A DNA stretch of 64,000 nucleotides, from positions 3,008-67,007 of the forward strand of contig JAFMJW010000004.1 of assembly GCA_017853315.1 (NCBI GenBank). The letters run 5' to 3'. The notes beneath the pieces are model-generated. The model did not search any database, had not been told where the DNA came from, and saw only the letters and a list, made by a program, of their open reading frames with translations. The DNA comes from Alphaproteobacteria bacterium (GTDB taxonomy: Bacteria > Desulfobacterota > Binatia > UBA12015). Below, one piece after another: positions 1 to 64,000 of this stretch. Both the position numbers and the translations under genes were made by a program. The number at the start of each line of letters is the position of its first letter. The first letter of the stretch is position 1.

Positions 1-1159
1 CGCCGCCCGGGGCCGGCGTCGCACCGGGCGGCCCCTCCATGCGCTTGGCCACGACGTCGAACGACTGGATCGCCTGGTTGGTCGCGGTCGCGGTGCCGGT
101 CGCCGCATCGAACGCGCCGTGCCAGTCGCGCGCGAGCGCGCCGAGCCGGGCGGACTCGGAGCCCAGGTCCGCGACCAGCTGCCGGCGCTCCTGCGAGATC
201 CGGTCGGGAAGCCCCTCGACGGTGCCGGCGACCTTCGACATCGCGAGGCTCGCGCGGTCGACCGCGTCGACCGCCTTGTCCACGTCGAGCCCCTGCGCCA
301 CGTCGTTCGCGAGCAGCTCCCCGTTCATCCGCAGGAGATAGGGCAGCCGCTGGACGCTGAAGAGCATGCGCTCGCCGAACTGGCGCGTCTCGGCGATCTC
401 GCGCGTGGCCGGGTCGAGACTCGCGAGCGGGTCCACGCCGAGGATCCCGAGCAGGCTCGGGAGTCCCGTGTTCTGGCCGGGCGAGCGACTCTGCGCGCTC
501 GACAGGAGCTGCTGCAGGTCGATCGTGTCGAGCGCGCCCGAGTCGTACTTCGAGGTGTCCGCGCTCGCGATCGCGGACTCGAGCGCCGTGAACTCGGCCG
601 GCGACAGGAAGTCGCGCACCAGCGTCCGGACGTCGCCGCCCGCCGCGGCCAGCACCTGGTCGACGCTCCCGCGGTCGTCGCCGAGCACCCGGGTGAGAGA
701 GGGGCCGTTCAGCAGGCGACGGGCCACGTCGATCGTCACCATCATGTCGATCGCGTTCGCGTAGGGATTCGGACCCGAGGCCGCGTTCCAGAGCGCGGTC
801 GCGAGGTCGAGGCGCAGGCGCAACAGCGACTCGCGTTCGCGCGGTGCCTCCGTCTCCTCGAGCGGATCCGCGGTCTCGCGGATCACGTTCGAGACCACCC
901 GGTCGGAGAGCATCGCGAGTTGCAGGTACATGAAGACCGGGTCGCGCGTTGCGCCCGCACCCCGGGAGGACAGCGTCGCGTCGGGTCCGGACGCGGCACC
1001 GCCCGGGGCGGTCTTCGCCGACGAGCCGCCGAAGACCGACGGCATCCGGAAGGACGGCAGGTGGAGCCCGGAGACGAGTCCGCAGCCTTGCAGGAGGAGC
1101 GCCGCGGCGAGCACCAGGGCCGGCGCACCACGACGCCGCGGTGGCCCGGGCGACAGCAT
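1..1159 (-). CDS. putative lipoprotein (partial; 3' end runs off the window start)
   Basis: The reverse complement of 1081-1159 reads MLSPGPPRRRGAPALVLAAALLLQGC..., a signal peptide with an LLQGC lipobox. The ATG is at 1159 and the frame stays open to position 1. It is absent from the ORF track because it is truncated. Translated by eye. Confidence 0.4.
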   Translation of the reverse strand, partial: MLSPGPPRRRGAPALVLAAALLLQGCGLVSGLHLPSFRMPSVFGGSSAKTAPGGAASGPDATLSSRGAGATRDPVFMYLQLAMLSDRVVSNVIRETADPLEETEAPRERESLLRLRLDLATALWNAASGPNPYANAIDMMVTIDVARRLLNGPSLTRVLGDDRGSVDQVLAAAGGDVRTLVRDFLSPAEFTALESAIASADTSKYDSGALDTIDLQQLLSSAQSRSPGQNTGLPSLLGILGVDPLASLDPATREIAETRQFGERMLFSVQRLPYLLRMNGELLANDVAQGLDVDKAVDAVDRASLAMSKVAGTVEGLPDRISQERRQLVADLGSESARLGALARDWHGAFDAATGTATATNQAIQSFDVVAKRMEGPPGATPAPGG

Positions 1160-1296
1160 GGCTCGGGTCCATAGACCGCGTGCCCGAGAAGGCGCAATCC
1201 GGCCGCGGACGGGACGAGGTTCGCGCCGAGGTGCGATCGCCCGCCCGCGAGGGCGAGCGACTGAGCAGCCGGGGCCGGCTCGCCGGAGGCAGCGGT

Positions 1297-1866
1297 TCAG
1301 GGCTCGGTGCCGCCGTCCGCCCCGGCGCCGCCGGGCGGCGCCGACGTCGGTGCCGGGAAGAGCGCGTCCTGGAAGCCGAAGCGGGAGAGGTCCCGCATGC
1401 GCATCGGGAACAGCATCCCGAGCAGGTGGTCGCACTCGTGCTGCACCACGCGGGCATGAAATCCCTCGACGGTGCGATCGATCGGCGCGCCGTGCGCGTC
1501 GAAGCCGCGGTAGCGGAGCCGGCGGAAGCGCGGCACGACGCCGCGCAGCCCGGGCAGCGAGAGGCAGCCCTCCCAGCCTTCCTCCTCTTCGTCGCCGAGC
1601 GGCTCGAGCACCGGGTTCACGAGCACCGTGAAGGGGACCGGCGGCGCGTCGGGGTAGCGCGGGTTCGTCCGGCCGGAGCCGAACACGACCACCTGGAGGT
1701 CGACCGCGACCTGCGGTGCCGCGAGCCCCGCTCCGTCGGCCGCGTGCATCGTCTCGACGAGGTCCCCGACCAGGGCGTGGAGCTCGGGCGTGTCGAACTC
1801 GCGTACCGGCTGCGCCACGCGCAGCAGCCGGGGGTCGCCCATGCGGAGGATCTGCCGGATCGCCAT
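1297..1866 (-). CDS. def: peptide deformylase
   Basis: GCLSLPG and HECDHL motifs, about 189 aa, typical PDF length. Confidence 0.9.
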
Positions 1867-1903
1867 CGTCTCTCGTCGGCCCGTCGGCCCGTCGGCCCGT
1901 CGC

Positions 1904-3145
1904 CTAGGGTCCTGCCACGCCGGGGGCCGTCGGGAAAGACCCGCCGTCCACCGGTGGTGCGAGCAGCGGCGCCACGCGCTCGGCCAGGAGCCCCGCCGCG
2001 ATCGCCGTGCCCTCGGCCGAGAGATGGTCGTCGCCGGGCGCCGCGTGGCCGATCGCGCGGCCCAGGGCGAACGCAGGGAGAAGCGCCTCGAAGGGATCGA
2101 CCACGAGAATGCCGTCGTCGCGAAGCGCTGCGAGGAAACCCGCGTAGGACTCGGAGCGGCGGCCGGCCGAGAGATCGACGGACGTCGGCACGGCGAGCAC
2201 GACGAGGCGAGCGCGCGGCGCGAGGCTCCGCGCGAGCGTCGCGAGCAGCTCGCGGCCGACGTCCTCGCCGCCGGGCGAGCCGTCGACTTCGGCCGCGACG
2301 CAGGGGAAGATCTCGCGAACGCGCGCGAGTTCCGCCTCGTACTCCGCCCGCCAGTCGCGCACGCCGACCCGTCCGTGGAGGAAGCGCACGAGGTTGGTCC
2401 GGCCCGCGAGGTCGGCGCTCGTGCGACCGCAGCAGCCCGCGAGCGCGCGGACGACCCGCGATCCCAGGTCGACGTCGGGCCATCCCTCGGCCCGCGGCAC
2501 CGGCACGTTCGCGAGGCAGAGCCCGCCGTCGCGGCGCACGAAGACCGGCTTCGCGACGCCGTGAGAGCGCACCGAGGCGGTCTCCTCGAGGTCGTTCTTC
2601 GCGAAGAAGGTGAAGACCACGACGTCGGGCGCGTAGTCCTGCCCGCGCACCGCCCACGCGAGCACGCTCTGGTCGATGCCGTAGCCGCTCGTGCCGAGGT
2701 TCACGACCTCCGTCCCCGGGTGGCCGAGTCGCCCGAGCGCCTCGGCGAGGCGCGCGCCGAGCGTCTCGTCGTCGCCGACGCCGAAGCCCCAGGTCTGCGA
2801 GTCGCCGAGCAGCACGACCCGCGGCGACGCGCCGCGCGCGCGCGGCACGTCGGGGCCGCGCTCGCCGCGCGCGTTCTGCGTCACGACCGCTCCCCAGGGT
2901 GCGAGCCAGCGGACGTCGGGCAGTCCCGCGTAGCCCGTCACCGGGTCGTAGCGATAGCACCAGTAGCGCTCCTGCGAGGGCATCCCGTGGCCCGCGGGCG
3001 GCAGCGCGCGCGCGTCGTCCCAGAGAGGCCGGGAGGCGAACAGCAGGATCTCCAGCAGGGCGAAGCTCGCGATCGCGACCCACGCGGGAAAGAGCAGCGC
3101 GGCCGCGATCCGCCGCGCCGCGCTGCTTGAGACCGGCCATGCCAC
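1904..3145 (-). CDS. SGNH/GDSL-family hydrolase with N-terminal membrane anchor
   Basis: GDSQTWG block (catalytic Ser) and a C-terminal DDHLS (Asp/His). N-terminal hydrophobic segment. Sits upstream of def on the same strand. Confidence 0.7.
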
Positions 3146-3150
3146 GGCCT

Positions 3151-4344
3151 ATGGACGGTCGCATGGAACGACGCGCGGCCCAAGCGGCGATCACCGGCCT
3201 CGGCATCACCGAACAGGGCAAGGTCTACGGCCCGAGCGCGGTGGGCTTCGCGGTCGACGCGATCCGCCTGGCGCTCGACGACGCGGGCCTCGAAGCGAAG
3301 GATCTCGACGGCCTGCTCGTGAACCCGGGTCTCTCCTGGGGACAGGCGGCGCAGATGGGATCCTTCGCCGTGCAGCAGGCGATGGGGCTGCGCGACCTGC
3401 GGCTCTCGGCGGCGATGAACCTGGGCGGCGCGACCGCGGGCGCGATGGTCATGCAGGCGGTGCTCGCGATCGAGGCCGGGCTCGCGAACCACGTCGCCTG
3501 CGTGTTCTCGGACGCGCCGCTCAAGCCGCCGAAGCCCCGGGACGGATCCGGGGGCGGATCGGGATCGTCGGGCGCCTACGCCTTCGCGGGCGGGCTCGAA
3601 GCCGCCTACGGCGCCTTCGGCGTGAACGGCCTCTACGCGCTCCTCGCGAGCCGCCACATGCACCGCTTCGGCACGACCCACGACCACCTGGGCGCGATCG
3701 CCGTCGCCGAGCGGGCGTGGGCGCAGCACAACCCGCGCGCGCAGTTCCACGGCAAGACGCTCACGCTGGCGGAGTACCACGCCTCGCGCTGGGTCGCGGA
3801 GCCCTTCCACCTGCTCGACTGCTGCCTGGTCTCGAACGGCGGGCTCGCCGTCATCGTGAGCCGCGGCGACCGCGCCCGCTCGCTCGCGAAGCCGCCGGTG
3901 TGGGTGCGCGGCATGGGACAGGGACACCCGGGCGGCGACCCGCTCGAGACGCTCGCCTCGGGTGCGCCGCTCGCCGCCCGCGACGCCTTCGCGATGGCGG
4001 GCGCGACGCTCGCCGACGTCGACTTCTGCGAGCTCTACGACTGCTACACCTTCACCGTGCTGGTCACGCTCGAGGACTACGGCTTCTGCGCCAAGGGCGA
4101 GGGTGGCCCGTTCGTCGCCGACGGCCGGATCGGCCCGGGCGGCGCGCTGCCGGTGAACACCGGCGGCGGCCAGCTCTCGTCGTTCTACATGTGGGGCATG
4201 ACGCCGATCGGCGAGGCGGTGATCCAGGTCCGCGGCGAGGGCGGCGGCCGACAGGTCGCGAAACACGACCTGGGCCTCGTGAGCGGCAACGGCGGCGTGC
4301 TCTCGACGCACACCACCCTGCTCCTCGGGAGGGAGCCGCGATGA
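3151..4344 (+). CDS. thiolase-like protein (SCP-x/nonspecific lipid-transfer-type thiolase)
   Basis: ITGLGITEQGKVYG and a C-terminal NTGGGQLS thiolase-fold signature. ATG at 3151 is in frame with the ORF at 2899. Confidence 0.75.
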   Translation: MDGRMERRAAQAAITGLGITEQGKVYGPSAVGFAVDAIRLALDDAGLEAKDLDGLLVNPGLSWGQAAQMGSFAVQQAMGLRDLRLSAAMNLGGATAGAMVMQAVLAIEAGLANHVACVFSDAPLKPPKPRDGSGGGSGSSGAYAFAGGLEAAYGAFGVNGLYALLASRHMHRFGTTHDHLGAIAVAERAWAQHNPRAQFHGKTLTLAEYHASRWVAEPFHLLDCCLVSNGGLAVIVSRGDRARSLAKPPVWVRGMGQGHPGGDPLETLASGAPLAARDAFAMAGATLADVDFCELYDCYTFTVLVTLEDYGFCAKGEGGPFVADGRIGPGGALPVNTGGGQLSSFYMWGMTPIGEAVIQVRGEGGGRQVAKHDLGLVSGNGGVLSTHTTLLLGREPR

Positions 4345-4757
4345 GCGCGACGGAGTTCCCGAAACCGGTCCCGAAGGCGACCCCGGAGCTCTTGCCCTTC
4401 CTCGACGCCGCGCGCGCGGGGAGGCTCGCCGTCCAGCGCTGCGGCGCCTGCGGCACGCTGCGCTTCCCGCCGCGCGAGTTGTGCAGCCGCTGCTGGTCGC
4501 GCGAAGTCGAGTGGACGGACGTCTCGGGTCGCGGCGAGGTCTTCGCGTTCTACGTGATGCACCAGGTGTACCATCCCGGCTTCGTCGCCGACGTGCCCTA
4601 CCCGGTCGTGGTGGTGAAGCTCGACGAGGGGCCGACGATGGTCTCCAACGTGGTCGACTGCCCGCGCGAAAAGCTCCGCATCGGGCTTCCGGTCGAGGTC
4701 GTGTTCGAGGAGCGGGAGGGCGTGGCGCTGCCGAAGTTCCGCCCGCGGGCGCCGTGA
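4341..4757 (+). CDS. DUF35 (OB-fold/Zn-ribbon) protein, thiolase partner
   Basis: [18 protein letters not shown] zinc ribbon. Its start overlaps the thiolase stop (ATGA). A canonical thiolase-DUF35 pair. Confidence 0.7.
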
Positions 4758-5470
4758 AGCGGGTCGCCGGTCGCGACCGCGCCGGCGCGACGGCGCTCGC
4801 CGTCGCGATCGCCCTCCTCGCGTGGGCGGGTTCCGCGACGGCTGCTCCCGCGGCGACGCCCGCCGCCTCGCCCGGGGCGACGTCCGCGGCACCGTCGGCG
4901 GCGACGCCCGAGGCGCGCGCGATCTTCGCGGGCGGATGCTTCTGGTGCGTCGAGGCCGCCTTCGACGAGGTCGACGGCGTGCTCGGCACGACCTCCGGCT
5001 TCGTCGGCGGACACGTGGAGAACCCGACCTACGCGCAGGTCTCCGCCGGCGGCACCGGCCACGCCGAGGCGGTCCTCGTGGTGTACGACCCGAAGCGCAC
5101 GACCTACGAGCACCTGCTGGACGTCTTCTGGCACAACGTCGACCCGCTCGCGGCCGGACGCCAGTTCTGCGACGTCGGCGACCAGTACCGCAGCGCCATC
5201 TTCTGGCTCGACGAGGAACAGCACCGGGCCGCGCTCGCCTCGAAGGAGGCGCTCCTGCGGGACGGACGGCTGCACGGGCGGATCGTGACCGAGATCCTCC
5301 CCGCCGGCCGTTTCTGGCCGGCCGAGGAGTACCACCAGGACTACCACCGCAAGAACCCGGCGAGGTACCGCTACTACCGGTGGTCCTGCGGCCGCGACGC
5401 CCGCCTTCGCGAGGTCTGGGGCGAGGCGGCCCCGCACGGGGACGGCCCGCACGGAGAGAGCGCGCACTGA
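4754..5470 (+). CDS. msrA: peptide methionine (S)-sulfoxide reductase MsrA, with predicted signal peptide
   Basis: GCFWCVE active-site motif. GTG start at 4754 overlaps the DUF35 stop (GTGA). N-terminus [20 protein letters not shown] looks like a secretion signal. Confidence 0.85.
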
Positions 5471-5592
5471 GCGGGCCCCCGCGGGCGGCGCGATTCCGCG
5501 CCTCGCCCGCTCCGTGTTCCGAGGCTAGGATCGGCACCAGCCGGAACGCCGCCGCCTTCCGCGGCCACGCTCGCCGGACGGAGCCCGAAGAC

Positions 5593-6012
5593 ATGTCGCA
5601 GGACAAGGTCGTGAAGTCGGACGAGGAGTGGCGCGCGCAGCTCGGGCCCGACCAGTTCGAGGTCTGTCGCCGCAAGGCGACCGAGCGCGCCTTCACCGGG
5701 CGGTACTGGGACCACCACGAGCAGGGCACCTACTGCTGCGCCGCGTGCCGCGCCGACCTCTTCTCGTCGGCGACGAAGTACGACTCGGGCAGCGGCTGGC
5801 CGAGTTTCTGGGAACCGGTCGCCGCCGACCGGATCGCCGTCGAGGAGGACCGCAGCCACGGCATGCGGCGCACCGAGATCCTGTGCGCAAGGTGCGGGTC
5901 GCACCTGGGCCACGTCTTCGAGGACGGGCCGAGGCCGACCGGCCTGCGCTACTGCGTCAACTCCCTGTCGCTCGACTTCGAGCCGGGGAAGAAGGAGGGA
6001 GAGTCGAAATGA
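5593..6012 (+). CDS. msrB: peptide methionine (R)-sulfoxide reductase MsrB
   Basis: CxxC...CxxC zinc site and the RYCVNS catalytic motif. About 139 aa. Confidence 0.9.
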
Positions 6013-6932
6013 ACGAGCAGGACCGCGACTCGATCTTCACCATCGCGATCATGGCGGCGCTGGCCGACGGGACCGCGACGCCAGCCGAGCTCGAGCGCGT
6101 TCGCGCGCTCGGCACCACGCTCGGCGCCGCCGACCTCGACGCGATCGCCGGCCGGGTCGCGCTGGGCGCGGTCTCGCTGGCCGAGACCGCGCAGCACCTC
6201 TCCGGCGCCGAGGCGAAGAGGGCCGCCTGGGAAGCCGCCGTCGCGGTCGTCATGGCCGACGGCGTCGCCGACGCCGCCGAGAAGCGCTTCCTCGACCAGC
6301 TGCGCGGCTCGCTCGGGCTCGACGAGGGCACCGCGTCCGCAGCCGAGCGAAGCGCCACCGACTTCGCGGGCTCGACCGCGCGCCCGCTCGAGGTGGTCGA
6401 GCACCCCGCCGGCAACGCGACCGGTGCCGGCCTCGACGACCTGATCCTGCAGCAGTCGATCGCGACCGCGGCCTGCGAGCTCCTGCCCGACCGGCTCGCG
6501 AACCTGGCGATCCTCCCGCTGCAGGCGCGCCTCGTCTACCGCATCGGGCAGGCGAGCGGGCAGCCGCTCGACGCCGAGCAGGCGAAGGACCTGATGGGCG
6601 CGCTCGGGCTGGGCGCCGCGGCGCAGATCGCCGAGACCGTCGTGCGCCGCGTGCTGGGCGGCGTCGCCGGCGGGATCCTCGGACGCGCGGTCGGCGGTCT
6701 CACCGGCGTCGCGGCCGGCGCCGCGGTGACCTTCGCGTCGACCTGGGCGCTCGGCCACGCGGCGCAGCAGTACTACGCGCAGGGCCGCCAGCTCTCCGCG
6801 GACGACCTCCGCAAGCTCTTCGAGCGGTTCCGCGGCGAGGCGATCGCGCTCTACCCGAAGGTGCGCGAGCAGGTCGAGGCGCAGGCGAAGTCGCTCGACC
6901 TGGAGAAGATCCTGAAGCAGTCGCGCGCCTGA
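6009..6932 (+). CDS. TerB-like N-terminal domain / DUF533-like membrane-associated protein
   Basis: N-terminus [20 protein letters not shown] resembles the TerB fold. The C-terminal half is Gly/Ala-rich and amphipathic. Its start overlaps the msrB stop (ATGA). Confidence 0.5.
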
Positions 6933-6987
6933 GGCGCGCAGGCGGGTCCGTGGACGGACGGCCGACGCCTTCCGTCCACGGCGGGCC

Positions 6988-7965
6988 TCACGGCAGCAGT
7001 ACGATCGAGCCGGTGGTCTCGCGTCCCTCGAGGGCGCGGTGCGCCCGCTGCGCGTCGCGGAGCGGGAAGCGGTGGTGCACCGGGATCTTGACGCTCCCGC
7101 CCGCGACCACCTCGAAGAGTTCGTTCGCGGTGGCGACCAGGTCCTCGCGCCGCGCGACGTAGGAGAAGAGCGAGGGACGGGTCGCGAACAGCGATCCCTT
7201 CGCCGTCAGCAGCGACAGGTCGAACGGTCCGACCGGGCCCGAGGCGTTCCCGAAGCTCACGAACAGGCCGAGCGGCCGCAGGCAGTCGAGCGAGGCCGGG
7301 AAGGTCGCGCGACCGACGCCGTCGTAGACCACGTCGCAGAGCCGGCCGCCGGTGATCTCGCGCACCCGCGCGACGAAGTCTTCGTCGCGGTAGAGGATCG
7401 CGTGGTGGGCGCCGTGGGCGAGCGCGAGCTCCGCCTTCTCGCGCGACCCGACCGTGCCGATGACGGTCGCGCCGAGCGAGCGCGCCCACTGGCAGAGGAT
7501 CAGGCCGACGCCGCCGGCCGCGGCCTGGACGAGGATCGTCTCGCCGGGAGCGACGCGGTGCGTGCGTCGCAGCAGGTACTGCGCGGTCATGCCCTTCAGC
7601 ATCATGCCGGCGGCCTGCTCCCAGCCGATCGACGCGGGCAGGCGCACCGCGAGCGCGGCCGGCAGGTTGCGCTCCTCGGCATAGCCGCCGAGCGCGCTCA
7701 CGTAGGCGACCCGATCGCCGCGCGAGAACTCCGTCACGCCGGGTCCCACCGCGACCACCTCGCCCGCCCCCTCGTTGCCGGCGACGAACGGCAGGCCGAC
7801 CGGCGAGGGATAGAGCCCGGTGCGGAAGTAGGTGTCGATGTAGTTCACGCCGCAGGCGTGCTGGTGGATGCGGATCTCGCCCGCCCCGGGATCGCCAGGG
7901 TCGAAGGGCTCGAAGCGCAGGACTTCCGGGCCACCGAGCTCGTGCACTCTCACCGCGTTGGACAT
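6988..7965 (-). CDS. qor: NADPH:quinone oxidoreductase (zeta-crystallin family MDR)
   Basis: AAGGVG nucleotide-binding motif and GxxGxxG. MDR-family length with start taken at MSNAVRVHEL. Confidence 0.8.
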   Translation of the reverse strand: MSNAVRVHELGGPEVLRFEPFDPGDPGAGEIRIHQHACGVNYIDTYFRTGLYPSPVGLPFVAGNEGAGEVVAVGPGVTEFSRGDRVAYVSALGGYAEERNLPAALAVRLPASIGWEQAAGMMLKGMTAQYLLRRTHRVAPGETILVQAAAGGVGLILCQWARSLGATVIGTVGSREKAELALAHGAHHAILYRDEDFVARVREITGGRLCDVVYDGVGRATFPASLDCLRPLGLFVSFGNASGPVGPFDLSLLTAKGSLFATRPSLFSYVARREDLVATANELFEVVAGGSVKIPVHHRFPLRDAQRAHRALEGRETTGSIVLLP

Positions 7966-8274
7966 CGCGACCTCCGTCGGGCGCGCGGTCGTGGCGCCGC
8001 CGGCCTCCCGCAAGGGGTAGCACGGAGCCCCGGGACGGTCCCGCCGGGGACGGGGGCCCGGGACGCGAGGACGTCCCGACCTGCCGCGCTCAGGTCGCGG
8101 GAGAGACGACCGCGGCGGCCTCGATCTCGATCACGTCCTCGCAGCGCCCGCCCGTCCCGCCCCGCCCCCGCGCCGTCGGCCTTCGACGGCCGTCGAACCG
8201 CGGCGGCTGTCGGAGCCCGGCGCGTGTGCTATCCGGGGAGCACACCCCGGCTTCCCGCCGGACCAGCCGTCCGC

Positions 8275-10077
8275 ATGTCGATCCCCCGGTCGCACGAACG
8301 GCCCGGCGGACTGCTTCGCCGGGTGCCAGCGCTCGAGTCCCTGCGTTCCTACGGCAGGGAGGACGCGCGCGCCGACCTGCTCGCCGGGCTCTCGGTCGCC
8401 GCCGTCGCGGTGCCGCAGGCGATGGCCTACGCGATGATCGCCGGGCTGCCCGCGGAGTACGGCCTCTACACCGCGATCGTCATGACCGCGGTCGGCGCCG
8501 TTCTCGACTCCTCCCGCCAGCTCATCAACGGCCCGACGAACGCGATCTCGATCGCGCTGCTCTCGGCGATCGGCGGCTTCGCATCCCAGGACGAGCGCGT
8601 GCAGGCCGCGGTGCTCATGGCGCTGCTCATTGGCCTGATCCAGGTCGGCATCAGCCTGCTGCGCCTGGGCGACCTGACGCGCTACATCTCGCACTCGGTC
8701 ATCGTCGGCTTCACCGCGGGCGCGAGCGTATTGCTGGTGCTCGACCAGCTGAAGAACCTGCTCGGGCTGCAGGCGATGGGCGGCGCCCACGACCACTTCC
8801 TCGCGCGCGTCTGGCTGACGCTCGGCCAGGGCGGGCCCGTCCACCTGCCCACGCTGCTCGTGGGCCTCGCGACGATCGCCTTCGTGCTGCTCCTGCGCGG
8901 GGCGAAGCGGGCGACCGGGTGGGAGCTCCTCCCCGACTTCCTCCTCGCGGTCGTGGCCGCCGGCTTCGCCTCGTGGTGGCTCGGACTCGACGCGATGGGC
9001 GTGAAGGTCGTGGGCGACATCCCGGCGAAGCTGCCTTCGTTCCGCGTGCCGACGATCGACCCCGACCGGGTGCGCGACTTCGCGAGCGGCGCGCTGGCGA
9101 TCGCGCTGCTCGGGCTGCTCGAGGCGATCTCGATGGCCAAGGCGATCGCGTCGGTCACCCGCCAGAAGCTCGACCTGAACCAGCAGTGCCTGAGCGAGGG
9201 CGTCGCGAACCTCGCCGGCAGCTTCTTCCAGTGCATGCCCGGCTCGGGCTCGCTCACGCGCTCGGCGATCAACCAGCAGGCCGGCGCGCGCACCCAGTGG
9301 TCGGGCGTCGTCTCGGCGCTGGCCGTCGCCCTCATCATGATGGCGTTCGCGCCCTGGGCCCGCTTCATCCCGCGGTCGGCGCTCGCGGGGCTCCTCATGC
9401 TCACCGCCGCGCGCATGGTGCGGCTCGACGAGCTCGCGTTCCACACCCGGACGTCGCGCTTCGACGCGGCGATCGTCGCCGCCACCGCGATCTCGGCCTT
9501 CGCGATCTCGATCGAGTTCTGCGTCCTGATCGGCGTCTTCATGTCGTTCATGCTCGCGGTGCCGCGCACCGGGCAGATGCACCTGACCGAGTTCGTCGTC
9601 GCCGACGACCGGGCCCTCCACGAGCGTTTGCGCGACGACCCCGTGTGCGGCTGCGTGCTCCTGTTCGGGCTCGAGGGCGAGATGTACTTCGGCTCGGGCG
9701 TGAGCCTCGAGAACCACCTCGACGCGATCGCCGACCGCATCGAGCCGTGGACCCGCATCGTGCTGCTGCGGCTCAAGCGGGCGCGCAACCCCGACGCGGT
9801 CGGGATCTCGCTGCTCGCCCACTTCGTCGAGCGGATGCAGGCGCGCGGCGTCGAGGTCGTCCCCTGCGGGGTTCGCGACGGCATGTACAGCGCGATGGAG
9901 ACCTCGGGGCTCGCCGACGAGCTCGGGCGGGAGAACATCTTCCGCGAGCAGTCGGTGCGCCAGACGAGCACGCTCATGGCCCTGCGCCACGCCCGCGAGC
10001 GGATGGGGAACGCCTGCCCGCGCTGCGGCGGTCGCGGCGGCCTGCCCGCCGGGGACGTGCTGCACTACGTGATCTGA
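8275..10077 (+). CDS. SulP-family sulfate/anion permease with C-terminal STAS domain
   Basis: AVPQAMAYAMIAGLP SulP signature, multiple transmembrane segments, and a C-terminal STAS-like region (LLFGLEGEMYFGS). Confidence 0.85.
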   Translation: MSIPRSHERPGGLLRRVPALESLRSYGREDARADLLAGLSVAAVAVPQAMAYAMIAGLPAEYGLYTAIVMTAVGAVLDSSRQLINGPTNAISIALLSAIGGFASQDERVQAAVLMALLIGLIQVGISLLRLGDLTRYISHSVIVGFTAGASVLLVLDQLKNLLGLQAMGGAHDHFLARVWLTLGQGGPVHLPTLLVGLATIAFVLLLRGAKRATGWELLPDFLLAVVAAGFASWWLGLDAMGVKVVGDIPAKLPSFRVPTIDPDRVRDFASGALAIALLGLLEAISMAKAIASVTRQKLDLNQQCLSEGVANLAGSFFQCMPGSGSLTRSAINQQAGARTQWSGVVSALAVALIMMAFAPWARFIPRSALAGLLMLTAARMVRLDELAFHTRTSRFDAAIVAATAISAFAISIEFCVLIGVFMSFMLAVPRTGQMHLTEFVVADDRALHERLRDDPVCGCVLLFGLEGEMYFGSGVSLENHLDAIADRIEPWTRIVLLRLKRARNPDAVGISLLAHFVERMQARGVEVVPCGVRDGMYSAMETSGLADELGRENIFREQSVRQTSTLMALRHARERMGNACPRCGGRGGLPAGDVLHYVI

Positions 10078-10118
10078 GCTCCGCCGCCGGGACCGCTCGC
10101 CCGCCGGGGTCGTCCCGC

Positions 10119-10544
10119 TCAGTCCTCGGAGGAGGCGCGCGTGCCGCGCGCGCGCTTCACGTCCGAGCGCGCCCGCTTGTCGGAGAGCCGACGCTCGCGC
10201 GCCGCCCGGCCGGGCTTCGTCGGCCGCCGCGGGCGCGGCGGCACCGCGACGGCGGCGAGCATCGCGCGGAGCTTCTCCACGCAGTCGGCGGCGTTGCGCC
10301 CCTGGTCGCGGTAGCGGTCGCTCGACAGTACGACCTCGCCCGCGAGCGTGACGCGGGTCGCGAAGCGCTCGAGGAACCGCTCGCGGACGTCGGCCGCGAT
10401 CGCGGACGACGACGCGACCGGCCAGCGCAGCACGGCCTTCGTGTTCACCTTGTTGACGTTCTGGCCGCCCGCGCCCGAGCTCCGCACGAAGCGGATCTCG
10501 AGCTCGCGCAGCGGCACGGCCGGCGTCTCCGCGGGCGCGCTCAC
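10119..10544 (-). CDS. arfB: alternative ribosome-rescue factor ArfB (peptidyl-tRNA hydrolase, GGQ family)
   Basis: SGAGGQNVNKVNTKA GGQ motif, a basic C-terminal tail, 141 aa. GTG start overlaps the stop of the upstream GNAT gene (GTGA). Confidence 0.85.
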   Translation of the reverse strand: MSAPAETPAVPLRELEIRFVRSSGAGGQNVNKVNTKAVLRWPVASSSAIAADVRERFLERFATRVTLAGEVVLSSDRYRDQGRNAADCVEKLRAMLAAVAVPPRPRRPTKPGRAARERRLSDKRARSDVKRARGTRASSED

Positions 10545-11053
10545 GGCAGCGGCTTCTCCCAGAAGAAGGTCTGCTCGGGGCGGCCGCCGAGCGCCTCGCC
10601 CGGGGCCCCCGCCCCGCCGACGAAGCCGACGCTGCGGTAGAGGCCCTGCGCGACCCGGTTGTCGCCGCGCACCTCGAGCGTGATGCGGCAGCAGCCGAGC
10701 GCGCGCGCCCGCTCCTCGACCGCGGCGAGCAGCCGCCGGCCGATCCCTGCGCGCCGGCGCGACGGCACGACGGCGAGGTCGTGCAGGTTCAGCAGCGGGC
10801 GCGCACTCCAGGTCGAGAAGCCGCGGAAGCAGACCGCGATGCCGACGGGCTCGTCGCCCTGCCAGGCCAGCAGCACGAACCCGGTCGGGTGCGCCGCGAG
10901 GCCGGGCACGAGCGCGCGGCGCACGTCCCCGGGCAGGGGGCGTCCGCCGTGCATCGCCTCGCGCGCGTAGCCGTCGACCAGGTCGACGACCGCGCGCGCG
11001 TCGACCGGGTCGTCGAGCGCCGCCTCGCGAACGATGAACGGCGCCGCGGCCAC
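10541..11053 (-). CDS. GNAT-family N-acetyltransferase
   Basis: RRAGIGRRLL acetyl-CoA-binding motif. GTG start at 11053 was chosen 5 nt after the SDR stop. The longer ORF upstream of that is Arg-rich shadow. Confidence 0.6.
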   Translation of the reverse strand: MAAAPFIVREAALDDPVDARAVVDLVDGYAREAMHGGRPLPGDVRRALVPGLAAHPTGFVLLAWQGDEPVGIAVCFRGFSTWSARPLLNLHDLAVVPSRRRAGIGRRLLAAVEERARALGCCRITLEVRGDNRVAQGLYRSVGFVGGAGAPGEALGGRPEQTFFWEKPLP

Positions 11054-11058
11054 CGGGA

Positions 11059-11838
11059 TCAGAACGGCTCGAAGGGCCAGTTCGAGGCCTCCGTCCCGCC
11101 GTCGACCTCGAGGATCTTGCCGGTCACCCAGCTCGACGCGGGAGAGGCGAGGTAGAGGGCCGCGATCGCGATGTCCTCGACCGTGCCGAGACGCCGCATC
11201 GGCGTCAGCGCCTCCATCTTCCCGCGCAGGTCGTCGTCGAGGAACGGCGAGAGCGCCGTCGTCTCGGTCGCGCCGACCGCGATCGCGTTCACCCGCACCT
11301 TGGGCGCGAGCTCCATGCCGAGCAGGCGGGAGAGGAACGAGAGCGCGGCCTTGGAGGTGCCGTAGGCGGCGAAGCCGGCCTGCGGGAAGCGCCCCGCAGC
11401 CGACGAGATGTTCACGATCGAACCTCCGCCCCCGTCCATCATCTTCGGCACGACGAGCCGCGAGAGGACGAAGGCCGAGGTCACGTTGAAGCGGAAGGCG
11501 TCCTCGAACGACTTCTGGCTCGTGCGCAGGAAGCCCTGCGGCGGCCAGCCGCCCGCGTTGTTCACCAGCACGTCGATCCGGCCGAACTCGGCCATCGTGC
11601 GCGCGACGACCTCCTCGAGCTGCTCGCGCTCGTTCACGTCGCAGCGCACCGTCACCGCGCGGCGACCGTGGCGCCGGACCTGCTCGGCGGTCTCGTCGAG
11701 CTGCTCCTGCGTGCGCGCGGCGCACACGACGTCCGCGCCCATCTCCGCGAACGCGGCCGCGCAGCCCGCGCCGATGCCGCGGCCCGCGCCCGTCACGATC
11801 GCCGTCTTTCCGTCGAGGCGAAACCGGTCGAGAATCAT
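11059..11838 (-). CDS. SDR-family oxidoreductase (3-oxoacyl-ACP reductase-like)
   Basis: TGAGRGIG Rossmann motif, NNAG, and a YGTSK catalytic tetrad. Confidence 0.8.
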   Translation of the reverse strand: MILDRFRLDGKTAIVTGAGRGIGAGCAAAFAEMGADVVCAARTQEQLDETAEQVRRHGRRAVTVRCDVNEREQLEEVVARTMAEFGRIDVLVNNAGGWPPQGFLRTSQKSFEDAFRFNVTSAFVLSRLVVPKMMDGGGGSIVNISSAAGRFPQAGFAAYGTSKAALSFLSRLLGMELAPKVRVNAIAVGATETTALSPFLDDDLRGKMEALTPMRRLGTVEDIAIAALYLASPASSWVTGKILEVDGGTEASNWPFEPF

Positions 11839-11873
11839 GTCGTACGTCTCCTTGTCGAGGTTTCTTCCTGAGA

Positions 11874-13160
11874 TCACGTCCCGCCCGCGGGCGCCACCCG
11901 GCCGCCCTCGCGCAGCGCCACTTCGCCGACCACCACGCTCTCGCCGCCTTCGAGTCCGGAGACGACGCGGGCCTTCTCGCCCGACGAGCCCGCGGTCTCC
12001 ACCCGGACCTTGCGGGCGCGGCCGTCGCGCACCGCCCAGACGAAGGAGTCGGTGCCCTCGCGGCGCACGGCCGACGCCGGGACGAGGACCGCCGGCTCGG
12101 CCGGGGCCGCGGACGCGGGGTCGGGCAGGAACGACACGCGCGCGCTCATGTCCGGCAGGAGCCGCGCGTCGGGCTCGAGGATGCCGACCTCCACCTTGAG
12201 CGTCCCCTTCTGGCGGTCGACCTGCGGGTAGAGCTTCACGACCTTCGCGGGGTAGCGCGCGTCGGGGTAGGCGTCGGGTACGACCTCGGCCGGCCCGCCC
12301 ATGCGCACGCGCTGCAGGTCTGCCTCGTTCACGTCGACCTCGGCGCGCAGGTCGGACAGGTTCGCGATCCGGATCAGGTCGCCCGAGCCCGAGAACCCGC
12401 CGGGGACCGCGATCTCGCCGACTTCCTTCAGCTTCGCGAGCACGACGCCGTCGGTGGGCGCGCGCAAAGTCGTGTACTCGAGGTTCACGCGCGCCTGCGC
12501 GAGCTCGGCCTCGAGCTGCTCGATCGTCGCCGCGCTGACCCGCGCCTTGTTGCGCAGCACGTCGTGCTCCTGGGCCGAGAGCACGCCGGAGCGGCGCAGG
12601 GCGTCGCCCCGCCGCAACTCGTTCGCGGCGAGCTCCGCGTTGGCGCGGGCGAGCACGAGCGCCGCCTCGGATCGCCGCAGGGCCGCCCGGTAGTCGCGGT
12701 CGTCGAGCGCCACCAGCGCGTCGCCCTTGTGCACCGGCTGGCCTTCCTCGACGAAGTAGCGCTCGATCCGCCCGGGGACCCGGACGCCGATCGAGACGTA
12801 GCGGTCGCCGGTCACGACGTAGCCCGAGCCCGACAGCAGGGGGGCGCGCTCCGAGCCGGGCTCGGCCCGCTGCGCCACCGCGACCTCGACCGGCACCGGG
12901 CGGCCGCGCCACGCGGCGAACCCCGCGCCGAGCGCCGCGAGCAGCAGCAGCGGGATCGCCACGCGCCGCAGCCGCCGCCCCGGGCCGCGCTTCACCGCCG
13001 GGCGAGACGCGGGCTCGCGCTCGAGGCGCAAGGATGCCAGGTCTTCGCGCAGCCGTCCGCCGCGCGCGTTCCCGTCGTCGGTCGTCCTGTTCTCCAAGGG
13101 ATCCCGTCCCGTCACGCCCGCCGCAGCGCCTCGATCGGCCGCAGGCGAGCCGCCCGCCAC
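11874..13160 (-). CDS. HlyD/MacA-family periplasmic adaptor (membrane fusion protein)
   Basis: Single N-terminal transmembrane segment, coiled-coil, then beta-barrel-like regions. Typical MFP architecture. The exact start is uncertain. Confidence 0.75.
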   Translation of the reverse strand: MAGGSPAADRGAAAGVTGRDPLENRTTDDGNARGGRLREDLASLRLEREPASRPAVKRGPGRRLRRVAIPLLLLAALGAGFAAWRGRPVPVEVAVAQRAEPGSERAPLLSGSGYVVTGDRYVSIGVRVPGRIERYFVEEGQPVHKGDALVALDDRDYRAALRRSEAALVLARANAELAANELRRGDALRRSGVLSAQEHDVLRNKARVSAATIEQLEAELAQARVNLEYTTLRAPTDGVVLAKLKEVGEIAVPGGFSGSGDLIRIANLSDLRAEVDVNEADLQRVRMGGPAEVVPDAYPDARYPAKVVKLYPQVDRQKGTLKVEVGILEPDARLLPDMSARVSFLPDPASAAPAEPAVLVPASAVRREGTDSFVWAVRDGRARKVRVETAGSSGEKARVVSGLEGGESVVVGEVALREGGRVAPAGGT

Positions 13161-14287
13161 GCCGGGCCGAGCCCGCCGCCCAAGCCGACGGCGAGGGCGA
13201 GCAGCAGCGCACCCCCGAGGTCGGCGAGCGAGAGCCTTAGCGTGACCACGTTCGTCGTGAAAGTCGACGCGCCGAACGCGATCCCGCCGAGCCAGCGCGA
13301 GAGGGCGACCGAGAGGAGCCAGGACAGCGCGGCGCCGAGTGCGAAGCCGAGCAGCGAAAGCGCGACGGCCTCGACCTCGAACGCGGCGAGGATGGCCCCC
13401 CGGGAGAAGCCGAGCGCGCGCAGCGTGCCGATCTCCGCGGTGCGCGACTGCACGGCCGCGTACATCGTGTTCGCGGCGCCGAAGCCCGCACCGAGCCCCG
13501 CGAGCACCGCGATGCCGATCACGATCACGTAGAGCGTGTTCGCCGAGCTCGCCTGCTTGCGGTAGTACTCCGGCTCCGGCACGGCCTCGATCGCGAAGCG
13601 CGGGTCGGCGTCGATGCGCCGCTCGAGGCGCTCGAGGTCGGCGGCCGACGCCGCCCGCAGGCGGACCCCCGAGTAGGGAAACGGGCGCCGCGCGTCGTTC
13701 GCGAGCTCGCGCGCGTCGACCCAGACCTCGCTCTCGAAGGACGAGCCGCCCGACTCCATCACGCCGACCACCTTCCAGCGCCCGCGTCCGAACTCGAGCT
13801 CGCTGCCGACCGTCGCGTCGGCGTAGCGACCGAGCGCACCTCGACCGACGACCGCCTCGCCCGCGCTCGGCCGCAGCATCCGTCCCTCGACGATCCGGAC
13901 GTCGTCGTGCACGCCGAGCGCCGCGGCCTCGACGCCGCGCACGAGCACGTTCTCGCGGCCGCCGTCCCTGGTGCGGAAGAACGGCTGCACGACGAGCTCG
14001 GGCGAGACCAGCGGACGCTCCTCGGCGTCGCGCGCGATGCCGTCCTGGAAGCGGATCGACTGGAAGGCCTCGAGCGTGATCTGGCTCGAGCCGTCGTTGT
14101 CCGAGCCCTTGCGCATGACGACCAGGTTCAGCGGGTGGCCGGTCGAGACGAGCGTGTGCTTCAGGCTCGAGATGAGCCCGAGCAGCAGCGTGCAGGCGAC
14201 GACCACGAGCGCCACGACGAGCGCGGTCATGAGGCTCCGGGTCGGGCGCGCCACGACGTTGCGCACCGAGTAGGAGAGCGGCAGCAC
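13112..14287 (-). CDS. ABC transporter permease, FtsX/MacB/LolE-like (second permease)
   Basis: N-terminal LSYSVRNVVARPTRSLMT FtsX signature, a large periplasmic domain, and a C-terminal 3-TM bundle. GTG start at 14287 is 1 nt after the glycosyltransferase stop. Confidence 0.7.
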   Translation of the reverse strand: MLPLSYSVRNVVARPTRSLMTALVVALVVVACTLLLGLISSLKHTLVSTGHPLNLVVMRKGSDNDGSSQITLEAFQSIRFQDGIARDAEERPLVSPELVVQPFFRTRDGGRENVLVRGVEAAALGVHDDVRIVEGRMLRPSAGEAVVGRGALGRYADATVGSELEFGRGRWKVVGVMESGGSSFESEVWVDARELANDARRPFPYSGVRLRAASAADLERLERRIDADPRFAIEAVPEPEYYRKQASSANTLYVIVIGIAVLAGLGAGFGAANTMYAAVQSRTAEIGTLRALGFSRGAILAAFEVEAVALSLLGFALGAALSWLLSVALSRWLGGIAFGASTFTTNVVTLRLSLADLGGALLLALAVGLGGGLGPAWRAARLRPIEALRRA

Positions 14288-14288
14288 G

Positions 14289-15938
14289 TCAGGAGTCCCG
14301 GGGAGCGGTCGCGGGGGCCGTGCCGGGGGAGGCCCCCCGCTCGATCCTCGCCACGCGAAACGGCGGCGGGGCCCGCCGCTCGTCGACCACGTAGCCCGCC
14401 GCGCGGAGCGCCGCGAGGGTCTCGTCTCCGCCCGAGTCGCGCTCGGGCAGCACGACGAGAACCGCGCGCGAGGGCAGGCGCGGCGCATGCGCGGCGATCT
14501 CGCCCGGACGAAGGCAGGTCGTGCCTCCCTCCCGGAGGCGATCCACCAGCCGCTCGGGCCGGAACGAGCCCTCCTTCTCGAAGACCCCGACCGGCGCGAA
14601 GACGACCGGGAGCGCGTCGCGTCGGGCGTGCCAGGCCCAGGTCATGCAGTCCTCGACGAGCGGCGTGGCCACGACCGTCGGCAGGGAGGGCCCGGCTCCC
14701 GCTTCCGTCGAGACCCGTACGATCTGCCTCCACGGGGGCCCGGGCCAGATCCGGGCGAAGCCGCGCGAGGCAGCGACCGCGAGGAGAATCGCGACGAACG
14801 CCCTGCCGGCGGGCGGCCACGGCAGCCGCGCGACCGCGACACCCAGCAGCGCCACCCAGCCGAGGGCACAGAAGAGCAGGTAGCGGGAGAGGAACATCGG
14901 CGCGCGTTGCGAGACGAGCCATGCGAGCAGCACCGGAACGACGGCCCACGACGCGAGCGACGCGAATCGCCAGCCTTCCCCGGGAGGGTCGTCCGGAGCG
15001 GCCCGCCGCCCGGCGAGCGATCCCGTCCCGGCCGCGGAAGTCGCGGCTCCCGTGCCCGCCCCTCTCGCGAGGAACCATGCACCCGCGACCGCGGCCGCGA
15101 GCCCCCAGAGGAGCGCCGACCGGCCCCCGGCGAGATCGCTCGCGAGCCGGAGGAGGTCGTGGCGGCCCGGCACCGGCCGCCAGTCGTAGGGCTGCACCGG
15201 CATGACCCCGACGATCGCCCAGGCAAGCGGTGCGCAGACCGCGGCAGCGACCGCCTGCGCGGCGAGCCACGACCGGAACGCGCGCGGAGCCCGTCGCCAG
15301 GCCCACGCCGCCGCGGGGGCCTGGGCCACGAAAGCGAACCCGGTCGCGTAGTGCGTCGCGACCGACACGACCTCGACGAACCCGAGGGCGGCGGCCGTTC
15401 GCCGGCGTGGCCGCGCGAAGAGCTCGAAGAAGAGGCCCCAGGCCGCGACGCAGAGCAGCTGGACCAGGCCGTAGGATCGCGCCTCGCGCGCCCACCGCCA
15501 CTCGAGCGGGTTCACGAGGAAGAGCAGCGCCGACCACAGCGCCGCCTCGCCGCCGAAGAAGCGTCGTACGACGAGGAACAGCGCCGCGACGGCCGCGGCA
15601 CTCGCGACCGCCGACGGGAACCGCATCGACACCTCGGACACGCCGGCGACCTGCGCCCAGCCTGCCGCGAGGAGGTTGTAGACCGGCGGGTTCTCGTCGT
15701 GGAAACCGACGTGGAGGATCGTCGTCAGCGGCTGCACGGCCAGCGCCGCGGTCCAGGTTTCGTCGATCCAGAAGCTGTTGCGGCCGAGTGCGGGCAGCGT
15801 GGTCGCGAGACGGATCGCCACGATCGCCAGCGCCGCGAGCCACGGGTGCGCGTCGATCGCGCGAACGGTCGCGCCCGGGATGCGGGCCGCGAGGTCGCCC
15901 ACGGCCCCTCCCCGGTCCCCGCGCGCGCCGGTCGCCAC
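14289..15938 (-). CDS. GT-C fold membrane glycosyltransferase (family 39/83-like, ArnT/PMT-type)
   Basis: LGRNSFWIDETWTAALA first-loop DE motif typical of GT39/ArnT. Many transmembrane segments plus a roughly 130 aa soluble C-terminal domain. Confidence 0.6.
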   Translation of the reverse strand: MATGARGDRGGAVGDLAARIPGATVRAIDAHPWLAALAIVAIRLATTLPALGRNSFWIDETWTAALAVQPLTTILHVGFHDENPPVYNLLAAGWAQVAGVSEVSMRFPSAVASAAAVAALFLVVRRFFGGEAALWSALLFLVNPLEWRWAREARSYGLVQLLCVAAWGLFFELFARPRRRTAAALGFVEVVSVATHYATGFAFVAQAPAAAWAWRRAPRAFRSWLAAQAVAAAVCAPLAWAIVGVMPVQPYDWRPVPGRHDLLRLASDLAGGRSALLWGLAAAVAGAWFLARGAGTGAATSAAGTGSLAGRRAAPDDPPGEGWRFASLASWAVVPVLLAWLVSQRAPMFLSRYLLFCALGWVALLGVAVARLPWPPAGRAFVAILLAVAASRGFARIWPGPPWRQIVRVSTEAGAGPSLPTVVATPLVEDCMTWAWHARRDALPVVFAPVGVFEKEGSFRPERLVDRLREGGTTCLRPGEIAAHAPRLPSRAVLVVLPERDSGGDETLAALRAAGYVVDERRAPPPFRVARIERGASPGTAPATAPRDS

Positions 15939-15939
15939 G

Positions 15940-17106
15940 TCAGAACACCTCTCGCAGCGCGTCGACGACCGGCTTGCGCGCGGCGCCGAGCGCCGGGACG
16001 AGCCCGGAGAGCAGGCCCACGACCAGCGAGAGCGCGAGCCCCGCGGTGACGACGTCGTTCGTGACCGTGAAGTTCCCGAGCGGCCCGAGCGTCGGCCCGA
16101 GCGTCGCGACCGTCTTGAGCGCCCGGGTGAGCGCGATCGCCCCCGCCACGCCGAGCGCTCCCGCGAAGCTCGAGAGGAGCGTCGCCTCGGCGAGCAGCGT
16201 GCCGAAGATCGCGCGCCGCCCGAAGCCCATCGCCTTCATGACCGCGATCTCGCCCGAGCGCTCGCGCACCGCCATCGAGGCGGTGTTCGCCGCGATGAAG
16301 ACGATGCAGAGCGAGACGAGCGCCGTCACGATCAGGATGATCGTGACGAAGCCCTTCAGCGAGCCGAAGAAGTTCGAGATGAAGCTCTTCTCGGTCTCGC
16401 TCGCGGTCGGCGACTCGCTGTTGCGCGACATCTCGTCGATCTCGGACATGAGGGTTCCGACCCGCTCCGGGCGGTCGACGCGCACCCAGATGATGCCCGC
16501 GATCCCGAGCCCACCCCGCCCGGCCGCCTTCAGCGTCTCGTCCAGGTAGGTCCGGTTGATCCACAGCATCGGCGCGTTGTCGTCGGCGATCTCGCCGACG
16601 ATTCGAAGGTCGAGGTTCGCCGGCCACACCGTGCTCCGCAGCGTGATCCGGTCGCCGACCTTCCATCCGTACTGGCGCATGATCTTGCGCCCGACGATCG
16701 CGCCGTCGCGGTGGCGAACGAAGTCCTCGACCGCGCCCGGGGTGAACACGTAGTCGGGGTAGACCGAGCCCACGTGCTCCGCCTCGACCGCGAAGTTGGG
16801 GAACGTGACCTTCCCCTCCTCCTCGTAGGCGCCGCCGAACCAGGTCATCGACACCGCCGCGAGCACCCCGTCGAGCTGGCGCACCTTGCGCGTGAACGAC
16901 TGCGGCATCGAGTAGACGAGCCCCGCCTTGTTGTGGACCGAGATGCGGGTGTTGCTGCCGAGATCCGAGATCAGCCGGTCGAGGCCCGCGGGCATGGTCA
17001 TGAGCAGGCACACGAGCAGGACCGCGAGCGCGATCGCCCCCGCCGTGAACAGGCTTCGCAGCTTGTTGCGGCCGAGATTCGCGAGCACGAGCCCCGCGTA
17101 CTTCAC
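15940..17106 (-). CDS. ABC transporter permease, FtsX/MacB/LolC-like (first permease)
   Basis: [18 protein letters not shown] FtsX N-terminal signature. GTG start overlaps the ATPase stop (GTGA). Confidence 0.75.
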   Translation of the reverse strand: MKYAGLVLANLGRNKLRSLFTAGAIALAVLLVCLLMTMPAGLDRLISDLGSNTRISVHNKAGLVYSMPQSFTRKVRQLDGVLAAVSMTWFGGAYEEEGKVTFPNFAVEAEHVGSVYPDYVFTPGAVEDFVRHRDGAIVGRKIMRQYGWKVGDRITLRSTVWPANLDLRIVGEIADDNAPMLWINRTYLDETLKAAGRGGLGIAGIIWVRVDRPERVGTLMSEIDEMSRNSESPTASETEKSFISNFFGSLKGFVTIILIVTALVSLCIVFIAANTASMAVRERSGEIAVMKAMGFGRRAIFGTLLAEATLLSSFAGALGVAGAIALTRALKTVATLGPTLGPLGNFTVTNDVVTAGLALSLVVGLLSGLVPALGAARKPVVDALREVF

Positions 17107-17936
17107 GGGCGCGCCCCGGCCGACGCATGCCCGCCCGCCGCGAGCCGGATCGCCTCCGAGGCCCGCTCGGCGTCGCTTCCTTCGAGCAGGAGTCCCTTGT
17201 CGAGGTGGAAGACCTCGTCGACGAAGCGCAGGGCGCGCGGGTCGTGAGTGACCATGACGATCGTCTTGCCGAAGGCGTCGGTCAGCTCGCGCAGCAGCCC
17301 GAGCGTCGCCTCGGCGTTCTTCGCGTCGAGGTCGCCGGTCGGCTCGTCGGCGACGATCAGGTCGGGGTCGGTCACGATCGCGCGCGCGATCGCGACGCGC
17401 TGCTGCTCGCCGCCCGAGAGCGTGTTCGGGCGGTGGTCGAGCCGGTGGTCGAGGCCGACCACGCGCAGCGCGGTCTCGGCGCGACGGTGGCGCTCGGCCT
17501 TGCCGAGTTCGGTGAGCAGCAGCGGCAGCGCGACGTTGTCGCGGGCGTCGAGCACCGGGATCAGGTTGAAGAACTGGAAGATGAGCCCCACGTGGCGGGC
17601 GCGCCAGGCCGCGAGCTCGTCCTCGTCGAGGTCGCCGAGCGACTGCCCCGCGACGACCACCTCGCCCTCGCTCGGCCGATCGAGCCCGGAGACCAGGTTC
17701 ATGAGCGTCGACTTGCCGGACCCCGACGGCCCCATGAAGGCGACGAAGCGGCCCGGGGAGATCCGCAGCGACACGTCCTCGAGCGCATGGACCTCGTCGA
17801 CGCCGCGGCGGTAGCGCCGGGACACGTGCCGGATGTCGATGAGAGTCGCTTCCTCGGGCGCGGACGGCGGCGGGCCGGGAAACGGGTCCGCGGGCGGCAT
17901 GCGCAGAGGGTACCGGACCCCCCGCAGGGGAGCCAT
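17103..17936 (-). CDS. ABC transporter ATP-binding protein (LolD/MacB ATPase type)
   Basis: Walker [24 protein letters not shown] signature, Walker [13 protein letters not shown]. Confidence 0.85.
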
Positions 17937-18033
17937 CGAGGAGCGCCTCGGGGATCGCTCGGACAGGGAGCGCCGGGGAGGGCTCCGCGAACTGCCGACG
18001 ACAGCCCGGCGACGGCGTGGTACCGCTCCCGCC

Positions 18034-18603
18034 GTGTCCAACCCGTTCGCCCGAGCGATCCGGATCGTCGTGGAAGCCGCCGATCGCGGCGGCTTCCGGG
18101 CGGCCCTCATCGGGGGCTTCGCCCTCGATCTTCACCGGGTGCGCCGCACCACGGGCGACGTCGACTTCCTGGTGGAGGAACGCGGCGCGGATCCTCTGAT
18201 CGCCGAATTGCAACGAGAAGGAATGCGCCTGCTTCACCGCTCCGACGAGGTCGCCAACCTCGAGTCGTCACGACCGGAGATCGCGTCCGTCGACCTGCTC
18301 TTCGCGCGTCGGGAGCCCACGCTCGCCATGCTGAGTCGCGCCCGGACTCGCCGGCTGGCCGTCGACGCACTCGCGGTCCCGGTGGTCGACGTCGAAGGCA
18401 TCATCGGCCTGAAGGCCCAGGCGATGTGCAACGATCCGCGGCGACGGCGCCGCGACGAGCAGGACATCGTCGACCTGCTCGGGCTCTGGCTGCCGGAGTT
18501 GGACCTCGCTCTTCTTCGAGGCTATTTCTCCCTCCTGGAAGCGGACGATGACTTCGAACGACTCCTCACCGAAGCCCGAGACCAGCGAGCCCGGCGTGGC
18601 TGA
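18034..18603 (+). CDS. nucleotidyltransferase-fold protein (MNT/AbiEii-like), hypothetical
   Basis: GGFALDLHRVRRTTGDVDFLVE matches the minimal NTase G-x(n)-D-x-D pattern. The start is uncertain and taken as GTG 18034. Confidence 0.4.
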   Translation: MSNPFARAIRIVVEAADRGGFRAALIGGFALDLHRVRRTTGDVDFLVEERGADPLIAELQREGMRLLHRSDEVANLESSRPEIASVDLLFARREPTLAMLSRARTRRLAVDALAVPVVDVEGIIGLKAQAMCNDPRRRRRDEQDIVDLLGLWLPELDLALLRGYFSLLEADDDFERLLTEARDQRARRG

Positions 18604-18769
18604 CCCCGATCCGGAGCAGTCGCCCGCCGTCCATCGCCGGGCCGATCGCGCTTCGCGGGCCCAGCACGACATCGACGACTTCCTCCGCTTCCTCGATCAA
18701 GTCGAGGAGATCGGGGGGAAGATCCGCAAGCCGCGGACGATCAGCCTCGGGAACCGCTTCGTCCTCTGA
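18596..18769 (+). CDS. small hypothetical protein overlapping the NTase stop
   Basis: 58-73 aa ORF. Its GTG is 8 nt inside the upstream gene. No recognisable domain. Confidence 0.2.
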   Translation: MADPDPEQSPAVHRRADRASRAQHDIDDFLRFLDQVEEIGGKIRKPRTISLGNRFVL

Positions 18770-18825
18770 CCCGGGCCGGGCGCCCGGGACGGCGAAACGC
18801 GGCAGCACCGGATTGCACGAGCCCC

Positions 18826-18856
18826 GCGAACGTCTCGCAGATCGTCGCGGTCGATC
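18826..18856. repeat. 31-bp direct repeat, copy 1 (gcgaacgtctcgcagatcgtcgcgGtcgatc)
   Basis: Matches 19925-19955 with a single mismatch. Confidence 0.7.
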
Positions 18857-19019
18857 GACGATACCTGGCGCAACGAGCCGGGCGGGTCCCCGCGGCGAAG
18901 TTGGCCCTCGTCCTCGGCGGCATCGACGTCGTGCTCGGACGCTGACGCCCCGGGCGGATCCCTCCTGGGGTCGTGTGCATCTGCCGCCGTTCGAGACCGT
19001 TCGCCGAAATCCGCAGCGC

Positions 19020-19364
19020 TCAGCGCAGCCAGTCGGCGAAGACCCGCCGGAACGCGGTCACCGCGCGGGCGCGGTCCGCCCGGGACAGGCGGCCGATCGG
19101 CTTGTCGATCAGCTCCTCGTCGACGGTTGCGACCTTCGCCATGCGAAGCAGGCTCGGATGGAGCAGCCCCGCCTCCTCCCAGTCCGCGAGCAGCACGTCG
19201 CCCTGGAAGTCGAGCGCCTCCACCTGGCTCGTGATCATCGCGAGCGTGACCAGGGCATAGCGGGGAGCGCGGGCGGTTCGCGACAACAGGAGCGCGGGTC
19301 GCTTCTTCGCGGCAGCGACCTCGGTGAACGGAAACCGGACGAGGACCACCTCCCCGGGCTTCAT
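19020..19364 (-). CDS. MazF/PemK-family type II toxin (mRNA interferase)
   Basis: GEVVLVRFPF...KKRPALLLS is the classic PemK/MazF N-terminus. 114 aa. Start overlaps the antitoxin stop (ATGA). Confidence 0.8.
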   Translation of the reverse strand: MKPGEVVLVRFPFTEVAAAKKRPALLLSRTARAPRYALVTLAMITSQVEALDFQGDVLLADWEEAGLLHPSLLRMAKVATVDEELIDKPIGRLSRADRARAVTAFRRVFADWLR

Positions 19365-19579
19365 AGCCGGTCGTAGTCGGAATCCCGGGGGTCGTCCCAC
19401 TCCTCGAAGGCCGACTCGGCGAGCTTCCCCAGTGCCTTCGTCTCGAGCCGTTCGGCGAAGTACGCCTCGAGGGCCCGGCAGAGAACCTCCTTCACGGTCG
19501 TGTCGCGCTCGCTCGCCTCCGCCTTGAGAAGCCGCATGAGGCGCGGGTCCGAGAGATCCGTCGAGAGTCGCGTGCCCAT
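19361..19579 (-). CDS. ribbon-helix-helix-type antitoxin, partner of the MazF-like toxin
   Basis: 72 aa. A beta-strand then helix pattern (TRLSTDLSDPRLMRLLKAEA) fits RHH. Directly upstream of the toxin with a 4-nt overlap. Confidence 0.6.
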   Translation of the reverse strand: MGTRLSTDLSDPRLMRLLKAEASERDTTVKEVLCRALEAYFAERLETKALGKLAESAFEEWDDPRDSDYDRL

Positions 19580-19924
19580 CTCCGCGCGTTACTGTCTTTC
19601 TGCTTTCATGTCAATCAGTCGACGATCCGGTTCCGGAGCGCCGCGGGGATCGCGGTCGACTCCCGGGACATCGCGCCCCCTCGAAAGGGCTGCGCCGTCC
19701 ACGAAAACGGGGCAACCCCGGACGCGTGGCGGGCCGACTTGCCGGACCCTGCGGTTCGGGTCCGAGGATTTCGTCGACCCGTCGTGGTCGTCCAGGGGAA
19801 TCATCTGAACCGCGGCCGCGTCCCCACGGCGGCGTGCCCCCTGACGAGCGACGTCGCCTGGGCCGACGCCCCCGGGAACGTTCTTCTCGGAACCGCCGCG
19901 ACCGGTCCCCCCGAGGAGTCGGTC

Positions 19925-19955
19925 GCGAACGTCTCGCAGATCGTCGCGATCGATC
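19925..19955. repeat. 31-bp direct repeat, copy 2
   Basis: See copy 1. Lies just 3' of the RelE-like toxin stop. Confidence 0.7.
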
Positions 19956-19956
19956 T

Positions 19957-20241
19957 TCACCTCCGCCGGAGCAGGCGGACATAGACCTCGCGACGGTGCG
20001 CGACGCCGATCACGTAGACGACGATCTCGGTCGCATGCACCTCGTACAGGATGCGGTGGTCGCCGACCCGAATCCGGTAGGCACCCTTTCGGCCCTTCAG
20101 GGCGACCGCACCAACGGGACGGGGGTCGTCCCGAAGGCCATCGATGACGTCCCGCACCAGCGCCCGGGTCTTCTTCGGAAGAGCCAGGATCTCCCGGTGC
20201 GCCTCCCGATGGAGAACGATCCTATAGGTCGTCGCGGACAT
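19957..20241 (-). CDS. RelE/ParE-family type II toxin
   Basis: 94 aa. YRIVLHREAHREILALPKK...YRIRVGDHRILYEV matches the RelE/ParE fold pattern. Confidence 0.8.
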   Translation of the reverse strand: MSATTYRIVLHREAHREILALPKKTRALVRDVIDGLRDDPRPVGAVALKGRKGAYRIRVGDHRILYEVHATEIVVYVIGVAHRREVYVRLLRRR

Positions 20242-20422
20242 CCGACCACGCGACCCACGGACCTCCCCTACGCTCCTCGATGAGCGCCATGTCCTCGGCA
20301 TCCTCGAGCCACGCGGCGATGGCCTCCGAGACCACCGCCTGCTGCTTGAGGCCGTGCTCCGCGCAGAACCGATCGAGCTCCGCCTTGAGTGCGTCGTCGA
20401 TCCGGTGGGTGATGGCAGCCAT
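20222..20422 (-). CDS. RelB/DinJ/ParD-type RHH antitoxin
   Basis: MAAITHRIDDALKAELDRFCAEHG is a typical RHH antitoxin N-terminus. Its end overlaps the toxin start by 20 nt. Confidence 0.7.
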   Translation of the reverse strand: MAAITHRIDDALKAELDRFCAEHGLKQQAVVSEAIAAWLEDAEDMALIEERRGGPWVAWSDVRDDL

Positions 20423-20545
20423 GCCCCGGAGAATGCCAGCAAACGACAGCATTCGCAAGCGACGGCCGGGCCGGCCGATACGAGAGATCCAGCCCATGCC
20501 CAGGTGCCGGTTGCCGGCACGCCCCTGTGTCTTGCATCGTCGCAC

Positions 20546-20767
20546 GTGAAGACCTCGACCATCACGATCCGCCTCGACGACGAACTCGAGCGCGAGCTCG
20601 ACCGAGCCTGCGCCCGCACGGGTCGGACGCGCAGCGACCTCGCACGGGACGCGCTTCGGCGACAGCTTGCGCTGCTCCGGTTCGAGCGGCTGCGGAAGCG
20701 GACGCTGCCCCTGGCGGAGTCGCAGGGGTATCTGACCGACGAGGACGTCTTCCGCGACGTTTCGTGA
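20546..20767 (+). CDS. CopG/RHH-family antitoxin (VapB-like)
   Basis: TITIRLDDELERELDRACARTGRTRSDLARDALRRQL. Its stop overlaps the PIN gene start (GTGA). Confidence 0.65.
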   Translation: MKTSTITIRLDDELERELDRACARTGRTRSDLARDALRRQLALLRFERLRKRTLPLAESQGYLTDEDVFRDVS

Positions 20768-21345
20768 AGGTCTTCTTCGACACGAACGTCCTCGTGGCGG
20801 CGTTCGCGACGCGCGGTCTTTGCGCGGACCTGTTCGCGCACGTCCTGCTCGAGCACGAACGGATCGTCGGCGAGGTCGTCCTCGACGAACTTCGCGAGAC
20901 GCTCCGCACCAGGATCGAGTTCCCGAAGAAGTCGATCGACGAGATCGAAGCGCTGCTGCGCGAGGCGACCGTCGTCGAGAAGCCACGCAAGCACCTGGGC
21001 TTGAACGTCAAGGACCCGGACGACGAGTGGATCGTGGCCTCCGCCGTTGCCGGTGCTGCGGACGTGCTGGTCACGGGTGATGCAGCCGTGCTCCGGATCG
21101 CGGCACGCTCGCCCTTGAAGATCGCGAGCCCACGCGGCTTCTGGGATCTCCTTCGCGGCCCGGCCCGCGAGCGGCGACCTTCCGTCCGACCAGCCGACCA
21201 TCTCCGCAAGCGGGCGGTCCCGGCACCGAGCCCCCGGCGCCGCCCCCGACCGCGGGCCGTGATAAGCACCGACCCATGCCACCCGGAGGCGACACGCCAT
21301 CCCCCCGGTCCTTCCCCCCGCGGATCGCCGGCATCCTCAACATGA
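20764..21345 (+). CDS. PIN-domain toxin (VapC-like) with an extended low-complexity C-terminal tail
   Basis: VFFDTNVLVAA PIN N-terminal motif with conserved Asp. The ORF runs about 60 aa beyond a normal PIN domain and overlaps the DHPS start. Confidence 0.65.
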   Translation: MKVFFDTNVLVAAFATRGLCADLFAHVLLEHERIVGEVVLDELRETLRTRIEFPKKSIDEIEALLREATVVEKPRKHLGLNVKDPDDEWIVASAVAGAADVLVTGDAAVLRIAARSPLKIASPRGFWDLLRGPARERRPSVRPADHLRKRAVPAPSPRRRPRPRAVISTDPCHPEATRHPPGPSPRGSPASST

Positions 21346-22118
21346 CCGAGGACTCGTTTTCCGACGGCGGCCGCTGGCTCGACCCCGAGCGCGCCTTCGA
21401 GCGCGCGCTCGAACTCGTCGAGCAGGGCGCCGACGCGATCGACCTGGGTGCCGCGTCGAGCCGCCCGGGCGCGATCCCGGTCCCCGCCGTCGAGGAGATC
21501 CGCAGGCTCGAGTCGGTCGTCGACCGGCTGCTCGCGCGCGGCGTGCCGCTCTCGATCGACACGTTTTCCCCCGACACGCAGCGATGGGCGCTCGCGCGCG
21601 GCGTCGACTGGCTGAACGACATCCAGGGTTTCCCCGATCCCGCGCTCGACCCCGAGCTCGCGCGCGCCCGCTGCGGGCTCGTCGTCATGCACTCGGTGCA
21701 GCGCACCGGGCCGGCGACCCGCGTCGACACCGACGCGGACGAAGTGGTGCGCGGCATCGACGCCTTCTTCGAGGAGCGGATCGCTCGCCTGGAAGCCGCG
21801 GGCGTCGGGCGATCGCGCATCGTCCTCGACCCCGGCATGGGCTTCTTCCTCGGTCGCGACCCGGAGCTCTCGCTGCGGGTGCTGCGACGGATCCCGGCGT
21901 TGCGCGCGCGATTCGGGCTGCCGGTGCTGGTCTCGGTGTCGCGAAAATCCTTCCTCGGGCAGATCACCGGCAGGCCGGTCGGAGAGCGCGGGGCGGCGAC
22001 GCTCGCCGTGGAGCTGTGGGCGGCCGAGCACGAAGCGGACTGGATCCGCACCCACGACGTCGCGGCCCTCCGCGACGGGCTCCTCCTCCGGCGCGCCCTC
22101 GACGCGACCCCGCCCTGA
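21276..22118 (+). CDS. folP: dihydropteroate synthase, Sul1/Sul2-like (FolP family)
   Basis: GILNMTEDSFSDGG, SIDTFSPDTQRWALARGVDWLNDIQGFPDPAL, VVMHS, DPGMGFFLG and VSVSRKSFLG blocks. They align nearly residue-for-residue with Sul1 as I recall it. Confidence 0.9.
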   Translation: MPPGGDTPSPRSFPPRIAGILNMTEDSFSDGGRWLDPERAFERALELVEQGADAIDLGAASSRPGAIPVPAVEEIRRLESVVDRLLARGVPLSIDTFSPDTQRWALARGVDWLNDIQGFPDPALDPELARARCGLVVMHSVQRTGPATRVDTDADEVVRGIDAFFEERIARLEAAGVGRSRIVLDPGMGFFLGRDPELSLRVLRRIPALRARFGLPVLVSVSRKSFLGQITGRPVGERGAATLAVELWAAEHEADWIRTHDVAALRDGLLLRRALDATPP

Positions 22119-22217
22119 CCTCCGGGGCCGGGTCGACCCGCCCGGGTCCTTCGAGCTCGAAACCGGTTGCCTTCGTCCCGGCCCGGGGCTAAGGCAGGGA
22201 CCGAAGGTTCTCAGGAG

Positions 22218-24686
22218 ATGGCGCGCACGCGGACCACGCGACGCGCGACCGCCTCCTCCGAGCCGGCGCCCGAACAGACGCCGACCGAACACGCACCGGC
22301 AGCCGTCGAGGCTGCGCCCGTCCCGCATCCGGACGTGGTGGAGGACTGGTCCGACGAGGCCGGTTCGCCCGATGCCTGGGCTCTCGACCTGCCGGGCCTC
22401 GCCGACGACTCGGGGGCAGGCGCGTTCGCGGACGACGGGACACTCGTGCCCGGATCGAGACGCTCGGGGCGTCGCCGACGGCGACGTCGCGGCCAGCGTC
22501 CTGCCGGGCCGGGCAGCACTCCCGCGCATCCGCCGCGCCACGAGGGCGCGGACCGACGGCCCGACCCGAGACCCAACGCAACGGCTGCGGCCCCGGCGGA
22601 TCGCATCTCGCCCGCGGGCGACCCGCCGTCGTCGGCCGACGCATCGCGCCGAGGCGCCGACCCGGGCGAACCGGCCGCGGCGGCGCCCGCCGGCCGTCGC
22701 AAGCGGCCGGCCCGCCCGCCGCGCGAGGAGGCGAAGGCGAAGGCTCCCGTCGCGAGGGCGCGCAAGCCTCGGGCGACGCCGTCGCCCGATGAGGAGTCGA
22801 CGCTCGACGTCGACGCCGACGTGCTCGGCGGGCTCGACCTCCACCTCGACCCCGACCTGACGGAGGAAGAAGAGGACCTCGAAATCCTGGTCGAGGAGCC
22901 GACCGGACCGCGCACCCCGGCCGGCGAGGCCGCGCTGCGCATCGGCATCCGGCGACTCCATCCCGAGCAGGAGCGCGGCATCGCCGCGGTGCTCGACGGG
23001 CACGACGTGCTCATGGTCCTGCCGACCGGGTTCGGCAAGTCGGCCTGCTACCAGATCCCGTCGATGATGCTGCCGAAGCCGGTGGTGCTCGTGTCGCCGC
23101 TGCTCGCACTCATCAAGGACCAGCACGAGAAGTTGCTGCGCTTCGGCATTCCCTGCGTGCGGCTCGACGGCACGATCCGCGGCAAGGCGCGCGAGGCCGC
23201 GTTCGCGCGGATCCGCGCGGGCGGCTCGCTGCTCGTGATGACGACGCCCGAGACGCTCGGCACCCAGGACGCCCACGCGGCCCTCAAGCAGTCGGGCCTC
23301 TCGCTCGCGGCGATCGACGAGGCGCACTGCATCTCGGAGTGGGGCTACGACTTCCGCCCCGCCTACCTGCAGCTCGGCGACCGCCTGCGCGCGCTCGGCA
23401 ACCCGCCGATCATGGCGCTCACCGCGACCGCGACCGAGAAGGTGCGCTCGGACATCGTCCGCTTCCTGCACCTGCGCGACGCGGTCGTCGTCTCGGGCAG
23501 CCCGCACCGCTCGAACCTCGCCTTCGAGGTGCTCGAGTGCCGGGAAGCGGCGCGCATGCGCGCTCTCGCGCGCCTCGCCCAGCGCCTGCGCCGCCCCGGC
23601 ATCATCTACTGCACGACGACCCGCGAGGTCGACACGGTCTACACGCTGCTGTCGCGGCTCGGGATCCCGTCGCACCGCTACCACGGCAAGATGACGGGCT
23701 CGGAGCGCACCGCGCAGCAGGACCTGTTCATGAAGCCCGGGCGTCGCACGGTCATGGTCGCGACCAACGCCTTCGGTCTCGGCATCGACAAGCCCGACAT
23801 CCGCTACGTCGTCCACGGCCAGTCGCCGGCCTCGCTCGAGCAGTACGTCCAGGAGGCCGGTCGCGCGGGCCGCGACGGCGCGCGCGCGAACTGCATCCTG
23901 CTCTTCGACCCCGACGACCGCGAGACCCACGAGGCGCTGCTGTCCCGCTCGCGGCTGCGGCCCGACCAGCTCTACAAGCTCGGCAGCGCGCTCGCGGCCT
24001 GGGGCTCCGAGGGACGCCAGCCGACGGTCGACGCGCTCGCGCTCTCCGCGGACCTGGGCGAGCGCCCGACGAACGCGCTCCTCGTGCCGATCGAGGAGGC
24101 CGGCATCGTCGAGCTCCACGACGACGGCACGGTCGAGACGATGGGCGACCCCGAGGAGATCGAGGCGCGGGTGCGGAGCCTCGCGAGCCAGTTCGCGACG
24201 ATGCGCACCCAGGACTCGCGCCGTCTCGAGACCGTCGCCGAGTACGCGCACACGCCGGAGTGCCGCGCGGTCTTCCTGCGCATGTACTTCGGCGAGGAGC
24301 ACGGACCCGCCTGCGGGCTGTGCGACATCTGCCGGGGACGTCCCGACCGCCCGACGACCTTCTGGTCGCCGATCGCGGCGCCGACTCGACCGGGCAAGAA
24401 GCGCAAGCGGGGCAAGGGCGCGCCACAGGCCCCGGCCGGACGCAACGCCCGGCGGCGCGGACGCAACCTGCGCAACCCGCGCTCCGCGCGCGTGACGCAG
24501 CCCGCGGCGACGCGCGTGCCGCAGGGCTTCTTCACGCAGCCTCCCGGGCCGCGGCCCGCGCCGCAGGCGCAGGCCCCGAACGAGGCGGGAGGCGAGCGCC
24601 GGGAAGGCCGTCGCAACCGCCGTCGCCGCGGCCGGCGTCGGCGCGGACGTCCCGACTCGTCGCCGCCGCAGCAGCCGACGCGCTGA
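22218..24686 (+). CDS. recQ: RecQ-family ATP-dependent DNA helicase with long disordered N- and C-terminal tails
   Basis: PTGFGKS (motif I), DEAHC (motif II), TATAT, and a C-terminal Zn-binding CGLCDIC. AGGAG ribosome-binding site upstream of the ATG at 22218. Confidence 0.85.
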   Translation: MARTRTTRRATASSEPAPEQTPTEHAPAAVEAAPVPHPDVVEDWSDEAGSPDAWALDLPGLADDSGAGAFADDGTLVPGSRRSGRRRRRRRGQRPAGPGSTPAHPPRHEGADRRPDPRPNATAAAPADRISPAGDPPSSADASRRGADPGEPAAAAPAGRRKRPARPPREEAKAKAPVARARKPRATPSPDEESTLDVDADVLGGLDLHLDPDLTEEEEDLEILVEEPTGPRTPAGEAALRIGIRRLHPEQERGIAAVLDGHDVLMVLPTGFGKSACYQIPSMMLPKPVVLVSPLLALIKDQHEKLLRFGIPCVRLDGTIRGKAREAAFARIRAGGSLLVMTTPETLGTQDAHAALKQSGLSLAAIDEAHCISEWGYDFRPAYLQLGDRLRALGNPPIMALTATATEKVRSDIVRFLHLRDAVVVSGSPHRSNLAFEVLECREAARMRALARLAQRLRRPGIIYCTTTREVDTVYTLLSRLGIPSHRYHGKMTGSERTAQQDLFMKPGRRTVMVATNAFGLGIDKPDIRYVVHGQSPASLEQYVQEAGRAGRDGARANCILLFDPDDRETHEALLSRSRLRPDQLYKLGSALAAWGSEGRQPTVDALALSADLGERPTNALLVPIEEAGIVELHDDGTVETMGDPEEIEARVRSLASQFATMRTQDSRRLETVAEYAHTPECRAVFLRMYFGEEHGPACGLCDICRGRPDRPTTFWSPIAAPTRPGKKRKRGKGAPQAPAGRNARRRGRNLRNPRSARVTQPAATRVPQGFFTQPPGPRPAPQAQAPNEAGGERREGRRNRRRRGRRRRGRPDSSPPQQPTR

Positions 24687-24697
24687 AGCGAGGATCC

Positions 24698-25615
24698 GTG
24701 CCGCTGGTCTCGATCGAAGACGGCCGCCTGCGGGCCTCGTTCCTGCCGGAGGCCGGCGCGAGCCTGGTCTCGCTCGAGGCGCGGATCGCGGGCGCGTGGA
24801 CGCCGATCCTGCGGCCGACCCCGGAGGACGCCGTCGCGAGTCGCAACTCGTCGGCCTTCGCGAGCTTCGCGCTCGTGCCCTGGTCGAACCGGGTGCGCGA
24901 CGCGCGCTTCGAGTTCGAAGGCCGCGAGATCCGCCTGCGCCCGAACACCCCCGACGGCCACGCGATCCACGGCGACGTCCGCAAGCGCCCGTGGAACCGG
25001 GTCGCGGCCGACCCGTCGCGCCCCGGCGAGGTCACGTTCGCGTTCGAGTCGTCCGACTTCGCCGACGTGAACTTCCCCTTCCGTTTCGCCTCGCGCCTCG
25101 CCTGCCGACTGCACGAGGGAGCGCTCGAGATGCACCTGTCGGTCACGAACCGCGACTCGGCACGCATGCCGGCCGGGCTCGGCTTCCACCCCTACTTCCG
25201 CCGCTCGATCGCGCCGGGCGAGGAGCCGCGGCTCGCCTTCGAGGCGACCGGCGTCTACCGGGACCTTCTGCCGCGCGAGGCCGCCGGCCCGATCGGCCCC
25301 GGCTTCGACTTCTCGCGCGCGCGGGACTTCGGGAAGGACGTCTTCGACCACTGCTTCGCCGGCTGGAGCGGCACGGCTCGCATCGAGTGGCCGACGAGCG
25401 GCGTCGCGGCGACGGTCTCCGCGACCGAGCCGTTCCGCCACCTCGTGCTCTACGTGCCGGCGGGCGAGCCCTTCTTCGCGGTCGAGCCGGTCTCGAACGC
25501 GAACGACGGCTTCAACCTGCTCGCCCGCGGCGTCGCCGACTCGGGCGTCCGCGTGCTCGCCCCCGGCGAGACGCTCGGGGGAACGGTCCGGATCGCGGTC
25601 TCGACCCCGGGCTGA
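24698..25615 (+). CDS. aldose 1-epimerase family protein
   Basis: GFHPYF motif and HGDV. About 305 aa. GTG start lies 12 nt after the recQ stop. Confidence 0.7.
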   Translation: MPLVSIEDGRLRASFLPEAGASLVSLEARIAGAWTPILRPTPEDAVASRNSSAFASFALVPWSNRVRDARFEFEGREIRLRPNTPDGHAIHGDVRKRPWNRVAADPSRPGEVTFAFESSDFADVNFPFRFASRLACRLHEGALEMHLSVTNRDSARMPAGLGFHPYFRRSIAPGEEPRLAFEATGVYRDLLPREAAGPIGPGFDFSRARDFGKDVFDHCFAGWSGTARIEWPTSGVAATVSATEPFRHLVLYVPAGEPFFAVEPVSNANDGFNLLARGVADSGVRVLAPGETLGGTVRIAVSTPG

Positions 25616-25663
25616 CGCGGGGCCCGGGGGCCCGGAGGCCAACGTGCCCCGGCCGGGATTCGC

Positions 25664-26302
25664 TCAGCGCGCGAAGCCGCCCACGTAGGGCAGCCGGTCG
25701 GCGGTCTCGCGGACCTTCGGCAGCGCGTCGACGAGGATCCGGGTCGCGTCCCAGGTGCCGCGCAGCAGCTGCGTGCGAGCGCCCTCGGGCATCGACACGG
25801 GCACCGACGTCCCGCCGCGGGTGGCCGTCATCGCGTCGAGGTCGACGACCAGGTCCTGCGAGGGGTCCGCCTCGACCGCGCGCTGCAGCGCGGTCACGTC
25901 CGCCTCGCTCGCGGTCACGCAGGGGATCCCCATCGCGACGCAGTTGCCGAAGAAGATGTCGGCGAAGGACTCGCCGACGAGCGCCTGCACGCCCCAGCGC
26001 CACATCGCCTGCGGCGCGTGCTCGCGCGAGGAGCCGCAGCCGAAGTTCTTGTTCACGATCGCGACGCGCGGACCCTTCGCCTGGAAGCGCGGGTCGTTCA
26101 TCGGGTGCTCGATCGGCTTGCCGTCGGCGCCGAAGCGCGCGTCGCGGAAGGCGAGCTCGCCGAGCCCGTCGAAGGTGATCGCGGTCATGAAGCGGGCCGG
26201 GATGATCCGGTCGGTGTCGATGTCGTTGCCCGGCAGCGGGATCGGTCGCCCCGAGACCCGCGTCACGGGGAGGAGCGCGCTCTTCTTCGCCTGGTCGGTC
26301 AT
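25664..26302 (-). CDS. leuD: 3-isopropylmalate dehydratase small subunit
   Basis: DIDTDRIIPARF and NFGCGSSREHAP motifs. Confidence 0.9.
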   Translation of the reverse strand: MTDQAKKSALLPVTRVSGRPIPLPGNDIDTDRIIPARFMTAITFDGLGELAFRDARFGADGKPIEHPMNDPRFQAKGPRVAIVNKNFGCGSSREHAPQAMWRWGVQALVGESFADIFFGNCVAMGIPCVTASEADVTALQRAVEADPSQDLVVDLDAMTATRGGTSVPVSMPEGARTQLLRGTWDATRILVDALPKVRETADRLPYVGGFAR

Positions 26303-26321
26303 GGTCGTCTCCTTCGCCCGC

Positions 26322-27737
26322 TCAGGCCGGGGCCTTCGAGAGGAAGTCGCGGACGTCGACGACCGCGCCCTCGATCGCGGCCGCCGCGACCATCGCCGGG
26401 CTCATGAGCAGGGTGCGGCCACTCGGGCTCCCCTGGCGCCCCTTGAAGTTGCGGTTGCTCGACGACGCGCACACCTGGCGGCCGGAGAGCTTGTCCGGGT
26501 TCATCGCGAGGCACATCGAGCAGCCCGGGAGCCGCCACTCGAAGCCGGCCGCGCGGAAGGTCTCGTGGAGCCCCTCGGCCTCCGCGGCGCGCGCGACCGC
26601 CTGCGAGCCGGGGACGACGAGCGCCTTCACGCCCGGCTTCACGCGCCCGAGCCGCGCGACACGCGCCGCCTCGCGCAGATCCGACAGCCGGCCGTTCGTG
26701 CAGGAGCCGATGAACGCGACGTCGATCTTCGTCCCGGCGATCGCCTGTCCGGCCGCGAGCCCCATGTACTCGTAGGCGTCCTCGACCGTCGCGCGCTCGT
26801 CGGCGGCGAACGCCGCCGCGGCGGGCACCTTCTCGTCGACGCCGATCGCCTGCCCGGGGTTGATGCCCCAGGTGACGGTCGGCGCGATCCCGCCGCCGTC
26901 GATCGAGACGCGGTCGTCGAAGGAGGCGTCGGGATCCGACGCCATCGAGGTCCACCAGGCCTCCGCGCGGGCGAACGCGTCGCCGGTCGGCGAGAACGAA
27001 CGGCCGCGCAGGTACTCGACCGTGGTGCGGTCGGGGTTCACGTAGCCGAGCCGCGCGCCGCCCTCGATCGACATGTTGCAGACGGTCATGCGCTCTTCCA
27101 TCGACATCGCGTCGAAGACCTCGCCCGCGTACTCGTAGGCGAAGCCGACGCCGCCCTTCACGCCGAGCCGGCGGATGACGTCGAGGATCACGTCCTTCGC
27201 GTAGACGCCCGGCCGCAGCCGCCCGGTCACCTCGACGCGGCGGACCTTCGGGCGCTGGATCGCGAGGCACTGGCTCGCGAGCACGTCGCGCACCTGGCTC
27301 GTGCCGATGCCGAAGGCCACCGCGCCGAACGCGCCGTGGGTGCTCGTGTGGCTGTCGCCGCAGGCGATCGTCATGCCGGGCTGGGTGAGCCCGAGCTCGG
27401 GCCCGATCACGTGGACGATGCCCTGGTGGCCGGACTCCGGGGTGAAGAGCCGGATGCCGAACTCGCGGCAGTTGCTCTCGATGGCCGACATCATGGTCTC
27501 GGCCTGCCCGTCGGCGAGCGGGCGCACCTGCGTGTCGGTCGGAATGATGTGGTCGACGGTCGCGAAGGTCCGGTCGGGGAACGGCACGCCCAGCCCGGCC
27601 TCGCGGATCATCGCGAAGGCCTGCGGGCTCGTGACCTCGTGGACCAGGTGGAGGCCGATGAACAGCTGCGTCTGGCCGGACTCGAGCTCGCGCACGGAGT
27701 GCCGTTCCCAGACCTTGTCGAGCAGGCTCTTTCCCAT
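26322..27737 (-). CDS. leuC: 3-isopropylmalate dehydratase large subunit
   Basis: Aconitase-family cysteines (GSCTNGR, CGDSHT). 471 aa. Directly upstream of leuD. Confidence 0.9.
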
Positions 27738-27821
27738 GCCCCCCTGCTACTGGTCGGCGGCCGGGGGCGCAAAATCCGCTGCCCCGGCGCGCCTCCCTTG
27801 CCGCCGATCCGCCGTGCGAGC

Positions 27822-28460
27822 ATGGTGTCGGACATGTCGAGCCAGGCGGACGACATCGTCGCGGTGGGCGGCTCGCTCGATCCCGACACGTTGCTGCGCG
27901 CCTACCGGCGCGGCGTCTTCCCGTGGCCGACCGAGGGACTGCCGCTGCTGTGGTTCTGCCCGCGCGAGCGCGCGATCCTCGACTTCGCGGATCTCCACCT
28001 GTCCCGCTCGCTCGAGCGGGCACGGCGGCGCAGCACGCTGCGCTTCACGATCGACGAGGACTTCGCGGGCGTCATCCGGGCCTGCGCGGCCGCTCCGCGT
28101 CCCGGGCAGGACGGCACCTGGATCACGCCCGCGATGGAGCGGGCCTACCTGCGCCTGCACGGGCTCGGGATCGCCCACAGCGTCGAGGCCTGGGAGGGCG
28201 ACCTGCTGGTCGGAGGCGCCTACGGGGTGGACGCCGACGGCGCGTTCTCGGCCGAGAGCATGTTCCACGCGCGTCCGTGGGCGTCGAAGCTGGCCCTGCT
28301 CCACCTGCTCGACCACCTGCGCGCGCGCGGCCTCGACTGGATCGACATCCAGGTGATGACCCCGCACATGGAGCGCATGGGGGCGAGCCTGGTGACGCGA
28401 CCGGCGTTCCTGCTCCGCCTCGAGCGCACCCGCAAGCGCGGGCTCTGCACCTTCGACTGA
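27822..28460 (+). CDS. aat: leucyl/phenylalanyl-tRNA--protein transferase
   Basis: GVFPWPTEGLPLLWFCP and AESMF motifs. About 212 aa. Confidence 0.85.
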   Translation: MVSDMSSQADDIVAVGGSLDPDTLLRAYRRGVFPWPTEGLPLLWFCPRERAILDFADLHLSRSLERARRRSTLRFTIDEDFAGVIRACAAAPRPGQDGTWITPAMERAYLRLHGLGIAHSVEAWEGDLLVGGAYGVDADGAFSAESMFHARPWASKLALLHLLDHLRARGLDWIDIQVMTPHMERMGASLVTRPAFLLRLERTRKRGLCTFD

Positions 28461-28476
28461 GCCGCGGCGGTCGACG

Positions 28477-28983
28477 TCAGCCGCGAGCGATGCGGCCGAG
28501 CTGCCCCTGGGTGAGCATCCACTCGAGCAGCGCCGCGCTCTCGGCGAGGCGCCCCCCCGCGGTGACGCAGGCGACCGCGCCCTTGCGGAAGTGGACGGCC
28601 ACCCGCCGCGGGTCGCGCGCGAGCCAGAAGGACAAGAGCTCGCCCATGTCGGGCTCGTGCCCGACCAGCACGACCGTTCCGCCCGGGTGGCGCTCGTCGA
28701 GCTCGGCCGAGAGGGCCTCGTGGTCGACACCGCAGGCGAGCGCGTCCCAGGTCCGCACGTCGACGTCGAGCGCCTTGCCGAGGATCTCCGCCGTCTGCCG
28801 GGCGCGCACGAGCGGACTCGACAGCAGGACGTCCGGGCGGACCTCGAGCGTGTCGAGTCCTCGCGCGGCGCGCTCCACCCGGTGTCGCCCCTCCCCGGTG
28901 AGCGCGCGGTCGAAGTCGCGCCCCGAGGACGGGAAGTCCTCCGCGATGCCGTGGCGGACGAGCAGGATGCGGCGCTCGGGCAC
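28477..28983 (-). CDS. sixA: histidine phosphatase-family protein (SixA-like phosphohistidine phosphatase)
   Basis: LLVRHGIAE RHG catalytic motif and a later GHEP. 168 aa. Confidence 0.75.
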   Translation of the reverse strand: MPERRILLVRHGIAEDFPSSGRDFDRALTGEGRHRVERAARGLDTLEVRPDVLLSSPLVRARQTAEILGKALDVDVRTWDALACGVDHEALSAELDERHPGGTVVLVGHEPDMGELLSFWLARDPRRVAVHFRKGAVACVTAGGRLAESAALLEWMLTQGQLGRIARG

Positions 28984-29085
28984 GGCCCGACCCTAGCGGA
29001 CGCGCGACGGCGCCGCCGCCGGGGAGCCGATTCCATGCATTCCCTGCCCTTGTCCCGGGGGGACCGCGCGCGCAAGCCTGCCGCC

Positions 29086-29619
29086 ATGTCGATCCCGCAC
29101 GCGATCCTCGCCGAGCTCGCCCGCGGACCGCTCCACGGCTACGCGGTGCGCTCCCGCCTCCAGAAGCGACTGGGCTTCCTGTGGCCGGTGAACCACGGGC
29201 AGGTCTACGCGACCCTCGGCCGGCTCGCCGCCGACGGCGCCGTGCTGGCGCACGAGCCCGACGATGCAGCGCCGGGCGAGGGCCCGGGGCGCACCTACGA
29301 GCGGAGCGCGGCGGGCGAGCGTCGGCTCGCCGAGTGGTGCGCGAGGCCGGTCGCGCCCGACGGCTCGGGCGGCGAGATCCGCGAGAAGATCGCGAGCGCG
29401 ATCGCGCTCGGCGAGCCGCGCGTCGTCGACGGCTTCCTCGCCCGGCAGGCCTCGTCCTGCGCAACGCTGCTCGACGCGTGCCGCCACGAGACACGCGGCC
29501 GCGACGCGACGACCGAGCCCGCGCGACGGCTGCTCGACCGGGCTGCCCTGCGGCTGCTCGAAGCGGACCTCGCCTGGCTCGAAGCCGTGCGCGAGGCCTG
29601 CGCGACGAACGGGGCCTGA
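29086..29619 (+). CDS. PadR-family transcriptional regulator
   Basis: ILAELARGPLHGYAV wHTH signature. Confidence 0.75.
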   Translation: MSIPHAILAELARGPLHGYAVRSRLQKRLGFLWPVNHGQVYATLGRLAADGAVLAHEPDDAAPGEGPGRTYERSAAGERRLAEWCARPVAPDGSGGEIREKIASAIALGEPRVVDGFLARQASSCATLLDACRHETRGRDATTEPARRLLDRAALRLLEADLAWLEAVREACATNGA

Positions 29620-29649
29620 GACGCCCCGGACGGGCCGCGCGGGTCGGTC

Positions 29650-30324
29650 TCAGGGCGGCGCGATGCAGCGCGGGTCGTCGTGCCGCGCGTCGTTCACCCA
29701 GGTCGAGACCGTGCGCGCGGCCATGCGATCGTCGGGGAGCGGGCCGAGCAGCGGCTGCAGCCGGGCCGGGTCGCGCACCGCGGGATCGAGCCACGCGCCC
29801 CAGGCCTCCTCGGGCAGGATGACGGGCATGCGGTCGTGGATCGGCGCGACCAGCTCGTTCGGCTCGGTGGTGAGGATCGTGCAGGACTCGAGCGGCGGCC
29901 CCTCGGGCGGGCGCCAGCGCTCCCAGAGGCCGGCCATCGCGAACGGGCCCGCACCCCGCAGCGTGAACAGCCAGGGCTGCTTGCGACCGCCGCCGGGCAC
30001 GGCCTGCCACTCGTAGAAGCCGCTCGCCGGGACGAGGCAGCGGCGCTGGCGGAACGCCGAGCGGAAGGCCGGCTTGGTCGCCGCGGTGTCGGAGCGGGCG
30101 TTGATGAGAGTCACCGCGCGCGGCGCCTCCTTCGCCCACGACGGCACGAGCCCCCAGCGCAGCAGGTCGAGGCTCCTCTCGCCCGAGGCCCCTGCCGCCC
30201 GCACGACCGCGACCCGCTGGCCCGGCGCCACGTTGTAGCGCGGCGCGAGTTCCGCGGGCGGATCGACGCCGAAGGCGCAGGCGATCGCCTGCCCCGGCGT
30301 CGTGAGCACGAAGCGGCCGCACAT
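29650..30324 (-). CDS. SOS-response-associated peptidase (SRAP/YedK; abasic-site DNA-protein crosslink)
   Basis: N-terminal MCGRF (catalytic Cys2) and SFYEW-like FYEWQ. Confidence 0.8.
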   Translation of the reverse strand: MCGRFVLTTPGQAIACAFGVDPPAELAPRYNVAPGQRVAVVRAAGASGERSLDLLRWGLVPSWAKEAPRAVTLINARSDTAATKPAFRSAFRQRRCLVPASGFYEWQAVPGGGRKQPWLFTLRGAGPFAMAGLWERWRPPEGPPLESCTILTTEPNELVAPIHDRMPVILPEEAWGAWLDPAVRDPARLQPLLGPLPDDRMAARTVSTWVNDARHDDPRCIAPP

Positions 30325-30463
30325 GGCCCGCTTCCTAGCCCGCCGCGCGTCGGCTCGCGACGGCGCGCCGATCGTGCCAAGTCTCCGGCGCGACCGGCGC
30401 CCCGGCGGGCGGCGACGCGAGGAGGAGGCGCCCGTGCAGCGACGACCCGATTTCCGCGAAGGC

Positions 30464-31414
30464 ATGGCCCGGCTGTCCGACCGGGTCTGGACCTACCTCC
30501 AGCCCGACGGGGGCTTCGGGCTCTCGAACGCGGGCGTCGTCGGGCCGCGCGACGCCTCGGCCGCCGGCGCGAACGCGATGCTCGTCGACACCTTCTTCGA
30601 CCTCGCCCACACCCGCCGCCTGCTCGACGCGGTGGCGCACGAGGTGCGGGCCCCGGTCGGCCGCGTGGTGAACACCCACTACAACGGCGACCACTGCTGG
30701 GGGAACCAGCTCGTGCGCGACGCCGAGATCATCGGCCACCGCTCGGTGCCCGACGACATGCGCAAGCTCCCGCCCGAGATGCTGGAGGCGCTGCGCCATG
30801 CACCCGACTCGGTGCCGGCCGCGCTCGCGTTGCGCGAGGGCATGGCGCGCTTCGACTTCCGCGGCATCGAGCTCGTGCCGCCGACGACGCTGTTCGACGA
30901 CCGTCTCGAGGTCGATCTCGACGGGCTCCGCGCCGTGCTCCTCCACGTCGGGCCGGCGCACACGACGGGCGACGTGATCGTGCACCTGCCCGACGACGGG
31001 ATCGTCTTCACCGGGGACGTGCTGTTCCGGCTCTGCGCGCCGCTCGGCTGGGAGGGCACCTTCGAGCGCTGGATCGAGGCGCTCGAGACGATCGCGGGGC
31101 TCGGCGCCGACACGGTCGTCCCGGGCCACGGCCCGGTCTGCGGACCCGAGGGCGCGCTCGAGATGCGCGACTACCTGGCCTGGGTGCGCGACCGCAGCCG
31201 GAGCGCCTTCGAGTCGGGCAAGAGCCTCGAGGAAGCCTGCCTCGCGATCGACCTCGGCCCCTTCGGCGAGTGGGTCGAGTCCGAGCGCGTGGTCTCGCAG
31301 GTGGCGCGCGCCTACCGCGAACTCGAGGGGCATCCGTTCGACGCGCCGGTCGACTTCACCCGCCACGTCGAGATCATGGCGAAGCTCCGGGAGAGGGCGT
31401 CCACGCCCGCGTGA
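30464..31414 (+). CDS. MBL-fold metallo-hydrolase
   Basis: THYNGDHCWG HxHxDH motif, a later PGHG. Confidence 0.75.
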   Translation: MARLSDRVWTYLQPDGGFGLSNAGVVGPRDASAAGANAMLVDTFFDLAHTRRLLDAVAHEVRAPVGRVVNTHYNGDHCWGNQLVRDAEIIGHRSVPDDMRKLPPEMLEALRHAPDSVPAALALREGMARFDFRGIELVPPTTLFDDRLEVDLDGLRAVLLHVGPAHTTGDVIVHLPDDGIVFTGDVLFRLCAPLGWEGTFERWIEALETIAGLGADTVVPGHGPVCGPEGALEMRDYLAWVRDRSRSAFESGKSLEEACLAIDLGPFGEWVESERVVSQVARAYRELEGHPFDAPVDFTRHVEIMAKLRERASTPA

Positions 31415-31461
31415 CGCCCGAAGACGCCCGCGTGAACGGGGGCGCGCGCCGTCCCCGGGGC

Positions 31462-32229
31462 TCAGTCCGCCGCGCGCCCGGGCGGTAGCGGCAGGTCGCG
31501 CACGGTCCGGATGCGGTCGAAGGCGGCGGGGTTCGGGGGGATCGGCTCGCGGCGCCAGGGCGGGTCCGCGAACCACTCGTCGCCCGGCCCCTCGTCGACG
31601 CGACGGCGGAACGTGGCGAGCAGCGCGGCGGCGCGACGGCGGTGGTCCCGCCAGTCCTGCTCGATCCGCGAGCGCTGCGCTCGGCGGAGGTGGCGCGCGT
31701 AGGCAGCGAAGCCCGACGCGCGCAGGCGGCGGAACAGGCACGGGAGCAGCGCCGCCATCGTGAGCGCGACGGTCGCCGCGAGCCAGACCTCGCGGCGCGA
31801 GGCCGCCACCGCGACGAGACCGGTGAGCCCGGGTTCGGCGAGCGCGCCCTCCCCGCCGAGTTGCGACTGCAGCACCCGCCACTCCTCGAAGGCCGCGCGC
31901 AGCACGCCGGTGCGGACGAGCAGCCATGCCGCGAGCAGCGGCATCTGCAGGCCGACCCAGAAGCCGAGCGCCAGCACCTGGTTCCAGCCCGGCCGCCAGC
32001 GCCTCGCCTCGGCCTCGGTCGCGTCCGGCGGCATCCCGCCGCTCGCGACCAGCAGCCGCACGACGTTCAGGGTCGCGAACAGACCCGCCGCGCCGAGCAG
32101 CGAAGCCGCGACCGGCGAGCGGAGGGCGACCGAGCCGACCGCCGCGCAGGCGACCCCGCACAGCAGCGGCGGCAGCAGGTAGAGCTTCGAGAGCAGGGCG
32201 AGCCTGCGCCGCTCCGGCGCGGTGCACAT
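31462..32229 (-). CDS. hypothetical integral membrane protein
   Basis: Four or more hydrophobic helices. Last gene of the coupled OmpA/DUF4407 operon. No recognisable motif. Confidence 0.4.
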   Translation of the reverse strand: MCTAPERRRLALLSKLYLLPPLLCGVACAAVGSVALRSPVAASLLGAAGLFATLNVVRLLVASGGMPPDATEAEARRWRPGWNQVLALGFWVGLQMPLLAAWLLVRTGVLRAAFEEWRVLQSQLGGEGALAEPGLTGLVAVAASRREVWLAATVALTMAALLPCLFRRLRASGFAAYARHLRRAQRSRIEQDWRDHRRRAAALLATFRRRVDEGPGDEWFADPPWRREPIPPNPAAFDRIRTVRDLPLPPGRAAD

Positions 32230-32279
32230 CGCCACCACGTCGGGATCGATGCCGACGGCCCGGCACCAGGCGGGGGCGC

Positions 32280-33593
32280 TCACCCGGCGTCGCCCTCGCG
32301 GTCGTCGTCGCCGGGCCGGGGAGGAGCCTCGCCCATGCGCTTCTTCTCGTCCGCGACGAAGACCTCGTACTGGTGCTTCACCAGCGCGATCTCGGCCTGG
32401 TGCCGCGCCTTCTCCGCGGTGCCGAGCGCTTCGGCCGCGTGGTAGCGCGCGGTGATCTGCATCGTCTTGCCGTCGCGACTCGGGATCTCGCGCGGCTCGA
32501 CGCCCCAGCGCGCCTGCGCGAGCCGCTTCTGGTTCTCGGAGAGGTACTCGTAGGCGCCGGTCGCCATCATGAGCTTGAAGAGGATCGGGCCGCACTCGAT
32601 CGCGAGCAGGAGCAGCGCGATCATCCACGGCACCATGCCGCCGATCTTGTGCGAGATCTCGATGCGCTTCAGCAGCCCGTCGAGGTGCGCGGCGCGGTGC
32701 GAGTTCTCCTCGCGGCTCGCCTTCAAGCGCGCGTCGATGTCCTCGAGGTCGCGGACGTAGCGGGCGATGTCCTGCCGGATCGGCTCGTCCTGGGCGGCGG
32801 TCGACGCCTTCCACTCGTCGAGCTCCTTCTGCATCCGGTCGAGGTTCGCCGACTTGTCCTGCCAGGCCGGGCCGCGACCCGCCTTGCGCGAGCCGGAGAG
32901 GCCCTCGGCCTCCATCTCGAGCGCCTGGCGCTGCTTCAGGATCTCCTGGCGGCGCTTCTCGAACTCGACCGGCCGCTGATCGAGGCGGGCCTGTGCGGTG
33001 TCGCGCTTGGCGAGCAGTTCGTGCTTCTGGCCCTCGAAGACGAGCTCGGACTTCTCGTTCAGCTGGCGCTCGTACTCCTTCTGCTCGCCGGCGAGCGCGG
33101 AGTCGATCTCCGGCTTCAGGATGCGCAGCTCGAGCGGCGCCGACAGCACGATCGCGAACAGGATCGCCATCAGGATGCGGGGCAGCGCGCCGGCGAGTTC
33201 CTTCAGCGTGAGCCGCTCGGTGCCGTCGCCCTTGCCGGTGCTCGACACGATCAGCCGGTCGAGGTTGTAGATGATCGCCGCCCAGACCGCGCCGGCGGCG
33301 AGCGCCGTCCACAGCGCTTGCCGGTCGAGCGGCTCGGACGCGATCGCCGACTCGCTGCGCGGGCCGAACACCGAGTAGAAGGCGTAGCTGCCCGAAATGA
33401 ACGCGAGCACGCCGGTCGTGAGCACCACGCCGCCGATGCCCTGGTACTTCACGCGGTCGCTCTCGGGGCAGCGCTCGAGGATCTGCGCGTCCGCACCCGC
33501 CGAGTGCCAGAGCAGGCGGGTGAACCATCCGCCGGTGGCGTGGTAGTCGTAGGGGTCGATCTGGTCGGGCGAGAGCGGTTCGTCGTCGCTCAT
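32280..33593 (-). CDS. DUF4407-type membrane protein with long central coiled-coil
   Basis: N-terminal two-TM region (KYQGIGGVVLTTGVLAFISGSYAFYS), a coiled-coil of about 200 aa rich in E/K/R/Q, and a C-terminal TM segment. Start ATG overlaps the upstream ORF stop (ATGA). Confidence 0.55.
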   Translation of the reverse strand: MSDDEPLSPDQIDPYDYHATGGWFTRLLWHSAGADAQILERCPESDRVKYQGIGGVVLTTGVLAFISGSYAFYSVFGPRSESAIASEPLDRQALWTALAAGAVWAAIIYNLDRLIVSSTGKGDGTERLTLKELAGALPRILMAILFAIVLSAPLELRILKPEIDSALAGEQKEYERQLNEKSELVFEGQKHELLAKRDTAQARLDQRPVEFEKRRQEILKQRQALEMEAEGLSGSRKAGRGPAWQDKSANLDRMQKELDEWKASTAAQDEPIRQDIARYVRDLEDIDARLKASREENSHRAAHLDGLLKRIEISHKIGGMVPWMIALLLLAIECGPILFKLMMATGAYEYLSENQKRLAQARWGVEPREIPSRDGKTMQITARYHAAEALGTAEKARHQAEIALVKHQYEVFVADEKKRMGEAPPRPGDDDREGDAG

Positions 33594-34189
33594 GTCGTCC
33601 TCCTCCCGGCGCGGCCCGATCCCGGGCGGCGCACGTCTTCGTCGTACCATCGCGGAGCCCCGACGGGCTCGGGGACCCCGACCGGGGCCGGCATCTCGAG
33701 GCCGGCGAGCGGCGCCGGTGCCGCGGTGCGGGCGGGTGGCGCGGCCACGGCCGGGGCGGGCACGGCCGGGCGCGCGAAATCGGGCGGCAGCCCGGGGCGC
33801 CCCGGGCGACGGCGGACACGGCCCGCGGCACGCTCGACCCAGGTGCGCTTGCGCGCGGTCGGCAGCCTCCGCTGCACCCGCAGGCCATCCGGATCGGGCT
33901 CGAGTCGCGGCACTTCTCCCTCGGCCACCGGCAGGTTCGAGTCGATCTCGAGCACGGCCCGGCCGAGCCCGGCCGTCGAGATCGCGAGCACCGGGATCCG
34001 GTGGTCGACCGGCGCCAGCAGCGGGACGCCACGGTCGGTGCGGAGCCGCAACCACAGGCCGCCGATGTGCACGAGCGCGGGCCGACGGCTCCGGACCCAG
34101 ATCGGCGCGCGCGTGCTCGGCGCGCGCAGTCGCCGCGACGGCCGCCACAGCAGCCACGGGATCCCCTCGATCGGCTCACTGGCCGGCAT
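33590..34189 (-). CDS. hypothetical protein, coupled to DUF4407 gene
   Basis: The ATGA overlap with the downstream start supports a real CDS. The first roughly 130 aa are non-repetitive, followed by a Pro/Ala-rich tail. Confidence 0.35.
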   Translation of the reverse strand: MPASEPIEGIPWLLWRPSRRLRAPSTRAPIWVRSRRPALVHIGGLWLRLRTDRGVPLLAPVDHRIPVLAISTAGLGRAVLEIDSNLPVAEGEVPRLEPDPDGLRVQRRLPTARKRTWVERAAGRVRRRPGRPGLPPDFARPAVPAPAVAAPPARTAAPAPLAGLEMPAPVGVPEPVGAPRWYDEDVRRPGSGRAGRRTT

Positions 34190-35669
34190 CGCCGCCTCCG
34201 GGACACGAGACCACGACGTCGACGCGGCGGTTCAGTCGCTGCAGCGGGCTGCCCGGTGCGGCGCGGACGAGCGGCTCCGACTCGCCGTGGCCCTCGAGGT
34301 CGAGGCGATCGCTCGGCAGCGCCTGCCAGCGCAGGAGCCAGTCGCCGACCGCCCGCGCTCGCTCCCGGCTGAGTTCGTCGTTGTGCTCGGGAAGTCCGGT
34401 CTCGTCGGCGTGGCCGACGAGCTTGACCCGGACTTCGGGCGACGCCTGCACGACGCGGTGGAGCTTGCGCAGTTGCGGGAGCGACTCGGGACGCAACTTC
34501 GCGCTGTCGAGCGGAAACAGGAGATCGCCCGACATGTGGATCGTCTGGCCGCACTCGAGGCGCCCCTGCGAGAGCGCCGCATCGAGGCCGATGCGCCGCA
34601 GCGGGCCGCGACTCGCCTGCTCCACGAGGTCCGCATCGGGATCGCGCGCGGGCAGCGACGGCCACTCGCCGGCCGCGTCGGGCGAGCCGGGGCCGGCCGC
34701 GTCGGGTTCGTCCTCGCCGGGTTCGGCCGCGTCGTTCCGCGCGCCCGCGGGCGCCCCGCCCTCGCCTTCGCCGCCGCCGGCGGGGGCATCGGAGCCGGGC
34801 GCAGGCGCTCCTTCGGGCACGCCGGACACGGGCGCCTCGCTCCGCGCACCGGCTCCCGTGACCGCCCCCGGCGCAAGTCCGCGCCGGCACCCCGTGCGCT
34901 GCCACCCCGTCAACGCGATCGGCAACGCGATCGCGAGGAGAAAGAGCGGAAGCCCGAGACGACCGGCTCGGCTCGCCGCGGCGAGCGCCCCGGCGAGCAG
35001 GACGATCCAGAGGAGTCCGGGGATCGGCAGGCACGGGGTGAACAGCCAGTGCAGCAGGAGCCATGCGAGTGCGAGCGGCAGCAGCCAGGAAGCGTCGGGC
35101 GCGAGCCCGACGCCGAGCCGCGGCCCGAGCGTCGTCGCCGAAGCGCGCCACGCGAACGCCGCCGCGAGAAGCGCGAGCGCCGCGAGCAACGCGGGCAGCC
35201 AGTTCGACGTCCACGCCGCGAGCGCGAGCAGGAGCAGGGCGAGGAGCGGCCCGCATCCCGACGCGAGCGGCGGGGCGCGCCGGTCGTCGACCCAGGTCGC
35301 CCCGAAGCGGCGAGGCTCGGCGACGGGACCCGCCGCGAGCCGTCCGACCAGGTGTCCGCGGACGCACCAGAGACTGCGGTCGCCGTCGTCGCGCGCGAGG
35401 CGCGGCCGGCCCCAGTGCAGTCGCGCGTCGTGCAGCCAGAGCCGATACCACTGCCCGTTCTCGAGTTCGGCGAGGATCGGGCCGAGCACCGGCCACTCGA
35501 CCGGGGTCGGGTCGGCGGGGCTCGCGGGCGTGTCGTCGACGAGCCGACCCGGGCGCAGGGTTCCCCAGTCGAGACGCAGGTCGTGGAAACGCGAGACCCC
35601 GCGGGCCTCGGCATCCGGGGACGGAAGCCCCACGAACCAACCCTCGAACGGACCGTGGAGCGTGGACAT
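34176..35669 (-). CDS. OmpA/MotB-like C-terminal peptidoglycan-binding domain membrane protein
   Basis: C-terminus LFPLDSAKL...VKLVGHADETGLPEHNDELSRERA is an OmpA_C-like domain. There is a central multi-TM region and a roughly 120 aa N-terminal domain. Confidence 0.6.
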   Translation of the reverse strand: MSTLHGPFEGWFVGLPSPDAEARGVSRFHDLRLDWGTLRPGRLVDDTPASPADPTPVEWPVLGPILAELENGQWYRLWLHDARLHWGRPRLARDDGDRSLWCVRGHLVGRLAAGPVAEPRRFGATWVDDRRAPPLASGCGPLLALLLLALAAWTSNWLPALLAALALLAAAFAWRASATTLGPRLGVGLAPDASWLLPLALAWLLLHWLFTPCLPIPGLLWIVLLAGALAAASRAGRLGLPLFLLAIALPIALTGWQRTGCRRGLAPGAVTGAGARSEAPVSGVPEGAPAPGSDAPAGGGEGEGGAPAGARNDAAEPGEDEPDAAGPGSPDAAGEWPSLPARDPDADLVEQASRGPLRRIGLDAALSQGRLECGQTIHMSGDLLFPLDSAKLRPESLPQLRKLHRVVQASPEVRVKLVGHADETGLPEHNDELSRERARAVGDWLLRWQALPSDRLDLEGHGESEPLVRAAPGSPLQRLNRRVDVVVSCPGGGDAGQ

Positions 35670-35734
35670 GCGCGCGCGGCCGCCCGCGCGCGAGACGGGC
35701 GGCCGGCCCATCTGCCCGCCGGGGCCGAGGAATG

Positions 35735-36229
35735 TCAACGCGGGCCGGAGTCCGGGGCCAACGGCTGTCGAAGCGGGGCGGAGAACGCCCCCTCGGTGTC
35801 GATCGGGATCGTGACCGGCCCCTCGTTCACGAGCGAGACGCGCATGGTCGCACCGAAGCGGCCACGCGCCGTTCGCAGGCCGAGGCGCTCGACCTCGTCG
35901 GCGAACGCGAGGTAGAGCGGCTCGGCGCGGTCGCCGGGCGCGGCACGCCCGAAGGAGGGTCGCCGACCGGAGCGGCAGTCGGCCCAGAGCGTGAACTGCG
36001 AGACGACCAGCACCTCGCCTCCGACGTCCGCCAGGGAGAGGTTCATGCGCCCCTGCTCGTCCTCGAAGACCCGCAGCCCGACGATCCTCGCGGCGAACGA
36101 GCGCGCCACCGCGAGGTCGTCGTCGTGCCCGACGCCGAGCAGGACGAGCGCACCGCGGCCGATCTCGCCGACGGTCTCGCCGTCGACCGAGACGCGGGCC
36201 TCGCTCACGCGTTGCAGGATCGCCCGCAC
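35735..36229 (-). CDS. dtd: D-aminoacyl-tRNA deacylase
   Basis: SQFTL motif, N-terminal VRAILQRV, about 164 aa. Confidence 0.85.
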   Translation of the reverse strand: MRAILQRVSEARVSVDGETVGEIGRGALVLLGVGHDDDLAVARSFAARIVGLRVFEDEQGRMNLSLADVGGEVLVVSQFTLWADCRSGRRPSFGRAAPGDRAEPLYLAFADEVERLGLRTARGRFGATMRVSLVNEGPVTIPIDTEGAFSAPLRQPLAPDSGPR

Positions 36230-36248
36230 GCTGCCCGCCCCCGGACGC

Positions 36249-36497
36249 TCAGACCGTGTCCATGCAGGTGCGCATGAAGCCGCAGAGCCGGCACAGGTAC
36301 TTGCAGTGGCCCAGCGTCTGCAGCGGCGAGCCGCACGCGTCGCACTCGAGCCAGTCGGGCTCGCGCCGCACCTCCGCCGCCGGCATCGAGGCGCGCCTCG
36401 CCGCGAGCGACACCACCTTCTCGCCCTTCTCCACGTCCACCTCCCCACCGCCCGGCGCGCCCTGTGCGCCGCGATCCGTCGCTGCCATGCGCGACAC
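36249..36497 (-). CDS. small Cys-rich (zinc-ribbon-like) hypothetical protein
   Basis: CDACG...CKYLCRLCG cysteines. Upstream of dtd. The true start may be internal. Confidence 0.3.
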   Translation of the reverse strand: MSRMAATDRGAQGAPGGGEVDVEKGEKVVSLAARRASMPAAEVRREPDWLECDACGSPLQTLGHCKYLCRLCGFMRTCMDTV

Positions 36498-36544
36498 CGA
36501 TCGTCAACCGGGTGTCGTCGGCGCGCGAGTGCTAGGTCCCGGCC

Positions 36545-37246
36545 ATGAGCGAAGCGAGGAAGCCCGGCGGCCCGGTCGTCGTCACCCACTTCTCCGACGT
36601 CCTCTGCGTCTGGGCCTACGTGAGCCAGGTGCGGCTCGACGAGCTCCGGCGCCGCCACCCGGGCCGGGTCGCGGTGCGCTCCCGGCTCTGCTCGGTGTTC
36701 GCCGACGTCGGGACCAAGATCGTCGCCGGCTGGCGGGATCGCGGGGGGCCGGCCGGCTATCGCCGTCACGTCGAGGACGTGGTCGCGGGCTTCGAGCACG
36801 TGCGCCTGCACGAGGACGCGTGGGCCCGGACGGTGCCGACCACCTCGGCCACGCCGCATGCCGTCGTGAAGGCCGCCGAACTCGCCGCGTTCGGCGCCGA
36901 CGACGAGCTCGGACGGACGCCCGCGGAGCGGCTCGCCTGGCAGCTGCGACTCGCCTTCTTCGCGCAGGGCCGCGACGTCTCGCGCGAGGACGTGGCACTC
37001 GAGGTCGCCTCGGAGATCGGGCTGCCGGCCGACGCGCTGCGGGCCGCGCTCCGCGACGGAAGCGCCTGGGCCGCCCTCCTGCGCGACTACGAGGACGCGG
37101 CGGCCGAGCAGGTGCGAGGCAGTCCGACGCTCGTCCTGAACGATCGCCGGCAGGTGCTCTACGGCAACGTCGGGTACCGCGTGATCGAGGCGAACGTCGA
37201 GGAACTGCTCCGCGCTCCCGCGGGGGACGACGCGAGCTGGTGCTGA
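36545..37246 (+). CDS. DsbA-family (FrnE-like) thioredoxin-fold oxidoreductase
   Basis: FSDVLCVWAY CxxW/CPW-type active site at the N-terminus. About 233 aa. Confidence 0.7.
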   Translation: MSEARKPGGPVVVTHFSDVLCVWAYVSQVRLDELRRRHPGRVAVRSRLCSVFADVGTKIVAGWRDRGGPAGYRRHVEDVVAGFEHVRLHEDAWARTVPTTSATPHAVVKAAELAAFGADDELGRTPAERLAWQLRLAFFAQGRDVSREDVALEVASEIGLPADALRAALRDGSAWAALLRDYEDAAAEQVRGSPTLVLNDRRQVLYGNVGYRVIEANVEELLRAPAGDDASWC

Positions 37247-37289
37247 CCGGACCCGCTCCCGCACGCGATCGCGCACGGGAACCCGCGCG

Positions 37290-38627
37290 TCAGCTGCAGG
37301 CGAGCCCGCCGTCTCCGCGCCCGCACCACCACGCCTCGAGGTCGCGCGCGAGGGAGGCGCGGATCGCGTCGGTCTCCGGCGTGAGGCGGTCGCGCAGCAT
37401 CAGGTTCACGCGCTCGAAGGGATCGACCTCGAGGTCGAACATCGCCTCCTCGCGTCCGAACAGGCTCGTGTAGAGCTTGTAGCGGTCGTCGCGGACCGCG
37501 CGCTTCCCGTCGGGGCGCCAGTTCGAGTAGAAGACGCGGCGGAACTCCTCGCTCGCCCGCGCCGACGGATCCGCGAGCAGCGGCAGGAAGCTCTTGCCGT
37601 CGGGGAACGTCGGCCCGGTCGACGGGTCGATGCCGAGCGCGTCGAGGATGGTCGGGAAGATGTCGATCGTGCCGACGAGCCCCGGGTGGAGGCCCGTCGG
37701 CGGCAGCAGGTCCTTCGCCCAAGCGACGATCGGCGTCCGCATGCCGGCCTCGCGGAAGCTGCCCTTGCCGCGCCGCAGGACGGCGCCGTTGTCGGTCGTG
37801 TAGACGACCAGCGTGTTCGAGTCGAAGCCGTAGGCGCCGAGCTTGTCCTCGACGATCCGGCGCAGGAGTTCGTCGACCCACGTGCAGCTGCCGAGGAAGC
37901 GGCGGAACGAGACCGGGCTGATCGTGAAGCGCTGCTTGCAGGCGCGCGCGGCGTCGAGGTCGACGTCGTCGTACTGGTAGGGCGCCTCGCGCGGACGCTG
38001 GAACGGCTGGTGCGGAAGCCGCGGGCCGACGTAGAGCATCCAGGGCACGCCGTCGTCGCGGCGCTCCTCCAGGAAGCGGTCGACGATCTGCAGCTCGCCG
38101 CGGTTGAGTGCCGTCACGTCGTCGGGCCCGCGCCCGAGCTCGGTGGTGTACTTCTCGTTGTCGGTGAACGACGCGGCGAGGCCGCCTCGCGCGACCTCCC
38201 ACTTGCCGATGCCGAGCGTGCGGTAGCCGCGGCGGGCGAGTTCGACCGGGATCGTCGGGTGTCCCGGGTAGCTCAGCGTCTCGAAGCGGCGCACCCGGAG
38301 ATCGCGGCGGTTCAGCCCGGTGAAGATCGACTCTCGCGAGGCCTGGCAGCGGGCCGCGGTGACGACGCCGCGATGGAATCCCACGCCCTCGCGCACCAGG
38401 CGGTCGAGGGTGGGCGTGCGGGGGACCGGCAGCCCGTCGAGTTCGCAGGGTGGCAGCGCACGGGGGTCGCGCATGAAGCCGTAGAAGGGCCAGCCCCAGT
38501 CGTCGGACACGAACAGCACGACGTTGGACGGTCGCGACTCCGCCCGGGCTCCGCGCGCCGCGCCCGACGCGCCCGCCAGCGCCGCGGTCCCCGCGGCGAG
38601 CCTCCGAAGAAAGTCGCGACGCTGCAA
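37290..38627 (-). CDS. sulfatase-family hydrolase with Tat-type signal; active-site motif C-Q-A-S-R
   Basis: RRDFLRRLAAGTAALAGA twin-arginine signal. SDDWGW metal ligands. CQASRESIFTG is sulfatase signature I with Ala in place of the usual Pro. Confidence 0.8.
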   Translation of the reverse strand: MQRRDFLRRLAAGTAALAGASGAARGARAESRPSNVVLFVSDDWGWPFYGFMRDPRALPPCELDGLPVPRTPTLDRLVREGVGFHRGVVTAARCQASRESIFTGLNRRDLRVRRFETLSYPGHPTIPVELARRGYRTLGIGKWEVARGGLAASFTDNEKYTTELGRGPDDVTALNRGELQIVDRFLEERRDDGVPWMLYVGPRLPHQPFQRPREAPYQYDDVDLDAARACKQRFTISPVSFRRFLGSCTWVDELLRRIVEDKLGAYGFDSNTLVVYTTDNGAVLRRGKGSFREAGMRTPIVAWAKDLLPPTGLHPGLVGTIDIFPTILDALGIDPSTGPTFPDGKSFLPLLADPSARASEEFRRVFYSNWRPDGKRAVRDDRYKLYTSLFGREEAMFDLEVDPFERVNLMLRDRLTPETDAIRASLARDLEAWWCGRGDGGLACS

Positions 38628-38761
38628 AGTTCAGTCTCCGGAGTCCCTGGTGCCCGTTCCGGGATCCGCGTCGCGGCCCCGACCGGCGGTCTTCCGGTTA
38701 CGATACTCGGCGGCCCCGGACAAGAGACTTTCTTCGCCCCGGCGCCGGGGCGCCGCGCGGC

Positions 38762-39394
38762 CTACGGGAACAGGGGCGCGCCCCACGCGTCGGCGAAGCA
38801 GAGGTCCCGGAGCGGCTTGCGCGCGAGTCTCGCCGGGAAGGGGTTCTCGGGCCAGCCGAGCGGCACGAGCGCCGCGGTGGCGACCCCCTCGGGGATCGCG
38901 AGCAGCTCCTTCACCTGCGGCTCGACCGCGCAGAGCAGCGTCGTCAGTGCCGTGCCGAGTCCCTCGGCGCGCGCCGACAACAGCAGGTTCTGCACCGCGG
39001 GATACACGGAGGCCCCGCCGACGATCGACAGCCTGCCCAGGTGGCGGTCGGTCGCGAGCAGGTCGGCGAGCTGCGCGCACACCACGACCAGCACGGGGAT
39101 CCGGTCGAGGTGGCGAGCCATGTGATCCGCCTCGGCGAGCAGGCGGGGCAGCGGCGCTCCCGGCCGCTCGGTCGCTCGTCCGGCGTACTGCTCCCACAGC
39201 GGCACGTAGAGGTCGCGCAGCCGGCGCCGGAGATCCGCGTCGCGCACCGCGACGAAGCGCACGCCCTGGCGGTTGCCGCCGGTCGGCGCCCAGCGCGTCC
39301 CGTCGAGCACGCGGCGCAGCACGTCGTCGGGGACCGGGTCGGGGCGGTAGCGTCGGCAGGTGGGCGTCGTGCGGATGACCTCGGCGAAGTCCAT
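38762..39394 (-). CDS. nitroreductase-family protein
   Basis: CRRYRPDPVPD and GGNRQ motifs of the NADH oxidase/nitroreductase fold. Confidence 0.8.
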   Translation of the reverse strand: MDFAEVIRTTPTCRRYRPDPVPDDVLRRVLDGTRWAPTGGNRQGVRFVAVRDADLRRRLRDLYVPLWEQYAGRATERPGAPLPRLLAEADHMARHLDRIPVLVVVCAQLADLLATDRHLGRLSIVGGASVYPAVQNLLLSARAEGLGTALTTLLCAVEPQVKELLAIPEGVATAALVPLGWPENPFPARLARKPLRDLCFADAWGAPLFP

Positions 39395-39523
39395 GTCGCA
39401 GCAACTACGACGCCGGGCGACCGCTTGTCACGCCGACGAGGGCCCGCCGGGCGCGACGCCCGGTGTCGGCCGAGGCTCCGATGCGTGGCCCGAGTGCGCC
39501 GCGCGCCCGTCCGGGGCGCGCCG

Positions 39524-40588
39524 TCAGCGCGGCTGCTGCTGCGAGAGGCAGTGGAAGGCCCCGAGTCCCCACACCAGGTCGGTCGCCCGGATCCCGGTCA
39601 CCTTGCGGCCGGGGAAGGCCTCGGACAGCACGCCGAGCGCGCGCGCGTCGGCCGGGTCGTCGAACGTCGGCACGAGCACGGCGGCATTGCCGACGTAGTA
39701 GTTCGCGTAACTCGCGGGCATCCGCTGGTCCTGCTCGAGCTGCGCTCGCGGCATCGGCAGCTCGATCACCTCGAGCCGACGCCCCCGCGCGTCGGTCATG
39801 CCGCGCAGGCGCTCCAGGTTCTCGCGCAGCGGGCGGTGGTTCTCGTCGGCGGGATCGTCCTCGACCACGGTGACGACGCGACCGGGCGCCACGAAACGCG
39901 TCAGGTCGTCGACGTGGCCGTCGGTGTCGTCGCCGACGATGCCGTCGCCGAGCCAGAGGATCTTGTCCGCACAGAGGAAGTCGCGCAGGCGCCGCTCGAT
40001 GGCGGCGCGGTCGAGCGACGGGTTGCGGTTCGGGTTCAGCAGGCAGGACTCGGTGGTGAGGATCGTCCCCTCGCCGTCGCCCTCGATCGAGCCTCCCTCG
40101 AGGATCATGCCGCCGTCGAAGGCCGGCACGCCGAGGCGGCGGGCGATCTCGCGGGAGACGAGACGGTCCTGGTCCCAGGGCGGGTACTTGCCGCCCCAGG
40201 CGTTGTAGCCCCAGACGGTCGCGGCGATCTCGGTGCCCTGCCCGTCCGCACGCTCGCGCTGGACGAAGATCGGGCCGTGGTCCCGGATCCAGGCGTCGTC
40301 GGTCGGCAGCACGTGGATCCGCACAGGCGCCGGGTCCACGCCGCCTCCGCGCAGGAGCGCGCGCACCCCGGCGCCGTGCTCCTCGGAGAGCACGAGGATC
40401 TCGACGTGCTCCCCCGCCGAGAGCGCACGCACCATCTCGACGAAGATCCCCGGGACGGGCTCGAACTTGCCCGGCCACGAGTCGCGCTTGTGCGGCCAGG
40501 CGAGCCAGGTCGCGTCGTGGCGCTCCCACTCCGCCGGCCAGCGGTAGCCGAGTTCGCGCGGGGTGTGGCCGGACTCAGCGGTCGCCAT
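39524..40588 (-). CDS. aguA: agmatine deiminase
   Basis: PAD_porph-family blocks WIRDHGPIF and a C-terminal GAFHCLSQQ catalytic Cys. Confidence 0.9.
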   Translation of the reverse strand: MATAESGHTPRELGYRWPAEWERHDATWLAWPHKRDSWPGKFEPVPGIFVEMVRALSAGEHVEILVLSEEHGAGVRALLRGGGVDPAPVRIHVLPTDDAWIRDHGPIFVQRERADGQGTEIAATVWGYNAWGGKYPPWDQDRLVSREIARRLGVPAFDGGMILEGGSIEGDGEGTILTTESCLLNPNRNPSLDRAAIERRLRDFLCADKILWLGDGIVGDDTDGHVDDLTRFVAPGRVVTVVEDDPADENHRPLRENLERLRGMTDARGRRLEVIELPMPRAQLEQDQRMPASYANYYVGNAAVLVPTFDDPADARALGVLSEAFPGRKVTGIRATDLVWGLGAFHCLSQQQPR

Positions 40589-41462
40589 CGTCGATCATCC
40601 GGCGCACGATGCCCTGGTAGGCGTCGATCCTTCGGTCGCGCAGGAAGGGCCAGTGACGGCGCACCTCCTCGACCTTCGCGAGGTCGCAGTCGGCGAGCAG
40701 GACGCGCTCCTCCTCGTGGCCCGCCTTCGCGACCAGTCCTCCCATCGGGTCGGCGACGAAGGAGCCTCCCCAGAACTGGACGGTTCCCTCGCGCCCGACG
40801 CGGTTCGGCGTCGCGACCCAGACGCCGTTGGCGACCGCGTGTCCTCGCTGCACGGTCTGCCACGCGTCGTGCTGGCCCGCGCCGTACTCCGCCTTCTCCG
40901 CCTCGTGCCAGCCGATCGCCGTCGGGTAGAACAGGATCTCCGCGCCCGAGAGCGCGGTGAGCCGCGCCGCCTCGGGGTACCACTGGTCCCAGCAGACGCA
41001 GACGCCGATCCGCCCGAAGCGCGTCGCGAACGAGCGGAAGCCCAGGTCGCCCGGGGTGAAGAAGAACTTCTCGTAGTAGAGCGGGTCGTCCGGGATGTGC
41101 ATCTTGCGGTAGATGCCGAGCATCTTGCCGTCGGCGTCGATCACGCAGGCCGTGTTGTGGTAGACGCCCGCCGCGCGGCGTTCGAACAGCGATCCGACGA
41201 TCACCACGCCGTGGCGGGCCGCCGCGGCCGACAGCGCCTCGGTGCTCGGCCCGGGAATCGGCTCGGCGAGGTCGAAGAAAGCGTGGTCCTCGGCCTGGCA
41301 GAAGTAGCGCGAGCGGAACAGCTCGGGCAGGCAGACGATCCGCGCGCCGGCCGCCGCGGCTTCGGCGACCGCGTCGAGCGCCCGGTCCATGTTCGCTCGC
41401 AGGTCCTCGTCGCAGTGCATCTGGACGAGCCCGACCCTCACCTTCCGCTCGCTTCGCTCCAT
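40575..41462 (-). CDS. aguB: N-carbamoylputrescine amidase (CN-hydrolase family)
   Basis: Nitrilase-superfamily E-K-C triad context (VCLPE, CWDQWYPE). Directly upstream of aguA with a 14-nt overlap. Confidence 0.85.
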   Translation of the reverse strand: MERSERKVRVGLVQMHCDEDLRANMDRALDAVAEAAAAGARIVCLPELFRSRYFCQAEDHAFFDLAEPIPGPSTEALSAAAARHGVVIVGSLFERRAAGVYHNTACVIDADGKMLGIYRKMHIPDDPLYYEKFFFTPGDLGFRSFATRFGRIGVCVCWDQWYPEAARLTALSGAEILFYPTAIGWHEAEKAEYGAGQHDAWQTVQRGHAVANGVWVATPNRVGREGTVQFWGGSFVADPMGGLVAKAGHEEERVLLADCDLAKVEEVRRHWPFLRDRRIDAYQGIVRRMIDDGDR

Positions 41463-41524
41463 GGTGCGGCCGTCTATAACGCCGGCCCGCGCGGCGCGAC
41501 AGGGGCGTTTCCCACGGGCGCGCC

Positions 41525-42319
41525 TCAGCGCCGGGGGCGGACCCGGTGGTCGAGCGGGCGCGCACCGCGCCCGACGGCCTGCGCTCCCCGGATCGCCCGC
41601 GTCACCCACTCCTTCGCGTCCGCGACCGCGTCGGCGAGCGGGCGGCCCGCGGCGAGCCCGGCGGCGATCGCGGCGGACAGGCTGCAGCCGCCGCCGTGCA
41701 GCGGACCGACGTCGAGGCGCTCGGAGCGGAGCTCGTGGAAGCCGCCTTCGTCCAGCAGGAGGTCGACCGCGTCGCCGCTCGCATGGCCGCCCTTCACCAG
41801 CACCGCGCCGGCGCCGAGGTCGCGGATGGCCCGCGCCGCGCGCCGCATCCCGGCTGCATCCTCGACCGGGTGGCCCGCGAGCACGGCAGCCTCCGGAAGG
41901 TTCGGCGTCACCAGCACGGCGAGCGGCAGCAGGCGCTCTCGCAGCGCCGCCACCGCGTCGGGGTCGAGCAGCGGGTCGCCGCTCGTCGCGACCATGACCG
42001 GGTCGACGACCAGCGGGACGCGGGTCGCGCGAGCGGCGAACGCCTCCGCCACCGCGGACACGATCCCCGCCGTCCCGAGCATCCCCGTCTTCGCCGCGCC
42101 GACGTCGAGGTCGTCGAGCACCGCGTCGATCTGCGCGCGCACGAAGTCCGGCTCGAGGCGGGCGACGCCGCGGACGCCGGTCGTGTCCTGCGCCGTCGCG
42201 CAGGTGACGACCGCGGCTCCGTACACGTCGAAGGCGGCGAAGGTCTTGAGATCGGCCTGCAGCCCGGCCCCGCCCGAGGGGTCGGAGCCGGCGACCGTGA
42301 GCGCGATCGGCGGCTTCAC
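41525..42319 (-). CDS. thiD: hydroxymethylpyrimidine/phosphomethylpyrimidine kinase
   Basis: SDPSGGAGLQAD and VKGGH ribokinase-like signatures. Confidence 0.85.
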   Translation of the reverse strand: MKPPIALTVAGSDPSGGAGLQADLKTFAAFDVYGAAVVTCATAQDTTGVRGVARLEPDFVRAQIDAVLDDLDVGAAKTGMLGTAGIVSAVAEAFAARATRVPLVVDPVMVATSGDPLLDPDAVAALRERLLPLAVLVTPNLPEAAVLAGHPVEDAAGMRRAARAIRDLGAGAVLVKGGHASGDAVDLLLDEGGFHELRSERLDVGPLHGGGCSLSAAIAAGLAAGRPLADAVADAKEWVTRAIRGAQAVGRGARPLDHRVRPRR

Positions 42320-42401
42320 GCCGTGGCCCCTTCCCGTCGGCCCGGGAGGCCCGCGCGCGCGGGATGAGCGCGCGGCGCGCCGCCCCGCTCCGGGCGAGTC
42401 A

Positions 42402-43313
42402 TCAGCCCTCGATCAGCGTGCGCAGGTTCTGGCCGGCGCCGAAGGCGCCGAGCGTCTGCCCGTAGAAGCCGATCAGCGGCAGCGTCGCGTTGTCGCCGTC
42501 GGGGTCGTAGGGCGAATAGGCCGGGCCCTCGTCCGCGTAGGCGACGATCGTCGCCGAGCCGTTCAACACCGAGCCGGGGAAGAGCCCGGCGATCGAGGAG
42601 AAGATCGCCGTTCCGTTCGCGTCGAGGGTCCGCTGCGCGAGCAGCCCGTCGCCGGTGTTGCCGTGAAGCTCGACGGTCACCTTCATGAGCACCCCGCCGG
42701 GAGGCGGATTCCCGTTCGTGAGCGAGGTCACGCTGTTCCCCGACGACGCGTTCAGGCCGATCAGGATGAGCTCGGAGTCCTGCAGGGTCGCCGGGTTGAA
42801 CGTCGTCCCGACCAGCGTCGGCCCCGGTGCCAGGCCGCCGATCACGCCGAAGCCCGCCGCGGAACCGCCGAAGGCCGCATTGGTCTGGGTGTTGGCGATC
42901 GTCCAGGAGCCCGCGAGCCACGGCTGGTCGCTGCCCGACACCACGACGAAGCCGCGCTTGCCGGCGAAGCTCTGCGGGTTGCCGGTCTCGACGAGCTGGT
43001 TGTTCTCGTAGACCCGGTTCCGGACGTTGGTCACGTCGACGATGTCGGTGCCGCCCGCGCTCAGGATGGCGCGGGACACCTGGGCCAGCAGCTTGCCGTT
43101 CTCGTCGTAGAAGAACCACTGGGCCGAGATGTCGTTGTCGCCGACGTAGCTGAGCGCGAGGTAGGTCACGCGCGGCCCGGCAGCGTCGAACGGCATCAGC
43201 ACGTTCGCGTCGGGAAAGTCGGTGTTGGGGCCGACGACGGTCTGGGCGCGGGCCGCCCCGGGCGCGAGGGAGAGGACAGCGGCGAGCAGGGCCGCGACGA
43301 GAGATCGACGCAT
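42402..43313 (-). CDS. secreted hypothetical protein, Gly/Asn/Thr-rich
   Basis: Signal peptide MRRSLVAALLAAVLSLAPGAARA. Composition is unusually N/T/Q/G-rich for this genome. No known motif. Confidence 0.5.
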   Translation of the reverse strand: MRRSLVAALLAAVLSLAPGAARAQTVVGPNTDFPDANVLMPFDAAGPRVTYLALSYVGDNDISAQWFFYDENGKLLAQVSRAILSAGGTDIVDVTNVRNRVYENNQLVETGNPQSFAGKRGFVVVSGSDQPWLAGSWTIANTQTNAAFGGSAAGFGVIGGLAPGPTLVGTTFNPATLQDSELILIGLNASSGNSVTSLTNGNPPPGGVLMKVTVELHGNTGDGLLAQRTLDANGTAIFSSIAGLFPGSVLNGSATIVAYADEGPAYSPYDPDGDNATLPLIGFYGQTLGAFGAGQNLRTLIEG

Positions 43314-43494
43314 CGTTCCGACTCCGGCCTGGCCGCCCGGCACACCGGGCGGGAAGGGGTTCGACGATCCCCTTAACACGGTTCCGCGCCGGGGGTCGCG
43401 CGCCGCCGGCAGCCGTCCGTCCGCCGCCGGGGGATGCCCGGGGCGGGGAGGCTCCGTCGCCTCCGCCGCCCGCGGACCTCCACCGTGGCGCCGG

Positions 43495-44268
43495 TCAGTT
43501 CGTGCAGGTGCAGGTCGCCCCGCCGGCGTTGGTGATCACGGTCTTGCAGAACTGCCCCTGCGGACAGTCGCCGGAACACTGGTTTGCACCGGCGACGAGG
43601 CCGCAGGCCGACGAACGCGGGAAGCATCCGCACTCGGCCGTCCCGTCGGCCTTGATCCGCACCTCGCAGACCTCGCCAGCCCCGACCGGACACTCGCCAC
43701 CGCAGACGTTTGCCGCGTCGCGGCCGCAGGTTCGGGGCGGCGGGCTGCAGCCGCACTGGCCGTTCGAGAAGGTGCAGGCCTCACCCGCCGGACAGCTGCC
43801 GCCGCAGATGCCGCCGGCGAGCTGACCGACCGCACCGCACGGCGGGTCCTCCTTGGTCGCGGGCACGAGGACGATCTGGGGCGACGGCAGCATCTGCACC
43901 AGGCGGGCGCCGCCGAGCTGGTCCGTGACGAGCTTCTTCGGCACCGTCGTGCGCGGACAGCGCATCTTGTACATCACGTAGTCGAAGTCGATCGTCGGGC
44001 CGTCGAGCTCGGTCTTCGGCTTGTCCGGCTGCCGAAGCGCCTTCGTCGCCGGAACGCAGAACGCGATCGAGGGTCCGATCACGGTGCAGCCCTTCGCCGC
44101 GAATTCCGGCTGCTTGATGGCGACCAGGTCGAGCGCGTACGAAATTTTCGCCGAATCCTTGGTCTTGTAGCAGGTGAGATGATCCTGGATGCCGGCCGCA
44201 CCCGCACCTTGCGCGTGGAGCAACCCGATCACCGCCGCCGTCGCGAGTCTTCCGAACCGCTTCATCAC
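43495..44268 (-). CDS. secreted cysteine-rich repeat protein (Myxococcus-type Cys-rich repeats)
   Basis: Signal peptide, then three C-terminal repeats of the form C-x6-8-CGGxCPxGxxC...CGC. Confidence 0.55.
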   Translation of the reverse strand: MMKRFGRLATAAVIGLLHAQGAGAAGIQDHLTCYKTKDSAKISYALDLVAIKQPEFAAKGCTVIGPSIAFCVPATKALRQPDKPKTELDGPTIDFDYVMYKMRCPRTTVPKKLVTDQLGGARLVQMLPSPQIVLVPATKEDPPCGAVGQLAGGICGGSCPAGEACTFSNGQCGCSPPPRTCGRDAANVCGGECPVGAGEVCEVRIKADGTAECGCFPRSSACGLVAGANQCSGDCPQGQFCKTVITNAGGATCTCTN

Positions 44269-44476
44269 GAACCTCCGTCGCCCGTTCGGGGTGTCCTCCC
44301 TCCTGGCACGCCGGATCGGCCCCGATCTCGACCCGACCGCGCCGTGCTACGACGACGAGAGCTTCGGGGGCAACCCCCCGTCCGGGAACGACCGCTCGGG
44401 CTCCCGGGAATCCCTGCGCGCCGCCCGAGTGCGGCCGTTGCGGCTCCTCGGCCGGGGGCGTACCCTCCGGGCGGAC

Positions 44477-44923
44477 ATGCGCTCACCATCTCCCAGGCGG
44501 GTCCGACCCCGGCATCGAGCCGCGGCCCTCGCTCTCGCGATCGCCGCGCTCGCCCTCCTTCCCGCCTCGGCTCGGGCGGGCGGTCGTCCCCACCGCTACG
44601 GCGGAGACGAGGGCAACGGCCGGGTCTTCGACGCCGAGCGGATGCGCCCCGGACGAACCTCGGCACCGTCGGGCCGCTACATGCGGCGACCGGACGTGCC
44701 CGAGCCCGACGCGATGCGCCCGCTGCGATCGACTGCCGCGATCCCGGACCCGACTCCCCGGCTGAAGGGGGGCAGTCGCTATTCGCGCCAGGGGGATTAC
44801 TTCTTCGCGACCGCGTCCGATCCGCAGCTCACGAGGAAGACGTCGAAGCAGCAGTACCGCAACCTGATCCCGAGCCCGGAAGTCGTCGAGAGCGGACGCA
44901 AGCGGTCGGCCGCGACCCGCTGA
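44477..44923 (+). CDS. small secreted hypothetical protein
   Basis: MRSPSPRRVRPRHRAAALALAIAALALLPASARA signal-like N-terminus. Weak overall. Confidence 0.3.
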   Translation: MRSPSPRRVRPRHRAAALALAIAALALLPASARAGGRPHRYGGDEGNGRVFDAERMRPGRTSAPSGRYMRRPDVPEPDAMRPLRSTAAIPDPTPRLKGGSRYSRQGDYFFATASDPQLTRKTSKQQYRNLIPSPEVVESGRKRSAATR

Positions 44924-44991
44924 TCCTCCCGGCGCCGGTCTCGCACCGCGTTCGTTGCCGCACCGGTCCGGCTCGGGTATCCGGAGGGGGC

Positions 44992-45765
44992 GTGGCGGGG
45001 CTCGAGAAGAAGCGCGCGCTCGTCCTGGGCGTCGCGAACGAGCGCAGCATCGCGTGGGCGATCGCGCGCGCCCTCTCGGCGGCCGGAGCGCGACTCGCGC
45101 TCACCTTCGTGGGCGACTCGATCGAGCGACGCGTGCGGCCGCTCGCCGCGGAGATCGGCGCCGAGCTCGTGCTGCCCTGCGACGTGACCGACGACGCCCA
45201 GGTCGCGGCACTCTTCGGCGAGATCGAGCGCGCCTGGGGCGGACTCGACGTGCTCGTCCACGCGGTCGCGTACGCGCAGCGCGAAGACCTGGCGGGGCGC
45301 TTCGTCGAGACCTCGCGCTCGGGCTTCCACACCGCGCTCGACGTGAGCGCCTACTCGCTGGTCGCGCTCTCGCGCGGCGCCCTGCCGCTGCTCCGCGCGG
45401 CGGGCGGCGGCAGCATCGTCACGCTCACCTTCGACGGCAGCAACCGCGTCTACCCGAACTACAACGTGATGGGCGTGGCGAAGGCCGCGCTCGAGTCGGC
45501 GGTGCGCTACCTCGCCGCCGACCTGGGCCCCGAGGGGGTCCGGGTGAACGCCGTCAGCGCCGGGCCGATCAAGACCCTCTCGGCGGCCGGCATCCGCGAC
45601 TTCCGGCAGATGCTGCACGTCGTCGAGGAGCGCGCGCCGCTGCGCCGCAACGTGACGGCCGAGGAAGTCGCCTCGCTCGTCGCCATGCTCGCGGCCGACG
45701 AGGGCCGCGCCATCACCGGGCAGGTCCTGCACGTGGACGCCGGCCTGAGCATCGTGGCCCTGTGA
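44992..45765 (+). CDS. fabI: enoyl-[acyl-carrier-protein] reductase (NADH)
   Basis: LVLGVANERSIAWAIA, and the Y...K context (VYPNYNVMGVAKAALE). GGAGG ribosome-binding site before the GTG at 44992. Confidence 0.9.
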   Translation: MAGLEKKRALVLGVANERSIAWAIARALSAAGARLALTFVGDSIERRVRPLAAEIGAELVLPCDVTDDAQVAALFGEIERAWGGLDVLVHAVAYAQREDLAGRFVETSRSGFHTALDVSAYSLVALSRGALPLLRAAGGGSIVTLTFDGSNRVYPNYNVMGVAKAALESAVRYLAADLGPEGVRVNAVSAGPIKTLSAAGIRDFRQMLHVVEERAPLRRNVTAEEVASLVAMLAADEGRAITGQVLHVDAGLSIVAL

Positions 45766-45858
45766 GCGTCGCCGCCTGGATCGTGCTCGTGGTGGCGGCG
45801 GCGATCGGCCTCGCGATCGTCCGCGCGCTCGCCGACCTCTGAGGCGCGCGCCGCGGCG

Positions 45859-47847
45859 TCAGGGCGCGCCGGCGGCGGTCGAGGCTCCCGGCACGGGCGG
45901 GGACGACACCGCGTCGGCCGCGGTGCCCATCTGGCGCGCGAGCGAGGCGAGCGCGGCCGCCGCACGGCGGTCGGCCTCGGCTCGCACCGCGGCGCCGTCG
46001 GCGGGAGACGCCGCGAGCGGCGGCAGGGTCGGGGGCGCGTCGCCGAGATCCGCGACCTCCTCGCCGAGGATGCGCGAGAGGCCGGCCAGCGCCATGTTGT
46101 GGTCGCGGACCGTCTCGTAATACTCCGTCGACACGCGCGAGTAGGTTGCCAGTGCCTCGATGATCTCGCGCGGCTCGCCGACCCCGACGTCGAAGTTCGT
46201 CACCGCGAGCGTCAGGATGGCGCGCGCCGAGCGGCGCCCGGCCTCGGCCTTCTCGACGGCGGTGCCGGTGTCGACGACCCTGTCGTAGGCGGTCTTCAAC
46301 TCGAGCGGCAGCCCGGACGCGGCCTGGCGGCGCCGCGCCTCGAGCAGGCCGAGCTCGGCCCGGGCCGTGTTCGCGCGCGCGGCGGTCACGTGGAAGTTGA
46401 GCGGCCAGCGGACGCCGAACACGCCGCCGGGCCCCTCGAGGATGTTGAAGGTGTCGTAGGCGAAGGGATTCAGCTGGCGGTCGCGGCGCGGAGCATAGCC
46501 GTAGCGGAAGTTGCCGGTCACGAAGAACATCGGGAAGTAGTCGGCCTCGACGGTTCGGATCTCCTGCGCCTTCGCCGCCATGCCGGCGTCGAGCTGGCGC
46601 CAGGCGGGATTGTTCAGGAAGAGCCGCTCGGCATAGGCCTCGAGCGGCTCGAGCTCCGCCTTCTCCGGGCGGAGCCGGCGCTCCTTCACGTCGACCCGCG
46701 ACCCCTCCGGCTCGGCGATCGCGCGCCGCAGCGCGAGCAGCGCGTTCTCCGAGCCGCGGCGGATCCGCGGCAGCTCCTTCGCCGACTGCGCCTGGCCGAC
46801 GCGCAGGTAGAGGATGCCGAGCTCGGTCACGTCGGGGTCGCCCGCGGCCCGCCGGCGCTGCGCGGTCTCGAGCGCGGAGGTGAAGGCGTCGTTCACCTCC
46901 TCGACGATGCCCTGCACCGAGCGGGCCAGCAGGACGTTGTAGTAGAGGCTCTTCACCTGCTCGGAGACCTCGGCCGCCACTCCCCGGCTCGCCGCGAGCT
47001 GCGCCTCGACCGCGTGGGTCGCCGCCTCGATCCCGGCCGTGATCTTTCCCCAGGTGAAGATCGGCTGGACCATGTTGACCTCGACCTTGGTGAAGACGCC
47101 GTAGGCGTGGGTGTTCACCGTGTCGAGGGGATCGAGCACCGTGCCCTCGGCCCGCCTCGCGAGCCCGAAGAGGTCGACCGCCTCCGCCTCCGGCAGGAAT
47201 CGCTTCGCCTCGACCTCGGCGAGCCTCGCCTGGCTCACCGCGACCTGGCCACGGGCGACCTCGACCTCGGGCGCCCGGTCGACCGCGCGCCGCACGCACT
47301 CGCCGAGACCGATGCGCTCGGGCGCCTCGCCCTTCCTCCCCCGTCGAGGACCTTCGTCCCGGTCGCGGTCCGCGGCGATCACCTCGCCGACGTCGCCGGG
47401 GGCCGGCCTCTCCGGGGCGGGCTCCTTCGTCCGTGCGCCCGACGGAGCCTCGCGCGTCGGCCGCGCCGGGTAGGGCGTGTAGCCGGGAGGAACACCACCC
47501 CGCCGGGCGGACGGTGGCGAGTCGGCCCGAACGCTCCCGGCGGATTCGCGCATCACCTCCGCCGTGGGCGCCGGGCCGGTCGCGGTCGCCGCCGCGGGGA
47601 CGGGAGCGGGGACGGCTTCGGGCGCCGGCCGGATCGCGGCGGCATCCCCGGCGACGCCGGGCGAAGCGACCGGCGCGGGACCGGCGCGTCGGGCGCGCGC
47701 GTGCCCTGGCGTCGGCTGCGCGAGCAGCGCGGCCGCCGTGGCCGCGAGCGCCGCGAGCGCGAGCCCGGAGGGCCGGCGGTTCGCCCGGTGCGGAGCCTCC
47801 CGGCCGGTCTCCCGTCCTCTCCGTCGTGGATCGCGACGAGCCCGCAT
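45859..47847 (-). CDS. TolC-family outer membrane efflux protein
   Basis: Signal peptide, a long Pro/Ala linker, then two OEP repeats. Last gene of an ABC-2 export operon. Confidence 0.75.
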   Translation of the reverse strand: MRARRDPRRRGRETGREAPHRANRRPSGLALAALAATAAALLAQPTPGHARARRAGPAPVASPGVAGDAAAIRPAPEAVPAPVPAAATATGPAPTAEVMRESAGSVRADSPPSARRGGVPPGYTPYPARPTREAPSGARTKEPAPERPAPGDVGEVIAADRDRDEGPRRGRKGEAPERIGLGECVRRAVDRAPEVEVARGQVAVSQARLAEVEAKRFLPEAEAVDLFGLARRAEGTVLDPLDTVNTHAYGVFTKVEVNMVQPIFTWGKITAGIEAATHAVEAQLAASRGVAAEVSEQVKSLYYNVLLARSVQGIVEEVNDAFTSALETAQRRRAAGDPDVTELGILYLRVGQAQSAKELPRIRRGSENALLALRRAIAEPEGSRVDVKERRLRPEKAELEPLEAYAERLFLNNPAWRQLDAGMAAKAQEIRTVEADYFPMFFVTGNFRYGYAPRRDRQLNPFAYDTFNILEGPGGVFGVRWPLNFHVTAARANTARAELGLLEARRRQAASGLPLELKTAYDRVVDTGTAVEKAEAGRRSARAILTLAVTNFDVGVGEPREIIEALATYSRVSTEYYETVRDHNMALAGLSRILGEEVADLGDAPPTLPPLAASPADGAAVRAEADRRAAAALASLARQMGTAADAVSSPPVPGASTAAGAP

Positions 47848-47870
47848 CGTCCGAAGGCGCCCCTCCCCGC

Positions 47871-48968
47871 TCAGCGCGCGCTGTGCCTCGAACGGAACAG
47901 CCGGAGGCCCAGCGCCAGCAAGGCCGTTCCATACAACAAGAGGGCCGAAACCGGAACGGTCATCGCCTCGAGGCCCCGGTCCCGCAGGACCAGGTCGTTC
48001 ATGCCCCGCATCGCCCACGTCGTGTAGGCGACCGGGGAAAGCTCGCGGAGCCATTGCGGCTCGATCGACTTGGGCCACCAGAGCCCGCCCATCGCCGAGA
48101 GGAACATGACGACCGCGAGCGAGAGCGGCTGGGTCTGTTCCCGGGTCCGGGCCATCCCGGCGACGAGCAGCCCGGTCGCGACCGCCGCGTAGACCACCGA
48201 CGCCGACAGCAGGAGGAAGGCGACCCACGAATTGCCCAGCGAGACGCGGAACATCCAGTGCCCCCAGGCGAACAGGGCGACCATCTGGAGGAGGCCGAGC
48301 ACGAAGCGGGCGGCGAGCTTGCCCACGAGGATCCAGGTGAACGAGACCGGCGCCACCAGGAGGTGCGGCAGCGTCCCCCACTGGCGCTCGTCGTGCAGCG
48401 ACATCGACGTCCCGAACACGACCGCGAGCAGCATGAACATGATCGAGAAGCCGGGGACGTTCTGCTCGAAGTTCGTGACCTCCTTGCGGTTCCCGGTCAG
48501 GTTCGACTCGCGCAGCGAGATCCGCTCCTCGTCGAGCGGATCCGCGAGCGCGGCGGCGTCCTTGTCCATGAGCAGCAGGAGCACCTTCACCTGGTTCAGG
48601 TCGACGGCCTGGGCCGGGTCGGTGAGCAGCTCGAGCTCGGTCGTCCTGCCCTGCAGGTAGCGCTTGCTGAGCCCCTCGGGGAAGACGATCGCGGCCGGCG
48701 CCTTGTTCTGGTCGCGCACGAGGTGCTCGGCCTCGGCCCGGCTCATCGGCTGGACGTCGGCGTGCTCGCCGAGGAGCTTCACGAAGGTGTTCGCGACCGG
48801 CCCCTGGTCGTCGTTCACGACCGGCACGAGGAGCTTCGAGCCGCCGTCGCTCGAGAACAGCGCCGTCGCGATGATCGAGATGACGAGGATCGGCACCGCC
48901 AGCGAGAAGAGGAAGGCCCAGCGGTCTCGCAGGATGATCCGCAGGTCCTTCAGGAAAACCGCCAGCAT
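47871..48968 (-). CDS. ABC-2 type transporter permease
   Basis: Six-TM ABC-2 architecture with a large first extracytoplasmic loop. Confidence 0.8.
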   Translation of the reverse strand: MLAVFLKDLRIILRDRWAFLFSLAVPILVISIIATALFSSDGGSKLLVPVVNDDQGPVANTFVKLLGEHADVQPMSRAEAEHLVRDQNKAPAAIVFPEGLSKRYLQGRTTELELLTDPAQAVDLNQVKVLLLLMDKDAAALADPLDEERISLRESNLTGNRKEVTNFEQNVPGFSIMFMLLAVVFGTSMSLHDERQWGTLPHLLVAPVSFTWILVGKLAARFVLGLLQMVALFAWGHWMFRVSLGNSWVAFLLLSASVVYAAVATGLLVAGMARTREQTQPLSLAVVMFLSAMGGLWWPKSIEPQWLRELSPVAYTTWAMRGMNDLVLRDRGLEAMTVPVSALLLYGTALLALGLRLFRSRHSAR

Positions 48969-48974
48969 CGGGCC

Positions 48975-49628
48975 TCAGAGGTCGGTGTTCGGCTTGTTCT
49001 CGAGCTTGTTGCGCAGGCGGTCGAGGAGCTGGTCGAAGGAGTCCTTCGCGAGCGCCTTGTCGAACTGCGACCGGAAGTTCTCCGCGAGGCTCACGCCCTC
49101 GACGAGGATGTCGGTGGCGAGCCAGCCGCCGGGCCCCTTCCTCATCGCGTAGTCGACGCCGAACTCGTCCTTGGGCGTGATGATCTCGGTGTTCACCGCC
49201 GCCGTGTCGCCCTCGATCTTCTCGCCCGTGAAGCCGAAGTCCGGCGCGTCGAAGAGCAGGAGCCGCTGCACGTAGGTCCGCACGAAGAGGTCGCGGAAGA
49301 TCGACATGAACTCCTTCGTCTGCGCGGGCGTGCGGCCGTCGAGGTGCTTGCCCATCGCCTTGCGGGCGAGCGCGTCGGTGTCGAGGAAGCCGCGCAGCAG
49401 CTCCTTCAGCTTCGCGAGCTTCCCGTTGCGGTCCCCCTCCCCGGTGACGATGCGGTTGCTCGCCTCGAGCACCTCGCGGGTGCGCTGCATCGGCCCGCCG
49501 GGCACGCCCTTCACGTCGTCGGCGAGCGCGCTCGTGGCGGCGGCGGCGAGCGCCGTCGCGAGGAGGAGGAGCGCGGCGGCCCGGGCGGGGCGCCGCGGGG
49601 CGGGGAGGCGCGGGGTCGTCGATCTCAC
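48975..49628 (-). CDS. MlaC/Ttg2D-family lipid-binding periplasmic protein
   Basis: Signal peptide and the Tol_Tol_Ttg2-like pattern (FDTDALARKAMGKHL...FRDLFVRTY). Confidence 0.65.
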   Translation of the reverse strand: MRSTTPRLPAPRRPARAAALLLLATALAAAATSALADDVKGVPGGPMQRTREVLEASNRIVTGEGDRNGKLAKLKELLRGFLDTDALARKAMGKHLDGRTPAQTKEFMSIFRDLFVRTYVQRLLLFDAPDFGFTGEKIEGDTAAVNTEIITPKDEFGVDYAMRKGPGGWLATDILVEGVSLAENFRSQFDKALAKDSFDQLLDRLRNKLENKPNTDL

Positions 49629-49630
49629 GT

Positions 49631-50563
49631 TCAGTCCCTCAGCTCCTTGCCGGTCAGCTCGATGAAGACCGTCTCGAGCGAGACCGGGCTCACGCCGACC
49701 TGGACGATCGGCTGGTCGAGGATCCCCTGGCCGCAGATCCGGGCGAGCAGCGGCTCCGCGCGGCGGGTGAAGAGCCGGACGATCGAGCCGTGCTGCTCGG
49801 CGCGCTCGACCTCGGGCATGCGTTCGAGCAGCGGGAGGCGTTCCGTCGGCCCGCCGAGCCGGAGCTCGACGACCTCGCTCGCCGACGAGCACGCGAGCAG
49901 CTCGGCGGTGGTGCCCAGCGCGACGAGCCGCCCCTCGTCCATGATCGCGATGCGGTCGCAGAGCTCCTCGGCCTCGGCGAGGTAGTGCGTCGTGTAGAGG
50001 ATCGTGATCCCCTGCGCGCGCAGGTTCCGCACCGCCTCGAAGACGTGCACCCGCGACTGCGGGTCGACGCCGACCGTCGGCTCGTCGAGGAGCACGAGCC
50101 GCGGCTCGCTCACGAGCGCGCAGCCGAGGTTCAGCCTCCTGCGCATGCCGCCGGAGTAGGTCTCGACGCGGTCGTCCCGGCGGGAGCCGAGTTCGACCGC
50201 CGCGAGCGCCCGCTCGATCCGCGCCGGCCGCTCCGAGCGCGGGACGCCGTAGATCCGCGCCCAGAAGTCCAGGTTCTCGGCCCCGGTCAGCGTCGGGTAG
50301 AGCGCCTCCTCCTGCGGGGCCACGTTCAGGAGCCGACGCGCCGCGTGGACGTCCTTCACGACGTGCTTGCCGAACACCCACGCGTCGCCCGAGGTCGGGC
50401 GGATGCGCGTCGAGATCATCGAGAGGGTCGTCGTCTTGCCGGCGCCGTTGGGCCCGAGCAGGCCGAAGATCTCGCCCTCCTGCACCTCCAGCGAGATCCC
50501 CCGCACGGCCTCGCGCTCGTCCCAGCTGCGGCGGAGGTCCTTCGTCACGACGGCCGGCGGCAT
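49631..50563 (-). CDS. ABC transporter ATP-binding protein (ABC-2 family)
   Basis: GPNGAGKTT, YSGGMRRRLNLGCAL, LLDEPTVGVD. Confidence 0.9.
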   Translation of the reverse strand: MPPAVVTKDLRRSWDEREAVRGISLEVQEGEIFGLLGPNGAGKTTTLSMISTRIRPTSGDAWVFGKHVVKDVHAARRLLNVAPQEEALYPTLTGAENLDFWARIYGVPRSERPARIERALAAVELGSRRDDRVETYSGGMRRRLNLGCALVSEPRLVLLDEPTVGVDPQSRVHVFEAVRNLRAQGITILYTTHYLAEAEELCDRIAIMDEGRLVALGTTAELLACSSASEVVELRLGGPTERLPLLERMPEVERAEQHGSIVRLFTRRAEPLLARICGQGILDQPIVQVGVSPVSLETVFIELTGKELRD

Positions 50564-50638
50564 CCGCTCTCCTCGCTATCGGGCACGGCCCCGAGCGTCA
50601 ACGCGGACGACCGCGGGCGGCTCCGCCGCTCGGACCGG

Positions 50639-51931
<1,293 letters not shown>

Positions 51932-51938
51932 GCCGCCC

Positions 51939-53549
51939 TCAGAGGCGCAGCAGCGCCGCCGAGATGATCTCGGGAGCCTGCCGCAGCTCGGCGAGGACCT
52001 CGGCCGGCACCGGGTCGTCGACGTGGAAGAGCGAGACCGCCTGGCCGCCGCTGCGCTCGCGCCCGAGCTCGAGGGCCGAGATGTTCACCTGGTGGCGGCC
52101 GAGCAGCGTGCCGACGCGCCCGACGACGCCGGGGACGTCGCGGTTGTAGAGCGCGAGGATGTAGCCCTCGGGCACCGCCTCGAGGAAGAAGCCGTCGAGC
52201 TTCACGAGCCGCACCGTCGAGCGGCCGAAGACCGCCCCCGCGACCTCGTGGGTCGTGCCCGACGAGAACCGGACCCGCACCGCGATCCGGTTGCGGTAGT
52301 CGCTCGGCTGCATCGAGGTGGTCTCGGTGACGTGGATGCCGCGCTCCCGCGCGATCACCGGCGCGCTCACGTAGTTCAGGTCGGGGCCGAGCTGCGGCAC
52401 GAGCAGCCCGCGCAGGATCGCGGCGGTGATCGACTTCGTCGGCTGGTCGACGACCTCGCCGGTGTACTCGACCGCGACCTCGACCGGCGCGCCCGAGCAC
52501 GGCGGGTTGTCGACCGCGCAGAGCTGCCCCGCGAGCGCGCCCAGCTTCTCGCCGATCGCGAGGAAGGGGGCGATCACCTCCCGCTGCTCGGGGGTGAGCG
52601 CGGGCATGTTCACCGCGGCCGTGATCGCGCCGCGGGAGAGGAACGCGACCACCTGCTCCGCGATCGCGATCGCGACGTTCACCTGCGCCTCGTCGGTCGA
52701 GGCGCCGAGGTGCGGCGTGGCGACGACCTGCGGCAGGGCGACCAGCGGGTCGTCGGGCTTCGGCGGCTCCTCGGCGAAGACGTCGAGCGCCGCGCCGGCG
52801 ACGTGGCCGGAGCGGATCGCGTCGGCCAGCGCCTTCTCGTCCACGATGCCGCCGCGGGCGCAGTTCACGATGCGCACCCCGGGCTTCGTCTTCGCGAGCG
52901 CGGCCGCGTCGACCAGGTTCTTCGTCTCCGGCAGGAGCGGGACGTGGATCGTGATGAAGTCGGAGCGGGCGAAGAGCTCGTCGAGGCTGACGAGCTCGAC
53001 CGCGAGCGGCTTGGTCTGCTCGGTCACGAAGGGGTCGTAGGCGACGACCTTCATGTGGAGGCCGTTCGCGCGGTCGGCGACGACCCGGCCGATGTTGCCG
53101 AGGCCGACGACGCCGAGCGTCTTGCCCATGACTTCGCTGCCGACGAACTTCGAGCGCTCCCACTTGCCGGCGCGCAGCGACGCGTTGGCCTGCGGGATGT
53201 GCCGGGCCGACGCGAGCATCATCGAGATCGCGAGCTCCGCGGTGGTGACGTTGTTGCCGCCCGGCGTGTTCATGACGACGATGCCGCGGCGGGTGGCGGC
53301 CGGGACGTCGATGTTGTCGACCCCGATGCCGGCGCGCCCGATCACCTTGAGCCGCTTGCCGGCCGCGATCACCTCCTCGGTCACCTTGGTGCCGCTGCGG
53401 ACGACGAGCGCGTCGTAGTCGCCGATGATCGGGAGGATCTCCTCCTTCTTCAGCACGCCGCGCTCGTCGACCTCGATGCCCGGCGCGGAGCGCAGGATCG
53501 ACGCGGCCTCCGGGGCGAGCGCCTCCGATATCAGGACGCGATGGGCCAT
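51939..53549 (-). CDS. serA: D-3-phosphoglycerate dehydrogenase (with ASB/ACT C-terminal domains)
   Basis: GLGNIGRVVA NAD-binding motif and catalytic R/E/H context. 536 aa. Confidence 0.9.
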   Translation of the reverse strand: MAHRVLISEALAPEAASILRSAPGIEVDERGVLKKEEILPIIGDYDALVVRSGTKVTEEVIAAGKRLKVIGRAGIGVDNIDVPAATRRGIVVMNTPGGNNVTTAELAISMMLASARHIPQANASLRAGKWERSKFVGSEVMGKTLGVVGLGNIGRVVADRANGLHMKVVAYDPFVTEQTKPLAVELVSLDELFARSDFITIHVPLLPETKNLVDAAALAKTKPGVRIVNCARGGIVDEKALADAIRSGHVAGAALDVFAEEPPKPDDPLVALPQVVATPHLGASTDEAQVNVAIAIAEQVVAFLSRGAITAAVNMPALTPEQREVIAPFLAIGEKLGALAGQLCAVDNPPCSGAPVEVAVEYTGEVVDQPTKSITAAILRGLLVPQLGPDLNYVSAPVIARERGIHVTETTSMQPSDYRNRIAVRVRFSSGTTHEVAGAVFGRSTVRLVKLDGFFLEAVPEGYILALYNRDVPGVVGRVGTLLGRHQVNISALELGRERSGGQAVSLFHVDDPVPAEVLAELRQAPEIISAALLRL

Positions 53550-53571
53550 CGTGATCCTCCGCTTCCCGGGG

Positions 53572-54744
53572 TCAGGACTTCGCCGCGGCCGGGAGGGCCT
53601 CGGCGATGATCTTCTGCGCGGCGGCCGGGCCGCGTCCGAACTCGACGTCGACGCCGAAGCGCGAGAGCGCCATCTCGAGCGCCGACAGCATGACGAGCGT
53701 GTCGAAGTCGCCGGTGTAACCGAGGTGCGCGATGCGCAGCACGCGGCCCTTGAACTGGTCCTGCCCCCCCGCGACCTCCACGCCGAGCGTGTTGCGCAGG
53801 TACTTCTGGAGCTTGCCCCCGTCGACGCCCTCGGGGACGAAGACGCCGGTCACGGCCGGGCTCGGCGCGTCGGGCGCGACCAGCCGGAGCCCCATCGCGA
53901 GGGCCCCCGCGCGGGTCGCCCGCATGAGGCGGTCGCAGCGCGCGAAGATCGAGGGCAGCCCCTCCTCGAGCATCGAGCCGAGCGCCTGCGCGAGGCCGTA
54001 GATCAGGTTGATCGCGGGCGTGTAGGCGGTCGTGTTCTGGTGCAGGTTCGTCCGCTCGCGGCGCAGGTCGAGGTAGAAGCGCGGCAGCTTCGCCTTCTCC
54101 GCCGCGGCCCAGGCGCGGTCGGAGAGCGCGATGAACGCGAGACCCGGCGGCAGCATGAACGCCTTCTGCGAGCCCGAGACCAGCACGTCGATGCCCCAGC
54201 GGTCCATCGGCACGTCGGTCACGCCGACCGCGGTGATGCCGTCCACCATGAGCAGCGTGTCGCGCCCCCGGGTGATCTCGGCGATCTCGCGGACCGGGTG
54301 CATCACGGTCGTCGAAGTCTCGCTCGCCTGGACCAGCACGGCACGAGTCGAGGGCTTGCGGTCGAGAGCCGCGCGGATCGCGGCCGGGTCGACGGCGCGG
54401 CCCCACTCGACCGGGAGTTCCTCGACGTCGAGGCCGTAGGTCCGCGCCATCTTCATCCAGCGCTCGCCGAACTTGCCCCCGTTCACGCACAGCACCGGGT
54501 CGCCCGGGGAGAGCGTGTTCACGATCCCCGCCTCCATCGCGCCGGTTCCCGAGGACGCGAGCACGAGCACGTCGCCGGAGGTCTGGAAGACCTCCTTCAG
54601 CTGCTCGCGCACGCCCGCGACGACCTGCTCGAACTGCGGGGTGCGGTGGTGGATCGTCGGCGCCGCGATCCGCAGCAGGACTTCGGCCGGGACGGCCGTC
54701 GGACCGGGCGCCAGGAGGTAGTTCTTGAGCGGGCGAAAGGCCAT
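53572..54744 (-). CDS. serC: class V aminotransferase, phosphoserine aminotransferase-like
   Basis: LAPGPT N-terminus, PLP-lysine context SGSQKAF. Immediately upstream of serA. Confidence 0.75.
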   Translation of the reverse strand: MAFRPLKNYLLAPGPTAVPAEVLLRIAAPTIHHRTPQFEQVVAGVREQLKEVFQTSGDVLVLASSGTGAMEAGIVNTLSPGDPVLCVNGGKFGERWMKMARTYGLDVEELPVEWGRAVDPAAIRAALDRKPSTRAVLVQASETSTTVMHPVREIAEITRGRDTLLMVDGITAVGVTDVPMDRWGIDVLVSGSQKAFMLPPGLAFIALSDRAWAAAEKAKLPRFYLDLRRERTNLHQNTTAYTPAINLIYGLAQALGSMLEEGLPSIFARCDRLMRATRAGALAMGLRLVAPDAPSPAVTGVFVPEGVDGGKLQKYLRNTLGVEVAGGQDQFKGRVLRIAHLGYTGDFDTLVMLSALEMALSRFGVDVEFGRGPAAAQKIIAEALPAAAKS

Positions 54745-54892
54745 GACGCACGGCAACGTACCTGTGGGGCGACGGTTCGCAAACGGGAGGCGGGGCGCGC
54801 GCTCGCTCGGTCGCGCGGCACGCACCCCGCGCCTCGCGCAGGTCCACGGAATCGCTTTGACAACGAGGGCCGACGCCGTTACCCCGAACGTC

Positions 54893-56917
54893 GTGAGTGC
54901 CGGCTTCGCTCGCCTGCGGCGCGCGGCGCGCGCCGTCGCGGCGGCCCTCGCCGTCGCCTCCACGATCGTCGCTCCGGCCGCGGCCCAGACGTCGCTCGAC
55001 CCGGGCTCGACGGCGGTCGCACCCGGGGAGATCCCGGTCGGTTCCCGGGACACCCGCGCGCTCGCCGGAAGGCCGCTCGCGAGGCCGGCCGCCGTCGTAC
55101 CCGCGGGTGCGGGCGTCTCCGCGCAGGGTGATCCGGGAGCGCCCCCGGCCGACTGGAAGGATCCCCTCCCCTACCCGGCCGACCGCCCGAACGCGCCGAT
55201 CGACGACCGGATCCGCAAGGCGATCACGAGCGGGGCGGCCGGCCGAGGCCCGGCCCGCTCGTCGGCCTCGTTCAGCGGGCCGGTCACCGGGCCCGGCATG
55301 AACGCCGGGCCGCACTGGACGAAACCCGCGGTCCCGACCTGGGGCAAGGCGTGGCGCGAGCAGCTCTCGCCCCCCGCCGGGCCGCCCCCGCTTCCGGACA
55401 TGCCGCCGATCGGCCAGGCGTCGGCGCGACTCACCCTGCGCGAGGCGATCGCGGCGGCGCTCCAGAACAACCCCGAGCTCATCGCGCAGTCGCTGCTGCC
55501 GATCGTGCAGGAGACGAACATCCTGGAGGCCGAGTCCTTCTTCGACCCGATCACCGGGGCGGAGACGAACTACGACAAGCGCGTCACCCCGGCGACCAAC
55601 GCCCTCGCGGGCGCCGAGACCCTGAGCCTCTCGAACTTCAACTGGAACTTCTTCGCGCGCAAGAACCTCGCGACCGGCGCCACCGTCCGGGTCGACTTCC
55701 TGAACAACCGCTTCATCACGAACTCCGACTTCCAGGGACTCGTACCGCAGTACCGGCCGGAGCCGACGATCACCCTGAACCAGCCGCTGCTGCGCGGCTT
55801 CGGCCTGTACTTCACGCGGATGCGGATCTCGCTCGCCGAGACCGCCACCGACGCCGCGGTCGAGGACTACAAGACCGCGGTCGCGAACTTCATCACCCGG
55901 GTGGTCACGGCCTACTGGCGCGTCGTGCTCACGAACGACCAGCTCGAGGTGAAGCGCGACGCGCTCGAGCTCGCACGCCAGACGGTGAGCGACAACCGCA
56001 CCCGCGTCGAGGTGGGAGTCCTGCCGCCGGTCGCCGTGAAGGAGAGCGAAGCCGAGGCCGCGCGCCGGGAGGCCGAGGTCATCGTCGCGGAGAACGCGCT
56101 CTTCCAGGCGAGCCGGGTCCTGCAGCAGCTGGTCTACCTGCCGGGCTTCAACGACTGGCTGCCCCGGCCGATCGAGCCGGTCGAGCGGCCCTCCTCCGAG
56201 GGCATCCGGTTCGACGCCGACCGCATCCTGCACGCCGCGGTGGCCGAACGCAGCGAGATCCGCGCCGCGCGCCTGAACGTCGAGGCCAACGAGATGAACG
56301 TGGCGCTGGCCGACAACCAGCTCATGCCGAAGCTCGACGCGTTCGGATCCTACGGGGTGAACTCGCTGTCCGGTGACCCGACCCGGGCGACCGACCCGCT
56401 CAACTTCCGGAGCATCTACGGCGGCACCTACGGCGACGCGCTCGGCCGGCTGATCTCCAACAACTTCTACTCCTACGGCGGCGGCGTCCGCCTCGAGATC
56501 CCGATCGGGAACTCCGCGGCGATCGCCCAGGCCGAGCGCAGCCGGGTCCAGCGTTCGCGGGCCTCGGCCCTCTACCGCCAGCGCGTCTCCGAGGTCACCC
56601 TCGACGTCGGACAGTCGCTCGGCGACGTGGCGTCCAACATGAAGCGCGTCGAGGCCACCCGCGTCGCACGCGAACTCGCCGAGGAGAATCTCCGCAACCA
56701 GACCCGCCGCTACGAGGTCGGGATGGTGACGACGACCGACCTGCTCAAGTTCCAGAACGAGGTCACGAACGCCCGCCTGAACGAGAACCAGGCGCTCATC
56801 GACTACAACGACTCGCTGACGCAGCTCGAGCGCGCGCAGGGCTCGCTCCTGCGCAAGTTCAACGTCGACGTCGAGCCGCGCCAGCCGACGAAGACCCCGT
56901 GGTGGGCGCTGTTCTGA
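54893..56917 (+). CDS. TolC-family outer membrane efflux protein
   Basis: Signal peptide AALAVASTIVAPAAAQT, a Pro-rich linker, then OEP repeats. First gene of an OMP-ATPase-permease operon. The start could be an upstream ATG at 54725. Confidence 0.7.
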   Translation: MSAGFARLRRAARAVAAALAVASTIVAPAAAQTSLDPGSTAVAPGEIPVGSRDTRALAGRPLARPAAVVPAGAGVSAQGDPGAPPADWKDPLPYPADRPNAPIDDRIRKAITSGAAGRGPARSSASFSGPVTGPGMNAGPHWTKPAVPTWGKAWREQLSPPAGPPPLPDMPPIGQASARLTLREAIAAALQNNPELIAQSLLPIVQETNILEAESFFDPITGAETNYDKRVTPATNALAGAETLSLSNFNWNFFARKNLATGATVRVDFLNNRFITNSDFQGLVPQYRPEPTITLNQPLLRGFGLYFTRMRISLAETATDAAVEDYKTAVANFITRVVTAYWRVVLTNDQLEVKRDALELARQTVSDNRTRVEVGVLPPVAVKESEAEAARREAEVIVAENALFQASRVLQQLVYLPGFNDWLPRPIEPVERPSSEGIRFDADRILHAAVAERSEIRAARLNVEANEMNVALADNQLMPKLDAFGSYGVNSLSGDPTRATDPLNFRSIYGGTYGDALGRLISNNFYSYGGGVRLEIPIGNSAAIAQAERSRVQRSRASALYRQRVSEVTLDVGQSLGDVASNMKRVEATRVARELAEENLRNQTRRYEVGMVTTTDLLKFQNEVTNARLNENQALIDYNDSLTQLERAQGSLLRKFNVDVEPRQPTKTPWWALF

Positions 56918-57882
56918 GCGGCCGGGAGACCGGCGGCGCGGACGACGCCGCCGTCGAGACGATCGGGCTCTCGCGTCGCTTCGGCGACCTCGACGCGGTG
57001 GCGGGTCTCGACCTGCGCGTCGAACGGGGGCAGATCTTCGGCTTTCTCGGGCCCAACGGCGCGGGAAAGACGACGACCATCAAGATGCTCTGCGGACTGC
57101 TCGAGCCGACCGGCGGCTCGGCGCGGGTCGCCGGCTGCGACATCCGGCGCGAGCGCGACGCGATCAAGCGCGCGACCGGCTACATGGCGCAGACCTTCTC
57201 GCTCTACCCCGACCTCACCTCGGAGGAGAACTTCCGCTTCTTCGGCGGCGTCTACGGGATCCAGGGGCGGGAGGCCGACCGGCGGCTCGCGGAGGTCTTC
57301 TCGCAGCTCGACATCGACGAGATCCGGCGAACGGAGGCCGGCGCCCTCTCCGGCGGCTGGAAGCAGCGCCTCGCGCTCGCGTGCGCGCTCGTGCACTCGC
57401 CCCGCCTGCTCTTCCTCGACGAGCCGACCGCGGGCGTCGACCCGAGCCAGCGCCAGCGCATGTGGGACTTCCTCTACGAGCTCTGCGAGGGCGGCACCTC
57501 GCTCTTCGTCACGACGCACTACCTCGACGAGGCCGAGCGCTGCCATTCCGTCGGCTTCATGCTCGGCGGTCGCCTGATCGCGCAGGGGCCGCCCGCGAAG
57601 CTGCGCGAGCGGTTGCGCCAGCGCCTGGTCGGCGCGGAGGTGCAGCGGGTCGTCGAGGCGACGCGCGCGCTGCGCGGCCTGCCGGGCGTCTCCGACGTGA
57701 CGATCCACGGCCACGAACTGCGCGTGCTGTTCGAGGAGCCGGTCGACTGGGAGGCCGCGGCCGAGCGCCTGCACCAGGTCGCGGAGGGCGCGGGAGCGCC
57801 GCTGCGGCGGGTCTACCCGCTCGAGCCGACGCTCGAGGACCTGTTCATCGGCTACGCGCGCGGGCACGCGACGGCGGCGTGA
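56899..57882 (+). CDS. ABC transporter ATP-binding protein (ABC-2 family)
   Basis: GPNGAGKTTTIK, LSGGWKQRLALACAL, LFLDEPTAGVD. Confidence 0.85.
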   Translation: MVGAVLSGRETGGADDAAVETIGLSRRFGDLDAVAGLDLRVERGQIFGFLGPNGAGKTTTIKMLCGLLEPTGGSARVAGCDIRRERDAIKRATGYMAQTFSLYPDLTSEENFRFFGGVYGIQGREADRRLAEVFSQLDIDEIRRTEAGALSGGWKQRLALACALVHSPRLLFLDEPTAGVDPSQRQRMWDFLYELCEGGTSLFVTTHYLDEAERCHSVGFMLGGRLIAQGPPAKLRERLRQRLVGAEVQRVVEATRALRGLPGVSDVTIHGHELRVLFEEPVDWEAAAERLHQVAEGAGAPLRRVYPLEPTLEDLFIGYARGHATAA

Positions 57883-59042
57883 TGCGCAACGTCTACCACC
57901 TCGCCCTGAAGGAGTTCCTGCACCTGTGGCGGGACCGGCGGACGTTGGTCTTCCTGCTTCTCATGCCGTCGATCATGACCGTGCTCTTCGGCTACGCGAT
58001 CGGGAACCCGAAGGTGACGGCGCTGCGCACCCGGGTGCTCGACCGCGACGGCGGGCGCATCGGCAGCGAGTACGTCGAGGCGATCGAGGGATCCCTCACC
58101 TTCAAGCCCGACGTCGTCCCCGACGCGACCGAGGCCGACGTCGCGCGCGCCGAGGAGGACCTGCGCACCGACCGCATCGCCGCCTTCGTCGTGCTGCCCG
58201 ACGGGCTCACCCGCGACGCCGACCAGGGCCGGCCCGCGAAGGTGCGGGTCGTGGTCGACGCCTCGGACACCTTCGCCGCGCCCGCCATCCTGCGCGAGCT
58301 CGCCTCGACCACGGTGCAGCAGAACTCCTTCCTCGCGGCGAACCTCCGCGTGCGCGACGGCAAGGCGCGCACCACCGAGGACGGGCTCCACCAGGTCGCG
58401 CCGATCGAGCTCGCGCACGAGCTCCGCTACAACCCGGACCTGAAGACGCAGAACTTCGTCATGCCGGGCGTGATCGGCCTGATCCTCCAGCTCCTCACGG
58501 TCATCGTCATGTCGACGTCGATCGCGCGCGAGCGCGAGCGCGGCACGATGGACCAGCTCGCCGTGACCCCGCTCACCCCGGCCGAGATCTTCGTCGGCAA
58601 GCTGCTGCCCTACTTCCTGATCTCGCTCGTCGTGACGGTGAACGTCATGCTGCTCGCGTGGTGGCTCTTCGGCGTCTCGCTCTCGGGCCACCTGTCGGTG
58701 GTCGCGGCGCTCGTCGTGTCGTTCGTCCTGGGCTCGCTCGGGGTCGGGCAGGTGATCTCGATCGTGTCGCGCAACCAGAGCCAGGCGGTGCAGCTCGCGG
58801 TCTTCTTCATCCTTCCGGCTTTCGTCCTCTCCGGCGCCTTCACGCCGATCGAGACCCAGCCCGAGGCGGTGCGGCCGATCGCCTACCTCTTTCCGCTGAC
58901 CTACTTCTGCCGCGGCTTCCGGGCGGCGCTGCTGCGCCAGGCGACGCTGTACGACCTGCGGGTCGACCTGGCGGCGATGGGGCTCTTCGTGCTCGTCGCC
59001 TTCGGCGCCTCGGTGCTGCTGCTGCGCTCGCGCCGGGACTGA
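57882..59042 (+). CDS. ABC-2 type transporter permease
   Basis: ABC-2 six-TM pattern. ATG overlaps the ATPase stop (TGATG). Confidence 0.8.
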   Translation: MRNVYHLALKEFLHLWRDRRTLVFLLLMPSIMTVLFGYAIGNPKVTALRTRVLDRDGGRIGSEYVEAIEGSLTFKPDVVPDATEADVARAEEDLRTDRIAAFVVLPDGLTRDADQGRPAKVRVVVDASDTFAAPAILRELASTTVQQNSFLAANLRVRDGKARTTEDGLHQVAPIELAHELRYNPDLKTQNFVMPGVIGLILQLLTVIVMSTSIARERERGTMDQLAVTPLTPAEIFVGKLLPYFLISLVVTVNVMLLAWWLFGVSLSGHLSVVAALVVSFVLGSLGVGQVISIVSRNQSQAVQLAVFFILPAFVLSGAFTPIETQPEAVRPIAYLFPLTYFCRGFRAALLRQATLYDLRVDLAAMGLFVLVAFGASVLLLRSRRD

Positions 59043-59168
59043 CGCCGAGTCCGGCTCCCCGCCGGCCGGGAGCGGGGCTCCGCGTGCGGCTCGAACGGCC
59101 GCGCCGAAGGCCCTCGCGACGGCGCGCGCGGCATGCACCCGTCCCGGGAGCGGGGACGCCGCGCGGCG

Positions 59169-59723
59169 TCAGCCGCGCTTGGGGCCGTTGATGAGCGTCA
59201 TGAACTCGTCGCGGGTCGCCTGGTGGTCGCGGAAGACGCCCAGCATGGCACTCGTCGACACGTACGAGTTCTGCTTCTCGACCCCGCGCATCCTCATGCA
59301 GAGGTGCTCGCCCTCGACGACGACGGCCACTCCCTCGGGGCGCAGCACGTCCATCAGCAGATCGGCGACCTGCCGCGTCAGGCGCTCCTGCACCTGCAGC
59401 CGGCGGGAGAACACGTCGACGATGCGCGCGAGCTTCGAGATCCCGACGATCTTCCCCTTCGGGATGTACGCGATGTGCGCCTTGCCGAAGAACGGCAGCA
59501 TGTGGTGCTCGCACATCGAGTAGAAGTCGATGTCCTTCATCACGATCATCTCGGAGTAGTCCTCGGTGAAGAGGGCTCCCCGGACGATCGCCTCGGGATC
59601 CTGGGAGTAGCCGCGGGTCATCTCGCGCATGGCGCGGGCGACGCGGTCGGGGGTCTTCAGGAGCCCCTCGCGCGCCGGGTCCTCCCCGAGCGCCTCGAGC
59701 ATGGCACGGACGTGGACTTCCAT
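59169..59723 (-). CDS. folE: GTP cyclohydrolase I
   Basis: [12 protein letters not shown] and the zinc ligands CEHH...C. Confidence 0.9.
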
Positions 59724-59734
59724 GTTGCGGCCTC

Positions 59735-60856
59735 CTACTTCGCGGGCCGCTTCTCGACCTGCTTCACCTTCTGGTAGCGCCGGTAGTCGTAGCCGGTCGC
59801 CATCGCGAGCAGCATCGGCTCCATCCCGCCGTCGCGCTCGCGGCGGAGCACGCACAGGCGGTCGAGGTGGTCCTTGAAGCCCCGCACGGCGGCCCGCTGC
59901 TCCTCGGAGTCCGGCCCGTCGAGCACGGGGGCCTCCTCGACGCGGCCCTCGGTGATCGCGGCCAGCCCGCGCTGGGCGCCCGGCATGGCCATGACCTGGG
60001 CGAGACGCGCGACGGTGAGGCGGAGCGCGGAGAAGCGGAGTTCGTTCGGGAAGGCATCCCACTCGGCGAGCGAGAGGGTCCGCGTCGACTCGTAGCCGGC
60101 GATGAGCGCCTCGAAGCGCTTCAGCTCGTACTTGCCGTCGACGAAGCAGAACGCGTTCACCGCCGTCGCGACGTCGAAGATGAAGCGGCCCCGGAATCCC
60201 ATCTCGAAGTCGAGGATGCCGACGACCTTGTCGCCTTTCAGCAGCAGGCTGCCGGCGTTCAGCTCGCCGTGGATCACGCCCCGCGGCAACTTCGTCTCGA
60301 GGTAGTTGCCGAGGTACTCGATCTCCTCGTCGAGCGTGCGGACGATCTTCTTGAAGTAGGAAGGCAGCCCGTGGCGCGCCTCGGACCAGGTCGCTGCGAT
60401 GCTCTCGAAGCCGAAGCGGTTGTCGACGCCCTTCTTGTAGCCCTTCCCGATGACGTGGAGCTCGCCGAGTACGCGGCCGATGTCCTCGATCTGCGTGTTC
60501 GTGAGCCGGACCGCGTCGACCTGTCGGCCGTCGATGTGCTTGAACGCGATCAGGCTCTGGCCCGCGTAGTCGCGGTAGAGGCGGCTCTTGCGGTCGGCGA
60601 TCGGCTGCGGGCACGGAAAATCGTGTTTGCGCAGGAAGAGCAGGAGGTCGACCTCGCGCTTGAGCTCGATCTCCCCCCGGCCCCCGTCGAAGCGCAGGAT
60701 CGACTTGCCCCGGCCGGCTTCGAGGAGGATGTGCCTCGTCGAGCGCGGCTGGCGGCACCAGGCGGGCGGCGCGGGCGCCACGGCGGCGAGTTTGCCGAGA
60801 CCGTAGTCCTCGGCGATTTCCGCGATCGCCCTGCGATCGAGTGCAGCGTCGGTCAT
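59735..60856 (-). CDS. phosphotransferase-family protein (homoserine kinase type II / APH-like)
   Basis: Kinase-like [10 protein letters not shown] (HGD-type catalytic loop) and ILDFE (DFG-like). Confidence 0.55.
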
Positions 60857-60998
60857 CGAGTGGAGCTTCTTCCGCGGATCCGGACGTCGGATCCGGCGCC
60901 GGACCGCACGAGGCGGACCGCCCGGGAGACCGTCTCTTATGCCGGCGGGGGGCCCACGTCAACGATTTCGGGAGCGAACGTCGTTCCGGAGCGCCGCG

Positions 60999-62156
<1,158 letters not shown>

Positions 62157-62252
62157 GACGTCGGCGCTACCACGGGGGAATCGCTGCGGCCAACGACGAG
62201 CCGCACGCGCCGCGAGGGACGCGCGGCCGGGATTCCGCGCCGAGCGCGCGCG

Positions 62253-63569
62253 TCAGCGGCGACGGGGCGCGCCGCCGCGAGCGCCCGTTCCGGGGGACGG
62301 GTGTCGGCGGCGTACGGTCGAGCGCATGCCCGGGTGGAGCGCCACCACCACGTCCATCACGTTGGTGCCGGTCGGCCCGGTGACCACGAGTCCGCCGTGG
62401 CGTCGGAAGAAGCGGTGCGAGTCGTGCGCCGCGAGAGCGCGCGCGACCGCGCCGCGGCTCGCGCGGCGCAGCGTCGCGCCGTCGACGATCGCGCCGGCGG
62501 CAGGAGTCGGGCCGTCGATGCCGTCGGTGCCCGCCGCGAGCAGCGTCCAGCCGGTGCCCGCGAGGAGCGGCGCCGCCGCGAGCGCGAGTTCCTGGCTGCG
62601 ACCGCCGAGACCGCCGCCGCCGCGCACCGCGACCACGCTCTCGCCTCCCGCCAGCACGCAGGTCGGGCGGTCGGGACGGACCGGCAACGACGCCACGATG
62701 CGGGCCGCGACCTCGCGAGCCTCTCCCTCGATGGGCGTGCGCAGGCGTCGCACCACGTAGCCGAGTGCGCGTGCACGACGGCCGGCAGCCGAGAGCGCGG
62801 CCGCGTTCGACGCGAGCACGAAGGCCCGCGCCCGGGCCAGCAGCGCGTCGCCGGGCTTCGGCGTCTCGACCACGCGGCCGGCCACACCGCGCTCCAGGCG
62901 ACGCAGGACCGCGGCCGGCACGGCGGCGCGCGGGACCGCGGAGAGCAGCCATTCGAGCGCCTGCGCGAAGGTCGTGGGGTCGGCGACCGCGGGCCCCGAG
63001 CCGATCGTCGCGGGGTCGTCGCCGACCACGTCGGACACGGCGAGCGTCCACACCGGGCGCGGGGCCGCGATTCGCGCGAGCCCGCCGCCCTTCACCGCGG
63101 AGACGTGCTTGCGCACCCCGTTCAGCGACGCGATCGGAAGCCCGGATCGGAACAGCAGGCGCTGCAGGCGCGCCTTCTCCGCGGCACGGATGCCGACCGG
63201 CGGCATCGACAGGAGAGCGGACGCACCGCCGCTCAGCAGCAGCAGGACCGGCTCGGTCGCGGGACGGCGTCGGAGCGCGGCGACGAGCCGCCGGGTCGAC
63301 GCGAAGCTGCGCGGCCCGGGCACCGGGTGGTCGCCGCGCAGAACGACGATCCCGCCGACCCGAGACGCGCGCCCGCCGCCCGGGCCGGGGAGCGCGGGTG
63401 CCACGACGACGCCGCGCGCGCCGGGAATCGCCGCCGCGGCTCCCCGGGCCATCGCCACCGCCGCCTTGCCGGCCCCCGCGATCCAGGGCCCGGGGGACGA
63501 GTCGGCGCGGCCGACGGGATCGCGTCGCGGCGCCGGGCCGCCGGCGGCCCGGCGGCCCGGGCGCAGCAC
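62253..63569 (-). CDS. glycerate kinase (MOFRL/DUF4147 family); annotated start probably too short
   Basis: AGAGKAAVAMA and C-terminal MOFRL blocks. The conserved N-terminal segment RDAREIFDAAVAGVDPERLVRRWLAGVL is encoded in frame upstream of the GTG at 63569, and I found no ATG, GTG or TTG before it (hand translation). Confidence 0.65.
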   Translation of the reverse strand: MLRPGRRAAGGPAPRRDPVGRADSSPGPWIAGAGKAAVAMARGAAAAIPGARGVVVAPALPGPGGGRASRVGGIVVLRGDHPVPGPRSFASTRRLVAALRRRPATEPVLLLLSGGASALLSMPPVGIRAAEKARLQRLLFRSGLPIASLNGVRKHVSAVKGGGLARIAAPRPVWTLAVSDVVGDDPATIGSGPAVADPTTFAQALEWLLSAVPRAAVPAAVLRRLERGVAGRVVETPKPGDALLARARAFVLASNAAALSAAGRRARALGYVVRRLRTPIEGEAREVAARIVASLPVRPDRPTCVLAGGESVVAVRGGGGLGGRSQELALAAAPLLAGTGWTLLAAGTDGIDGPTPAAGAIVDGATLRRASRGAVARALAAHDSHRFFRRHGGLVVTGPTGTNVMDVVVALHPGMRSTVRRRHPSPGTGARGGAPRRR

Positions 63570-63687
63570 GCCCGCGAGCCAGCGCCGAACGAGCCTCTCG
63601 GGGTCGACTCCCGCGACCGCCGCGTCGAAGATCTCGCGCGCGTCCCGCGACCTGCGGAGCGGGCTCCGGGGCCCGCCCCGGGGCGGC

Positions 63688-63996
63688 TCAGCCGTTCTCT
63701 TCGTCGGACTCGCCGACCGCGAAGCGGCGCAGCCCGCGCTCGTCGTCGGGGCGCCGCATCTGCTTCGCCTCGCGCTCCTGGTCGGACTGGCAGCTGATGC
63801 AGAGCCGGGTGAACGGCAGCGCCTTCAGTCGCTCCTCGGCGATGTCGAGTTCGCAGACCTCGCAGAGGCCGTAACTGCCCTGCTTGATCCGCTCGAGCGC
63901 GTCGTCGATCGCCTGCAGCTTCAGGCGATCGCGGTCGGAGAGGATCAGGCTGATGTCCCGGTCCCGCTCCTCGCTCGCGAGGTCGTAGGCGTCCAT
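63688..63996 (-). CDS. DksA/TraR-family C4 zinc-finger protein (probably 5'-truncated by the window end)
   Basis: CEVCELDIAEERLKALPFTRLCISCQ C4 finger. The N-terminal coiled-coil is too short, so the gene likely starts beyond position 64000. Confidence 0.6.
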   Translation of the reverse strand: MDAYDLASEERDRDISLILSDRDRLKLQAIDDALERIKQGSYGLCEVCELDIAEERLKALPFTRLCISCQSDQEREAKQMRRPDDERGLRRFAVGESDEENG

Positions 63997-64000
63997 GCCT

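Follow-up and report, generated by a model that had tools for sequence, protein, structure and literature searches.

Between the two permease genes of an exporter operon in the window (the whole 64-kb stretch of DNA that was analyzed) lies a gene for a GT-C glycosyltransferase (GT), which we consider, with a probability of roughly 0.55 and by analogy with known systems, to be a co-expressed, strain-specific periplasmic enzyme that is accessory to the exporter and not its obligatory mechanistic partner. The literature searched gave no description of a GT-C gene between pump permease genes, and the arrangement is thus undescribed there, as the original prediction had proposed. Eight consecutive minus-strand genes at positions 10119-17936 form one cluster; their boundaries were taken from GC3 frame plots and start-codon tables, and their families from Pfam and NCBIfam. 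All on the minus strand, they encode, in this order, an ABC ATPase of the LolD/FtsE/MacB-NBD type (17103-17936; 277 aa, or 265 aa from an alternative ATG at 17900), the permease FtsX1 (15940-17106; 388 aa), the ArnT/PMT_2-like GT (14289-15938; 549 aa), the second permease, FtsX2 (13112-14287; 391 aa), a periplasmic adaptor or membrane fusion protein of the HlyD/RND_mfp type with an N-terminal membrane anchor (11874-13115; 413 aa; alternative TTG at 13097), an SDR oxidoreductase (11059-11877; 272 aa), a GNAT acetyltransferase (10541-11053; 170 aa), and ArfB, an alternative ribosome-rescue peptidyl-tRNA hydrolase (10119-10544; 141 aa). The same order was found again in independent assemblies (related loci L001/L002, L003, L004, L006, L086-L092 and L102), and is therefore neither a chance pattern of open reading frames nor an assembly artefact; together with the gene calls and the Pfam/NCBIfam domains, this recurrence bears out the order that had been claimed. 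The accompanying claim that every junction is tight holds for the ATPase and GNAT stops, which overlap the FtsX1 and ArfB starts, respectively, as GTGA, and for the 1-nt spacers that separate the FtsX1 stop from the GT start (15939) and the GT stop from the FtsX2 start (14288), both reading TGA-c-GTG on the minus strand, whereas for the adaptor and the SDR it depends on the start chosen. The SDR more likely starts at an ATG at 11838 (259 aa), which is preceded by AAGGAGA, and the use of this SD-backed start leaves a gap of 35 nt to the adaptor gene. The GT start is preceded, at a distance of 8 nt, by an SD-like GAGAGG. In the relatives, the FtsX1/GT spacer is 1 nt in L003, as in the window, and absent in L001 and L004, while the one between GT and FtsX2 measures 1-2 nt in L001, L003 and L006, about 20 nt in L102 and 47 nt in L004.

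The exporter core is a MacB-superfamily system of four parts, namely a LolD-like ATPase, two FtsX/MacB_PCD permeases and an RND_mfp/HlyD adaptor. The ATPase matched ABC_tran with 121.5 bits, and its top NCBIfam match was LolD (TIGR02211; 222.9 bits, under the cut-off of 307.75); its identity was 68-100% across about 150 related loci. Both permeases matched the MacB_PCD and FtsX models of Pfam, which places both flanking proteins in the MacB superfamily and upholds their designation as FtsX-type. Their nearest solved relatives are YtrF, Spr0695 and YbbP for FtsX1, and MacB, Spr0695, YtrF, LolF and LolC for FtsX2. Since the two resemble each other only locally (37% over 89 aa), they are ancient paralogues. 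FtsX2 has more than 120 database clusters at 72% identity or higher, and the adaptor gene, the product of which scored 209 bits with RND_mfp TIGR01730 (cut-off 94.9) and 89.8 bits with HlyD_D23, lies 3' of FtsX2 in nearly all related loci. Of the remaining products, the SDR matched adh_short_C2 (218.8 bits), the GNAT matched Acetyltransf_1 (68.5 bits), and ArfB matched NF006718 (138.6 bits; cut-off 100). ArfB is a housekeeping protein that has no relation to transport.

The central open reading frame is indeed a GT-C enzyme, as predicted: it scored 47.3 bits with PMT_2, against a gathering score of 26.1, and its family comprises 17,290 proteins at E<1e-30. The protein, modelled with AlphaFold2 (pLDDT 84.8, pTM 0.86), has about 11-12 transmembrane helices and a C-terminal alpha/beta domain (residues 401-535). 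ArnT is the GT83 undecaprenyl-phosphate-L-Ara4N:lipid A transferase (PDB 5EZM/5F15), and it was the first match both by structure (Foldseek; 5F15/5EZM, E 1e-8, TM 0.53) and by profile search (E 1.2e-9). The FWIDETW motif (15753-15773, minus strand) places D59 and E60 in the first extracytoplasmic loop, where they align with D55 and E56 of C. metallidurans ArnT; both residues are invariant across 38 homologues.

Comparison of related loci separated the history of the pump from that of the GT. ATPase, FtsX1, FtsX2 and adaptor make up a self-contained and strongly conserved four-gene module that is widespread in MAGs of Binatia, Myxococcota and Thermodesulfobacteriota. In about 145 related loci the permease genes abut or have short repeats alone between them, and none of these loci has a GT at this site; the GT is therefore dispensable for the pump. 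The permease-permease gap was 40 nt or less in 60 of the 71 loci with both gene ends readable (from 80 GTDB loci), and under 60 nt in 44 of 65 further such loci, drawn from 77 metagenome loci and L086-L089; in the latter set, too, a junction GT was confined to the clade of the window. A GT profile search placed the junction GT solely in L001-L004, L006, L085-L092 and L102, and tblastn and blastx detected its 3' end on the short contig L005. In a neighbour-joining tree of FtsX1+FtsX2, the GT-bearing loci, which come from an uncultured, Binatia-related lineage, were monophyletic, with the GT-less L059 as their sister. The ancestral junction, TGA-(c)-GTG, occurs on either side of the GT, and a clade-restricted GT at the exact stop/start junction is consistent with a single insertion. 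Homologous loci lack the GT in most of the transporter family, an outcome that the original prediction had itself named as evidence against it, while among the window's own relatives the arrangement persists at identities as low as 76% in FtsX1 and 82% in FtsX2 (L102). Clade-wide, the GT holds one position, adjoining FtsX2, while FtsX1 drops to 72% identity and the adaptor to 77%.

The permease-permease junction is a hot spot of insertion. L039 carries a 7.5-kb insert there, many loci carry repeats, and in L086-89 two opposite-strand genes split the operon and separate the GT from FtsX1; L006, of the same population, lacks one of these two genes. Beyond the core, no family of flanking neighbours was common to more than 10 of the 80 loci. 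The SDR, GNAT and ArfB genes adjoin the pump in the clade of the window only, with the SDR directly after the adaptor only in L001, L002, L006, L086-89 and L102, so that the suggested tailoring of the substrate by SDR and GNAT gained no independent evidence from the neighborhoods. In two other lineages, a different PMT_2 gene closely follows the adaptor gene on the same strand, about 45 nt behind it in L135 and as the next open reading frame in L150, which hints at a recurrent functional link of the pump with GT-C enzymes.

The GT differs from its neighbors most clearly in its variability. Its five allele groups are 33-56% identical, as compared to 72-98% for FtsX1 and FtsX2, and its protein-level change is about ten times faster than that of the flanks. 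Of its folded parts, the C-terminal domain is conserved least (27%, compared with about 50% in the transmembrane core); nonetheless, about 90 residues, including D59, E60, R154, R352 and Y353, are invariant over all five groups. Similarity breaks sharply at the borders of the GT open reading frame, and it is precisely at 14288 that the DNA becomes similar again to that of L005 and L006. Between the GTs of the window and L001, dN/dS was 0.34 (dS 0.21), against 0.32-0.36 in the flanks, these and the following values being NG86 estimates, which are unreliable in a genome of 74% GC when dN is high. Judged from its sequence, the GT is functional, catalytically intact and under purifying selection. 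Between the window and L005, FtsX2 is 98.2% identical (dS 0.14), whereas the GT C-terminus, over the 91 aligned columns of the partial L005 gene, is 39.6% identical with a dN of 0.66, which exceeds neutral divergence in place; dS of the GT is also raised between allele groups (about 0.8). As far as such comparisons can tell, this implies either replacement of GT alleles or long-lived divergent alleles.

These results bear directly on the originally predicted coupling of export to periplasmic glycosylation, in which the GT would cooperate physically or kinetically with a heterodimeric permease, and a lipid or lipoprotein would be glycosylated in the periplasm and then extracted and expelled by MacB-type mechanotransmission, by way of the adaptor and a duct of the TolC type. 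Several observations are in its favor: the GT lies between MacB-superfamily permeases and is conserved there in its clade; both of its junctions look translationally coupled; it always adjoins FtsX2, even where other genes split it from FtsX1; independent PMT_2 genes follow the adaptor gene in L135 and L150; the window contains TolC-like OEP genes; and MacB-type pumps load their substrates from the periplasmic side (PMC5985334), the compartment in which a GT-C enzyme acts. However, the pump is highly conserved in the many loci without a junction GT, the same junction accepts unrelated genes and repeats, the operon of L086-89 is interrupted, and neither a polyprenyl-phosphate-sugar synthase (GT2) nor a flippase was found within the 64-kb window. 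Moreover, the periplasmic domains of the permeases remain 91-95% identical where the GT falls to 47-55%, and the presumed acceptor-binding domain to 27%; this constancy argues against co-adapted partners. We therefore regard a coupling of export to glycosylation, including one at the level of the substrate, as rather improbable. Distinctly improbable is a module for antimicrobial-peptide resistance, linked by shared regulation alone, in which an ArnT-like sugar on lipid A or LPS core would lower the binding of cationic peptides while the pump expels the same class of compound. Such a module would suit the closeness to ArnT in profile, fold and the D55/E56 position, the organism, which is diderm in view of its OmpA, TolC-like and MlaC genes, and the MacB-family pumps MacAB, BceAB and YknXYZ, which are known to confer resistance to peptides and antibiotics (PMC5985334); nevertheless, no NCBIfam ArnT model was matched, K85 of ArnT is N83 in the GT, the 64 kb held no arnABCDEF-like or GT2 synthase genes, and an invariant acceptor such as lipid A does not account for a C-terminal domain that is so extremely variable. 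Finally, a chance insertion persisting without useful function is very improbable, because, despite a permissive junction, rapid evolution and the lowest codon-bias score per codon among the eight genes, every GT allele is an intact open reading frame (491-556 aa), dN/dS between close alleles is well short of 1, D59/E60 and some 90 other residues stay invariant, and the gene has been retained over a deep clade.

The accessory, strain-specific enzyme that we favor would operate as follows. The two permeases would act as a heterodimer in the style of LolC/LolE, and the GT would take a polyprenyl-phosphate-linked sugar, synthesized by enzymes encoded elsewhere in the genome (the 64-kb window has no donor-synthesis genes), and transfer it at the periplasmic face to an envelope acceptor, for which lipid A/LPS core, another glycolipid, a lipoprotein or a protein are candidates. 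Its variable C-terminal domain may set acceptor or linkage specificity for each strain, as serotype-specific GT-C enzymes do in Gtr-type systems, and it is by this analogy alone that we infer strain-specific envelope decoration. The GT would reside in the pump operon because the intercistronic junction tolerates insertions, a position that would provide co-expression with the pump, perhaps within a shared envelope-defense response. Against the accessory reading, retention of the position clade-wide and through allele turnover suggests selection for position beyond mere tolerance.

Among known systems, LolCDE likewise has its ATPase as a separate protein and two FtsX-type permease paralogues encoded side by side, with LolD as the top match of the ATPase, but the lolCE model (TIGR02212) reached only 41-43 bits where the cut-off is 362, and the LolD model 223 where it is 308; the gene order also differs, and Lol lacks the adaptor gene found here. 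MacAB-TolC shares the MacB_PCD and FtsX permease domains, MacB being the nearest solved relative of FtsX2, as well as a MacB/LolD-like NBD, an operon-encoded membrane-fusion adaptor and TolC-like genes in the genome; it differs in that the NBD in the window is a separate polypeptide, the permeases are two deeply diverged paralogues and not a homodimer, a GT-C gene lies between them, and the NCBIfam models for MacB and MacA score far under their cut-offs. ArnT shares with the GT the Pfam family PMT_2, a GT-C fold in which a multi-helix membrane domain is joined to a soluble domain at the C-terminus, and the D55-E56 pair, and is its best match of solved structure; identity is nonetheless about 15%, the ArnT model and K85 are not matched, and the GT lies inside a pump operon with no arn pathway genes nearby and is hypervariable between strains. 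The three-component GtrA/GtrB/Gtr* and GT136 systems of periplasmic glycosylation (Kelly et al. 2024, PMC11127046) include a GT2 synthase and a flippase, partners that are absent from the locus and the 64-kb window; the conserved flanks of the GT are pump permeases and not gtrA/gtrB, and neither a nearby O-antigen locus nor a prophage link was seen. The likeness to these systems lies in the GT-C enzyme itself, which would draw on a lipid-phosphate-sugar as its donor in the periplasm, carries an extra extracytoplasmic domain that may bind the acceptor, and forms the variable and presumably specificity-determining part between conserved genes.

In the window, a conserved MacB-type pump has, at the junction of its two permease genes, a real ArnT-like glycosyltransferase of the GT-C class (hereafter GT). 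Because the GC content of the window is 70-78%, the raw ORF lists were crowded by spurious frames, and the genes were resolved by a GC3 frame plot and start-codon tables, which gave eight consecutive minus-strand genes spanning 10119-17936. In reading order, they encode an ATPase (17103-17936, 277 aa; ABC_tran, with best NCBIfam matches to LolD, FtsE and the MacB NBD, all under the equivalog cut-offs), the permease FtsX1 (15940-17106, 388 aa; MacB_PCD and FtsX), the GT (14289-15938, 549 aa), the permease FtsX2 (13112-14287, 391 aa; MacB_PCD and FtsX), an adaptor (11874-13115, 413 aa; RND_mfp at 209 bits, and HlyD_D23), an SDR (11059-11877, 272 aa; adh_short_C2), a GNAT (10541-11053, 170 aa; Acetyltransf_1) and ArfB (10119-10544, 141 aa; NF006718 at 138.6 bits, cut-off 100). 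The gene calls, the Pfam and NCBIfam matches and the position of the FWIDETW motif of the GT (15753-15773, minus strand) bore out the gene order and motif of the original prediction, and its junctions also stood as read, i.e., GTGA overlaps at ATPase/FtsX1 and GNAT/ArfB, and TGA-c-GTG on both sides of the GT.

Downstream, a convergent SulP gene closes the operon cluster; upstream of the ATPase lies a stretch of lower GC (~70%; 17937-21000), in which are found an AbiEii toxin fragment (18034-18603, plus strand), a MazF/PemK toxin gene (19020-19364, minus) and, upstream of the latter, a small ORF (19361-19579, minus) that may be its antitoxin. An AbiEii remnant also occupies the equivalent place in four of the relatives' loci fetched for comparison (L086-L089). 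Rfam gave no match, and terminator-like sites occurred at chance level only. A Pfam search of approximately 58 of the 67 called ORFs revealed housekeeping genes, an OmpA-family protein and two TolC-like OEP genes accompanied by ABC-2/MlaC sets; the TolC-like OEP, MlaC and OmpA-family genes establish that the organism is diderm. One of the sets comprises a TolC-like OEP, an ABC-2 permease, MlaC and an ATPase (45859-50563, minus), and the other a large, 686-aa OEP, an ATPase and an ABC-2 permease (54857-59042, plus). A further cluster (31462-35738, minus) contains a DUF4407 protein, two ORFs without a Pfam match and a 520-aa OmpA-domain protein.

In agreement with the original prediction, the central ORF scored 47.3 bits against PF13231 (PMT_2, GT39/GT83-like; gathering score 26.1), and its alleles in four other loci (L003, L004, L006, L102) scored 42-50 bits. 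The confident AlphaFold2 model of the GT (pLDDT 84.8, pTM 0.86) displayed the GT-C fold, namely a multi-spanning membrane domain of ~11-12 helices with the catalytic loop after TM1, along with a disordered loop (residues 298-320) and a C-terminal alpha/beta domain (401-535). When the model was compared with the PDB by Foldseek, ArnT was the top match (E 1e-8, TM 0.53), and all 21 matches at E<=1e-3 were GT-C enzymes (ArnT, Pmt4, AglB, STT3, AftA, PglB, ALG9, ALG12). A profile of 38 homologues likewise matched the ArnT of C. metallidurans (5EZM) at E 1.2e-9 and TMEM260 at E 1e-4. The acidic motif D59-E60, invariant in these homologues and in all five allele groups (divergent versions of the junction GT in the clade of the window), aligned with ArnT D55-E56, as a conserved DE/DxD motif of the first extracytoplasmic loop, and E82-N83-P84-P85 aligned with ArnT E84-K85-P86-P87. 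An exhaustive profile search retrieved 17,290 family members at E<1e-30, mostly ~500 aa long and matched end to end; the named proteins among the more distant matches were actinobacterial 'mannosyltransferase' or 'RgtA/B/C/D-like'. Taken together, the PMT_2 score, the profile and fold matches headed by ArnT, the alignment of the DE motif and the large family show that the GT is a genuine ArnT/PMT_2-type GT-C. ArnT proper is recognized by orthology to ArnT and by an arn pathway making Und-P-Ara4N; the GT was rejected as an ArnT orthologue since it matched no NCBIfam ArnT model, its sole NCBIfam matches, to other models, being 31 and 22 bits against cut-offs of 900 and 126, and the 64-kb window yielded neither arn-like genes nor GT2 genes. 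A protein O-mannosyltransferase (GT39 PMT), which has a PF02366 N-terminal domain, with MIR or PMT_4TMC modules in the eukaryotic PMTs, was also rejected, as the GT matched PF13231 only and not PF02366; Pmt4 was a weaker fold match (E 7e-5).

The flanking pump belongs to the MacB superfamily (type VII ABC), which is characterized by a four-TM FtsX-domain permease, a MacB-like periplasmic core domain and a LolD/MacB-type NBD: both permeases matched MacB_PCD and FtsX above gathering, and the ATPase matched ABC_tran. The nearest solved relatives of the permeases are MacB, Spr0695, YtrF, LolF and LolC. Three named systems were considered and rejected. MacAB-TolC has a fused NBD-permease homodimer with the MacA adaptor and TolC, whereas here the NBD is separate and the permeases are two diverged paralogues; the scores were 18-213 bits for MacB (NF007826, cut-off 966) and 69.8 for MacA (NF008606, cut-off 342). 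LolCDE calls for equivalog scores to LolC/LolE and LolD and has no adaptor, whereas the scores were 41-43 bits (TIGR02212, cut-off 362) and 223 bits (TIGR02211, cut-off 308), and an adaptor gene is present. The DevBCA glycolipid exporter fell short in both DevA (TIGR02982, 197 bits against 296) and DevB (TIGR02971, 59 against 129). The match between FtsX1 and FtsX2 is no more than local (37% over 89 aa); they are ancient paralogues, and presumably form a heterodimer by analogy with LolC/LolE.

FtsX2 is very conserved, with more than 120 database clusters at 72% identity or higher, and was used to collect 80 GTDB loci (alignment query) and 80 metagenome loci (single protein query), onto all of which the eight window proteins were mapped. 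The order ATPase-FtsX1-FtsX2-adaptor is kept in almost all of them, their source MAGs being labelled Candidatus Binatia, Myxococcota, Thermodesulfobacteriota or 'Deltaproteobacteria'. Where both gene ends could be read, the gap between the permease genes was -1 to 40 nt in 60 of 71 GTDB loci, with the consensus '...GAGGTSTTC TGA (c) GTG CTG CCG CTC TCC TAC', and less than 60 nt in 44 of 65 loci of a second set, made up of L086-L089 and all but three of the 80 metagenome loci (77). Of the gene families beside the four-gene core, none recurs beyond 10 of 80 loci; the core is a self-contained module.

The GT, on the other hand, is rare, and for the pump in general it is dispensable. Its close homologues are very few (92, 87, 84, 82, 53 and 38% identity), the next being at most ~35% identical over partial alignments. 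A GT profile run on all ORFs of all fetched loci placed it at the junction only in L001/L002, L003, L004, L006, L085-L092 and L102, and tblastn and blastx recovered its 3' end alone in L005, a 1,955-bp contig. One of these, L102, is on a 282-kb contig with FtsX2 labelled Candidatus Binatia and has the full eight-gene order, in which FtsX1, FtsX2, adaptor, SDR, GNAT and ArfB are respectively 76, 82, 77, 77, 71 and 75% identical to those of the window, and the GT ~33-40%. In neighbour-joining trees of FtsX1 and FtsX2, the GT-bearing loci are monophyletic, with the GT-less L059 as sister, for which the simplest history would be that the GT was inserted once, precisely where the stop and start codons adjoin, and was then kept in one Binatia-related clade. 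SDR, GNAT and ArfB come after the adaptor in no other clade, and are there through shared ancestry rather than independent association with the pump. The records of L006 (CAMBZJ010000013.1) and L059 (CAZGUU010000434.1) are titled 'Klebsiella pneumoniae' and 'Enterobacteriaceae', evidently wrong taxon labels on MAGs; the contigs are ~70% GC and Binatia-like. In two loci with GT-less junctions, a PMT_2 gene of a different subfamily lies on the same strand after the adaptor gene, ~45 nt away in L135 (10850-12535) and as the next ORF in L150 (2385-5291). A recurrent association of pump and GT-C may be glimpsed here, in two lineages, numbers too small to separate it from chance.

The junction itself is an insertion hot spot. 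In L086-L089, of the widely sampled P0029 lineage, it holds, besides the GT, two opposite-strand genes between FtsX1 and GT (3305-5832), encoding an MBL-fold protein (with a weak Anti-Pycsar Apyc1-like match) and a beta-lactamase-like lipoprotein; the GT is still 2 nt from FtsX2. The corresponding region of L006 (6563-8152), which is of the same population (dS ~0.01), lacks the MBL gene through a 1.26-kb indel. In L039 (1908-9488), a Thermodesulfobacteriota MAG in which misassembly is possible, 7.5 kb separates the permease genes and contains a DUF1254/DUF1214 protein and several ORFs without a Pfam match. Repeat-rich inserts of 67-413 nt occur at the junction in many GT-less loci; the GTDB loci with inserts are L014, L018, L026, L028, L030, L033, L034 and L043, and the second set has inserts in 21 of 65 loci, five of them GT-bearing (L086-L090, L102). 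That of L018 consists of four tandem 32-nt units, in each of which the opening codons of FtsX2 reappear and are closed by a stop, with mini-ORFs overlapping as ATGA. Transposon and integron signatures were looked for at the junction, and none was found.

The GT is intact, under selection and hypervariable, with turnover of alleles. Between the window and L001, its dN/dS was 0.34 (dS 0.21), compared with 0.09-0.10 for the permeases (dS 0.32-0.36); selection on it is purifying but weaker. Identities to the window for FtsX1, GT and FtsX2 were 92.8, 54.6 and 94.7% in L003; 91.0, 49 and 89% in L006/L086; and 72, 36 and 84% in L004. The borders are sharp: DNA similarity to L006 is 89.8% up to the FtsX1 stop, falls to 67% at precisely that point, and rises again at the FtsX2 start, and that to L005 (94.5%) starts exactly at the GT stop. 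Against L005, the GT was 39.6% identical over 91 C-terminal columns with dN 0.66, and the adjoining FtsX2 98.2% with dS 0.14; such values are impossible by divergence in place and require either that the allele was replaced or that divergent alleles have persisted for long while their flanks were homogenised. About 90 GT positions are invariant across the five allele groups (including D59, E60, N83-P84-P85, Y87, R106, R151-E152-A153-R154, H196, R352-Y353 and C431/C475), conservation being ~50% in the TM core and 27% in the C-terminal domain, which looks like retention of the chemistry while a specificity domain diversifies. The invariance of C431 and C475 inside this poorly conserved domain suggests a periplasmic disulfide between them.

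We infer that the GT would be co-expressed with the pump and would glycosylate an envelope acceptor in the periplasm, using a lipid-linked sugar made elsewhere, with strain-specific specificity. In a bolder reading, to which we assign a probability of about 12%, this glycosylation is built into a surface-export route. At the periplasmic face, the GT would decorate a substrate that is lipid-anchored or a lipoprotein, and the flanking heterodimeric MacB-type pump would extract the product and hand it on to the outer membrane or cell surface; phages, predators or antimicrobials would exert diversifying or frequency-dependent selection that keeps the divergent alleles in the population, much as for O-antigen and capsule loci, with the conserved permease genes as recombination anchors for allele swaps. 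The coupling of export to periplasmic glycosylation, as originally proposed, is consistent with the long retention of the GT beside FtsX2 and with the PMT_2 genes that L135 and L150 carry independently right after the adaptor gene; however, the permeases and the GT do not co-vary and the site is permissive, and we consider it unlikely. An ArnT-style pairing of GT and pump in peptide resistance is, in our estimate, very unlikely. That the GT is a neutral hitchhiker is hardly credible.

Should the link of the GT to the pump be functional, it would point to a new way in which the Binatia, a poorly known phylum without cultured members, make and display envelope glycoconjugates that vary, and would give an initial hint of what is carried by a four-gene pump that is very widespread and highly conserved; should it be positional only, the locus is a clear case of an intra-operon insertion hot spot that preserves operon function. 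The arrangement and its antigen-locus-like variability would mildly surprise a specialist, in a lineage that is narrow and uncultured and for a GT of putative function. Full-text literature searches found no description of a GT-C within a MacB/FtsX operon, in keeping with the original prediction that this is not a described system, and a review of the MacB family lists homodimeric, heterodimeric and fused topologies, with the word stem 'glycosyl' nowhere in its text.

Among known systems, the closest functional analogy is to the serotype-specific GT-C enzymes of three-component (Gtr-like) periplasmic glycosylation, in which a polyprenyl-phosphate-sugar synthase and a flippase are encoded with the GT-C (PMC11127046). 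The locus differs in these defining partners, and was not assigned to that class: neither a GT2 synthase nor a GtrA-type flippase was found in the operon or among the Pfam-scanned window ORFs (~58 of 67), and both could be encoded elsewhere in the genome. The pump resembles MacAB-TolC in having an adaptor in the operon, with OEP genes in the window outside it. Each part, be it the ArnT-like GT-C, the MacB-type pump or the adaptor, is of a familiar kind, and what appears to be new is a GT-C locked between the permease genes. In its population pattern, the GT resembles surface-antigen loci: the flanks are conserved, the alleles are intact though very divergent, and the breakpoints fall sharply on the borders of the gene.

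Follow-up and report, generated by a model that had tools for sequence, protein, structure and literature searches.

The 64-kb stretch of DNA analysed here in its entirety (the window) encodes a dihydropteroate synthase (DHPS) of the Sul type, and we consider it probable, at roughly three chances in four, that this is the host's own chromosomal enzyme, a vertically inherited core gene whose product would be active and poorly inhibited by sulfonamides. The class of enzyme is already known, and the gene adds to it a further member from the environment, not a new kind of resistance gene. DHPS is a TIM-barrel enzyme that converts 6-hydroxymethyl-7,8-dihydropterin pyrophosphate (DHPP) and p-aminobenzoate (pABA) to dihydropteroate. 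The gene, its conserved neighbours and a further gene of the folate pathway are located in the window as follows:

17103-17900, reverse strand: ABC-transporter ATPase, last gene of a MacB-PMT_2-MacB-ABC operon, the conserved left flank
21276-22118, forward strand: Sul-type DHPS gene, 280 aa, intact, start ATG at 21276
22218-24686, forward strand: RecQ-family helicase (DEAD, Helicase_C and RecQ_Zn_bind; TIGR00614 311 bits against a cut-off of 219.8)
59169-59723, reverse strand: GTP cyclohydrolase I, folE (TIGR00063 262 bits against a cut-off of 181.6; also matched by Pfam)

By family and fold, the ORF is a full-length dihydropteroate synthase. Pfam Pterin_bind (PF00809) matches the 280-aa ORF with 220 bits (E 4e-65, cut-off 25.5) over profile positions 2-244 of 244, TIGR01496 matches it with 253 bits (cut-off 162.6), and the catalytic and ligand residues that form invariant columns of the alignment are present as N22, D95, N114, D185, K224, R258 and H260 (E. 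coli counterparts N22, D96, N115, D185, K221, R255 and H257). Judged from its sequence, the enzyme presumably makes dihydropteroate from DHPP and pABA. Only a start at the ATG at 21276 leaves both strand beta1 and the invariant Asn22 in the protein; from the preceding stop (around 21078-21080) up to 21276 the frame contains no ATG, GTG or TTG, and the next start is Met23. Public gene calls at this locus shorten the enzyme to 258 aa, because the lost stop codon of the PIN gene upstream (see below) misleads gene finders. The GC3 of the gene, 0.92 (z = -1.3), is inside the host range. No promoter-like site was detected upstream of it by a scan tuned to the sigma-70 consensus, which may not suit an organism of 73% GC; the terminator scan returned one terminator-like site, at the level expected by chance, and there were no matches to Rfam families in the window.

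The first-pass annotation had assigned this enzyme to the Sul clade rather than to canonical FolP, and on this point four independent tests agree: HMM and phmmer scores, a gap-free alignment across helix alpha6 (where the Sul enzymes carry a two-residue insertion), a neighbor-joining clade and structure comparison. By alignment the protein is 56% identical to Sul2, 54% to Sul3, 49% to Sul1 and 33% to E. coli FolP, and a phmmer search of PDB sequences scored Sul3 at 296, Sul2 at 282 and Sul1 at 255 bits, the best canonical DHPS scoring 180 bits. On these identities and scores its nearest characterised relatives are Sul2 and Sul3, and not Sul1, to which it had been likened block by block. The blocks themselves do match real Sul1, taken from a plasmid translation: GILNMTEDSF aligns with GILNLTEDSF for the pattern GILN(M/L)TEDSF, SIDTFSPDTQRWALARGVDWLNDIQGFPDPAL with SIDSFQPETQRYALKRGVGYLNDIQGFPDPAL for the SID(T/S)F block, and LPVLVSVSRKSFLG with LPLLVSVSRKSFLG for the last one listed. 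For RLVVMHS.QR, LVVMHSVQR faces LVVMHSAQR of Sul1 but is preceded by Gly, not Arg, and for DPGMGFFL(G/S), the window has DPGMGFFLG and Sul1 DPGMGFFLS. The motifs cited for E. coli FolP, DPGFGFGK and INDIRSL, both occur in the actual protein. Judged by sequence scores, the window DHPS is not an allele of Sul1, Sul2 or Sul3: the corresponding NCBIfam models (NF000294, NF000295 and NF000296) gave 260, 298 and 297 bits against cut-offs of 600, 575 and 475, and the Sul4 model (NF033502) gave 118 bits against 600. The proposal that it is a relative of the mobile sul genes was correct, and the proposal that it might be their progenitor is not supported; the sequence distance (49-56% identity only, with the Sul1-3 cut-offs missed about two-fold) and the closer environmental relatives on record for Sul2, at a corrected distance of 0.48 in the same sample, argue against a direct progenitor of Sul1-3.

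A template-free AlphaFold2 model of the window DHPS (pLDDT 92.2, pTM 0.90), computed from an input alignment devoid of plasmid Sul1 and Sul3 rows, has eight beta-alpha units. Its 50 best matches in the PDB are without exception chains of DHPS or Sul enzymes, pointing to an (alpha/beta)8 TIM-barrel, and the best 14 chains are all Sul3, Sul2 or Sul1, with target-normalised TM-scores of 0.88-0.98 (0.96-0.98 for Sul2 and Sul3) and an rmsd of 0.7 A to 8scd; canonical DHPS chains reach 0.81-0.90. The predicted structure is nearer the Sul enzymes than canonical DHPS, and DSSP assigns a short helix to residues 189-191 of the model, in alpha6. Phylogenetic placement, which had been proposed as a check on the Sul assignment, bears it out with moderate support: in a neighbor-joining tree of 212 sequences, 180 of the 181 that bear the insertion form one clade (58-60% bootstrap, deep nodes being unsupported) that includes the window DHPS, apart from canonical FolP. 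Its closest grouping, at 81-100%, is with the sequences P0001-P0006, P0008 and P0009.

The surroundings of the gene are strongly conserved. In relatives with a 65-97% identical DHPS it occupies the same site, with the ABC-transporter operon on one side and the RecQ-family helicase and an aldose epimerase on the other. The helicase, extended at its N-terminus by about 240 aa of low complexity, is the right flank in every relative examined, and in relatives without the toxin-antitoxin island described below the ABC-transporter ATPase lies immediately next to DHPS. At two more divergent loci, L094 and L103 (DHPS 65-69% identical), the order SDR-MFP-MacB-PMT_2-MacB-ABC, DHPS, RecQ, aldose epimerase is the same as in the window, with no toxin-antitoxin genes at the DHPS locus. 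An operon of DHPS and RecQ was considered and ruled out, an opposite-strand LTXXQ gene lying between the two in L094 and L103. The divergence of DHPS follows that of LeuC (DHPS 82% with LeuC 94%; DHPS 68% with LeuC 86%). LeuC itself matches “Alphaproteobacteria bacterium” MAGs at 94% and “Candidatus Binatia” at 85%; given that the remaining named matches belong to Thermodesulfobacteriota, Deltaproteobacteria and Terriglobales, and not to Alphaproteobacteria, the “Alphaproteobacteria” label of the nearest MAGs should be interpreted with distrust. DHPS is under purifying selection, with dN/dS values of 0.13, 0.27 and 0.36 against relatives and a dS similar to that of the neighbouring RecQ, ABC and epimerase genes. 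The region is not an assembly chimera, since two other metagenome assemblies carry it at 99.96% identity.

The window also contains the housekeeping genes leuBCD, purA, serA, folE, def and msrAB, of which folE encodes the enzyme that opens the pterin branch supplying the DHPS substrate. The absence of any transposase or integron integrase, remarked on from the start, is upheld: none is present as a Pfam domain among the 66 genes called in the window, as judged from our own Pfam scans and the stored Pfam matches of the 99.96%-identical contig L092 (window about 16.3-37.7 kb), a search that covered all but the short ORFs at 35735-36229, 36249-36497 and 45762-45842. Nor does the 64-kb window contain qacEdelta1, ISCR2 or a glmM fragment, the context of mobile sul genes. 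In our reading, the DHPS gene has long resided at this conserved chromosomal site between the ABC-transporter operon and the RecQ-family helicase and has been inherited vertically.

The window DHPS is presumably the sole folP of its genome. The alternative, that it is an accessory second DHPS with a specialised role, such as defence against a natural antimetabolite of the pABA or pterin type, and that a canonical folP is encoded elsewhere, appears rather unlikely. Our view of the genome spans 64 kb, no folate-pathway gene adjoins DHPS, and a 59% identical Sul-type DHPS of Streptomyces sp. NPDC051909 lies beside a PabAB fusion in surroundings of P450, AMP-binding, ATP-grasp and glutamate-mutase genes, much like an accessory copy that belongs to a biosynthetic cluster. 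The window DHPS, however, has no biosynthetic-cluster genes nearby and no second DHPS within the 64 kb, its position in the core genome is conserved down to 65% identity, the purifying selection acting on it equals that of the neighbouring genes, and in Rhodobiaceae and Leptospiraceae the Sul-motif gene has been described as the chromosomal folP (PMC6335563).

Two elements bear on whether such a core enzyme would be insensitive to sulfonamides:

21456-21470, forward strand: loop 2, residues S61-G65 (SSRPG), in the form of canonical FolP; Sul1-3 have S(H/N)PD
21828-21854, forward strand: alpha6 segment, residues D185-G193 (DPGMGFFLG), with the two-residue Sul insertion, located by alignment
21843-21845, forward strand: codon of Phe190, which corresponds to Sul1 F178, Sul2 F179 and Sul3 F177 and is flanked by Met188 and Leu192

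The Phe-Gly element specific to the Sul enzymes, a further check proposed at the outset, is present in the alignment to Sul1-3 and E. coli FolP. DPGMGFFLG is two residues longer than the E. coli segment, which in the same register reads DPGFGF--GK, and there are no gaps against Sul1-3 across the motif, such that M188, F190 and L192 align with M176, F178 and L180 of Sul1. The roles of these Met, Phe and Leu positions in the Sul enzymes have been established by mutagenesis: replacing the Phe by Gly renders Sul1-3 susceptible, a Leu-to-Glu change impairs resistance, and a Phe-Gly insertion that evolved in E. coli DHPS gave higher resistance (PMC10328974). In E. coli, sulfamethoxazole MICs reach at least 512 mg/L with the chromosomal Sul-motif FolP proteins of Parvibaculum and Leptospira, the host strain having 8 mg/L (PMC6335563). 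In the window enzyme, the two extra residues would lengthen helix alpha6, with G-F-F-L in place of G-F-G-K, and the lengthened helix, packed by Leu192 and Met188, would set Phe190 beside the pABA carboxylate pocket, where its side chain, as in Sul1-3, would admit pABA and clash with the sulfonyl and N1-substituent of sulfonamides. Such an enzyme would make folate normally yet be poorly inhibited by sulfonamides, conferring intrinsic insensitivity on its host. By analogy with the characterised enzymes, we strongly infer that the window DHPS is sulfonamide-insensitive.

At loop 2 the window subclade has S-R-P-G and not the S(H/N)PD type, which is typical of the Sul-type clade but does not define it, (S/T)RPG being found in only about 18 of the 181 clade members. 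Given that chromosomal resistance mutations in E. coli DHPS fall mainly in loop 2 (PMC10328974), and that this loop is SRPG in the window enzyme, the level of insensitivity could differ from that of Sul1-3. It could be argued that the enzyme is Sul-like in sequence and yet has ordinary sulfonamide sensitivity, the alpha6 insertion being insufficient alongside a canonical loop 2; S-R-P-G is the loop of sensitive FolP, and the E. coli insFG enzyme, which combines the insertion with a canonical loop 2, was less resistant in trans than the evolved strain (PMC10328974). We regard this as quite improbable, as insFG nonetheless raised resistance to all sulfonamides tested (PMC10328974), Phe, Leu and Met are all kept in the window DHPS, the MICs of at least 512 mg/L come from chromosomal Sul-motif FolPs that are themselves distant (PMC6335563), and in the model the geometry of alpha6 fits that of Sul3 to 0.7 A.

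The toxin-antitoxin genes directly upstream of DHPS are the following:

18034-18603, forward strand: AbiEii-like nucleotidyltransferase (AbiEii 29 bits)
18548-18769, forward strand: 73-aa ORF that overlaps the AbiEii-like gene and pairs with it
19020-19400, reverse strand: PemK/MazF toxin (PemK_toxin 51 bits), the same gene being called in L092
19361-19579, reverse strand: 72-aa antitoxin candidate of the MazEF-like module (19020-19579), likewise called in L092
19739-19955, forward strand: 5' fragment of another MazF-like toxin gene, now decayed (PemK_toxin 34 bits, profile positions 19-82 of 109)
19957-20241, reverse strand: ParE/RelE-like toxin (ParE_toxin 32 bits) of the module 19957-20497
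20222-20497, reverse strand: RelB/ParD-like antitoxin of the same module (RelB-like antitoxin 29.7 bits, below the cut-off)
20504-20767, forward strand: ribbon-helix-helix antitoxin that pairs with the PIN toxin (RHH_1 in L092; RelB-like match below the cut-off)
20764-21345, forward strand: PIN_3 (VapC-like) toxin ORF (Pfam PIN_3 50.5 bits; TIGR00305 41 bits)

The three modules first noticed beside DHPS (MazEF-like, RelB/ParE-like and RHH+PIN) are confirmed by Pfam and NCBIfam matches; PADLOC returned nothing on the toxin-antitoxin genes. The overlap of the VapC-like ORF with the DHPS start is likewise real, at 70 nt, and is due to the loss of the PIN stop codon: the ORF consists of a real domain of 137 aa and a 56-codon Arg/Pro-rich read-through tail, and the window has CGA at 21175-21177, where six contigs of the closest relative have TGA. 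The AbiEii-like gene and the 73-aa ORF may constitute a fourth toxin-antitoxin-like module; the pair, which had no NCBIfam or PADLOC match, is kept at 89% nucleotide identity in the loci L001 and L002. The 3' fragment of the decayed MazF-like gene is located at 18825-18949 (blastn against L095), and a 32-nt direct repeat (18825-18856 and 19924-19955) ends both MazF fragments and brackets the MazEF module. An integron-like cassette array was ruled out, the repeat being the overlapping end of the split MazF pseudogene and an integrase being absent. In L001, an ISL3 transposase is found about 1.7 kb upstream of DHPS, and a PIN remnant upstream of DHPS in the same locus is a mere hint (E = 0.09).

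The toxin-antitoxin genes, with a GC3 of 0.81-0.89 (z = -2.5 to -5.5) below that of the host, are a later, variable insertion of lower GC3 beside a core gene. The content of the island varies among close relatives, only one module being common to the window and the closest ones, and the island is absent from two more distant relatives, in which DHPS and its right flank stay put. The genes would have gathered in the intergenic gap upstream of DHPS, with no demonstrated functional tie to it, and because the island is a later arrival next to a core gene, its adjacency does not imply mobility of the DHPS. A recently acquired resistance gene that came in with the cluster, as might be suggested by the direct contact with lower-GC3 genes, by the ISL3 transposase of L001 and by closest characterised homologues that are plasmid-borne, is highly improbable and largely refuted by synteny, given that L094 and L103 keep DHPS at the same site free of toxin-antitoxin genes, that DHPS and right flank are constant among close relatives whose island content differs, that GC3 is host-like in DHPS and not in the island, that DHPS dS against relatives matches that of flanking core genes, and that the window is devoid of integrase, transposase, qacEdelta1, ISCR2 and glmM fragment.

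Chromosomal Sul-motif FolP proteins were published in 2019 (PMC6335563) and 2023 (PMC10328974), and our literature search found nothing further beyond these two papers; Sul4 is without the insertion (PMC6335563). The insertion is present in about 90 of the best 150 representatives of 50%-identity clusters, the named hosts belonging to Bacteroidota, Planctomycetota, Myxococcota, Actinomycetota, Alphaproteobacteria and Leptospira. A scan of a genome collection with the pattern NxTxDSFSDG, which matches canonical folP too, identified the Sul type in 9 of the 80 loci kept, none of them of the window's lineage, among the matches listed. A tentative, broader scenario is that the subclade combining SRPG with a Sul-type alpha6 might be the sole, vertically inherited folP of an uncultured high-GC lineage and a natural intermediate between FolP and Sul, insensitive DHPS being widespread, ancient and housekeeping; if true, the published origin of sul1-3 from two families (Rhodobiaceae and Leptospiraceae) would need re-examination against a far larger donor pool.

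With the window DHPS as a resident chromosomal enzyme, the few bacteria so far published as having the Sul motif in their own chromosomal folP are joined by an uncultured high-GC lineage, in which the motif is stably inherited, under purifying selection and with no mobile element near. This supports the view that sulfonamide-insensitive DHPS is older than the drugs and common in the environment, and suggests that metagenomic “sul-like” matches should be read mostly as housekeeping genes and not as acquired resistance. With its canonical loop 2 and Sul-type alpha6, the enzyme is also a naturally occurring variant in which the effects of these two elements could be told apart.

Amongst known systems, Sul2 and Sul3 (PDB 7S2J, 7S2K, 7S2L, 7S2M and 8SCD) share with the window DHPS the fold, the two-residue alpha6 insertion, an identical DPGMGFFLG and the Met/Phe/Leu triad; they are plasmid-borne, in an ISCR2 and glmM-fragment context, whereas the window gene is chromosomal and core, and its product has an N-terminal extension of 15 residues and, at loop 2, SRPG in place of SNPD. 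Sul1 (PDB 7S2I), from the 3'-conserved segment of class 1 integrons, has the same motif as DPGMGFFLS but is the most distant of the three, and the window is without qacEdelta1 or integron context. The laboratory-evolved EcDHPS-insFG (PMC10328974) resembles the window enzyme in that its alpha6 carries a Phe insertion and its loop 2 is of the canonical T/S-R-P-G form, yet it is a recent two-codon insertion in a canonical FolP (33% identical) outside the Sul-type clade. The folP* genes of Rhodobiaceae (Parvibaculum lavamentivorans) and Leptospiraceae (Sanchez-Osuna et al., 2019; PMC6335563) differ in host, that of the window being an uncultured organism of about 73% GC with “Alphaproteobacteria bacterium” and “Candidatus Binatia” MAGs as relatives, and in neighbours, which are glmM, ftsH, tetR, or lipoprotein and TPR genes in place of RecQ and the ABC transporter. 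The FolP* of a Leptospira MAG shares no more than 41% identity with the window DHPS; like the window gene, folP* is chromosomal, evidently ancient and endowed with the Sul insertion.

We suggest that the gene at 21276-22118 (+) is the organism's resident Sul-type dihydropteroate synthase (DHPS), Sul-type meaning that it carries the two-residue alpha6 insertion of the plasmid-borne, sulfonamide-resistant Sul1-3, and that it makes dihydropteroate and is poorly inhibited by sulfonamides; we give this reading a probability of roughly 0.75. The open reading frame is genuine and its 280-aa product complete, covering the entire Pfam Pterin_bind profile (220 bits) and scoring 253 bits against the NCBIfam equivalog TIGR01496 (cut-off 162.6). 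Its top NCBIfam models are Sul2, Sul3 and Sul1 (298, 297 and 260 bits), all far under the allele-level cut-offs of 575, 475 and 600, and a PDB sequence search placed Sul3 (296 bits), Sul2 (282) and Sul1 (255) ahead of the best canonical DHPS (180). Aligned with sul1, sul2 and sul3 taken from plasmids and with folP from E. coli K-12, the enzyme is 49, 56, 54 and 33% identical, respectively; Sul1-3 are 44-52% identical among themselves, and the window DHPS stands as close to each of them as they do to each other. None of the catalytic or ligand residues varies across the alignments. The Sul1 blocks quoted in the first-pass annotation are accurate and are all found, with one or two substitutions, although Sul2 and Sul3 resemble the protein more closely than Sul1 does. 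In every test run it is a DHPS of the Sul-type clade, and by the tests for a Sul1, Sul2, Sul3 or Sul4 allele, or for a mobile gene, it is neither.

Among 1.84 billion cluster representatives (50% identity), 2,096 DHPS relatives were retrieved at E <= 1e-30; of the top 150, about 90 have the two-residue insertion. A neighbor-joining tree built from 212 full-length sequences unites 180 of the 181 insertion-bearing proteins in a single clade (bootstrap 58-60%), and the window DHPS falls inside it rather than with ordinary FolP, the canonical chromosomal form, as the Sul-clade assignment had anticipated. Together with eight homologs (P0001-P0006, P0008 and P0009) it forms a well-supported subclade (81-100%); deeper nodes within the Sul-type clade are unresolved. 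The earlier proposal of a relative or progenitor of the mobile sul genes holds for the former but not the latter: none of Sul1-3 has the window DHPS as its nearest relative, and for Sul2 the same sample contains environmental relatives that are closer. Four cluster representatives (P0014, P0127, P0155 and P0170; 369-539 aa) carry a Sul2-identical motif region within longer products; they have the appearance of sul2 fusions or of chimeric gene calls that include sul2.

Sul-type enzymes also occur in other settings. Streptomyces sp. NPDC051909 (JBFAYA010000007.1, 10001-12956) encodes one that is 59% identical (P0070, motif DPGLGYFLG) immediately upstream of a PabA-PabB fusion, with P450, AMP-binding, ATP-grasp, PLP-enzyme and glutamate-mutase genes around it, and it could serve as an accessory or self-resistance copy within a biosynthetic gene cluster. 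It keeps alive the alternative that the window gene, too, is an accessory second copy, which we regard as unlikely. No second folP is present within the 64-kb window (~73% GC), which is packed with housekeeping genes (def, msrA, msrB, leuB, leuC, leuD, purA, serA, folE, dksA) and several transporter operons; with folE among them, the pterin branch is encoded in its first step at least.

For the resident enzyme, poor inhibition is predicted from alpha6. The Sul-specific element is present in the alignment to Sul1-3 and E. coli FolP, in keeping with the first-pass reading: the window segment D185-P-G-M-G-F-F-L-G193 stands against D-P-G-F-G-F-(gap, gap)-G-K in E. coli and aligns with Sul1-3 free of gaps, so that Met188, Phe190, Phe191 and Leu192 correspond to Sul1 Met176, Phe178, Phe179 and Leu180. 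In Sul enzymes alpha6 is remodelled, and the inserted Phe on this helix would collide with a bound sulfonamide; its exchange for Gly renders Sul1-3 susceptible, the adjacent Leu adds to resistance, and a selected Phe-Gly insertion raises the resistance of E. coli DHPS (Venkatesan et al., PMC10328974). Modelled by AlphaFold2 without templates (pLDDT 92, pTM 0.90), the window DHPS has a short helix at residues 189-191; the model's best 14 PDB structure matches are Sul3, Sul2 or Sul1 chains, with every canonical DHPS behind, and it superimposes on 8scd with a target-normalised TM-score of 0.98 (rmsd 0.7 A over 261 columns). The enzyme should produce dihydropteroate normally and sulfonamides should inhibit it poorly through the steric mechanism of Phe190.

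The most conspicuous difference from Sul1-3 lies in loop 2 (codons 21456-21470), which in the window subclade reads S-R-P-G, the canonical FolP form, whereas most Sul-type proteins, Sul1-3 included, have S(H/N)PD; this or other forms occur in about 90% of sampled Sul-type DHPS. The S-R-P-G form may be ancestral or may have arisen by reversion, and its pairing with a Sul-type alpha6 is a notable feature of the enzyme. It is also a weak link in the argument for insensitivity, and an enzyme that is Sul-like by sequence yet sulfonamide-sensitive is, against the alpha6 evidence, a rather improbable alternative.

That the gene is resident is indicated by its surroundings, in which the following features were seen:

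1919-1995 (-), ARAGORN tRNA-Ala(CGC) within the 3' end of the GC3-supported ORF 1904-3145 (GDSL-lipase domain); the tRNA call, the ORF call or the ORF's end is probably wrong
11874-17900 (-), operon of HlyD-type membrane fusion protein, MacB permease, PMT_2 (ArnT-like) glycosyltransferase, MacB permease and ABC ATPase
17951-21275, gap between ABC ATPase and DHPS, a hot spot of toxin-antitoxin gene turnover
18825-18949 and 19739-19955, two pieces, in permuted order, of a second MazF/PemK-type toxin gene, terminated by a 32-nt direct repeat (copies 97% identical and separated by 1,099 nt) around an intact MazEF module
22218-24686, RecQ-family helicase with a ~240-aa Arg/Pro/Ala-rich N-terminal extension

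The region recurs at 99.96% nucleotide identity in two other metagenome assemblies, ruling out an assembly artefact as the source of this arrangement. In the closest relatives (L095-L100, with 97% DHPS identity) the gene order runs ABC ATPase, Lcl_C-domain gene, 88-aa MazF-like ORF, RHH and PIN genes, DHPS, RecQ and aldose epimerase, the window itself holding four modules in the gap; in L001 and L002 (78%) it is AbiEii-like gene, 73-aa ORF, DHPS and RecQ, these first two being the only gap contents in L001. In L094 and L103 (65-69%) the gap is empty, with no toxin-antitoxin genes at the DHPS locus of either, and the order SDR, MFP, MacB, PMT_2, MacB, ABC ATPase, DHPS, LTXXQ, RecQ and aldose epimerase matches window 11059-17900 and 22218-25615; LeuC of L094 is 86% identical to that of the window. 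From these gene orders, the ancestral state is the DHPS with its two flanks, and the toxin-antitoxin genes represent variable insertions into the gap upstream of the DHPS. The PMT_2 gene keeps its place between two MacB permeases in L094 and L103, and the RecQ-family helicase adjoins the DHPS throughout the window lineage; its PADLOC matches (DpdF 396 bits, PsyrT models 314 bits) are probably due to the similarity shared by RecQ-family proteins in general, as the helicase passes TIGR00614 and not the recQ equivalog. In L001, an ISL3-family transposase (195-1286) lies upstream of the AbiEii-like gene, and a weak PIN-like remnant (2765-3064, minus strand, E = 0.09) just upstream of the DHPS.

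Composition agrees with an ancestral DHPS and inserted toxin-antitoxin genes: against a host GC3 of 0.954 +/- 0.026, the DHPS has 0.92 (z = -1.3, rank 7/55) and the eight island genes 0.81-0.89 (z = -2.5 to -5.5). Its dN/dS (Nei-Gojobori) is 0.13, 0.27 and 0.36 against three levels of relatives and its dS resembles that of RecQ, ABC ATPase and epimerase, the pattern of a functional gene diverging alongside its neighbors. Domain scans of nearly all called genes found no transposase or integrase domains in the window, and a recently acquired, island-borne resistance gene is essentially refuted by the synteny.

The overlap of a VapC-like ORF with the DHPS start, noted previously, is real and derives from a lost stop codon. 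In six contigs of the closest relative the PIN gene has 137 codons, its TGA stop lying 96 nt ahead of the DHPS start. The window and its two near-identical assemblies have CGA at this codon (21175-21177), so that the frame continues through 56 Arg/Pro-rich codons to 21345, a 70-nt overlap (21276-21345). Because of this tail, the public call (P0394, 258 aa) starts at Met23, which drops strand beta1 and the invariant Asn22. From the preceding in-frame stop to Met23, ATG 21276 is the sole start codon, and the N-terminus it gives is conserved in relatives down to 78% identity.

The Sul motif was defined by Sanchez-Osuna et al. (2019; PMC6335563), who detected it in folP on the chromosomes of Rhodobiaceae and Leptospiraceae and suggested that sul1-2 and sul3 originated from these two families; hundreds of deposited DHPS sequences contain the Gly-Phe-Phe motif, whose significance is unclear (Venkatesan et al., 2023). 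Among the data gathered here, named carriers include metagenome-assembled genomes labelled Alphaproteobacteria, Myxococcota and Planctomycetota, as well as Lewinella, Leptospira and the Streptomyces isolate, and the metagenomic breadth of the insertion-bearing clade contrasts notably with the published two-family origin. The chromosomal Sul-motif FolPs of Parvibaculum and Leptospira confer a sulfamethoxazole MIC of at least 512 mg/L in E. coli (PMC6335563); they are much more distant from the window DHPS, and have the chromosomal location and the Sul motif in common with it. The window gene is a further chromosomal case of the motif, in a different, uncultured lineage and beside different neighbor genes.

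Follow-up and report, generated by a model that had tools for sequence, protein, structure and literature searches.

A translationally coupled four-gene envelope module combining DUF4407 and its putative paralogue with a polytopic protein predicted to bind peptidoglycan

The region 31462–35669 of the alphaproteobacterial DNA analyzed here (a stretch of 64,000 nucleotides, hereafter the window) encodes a self-contained, translationally coupled module of four genes, referred to as X, S, D and F, and the set as a whole is found again in many genomes that are only distantly related. X, a novel protein, combines an N-terminal β-domain with five transmembrane (TM) helices, a linker that is flexible and a cell wall-binding domain that is not always present, S is soluble, small and evolves fast, and D and F are, as judged from sequence comparisons, paralogous 4-TM proteins of the DUF4407 type. 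The most likely role of the module, which we propose tentatively and by analogy, is that of a peptidoglycan-tethered trans-envelope sensor or tether, which would link conditions in the wall or periplasm to the cytoplasmic side.

All features described below lie on the minus strand. The four consecutive genes listed in a preliminary description of this DNA are all present: X (34176–35669, 497 aa, there called an OmpA-domain protein), S (33590–34189, 199 aa), D (32280–33593, 437 aa) and F (31462–32283, 273 aa). The analysis of GC3 phase revealed that the high-GC third-codon phase switches exactly at each gene border (phase 1 for 31462–32283, 0 for 32280–33593, 2 for 33590–34189 and 0 for 34176–35669), in agreement with the coordinates and the junctions, and each of the four predicted products has an exact copy among the called genes of public collections. 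X and S overlap by 14 nt (34176–34189; the stop codon of X at 34176–34178, the ATG of S at 34189, with GGAGG upstream of the latter), S and D share the tetranucleotide ATGA (33590–33593; the stop codon of S and the ATG of D at 33593, with GGGAGGAGG upstream), and D and F share GTGA (32280–32283), which comprises the stop codon of D and the start codon of F. The first two overlaps had been given correctly, while the third had been left unspelled; all three agree with the proposal of a translationally coupled, uncharacterized envelope operon. Four-nucleotide overlaps of the S/D type occur also in independent gene calls at other loci, and the 4-nt D/F overlap was found in 18 of 49 related loci, with a spacing of -4 to +12 nt in 44 of the 49. 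No compositional anomaly was detected around the module, the module comes without genes for soluble effectors, and the flanks in the window contain no defense genes and no mobile genes.

The module is widely conserved. Among 39 well-flanked genome loci, the core of X (its N-terminal β-domain and five TM helices) and/or an OmpA_C domain is adjacent to D and encoded on the same strand in all 39, F is present in 34 (in each case directly downstream of D) and S in 26. OmpA_C itself occurs at 29/39 of these loci, compared with about 0.9 expected from the background rate (2 matches in 499 kb of flanks). The loci carrying the module span 31–73% GC and share flanking genes only with their closest relatives, and the gene set is kept despite differences in gene order (X-S-D-F, S-D-F-X, D-X), with X missing from at least one locus (L071). 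The finding of this gene set together in dozens of distant bacteria indicates a real envelope system, and X, S, D and F form a functionally linked conserved gene module. The preliminary description had noted that its proposal would fall if the homologs were never syntenic elsewhere; in fact, synteny is conserved on dozens of unrelated contigs.

Gene X is supported by its open reading frame, GC3 phase, the Pfam OmpA match and a public gene call. Its start is ambiguous: the ATG at 35669 (497 aa) matches the N-termini of homologs, whereas the public gene callers picked the ATG at 35711 (511 aa). The protein has no signal peptide. Its N-terminal all-β domain (aa 3–111; 35337–35663), predicted to be cytoplasmic, was modeled by AF2 with six long strands and pLDDT mostly 70–89 (model ma8d601828995) and is conserved in 52 of 70 loci, with no Pfam match at E<=1 and no PDB sequence match. 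The following membrane region (aa 140–260; 34890–35252) comprises five TM helices according to hydropathy, AF2 helices, conserved Cys columns and loop charge, with the conserved Cys213 and Cys261 predicted on the periplasmic side. Next comes a low-complexity linker composed of Ala, Gly, Pro, Glu and Asp (aa 261–343; 34641–34889), which is predicted to be disordered (pLDDT <50 over residues 267–327), and then the OmpA_C-type domain (aa 385–473 in Pfam; 34251–34517), identified confidently as PF00691 (E 8e-15, 55.4 bits against the gathering cut-off of 27.2). This domain carries the canonical D...G...N..LS..RA motif in the form HADETG...NDELSRERA, and Foldseek matched its model with probability 1.0 to the peptidoglycan-binding domains of PA0833, OmpA, YfiB, PorE, MotB, Pal and TagL (TM-score to target 0.6–0.9 for the OmpA, Pal, MotB, YfiB and TagL domains). 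The profile score, the modeled fold and the motif place it in PF00691 and predict peptidoglycan binding. OmpA-like families of NCBIfam match the same part of X, including TIGR03350 at 2.5e-12, with scores far below the family cut-offs. The earlier view of X as an OmpA_C domain joined to a polytopic membrane region and an N-terminal domain is thus upheld, the latter two being five TM helices and a β-domain of ~110 aa.

The core of X represents a tiny family without a Pfam model, with only 76 representative clusters among 1.84 billion proteins, and searches of Pfam, the PDB and these 1.84 billion proteins identified no relatives outside of this module. It occurs essentially only adjoining D, which it accompanies even at loci without OmpA_C. 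The wall-binding part is variable: a single OmpA_C domain is found in the window, tandem OmpA_C or OmpA_C combined with SH3 (SH3_3) elsewhere, and OmpA_C is absent at about 25% of loci. That the conserved, novel core exists with or without OmpA_C had not been noted in the preliminary description.

S, which is supported by GC3 phase and called as a gene elsewhere, has no TM helix, signal peptide or Pfam match; its N-terminal half is β-rich and its tail is rich in Pro and Ala. At 29 or more loci, the genes located directly upstream of D belong to a single family, to which S from the window shows a marginal link (hhalign E 9.7e-4, probability 22%). The conserved position of S is a feature absent from the preliminary description.

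D is a full-length member of DUF4407 (PF14362; E 1.1e-64, 219 bits against the gathering score of 31.3, profile positions 1–296 of 297), with 1022 homologs at E<=1e-5 and 84 invariant columns over 15 sequences at ~48% identity. It has no sequence relative in the PDB. DUF4407 is a family without known function, mentioned in passing only three times among the 8 million papers searched, and the tandem of D and F with its partners S and X is not described in that literature, Pfam, NCBIfam, PADLOC or PHROGs. The N-terminal part of D forms three predicted TM helices, TM1–TM3 (aa 47–158; 33120–33455; helices 47–76, 91–118 and 130–158), with the motifs FN(I/L)DR(F/L)IVSSTGKGDG and PR...S.PLE. They are followed in the AF2 model (mc7f3ea3c2649) by an antiparallel helical hairpin (aa 160–229 and 242–302; 32688–33116), ~10 nm long, with pLDDT of 83–92 in the arms and predicted to be periplasmic. 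Its tip carries the motif E-x-EAEG-x7-GRGPAW-x-DK (aa 226–247; 32853–32918), in which E226, E228, A229, E230, G231, G239, R240, G241, P242, A243, W244, D246 and K247 are invariant. TM4 (aa 321–344; 32562–32633), likewise marked by invariant columns, has an acidic residue within the membrane (E333), then G335-P336, and ends with K340; a C-terminal domain of ~90 aa completes the protein. The TM segment earlier placed on the C-terminal side is indeed present, but the N-terminal side has three helices rather than two, and the coiled coil, put at about 200 aa, is a hairpin of ~140 aa (160–302). The acidic residue and the Pro of TM4 are retained across the DUF4407 family. The Gly-rich tip is kept in the homologs from Lak phages and actinomycetes, from which it follows that the ligand of the tip is not specific to the Gram-negative envelope. 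The possibility that D is a PspA/IM30, ESCRT-III or SPFH/flotillin protein was considered, as the preliminary description had pointed to a PspA- or flotillin-type housekeeping factor as the finding that would undo its proposal; no such Pfam match was found at E<=0.1, folds of this kind were likewise missing from the top 50 matches listed by Foldseek (each with E>0.05), and D is not of that type.

F has four predicted TM helices and no long hairpin. Comparison of its profile with that of D (hhalign) identified a relationship confined to TM1–TM3 (probability 95.5%, E 1.6e-8), and the F HMM matches DUF4407 from Lak phages at 2.5e-18. These similarities suggest that F is a divergent, truncated DUF4407 paralog, which has lost the loop motifs that are invariant in D and the greater part of the hairpin; its Arg-rich tail bears an ADPP(W/Y) motif. 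Since F from the window has no Pfam match, one ortholog (L059) matches DUF4407 with 26.1 bits (6.6e-6), i.e. under the gathering score of 31.3, and the profile-level homology to D covers TM1–TM3 only, F is not a formal member of PF14362. Its kinship with DUF4407 had not been mentioned previously. In two of the three loci of one sub-clade with ~42–45% GC (L012 and L014), the C-terminus of F is fused to two Cys4 zinc ribbons and a 6-TM rhomboid (PF01694, E 1e-29 and 3e-29); the third (L021) has a zinc ribbon only.

The topology was predicted from hydropathy, AF2 helices, the positive-inside trend and the logic of fusions. OmpA_C must be periplasmic, and with five TM helices and no signal peptide this places the β-domain of X in the cytoplasm. 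The fusion of F to zinc ribbons and rhomboid suggests that its C-terminus is cytoplasmic, and, given the homology between D and F, the hairpin of D would then lie across the membrane, in the periplasm. The K+R counts of the loops fit this arrangement, with a weak positive-inside trend for D itself. The AF2 models of D and X are of moderate confidence (pLDDT 70, pTM 0.37–0.39, shallow alignments).

On this basis we propose that X, S, D and F may form one inner-membrane complex, a suggestion based on the operon structure, with D and F as a heteromeric core in which D would be the "active" subunit and F the degenerate one. The N- and C-termini of both would face the cytoplasm, and the ~10 nm hairpin of D would project into the periplasm and reach with its tip to about the level of the sacculus, as estimated from textbook envelope dimensions. 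X would staple the complex to peptidoglycan via the tethered OmpA_C domain and offer its β-domain to the cytoplasm as a possible docking site for S and for the tails of D and F, which are conserved. The buried carboxylate and Pro in TM4 of D, together with polar residues conserved at the ends of TM2 and TM3, suggest ion-coupled or conformational transmembrane signaling, and in some lineages the output may go through the fused rhomboid protease. As OmpA_C is missing at ~25% of loci and X from L071, tethering to peptidoglycan is not obligatory. No output domain (kinase, nuclease, ATPase) was recognized in the module.

The module would be an analog of peptidoglycan-anchored inner-membrane complexes and is a homolog of none. 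The Tol-Pal system combines inner-membrane proteins, the long periplasmic helical domain II of TolA and the peptidoglycan binder Pal of the OmpA_C family, which together link the envelope layers. The module likewise has inner-membrane proteins, a long helical element and a peptidoglycan binder of this family, but it shows no homology to TolQ, TolR, TolA, TolB or Pal save the generic OmpA_C fold, and X is a polytopic inner-membrane protein, whereas Pal is an outer-membrane lipoprotein. The long form of TssL and TagL from the type VI secretion system resemble X in design, as a domain in the cytoplasm is joined through a membrane anchor to an OmpA-like domain in the periplasm, which binds peptidoglycan and fixes the machine to the wall; however, the match is restricted to the OmpA domain, and no T6SS genes are found nearby.

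Could the module instead be an anti-phage or abortive-infection system following the logic of Zorya or Kiwa, in which X senses how an entering phage perturbs the wall, and D and F together, as a heteromeric effector, open a pore or depolarize the membrane? We regard this as unlikely, even though the module seems to be distributed like an accessory element (its 66 genome loci all come from metagenome-assembled genomes (MAGs) and none from a cultured isolate), the flanking genes vary, one MAG has two copies (L016 and L061), S evolves fast, and DUF4407 occurs as a solo gene in Lak megaphages, as expected of a conflict or superinfection-exclusion protein. There are also weak PADLOC matches to ZorB and DruG, but the former (E 3e-4) reflects the generic OmpA domain and the latter (1.6e-3) the coiled coil. 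Besides, the window and four other annotated loci contain neither a nuclease, NTPase or protease effector nor defense, integrase or transposase neighbors, save one PIN toxin-antitoxin pair, the composition around the module shows no anomaly, the ~50% identity and 84 invariant columns of D across its family indicate very strong purifying selection, and DUF4407 is almost absent from plasmids (the one match is really a chromosome). In the PADLOC-DB v2 search the module proteins gave nothing below E 1e-4, with no matches for S and F, so the earlier suggestion of a likeness to defense-type machineries found no counterpart among the systems cataloged there. Zorya consists of ZorA, ZorB and subtype-specific soluble effectors (ZorC/D, ZorE, ZorF/G), and ZorA5B2 is a proton-driven motor that binds peptidoglycan and sends signals through its coiled-coil tail to ZorC and ZorD (PMC11946911). 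The module resembles ZorAB, and with it the other 5:2 ion-driven motors (MotAB, TolQR, ExbBD), in several respects: in the proposed inner-membrane complex the second subunit bears a linker-borne, OmpA-like domain for peptidoglycan binding, its partner has a long α-helical coiled coil, an acidic residue is buried and conserved, and the genes are tightly coupled. However, the coiled coil of the module is a hairpin of ~10 nm, flanked by two TM helices and predicted to be periplasmic, where Zorya has a ~70 nm tail in the cytoplasm; the module has no ZorC/D-like effectors, and its OmpA_C is optional. As to membership in Zorya, only the weak ZorB match on the OmpA domain was found, and no ZorA, ZorC, ZorD or ZorE.

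It is quite improbable that the module is an ion-driven stator-type motor, alike in function but non-homologous to MotAB, TolQR, ExbBD, ZorAB and GldLM, with D and F as the ring of an ion channel and X as the peptidoglycan-anchored stator. The invariant acidic residue and Pro in TM4 of D, the conserved polar residues at helix ends, the flexible linker of the peptidoglycan-binding partner and the tight coupling of two membrane subunits would fit such a device, but it is difficult to reconcile with the dispensability of OmpA_C, the lack of a MotA_ExbB or MotB-type TM signature and the five TM helices of X in place of a single Asp-bearing one. No likeness to 5:2 motors was seen among the 50 best Foldseek matches, and nothing that such a motor could drive is encoded, be it a rotor, a TonB/TolA-like partner or an effector. 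Identification of X as a MotB/ZorB-type anchor was rejected on its architecture (a 110-aa β-domain and five TM helices, not a single Asp-bearing TM helix with a plug) and on the PADLOC ZorB and NCBIfam MotB matches, which are confined to the OmpA domain and far below cut-offs. MotA, ExbB, TolQ and ZorA were rejected for D and F, which match neither PF01618 nor ZorA at E<=0.1, and none of these is encoded nearby. The MotB/ZorB stator analogy of the preliminary description is not supported: of the features that define such an anchor, X shares only the OmpA domain.

We give a similarly low probability to an export or periplasmic conduit, in which the hairpins of D oligomerize to a tube or cage that guides a substrate, and D, F and X form the inner-membrane channel. 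Wzz/Wzc proteins and membrane-fusion proteins possess TM-flanked or TM-anchored periplasmic antiparallel coiled-coil hairpins of ~10 nm with a functionally critical tip, and the TM-hairpin-TM arrangement of D with its conserved tip resembles this architecture; moreover, each set of D, F and X has 13 TM helices with conserved polar residues. However, Pfam searches identified no Wzz, GNVR or HlyD match, the 50 best Foldseek matches included no polysaccharide co-polymerase or membrane-fusion protein, and no genes for ABC, RND or MFS transporters, Wzx/Wzy, glycosyltransferases or outer-membrane channels are consistently adjacent. Co-polymerase or HlyD identity was rejected on the same grounds. A scaffold for membrane-protein quality control or regulated intramembrane proteolysis, in which D and F would organize or gate a protease as HflK/C do for FtsH, is very unlikely: the rhomboid fusion of F is suggestive, but it is confined to one sub-clade, neither the window nor most loci have a linked rhomboid or other protease, and no SPFH/Band_7 domain is present. 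That the four genes are mere neighbors without a shared function is scarcely credible in view of the conserved overlaps of start and stop codons, the retention of the gene set despite rearranged order across such a range of GC content, and the near-exclusive location of the X core next to D.

Beyond the peptidoglycan-tethered sensor or tether proposed above, it is conceivable, if rather improbable, that pairs of DUF4407 proteins with the X anchor represent a new class of ion-coupled, peptidoglycan-anchored trans-envelope machines, set apart from and non-homologous to the 5:2 motors (MotAB, ExbBD, TolQR, ZorAB and GldLM). If so, the cell wall would be read, or acted upon, by the tip of the periplasmic hairpin, the machine would in some lineages drive rhomboid proteolysis or abortive defense, and the DUF4407 copies that stand alone in megaphages and Gram-positive bacteria would be reduced forms of it.

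The four genes of the module lie on the minus strand in the order X-S-D-F, where X (34176-35669) encodes the OmpA-domain protein, S (33590-34189) a small protein, D (32280-33593) the DUF4407 (PF14362) protein and F (31462-32283) the fourth product. Since the window has a G+C content of ~74% throughout, long ORFs occur in all frames, and coding was therefore shown via the codon-position bias: the GC3 phase (0 for X, 2 for S, 0 for D and 1 for F) changes exactly at the proposed borders of all four genes. There is no compositional break at the locus, and identical called genes for all four products are present in public assemblies. The two junctions noted in the preliminary description, i.e. the 14-nt overlap between the X stop (34176) and the S ATG (34189), with GGAGG upstream, and the ATGA overlap of S and D (33590-33593, with GGGAGGAGG upstream), were borne out, and the GTGA overlap of D and F (32280-32283) is an additional one. 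Pfam likewise confirmed the two domains named there, OmpA in X (aa 385-473, E 8e-15) and DUF4407 in D (E 1.1e-64); the S and F proteins gave zero matches in Pfam, NCBIfam, PADLOC and PHROGs. Consensus scans of the 74% GC region around the module found neither a promoter nor a terminator.

In the window the module is surrounded by genes of ordinary metabolism and housekeeping (dtd, a DsbA-family gene, a sulfatase, an MBL hydrolase, SRAP, PadR and leuCD). The dtd gene (D-tyrosyl-tRNA deacylase, 35735-36229, minus strand) ends 21-63 nt upstream of X, so that in the window both may share a transcript; among the related loci dtd occurs upstream of the module in L006 only, the nearest relative whose sequence covers that side, and the closest relative, L005, has just 100 nt upstream of D. 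Just upstream of dtd, on the same strand, lies a Cys-rich ORF of 79-82 aa (36249-36497) with a zinc-ribbon-like pattern, CDACG...CKYLCRLCG, which has a public gene call and no Pfam match, and is kept in L006, an 84%-identity relative (E 4e-31).

When GTDB species, each represented by one genome, were scanned with a pattern, 66 loci with D homologs were obtained, all from metagenome assemblies (MAGs) and mostly labeled Myxococcota; their six-frame translations were searched with profiles made from the proteins of the window. In the 39 genome loci with enough flanking DNA for linkage to be counted, D is adjoined on the same strand by a protein with the X-core (the N-terminal β-domain and five-TM region of X) and/or OmpA_C in every case, by F in 34 and by S in 26, which contradicts the possibility, raised at the outset, that the four genes are never syntenic elsewhere. 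The OmpA_C domain itself is optional (29/39); the same profile detected only 2 such domains in 499 kb of flanks outside the module, so that ~0.9 OmpA_C loci would be expected by chance. The gene order differs (X-S-D-F, S-D-F-X, or D-X without F) and the gene set is kept, with F nearly always the next gene after D; across 49 loci, 18 D-F junctions are 4-nt overlaps and 44 fall between -4 and +12 nt, and three further contigs with independent gene calls exhibit the same 4-8-nt overlaps. The loci range from 31 to 73% G+C. Flanking genes are common to only the two closest relatives, thus the conserved unit is the module and not its neighborhood. One MAG, VK_bin-1538, carries a D-F module on each of two contigs (L016 and L061), with D proteins that share 50% and 43% identity with that of the window, hence one genome can hold two diverged copies. 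Several source labels are implausible, including 'Klebsiella pneumoniae' for L006 (72% G+C) and 'Bifidobacterium breve' for L066, as well as those of L009 and L012; the relatives of L006 and L066 are mostly labeled Myxococcota, and the MAG taxon labels of the related loci are not trustworthy unchecked.

D (437 aa) is a member of an already catalogued family of unknown function; in the literature searched, DUF4407/PF14362 appears only in gene lists, with no functional information. Hydropathy and the AlphaFold2 model (pLDDT 70; the models of the module proteins rest on shallow alignments) predict three helices (aa 47-76, 91-118 and 130-158), a ~10 nm antiparallel helical hairpin (aa 160-229 and 242-302, with arms of 70 residues each), a fourth TM helix, TM4 (aa 321-344), and a C-terminal domain of ~90 aa. 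The alignment of fifteen homologs (~48% identity) contains 84 invariant columns, clustered in the TM2-TM3 loop (FNIDRFIVSSTGKGDG), at the ends of TM3 (PR...S.PLE), at the hairpin tip (aa 226-247, E-x-EAEG-x7-GRGPAW-x-DK) and in TM4 (E333-x-G-P...F-K). The PR and SxPL motifs, the Gly-rich tip and the acidic-plus-Pro feature of TM4 are kept in actinomycete and Lak megaphage homologs (25-32% identity). AGRGPAW at the tip recalls GRGFAV of the chemoreceptor tip; as the motif is short and Pfam gave no MCPsignal match, the likeness was put down to coincidence or analogy only. Foldseek searches with the D model returned nothing usable, either from the PDB (best E 0.057, TM-scores <0.3, generic coiled coils and ABC transporters) or from BFVD (best E 1.5e-3, uncharacterized phage proteins, TM-score ~0.2), and PDB sequence-profile searches with D, F and the X-core were all empty. 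The homolog search identified 1022 relatives of D (E<=1e-5). A solo homolog (30-32% identity over 74% of D) is present in each of the 15 Lak megaphage genomes, e.g. in Prevotella phage Lak-A2 (MK250019.1, 485004-486314; positions 4926-6236 of locus L073), with no F-, X- or OmpA-like protein among its neighbors; no other phage of the collection searched encodes DUF4407. The sole PLSDB match, a distant homolog (24.5% identity) in an unannotated stretch of NZ_LT559118.1 (L074), belongs to the 11.85 Mb 'Nonomuraea gerenzanensis plasmid I', evidently a chromosome.

F (273 aa, four TM helices, Arg-rich tail) is a divergent DUF4407 paralog of D, as judged from sequence comparisons: profile-profile alignment with D gave 95.5% probability (E 1.6e-8) across TM1-TM3, the F profile matches the Lak-phage DUF4407 at 2.5e-18, and Pfam DUF4407 weakly matches one F ortholog. 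F retains the N..R...G(G) loop, the P...P(L/Q) helix and the A.xY(E/D) motif after TM4, and has neither the long hairpin nor the invariant GKGDG loop. Many orthologs continue with a linker rich in Pro and end in a conserved helical domain of ~100 aa without a Pfam match (L018, L026, L028, L035, L036, L037 and L058; motif ...FPEWNKLPTLLLK...RRLRAAPRDKK.S.VFAPELARRLL); this domain is missing from the window's F, which ends shortly past the shared ADPP(Y/W) motif. In L012 (11275-13497) and L014 (4362-6629), two of the three loci of one ~42-45% GC sub-clade, F is extended by fusion, with two zinc-ribbon motifs and, at the C-terminus, a domain of the rhomboid protease family (PF01694, E 1e-29 and 3e-29, respectively); in the third, L021, it carries a zinc ribbon only. 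Two candidate F-X fusions were rejected. The 706-aa protein that follows D in L071 is F with a ~400-aa helical extension and without X-core or OmpA, X not being adjacent to the module there, and the 620-630-aa OmpA proteins directly after D in L004, L013, L022, L044 and L053 are not 'Rosetta-stone' fusions, because the F HMM matches nothing in them and their N-terminus is the X-core, with F absent.

X (497 aa) was divided by hydropathy and modeling into a six-stranded N-terminal β-domain (aa 3-111) without a signal peptide, five TM helices (aa 140-260), a disordered Ala/Gly/Pro/acidic linker of ~85 aa and the OmpA_C domain, which Foldseek matched to the peptidoglycan-binding domains of OmpA, Pal, MotB, YfiB, PorE and TagL. 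The OmpA domain dominated the matches of the X model, which gave no fold assignment for the β-domain. The X-core adjoins D in 52 of 70 loci, some of the proteins ending there without OmpA_C. It matches nothing in Pfam even at E<=1 and has no PDB relative. Word-indexed searches with the X-core gave only 3 and 16 proteins, and HMMER, run exhaustively over 1.84 billion representative proteins, confirmed a small family of only 76 clusters. The wall-binding part varies: OmpA_C is in tandem in L012, L014 and L021, and in an X-like protein of L060 (5329-6963; 31% GC, labeled Flavobacteriales) it is followed by bacterial SH3_3, a second wall-binding module.

S (199 aa) has no hydrophobic segment and consists of a β-rich half and a Pro/Ala-rich tail. 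In at least 29 loci, and under both gene orders, the small genes directly upstream of D belong to a single family; the window's S aligns with this family only marginally (hhalign E 9.7e-4, probability 22%) and is taken as a positional ortholog and a merely putative homolog. Homology of S to the β-domain of X is unsupported (hhalign probability 2.8%).

We infer that X-S-D-F encodes one inner-membrane complex. The OmpA_C domain of X is placed in the periplasm because peptidoglycan binding demands it; as X has five TM helices and lacks a signal peptide, its β-domain would then be cytoplasmic, and the conserved cysteines C213 and C261 are both predicted on the periplasmic side. The C-terminus of F should be cytoplasmic, since Cys4 zinc ribbons and a six-TM rhomboid follow it in some lineages. 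The homology of D and F extends through the TM domain, so that these fusions, together with the charge bias, would place the D hairpin (the TM3-TM4 segment) in the periplasm. Loop K+R counts fit the proposed orientation in F and X, and fit it weakly in D. By our own estimate from the ~10 nm arms and textbook envelope dimensions, the invariant tip would lie roughly at the depth of the sacculus. D and F may form a heteromer of an 'active' (D) and a degenerate (F) subunit, with the D hairpin extending into the periplasm; X would tether the assembly to peptidoglycan and show its β-domain to the cytoplasm, and S could serve as an adaptor in the cytoplasm that evolves rapidly. In TM4 the buried E333-x-G-P, together with the polar ends of the helices, suggests signaling coupled to ions or to conformation. 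No output domain was recognized in the module. Its likeliest role, still held tentatively and at somewhat under even odds, is that of a wall-tethered envelope sensor or tether.

A membrane-acting anti-phage system is the next candidate, albeit an improbable one: PADLOC recognized no defense system in the module, no ZorC/D-like effectors accompany it, and plasmids are nearly devoid of DUF4407. The analogy to MotB/ZorB-type anchors with coiled-coil partners, proposed in the preliminary description, is reduced to a shared OmpA fold, as X has five TM helices and no single Asp-bearing TM segment of a stator anchor. Moreover, the 5:2 motor of Zorya bears its coiled coil as a cytoplasmic tail of ~70 nm (PMC11946911), whereas that of D is a ~10 nm hairpin, predicted to be periplasmic. 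Neither D nor F matches MotA, ExbB or ZorA, and a non-homologous ion-driven stator-like motor is quite unlikely, as is, to the same degree, a categorically new ion-coupled machine. We would give equally little credence to a periplasmic conduit, given that no Wzz or HlyD signature was found in the module by sequence or fold. A rhomboid-linked quality-control scaffold, to which the F fusions in L012 and L014 would point, is the least probable of these. The identity of D as a PspA- or flotillin-type factor, which would have undermined the original proposal, found no support, as PspA/IM30 and SPFH/flotillin signatures are absent at the level of both sequence and fold. The module is akin in design to the known peptidoglycan-anchored membrane machines but fails membership in each, and by this likeness it may be regarded as a putative peptidoglycan-tethered inner-membrane envelope complex.

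DUF4407 is a widespread membrane-protein family, for which the window's locus provides the first defined genetic context: an obligate tandem paralog (F), a partner family (X-core) found almost nowhere else, a recurrent tie to wall-binding domains (OmpA_C, tandem OmpA_C, SH3) and, in L012 and L014, a rhomboid protease. In the libraries and literature searched there is no description of the tandem D-F pair, the X-core, the S family or their obligate linkage. The module offers testable hypotheses, namely the periplasmic hairpin with its invariant tip, the buried carboxylate, the peptidoglycan tether and the active/degenerate heteromer; its tractability is limited because all carriers found so far are MAGs of uncultured organisms. 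If it is not an envelope sensor, tether or defense device, the module would be one of many conserved operons without a known function; should it be one, the few known peptidoglycan-anchored inner-membrane machines would gain a non-homologous architecture.
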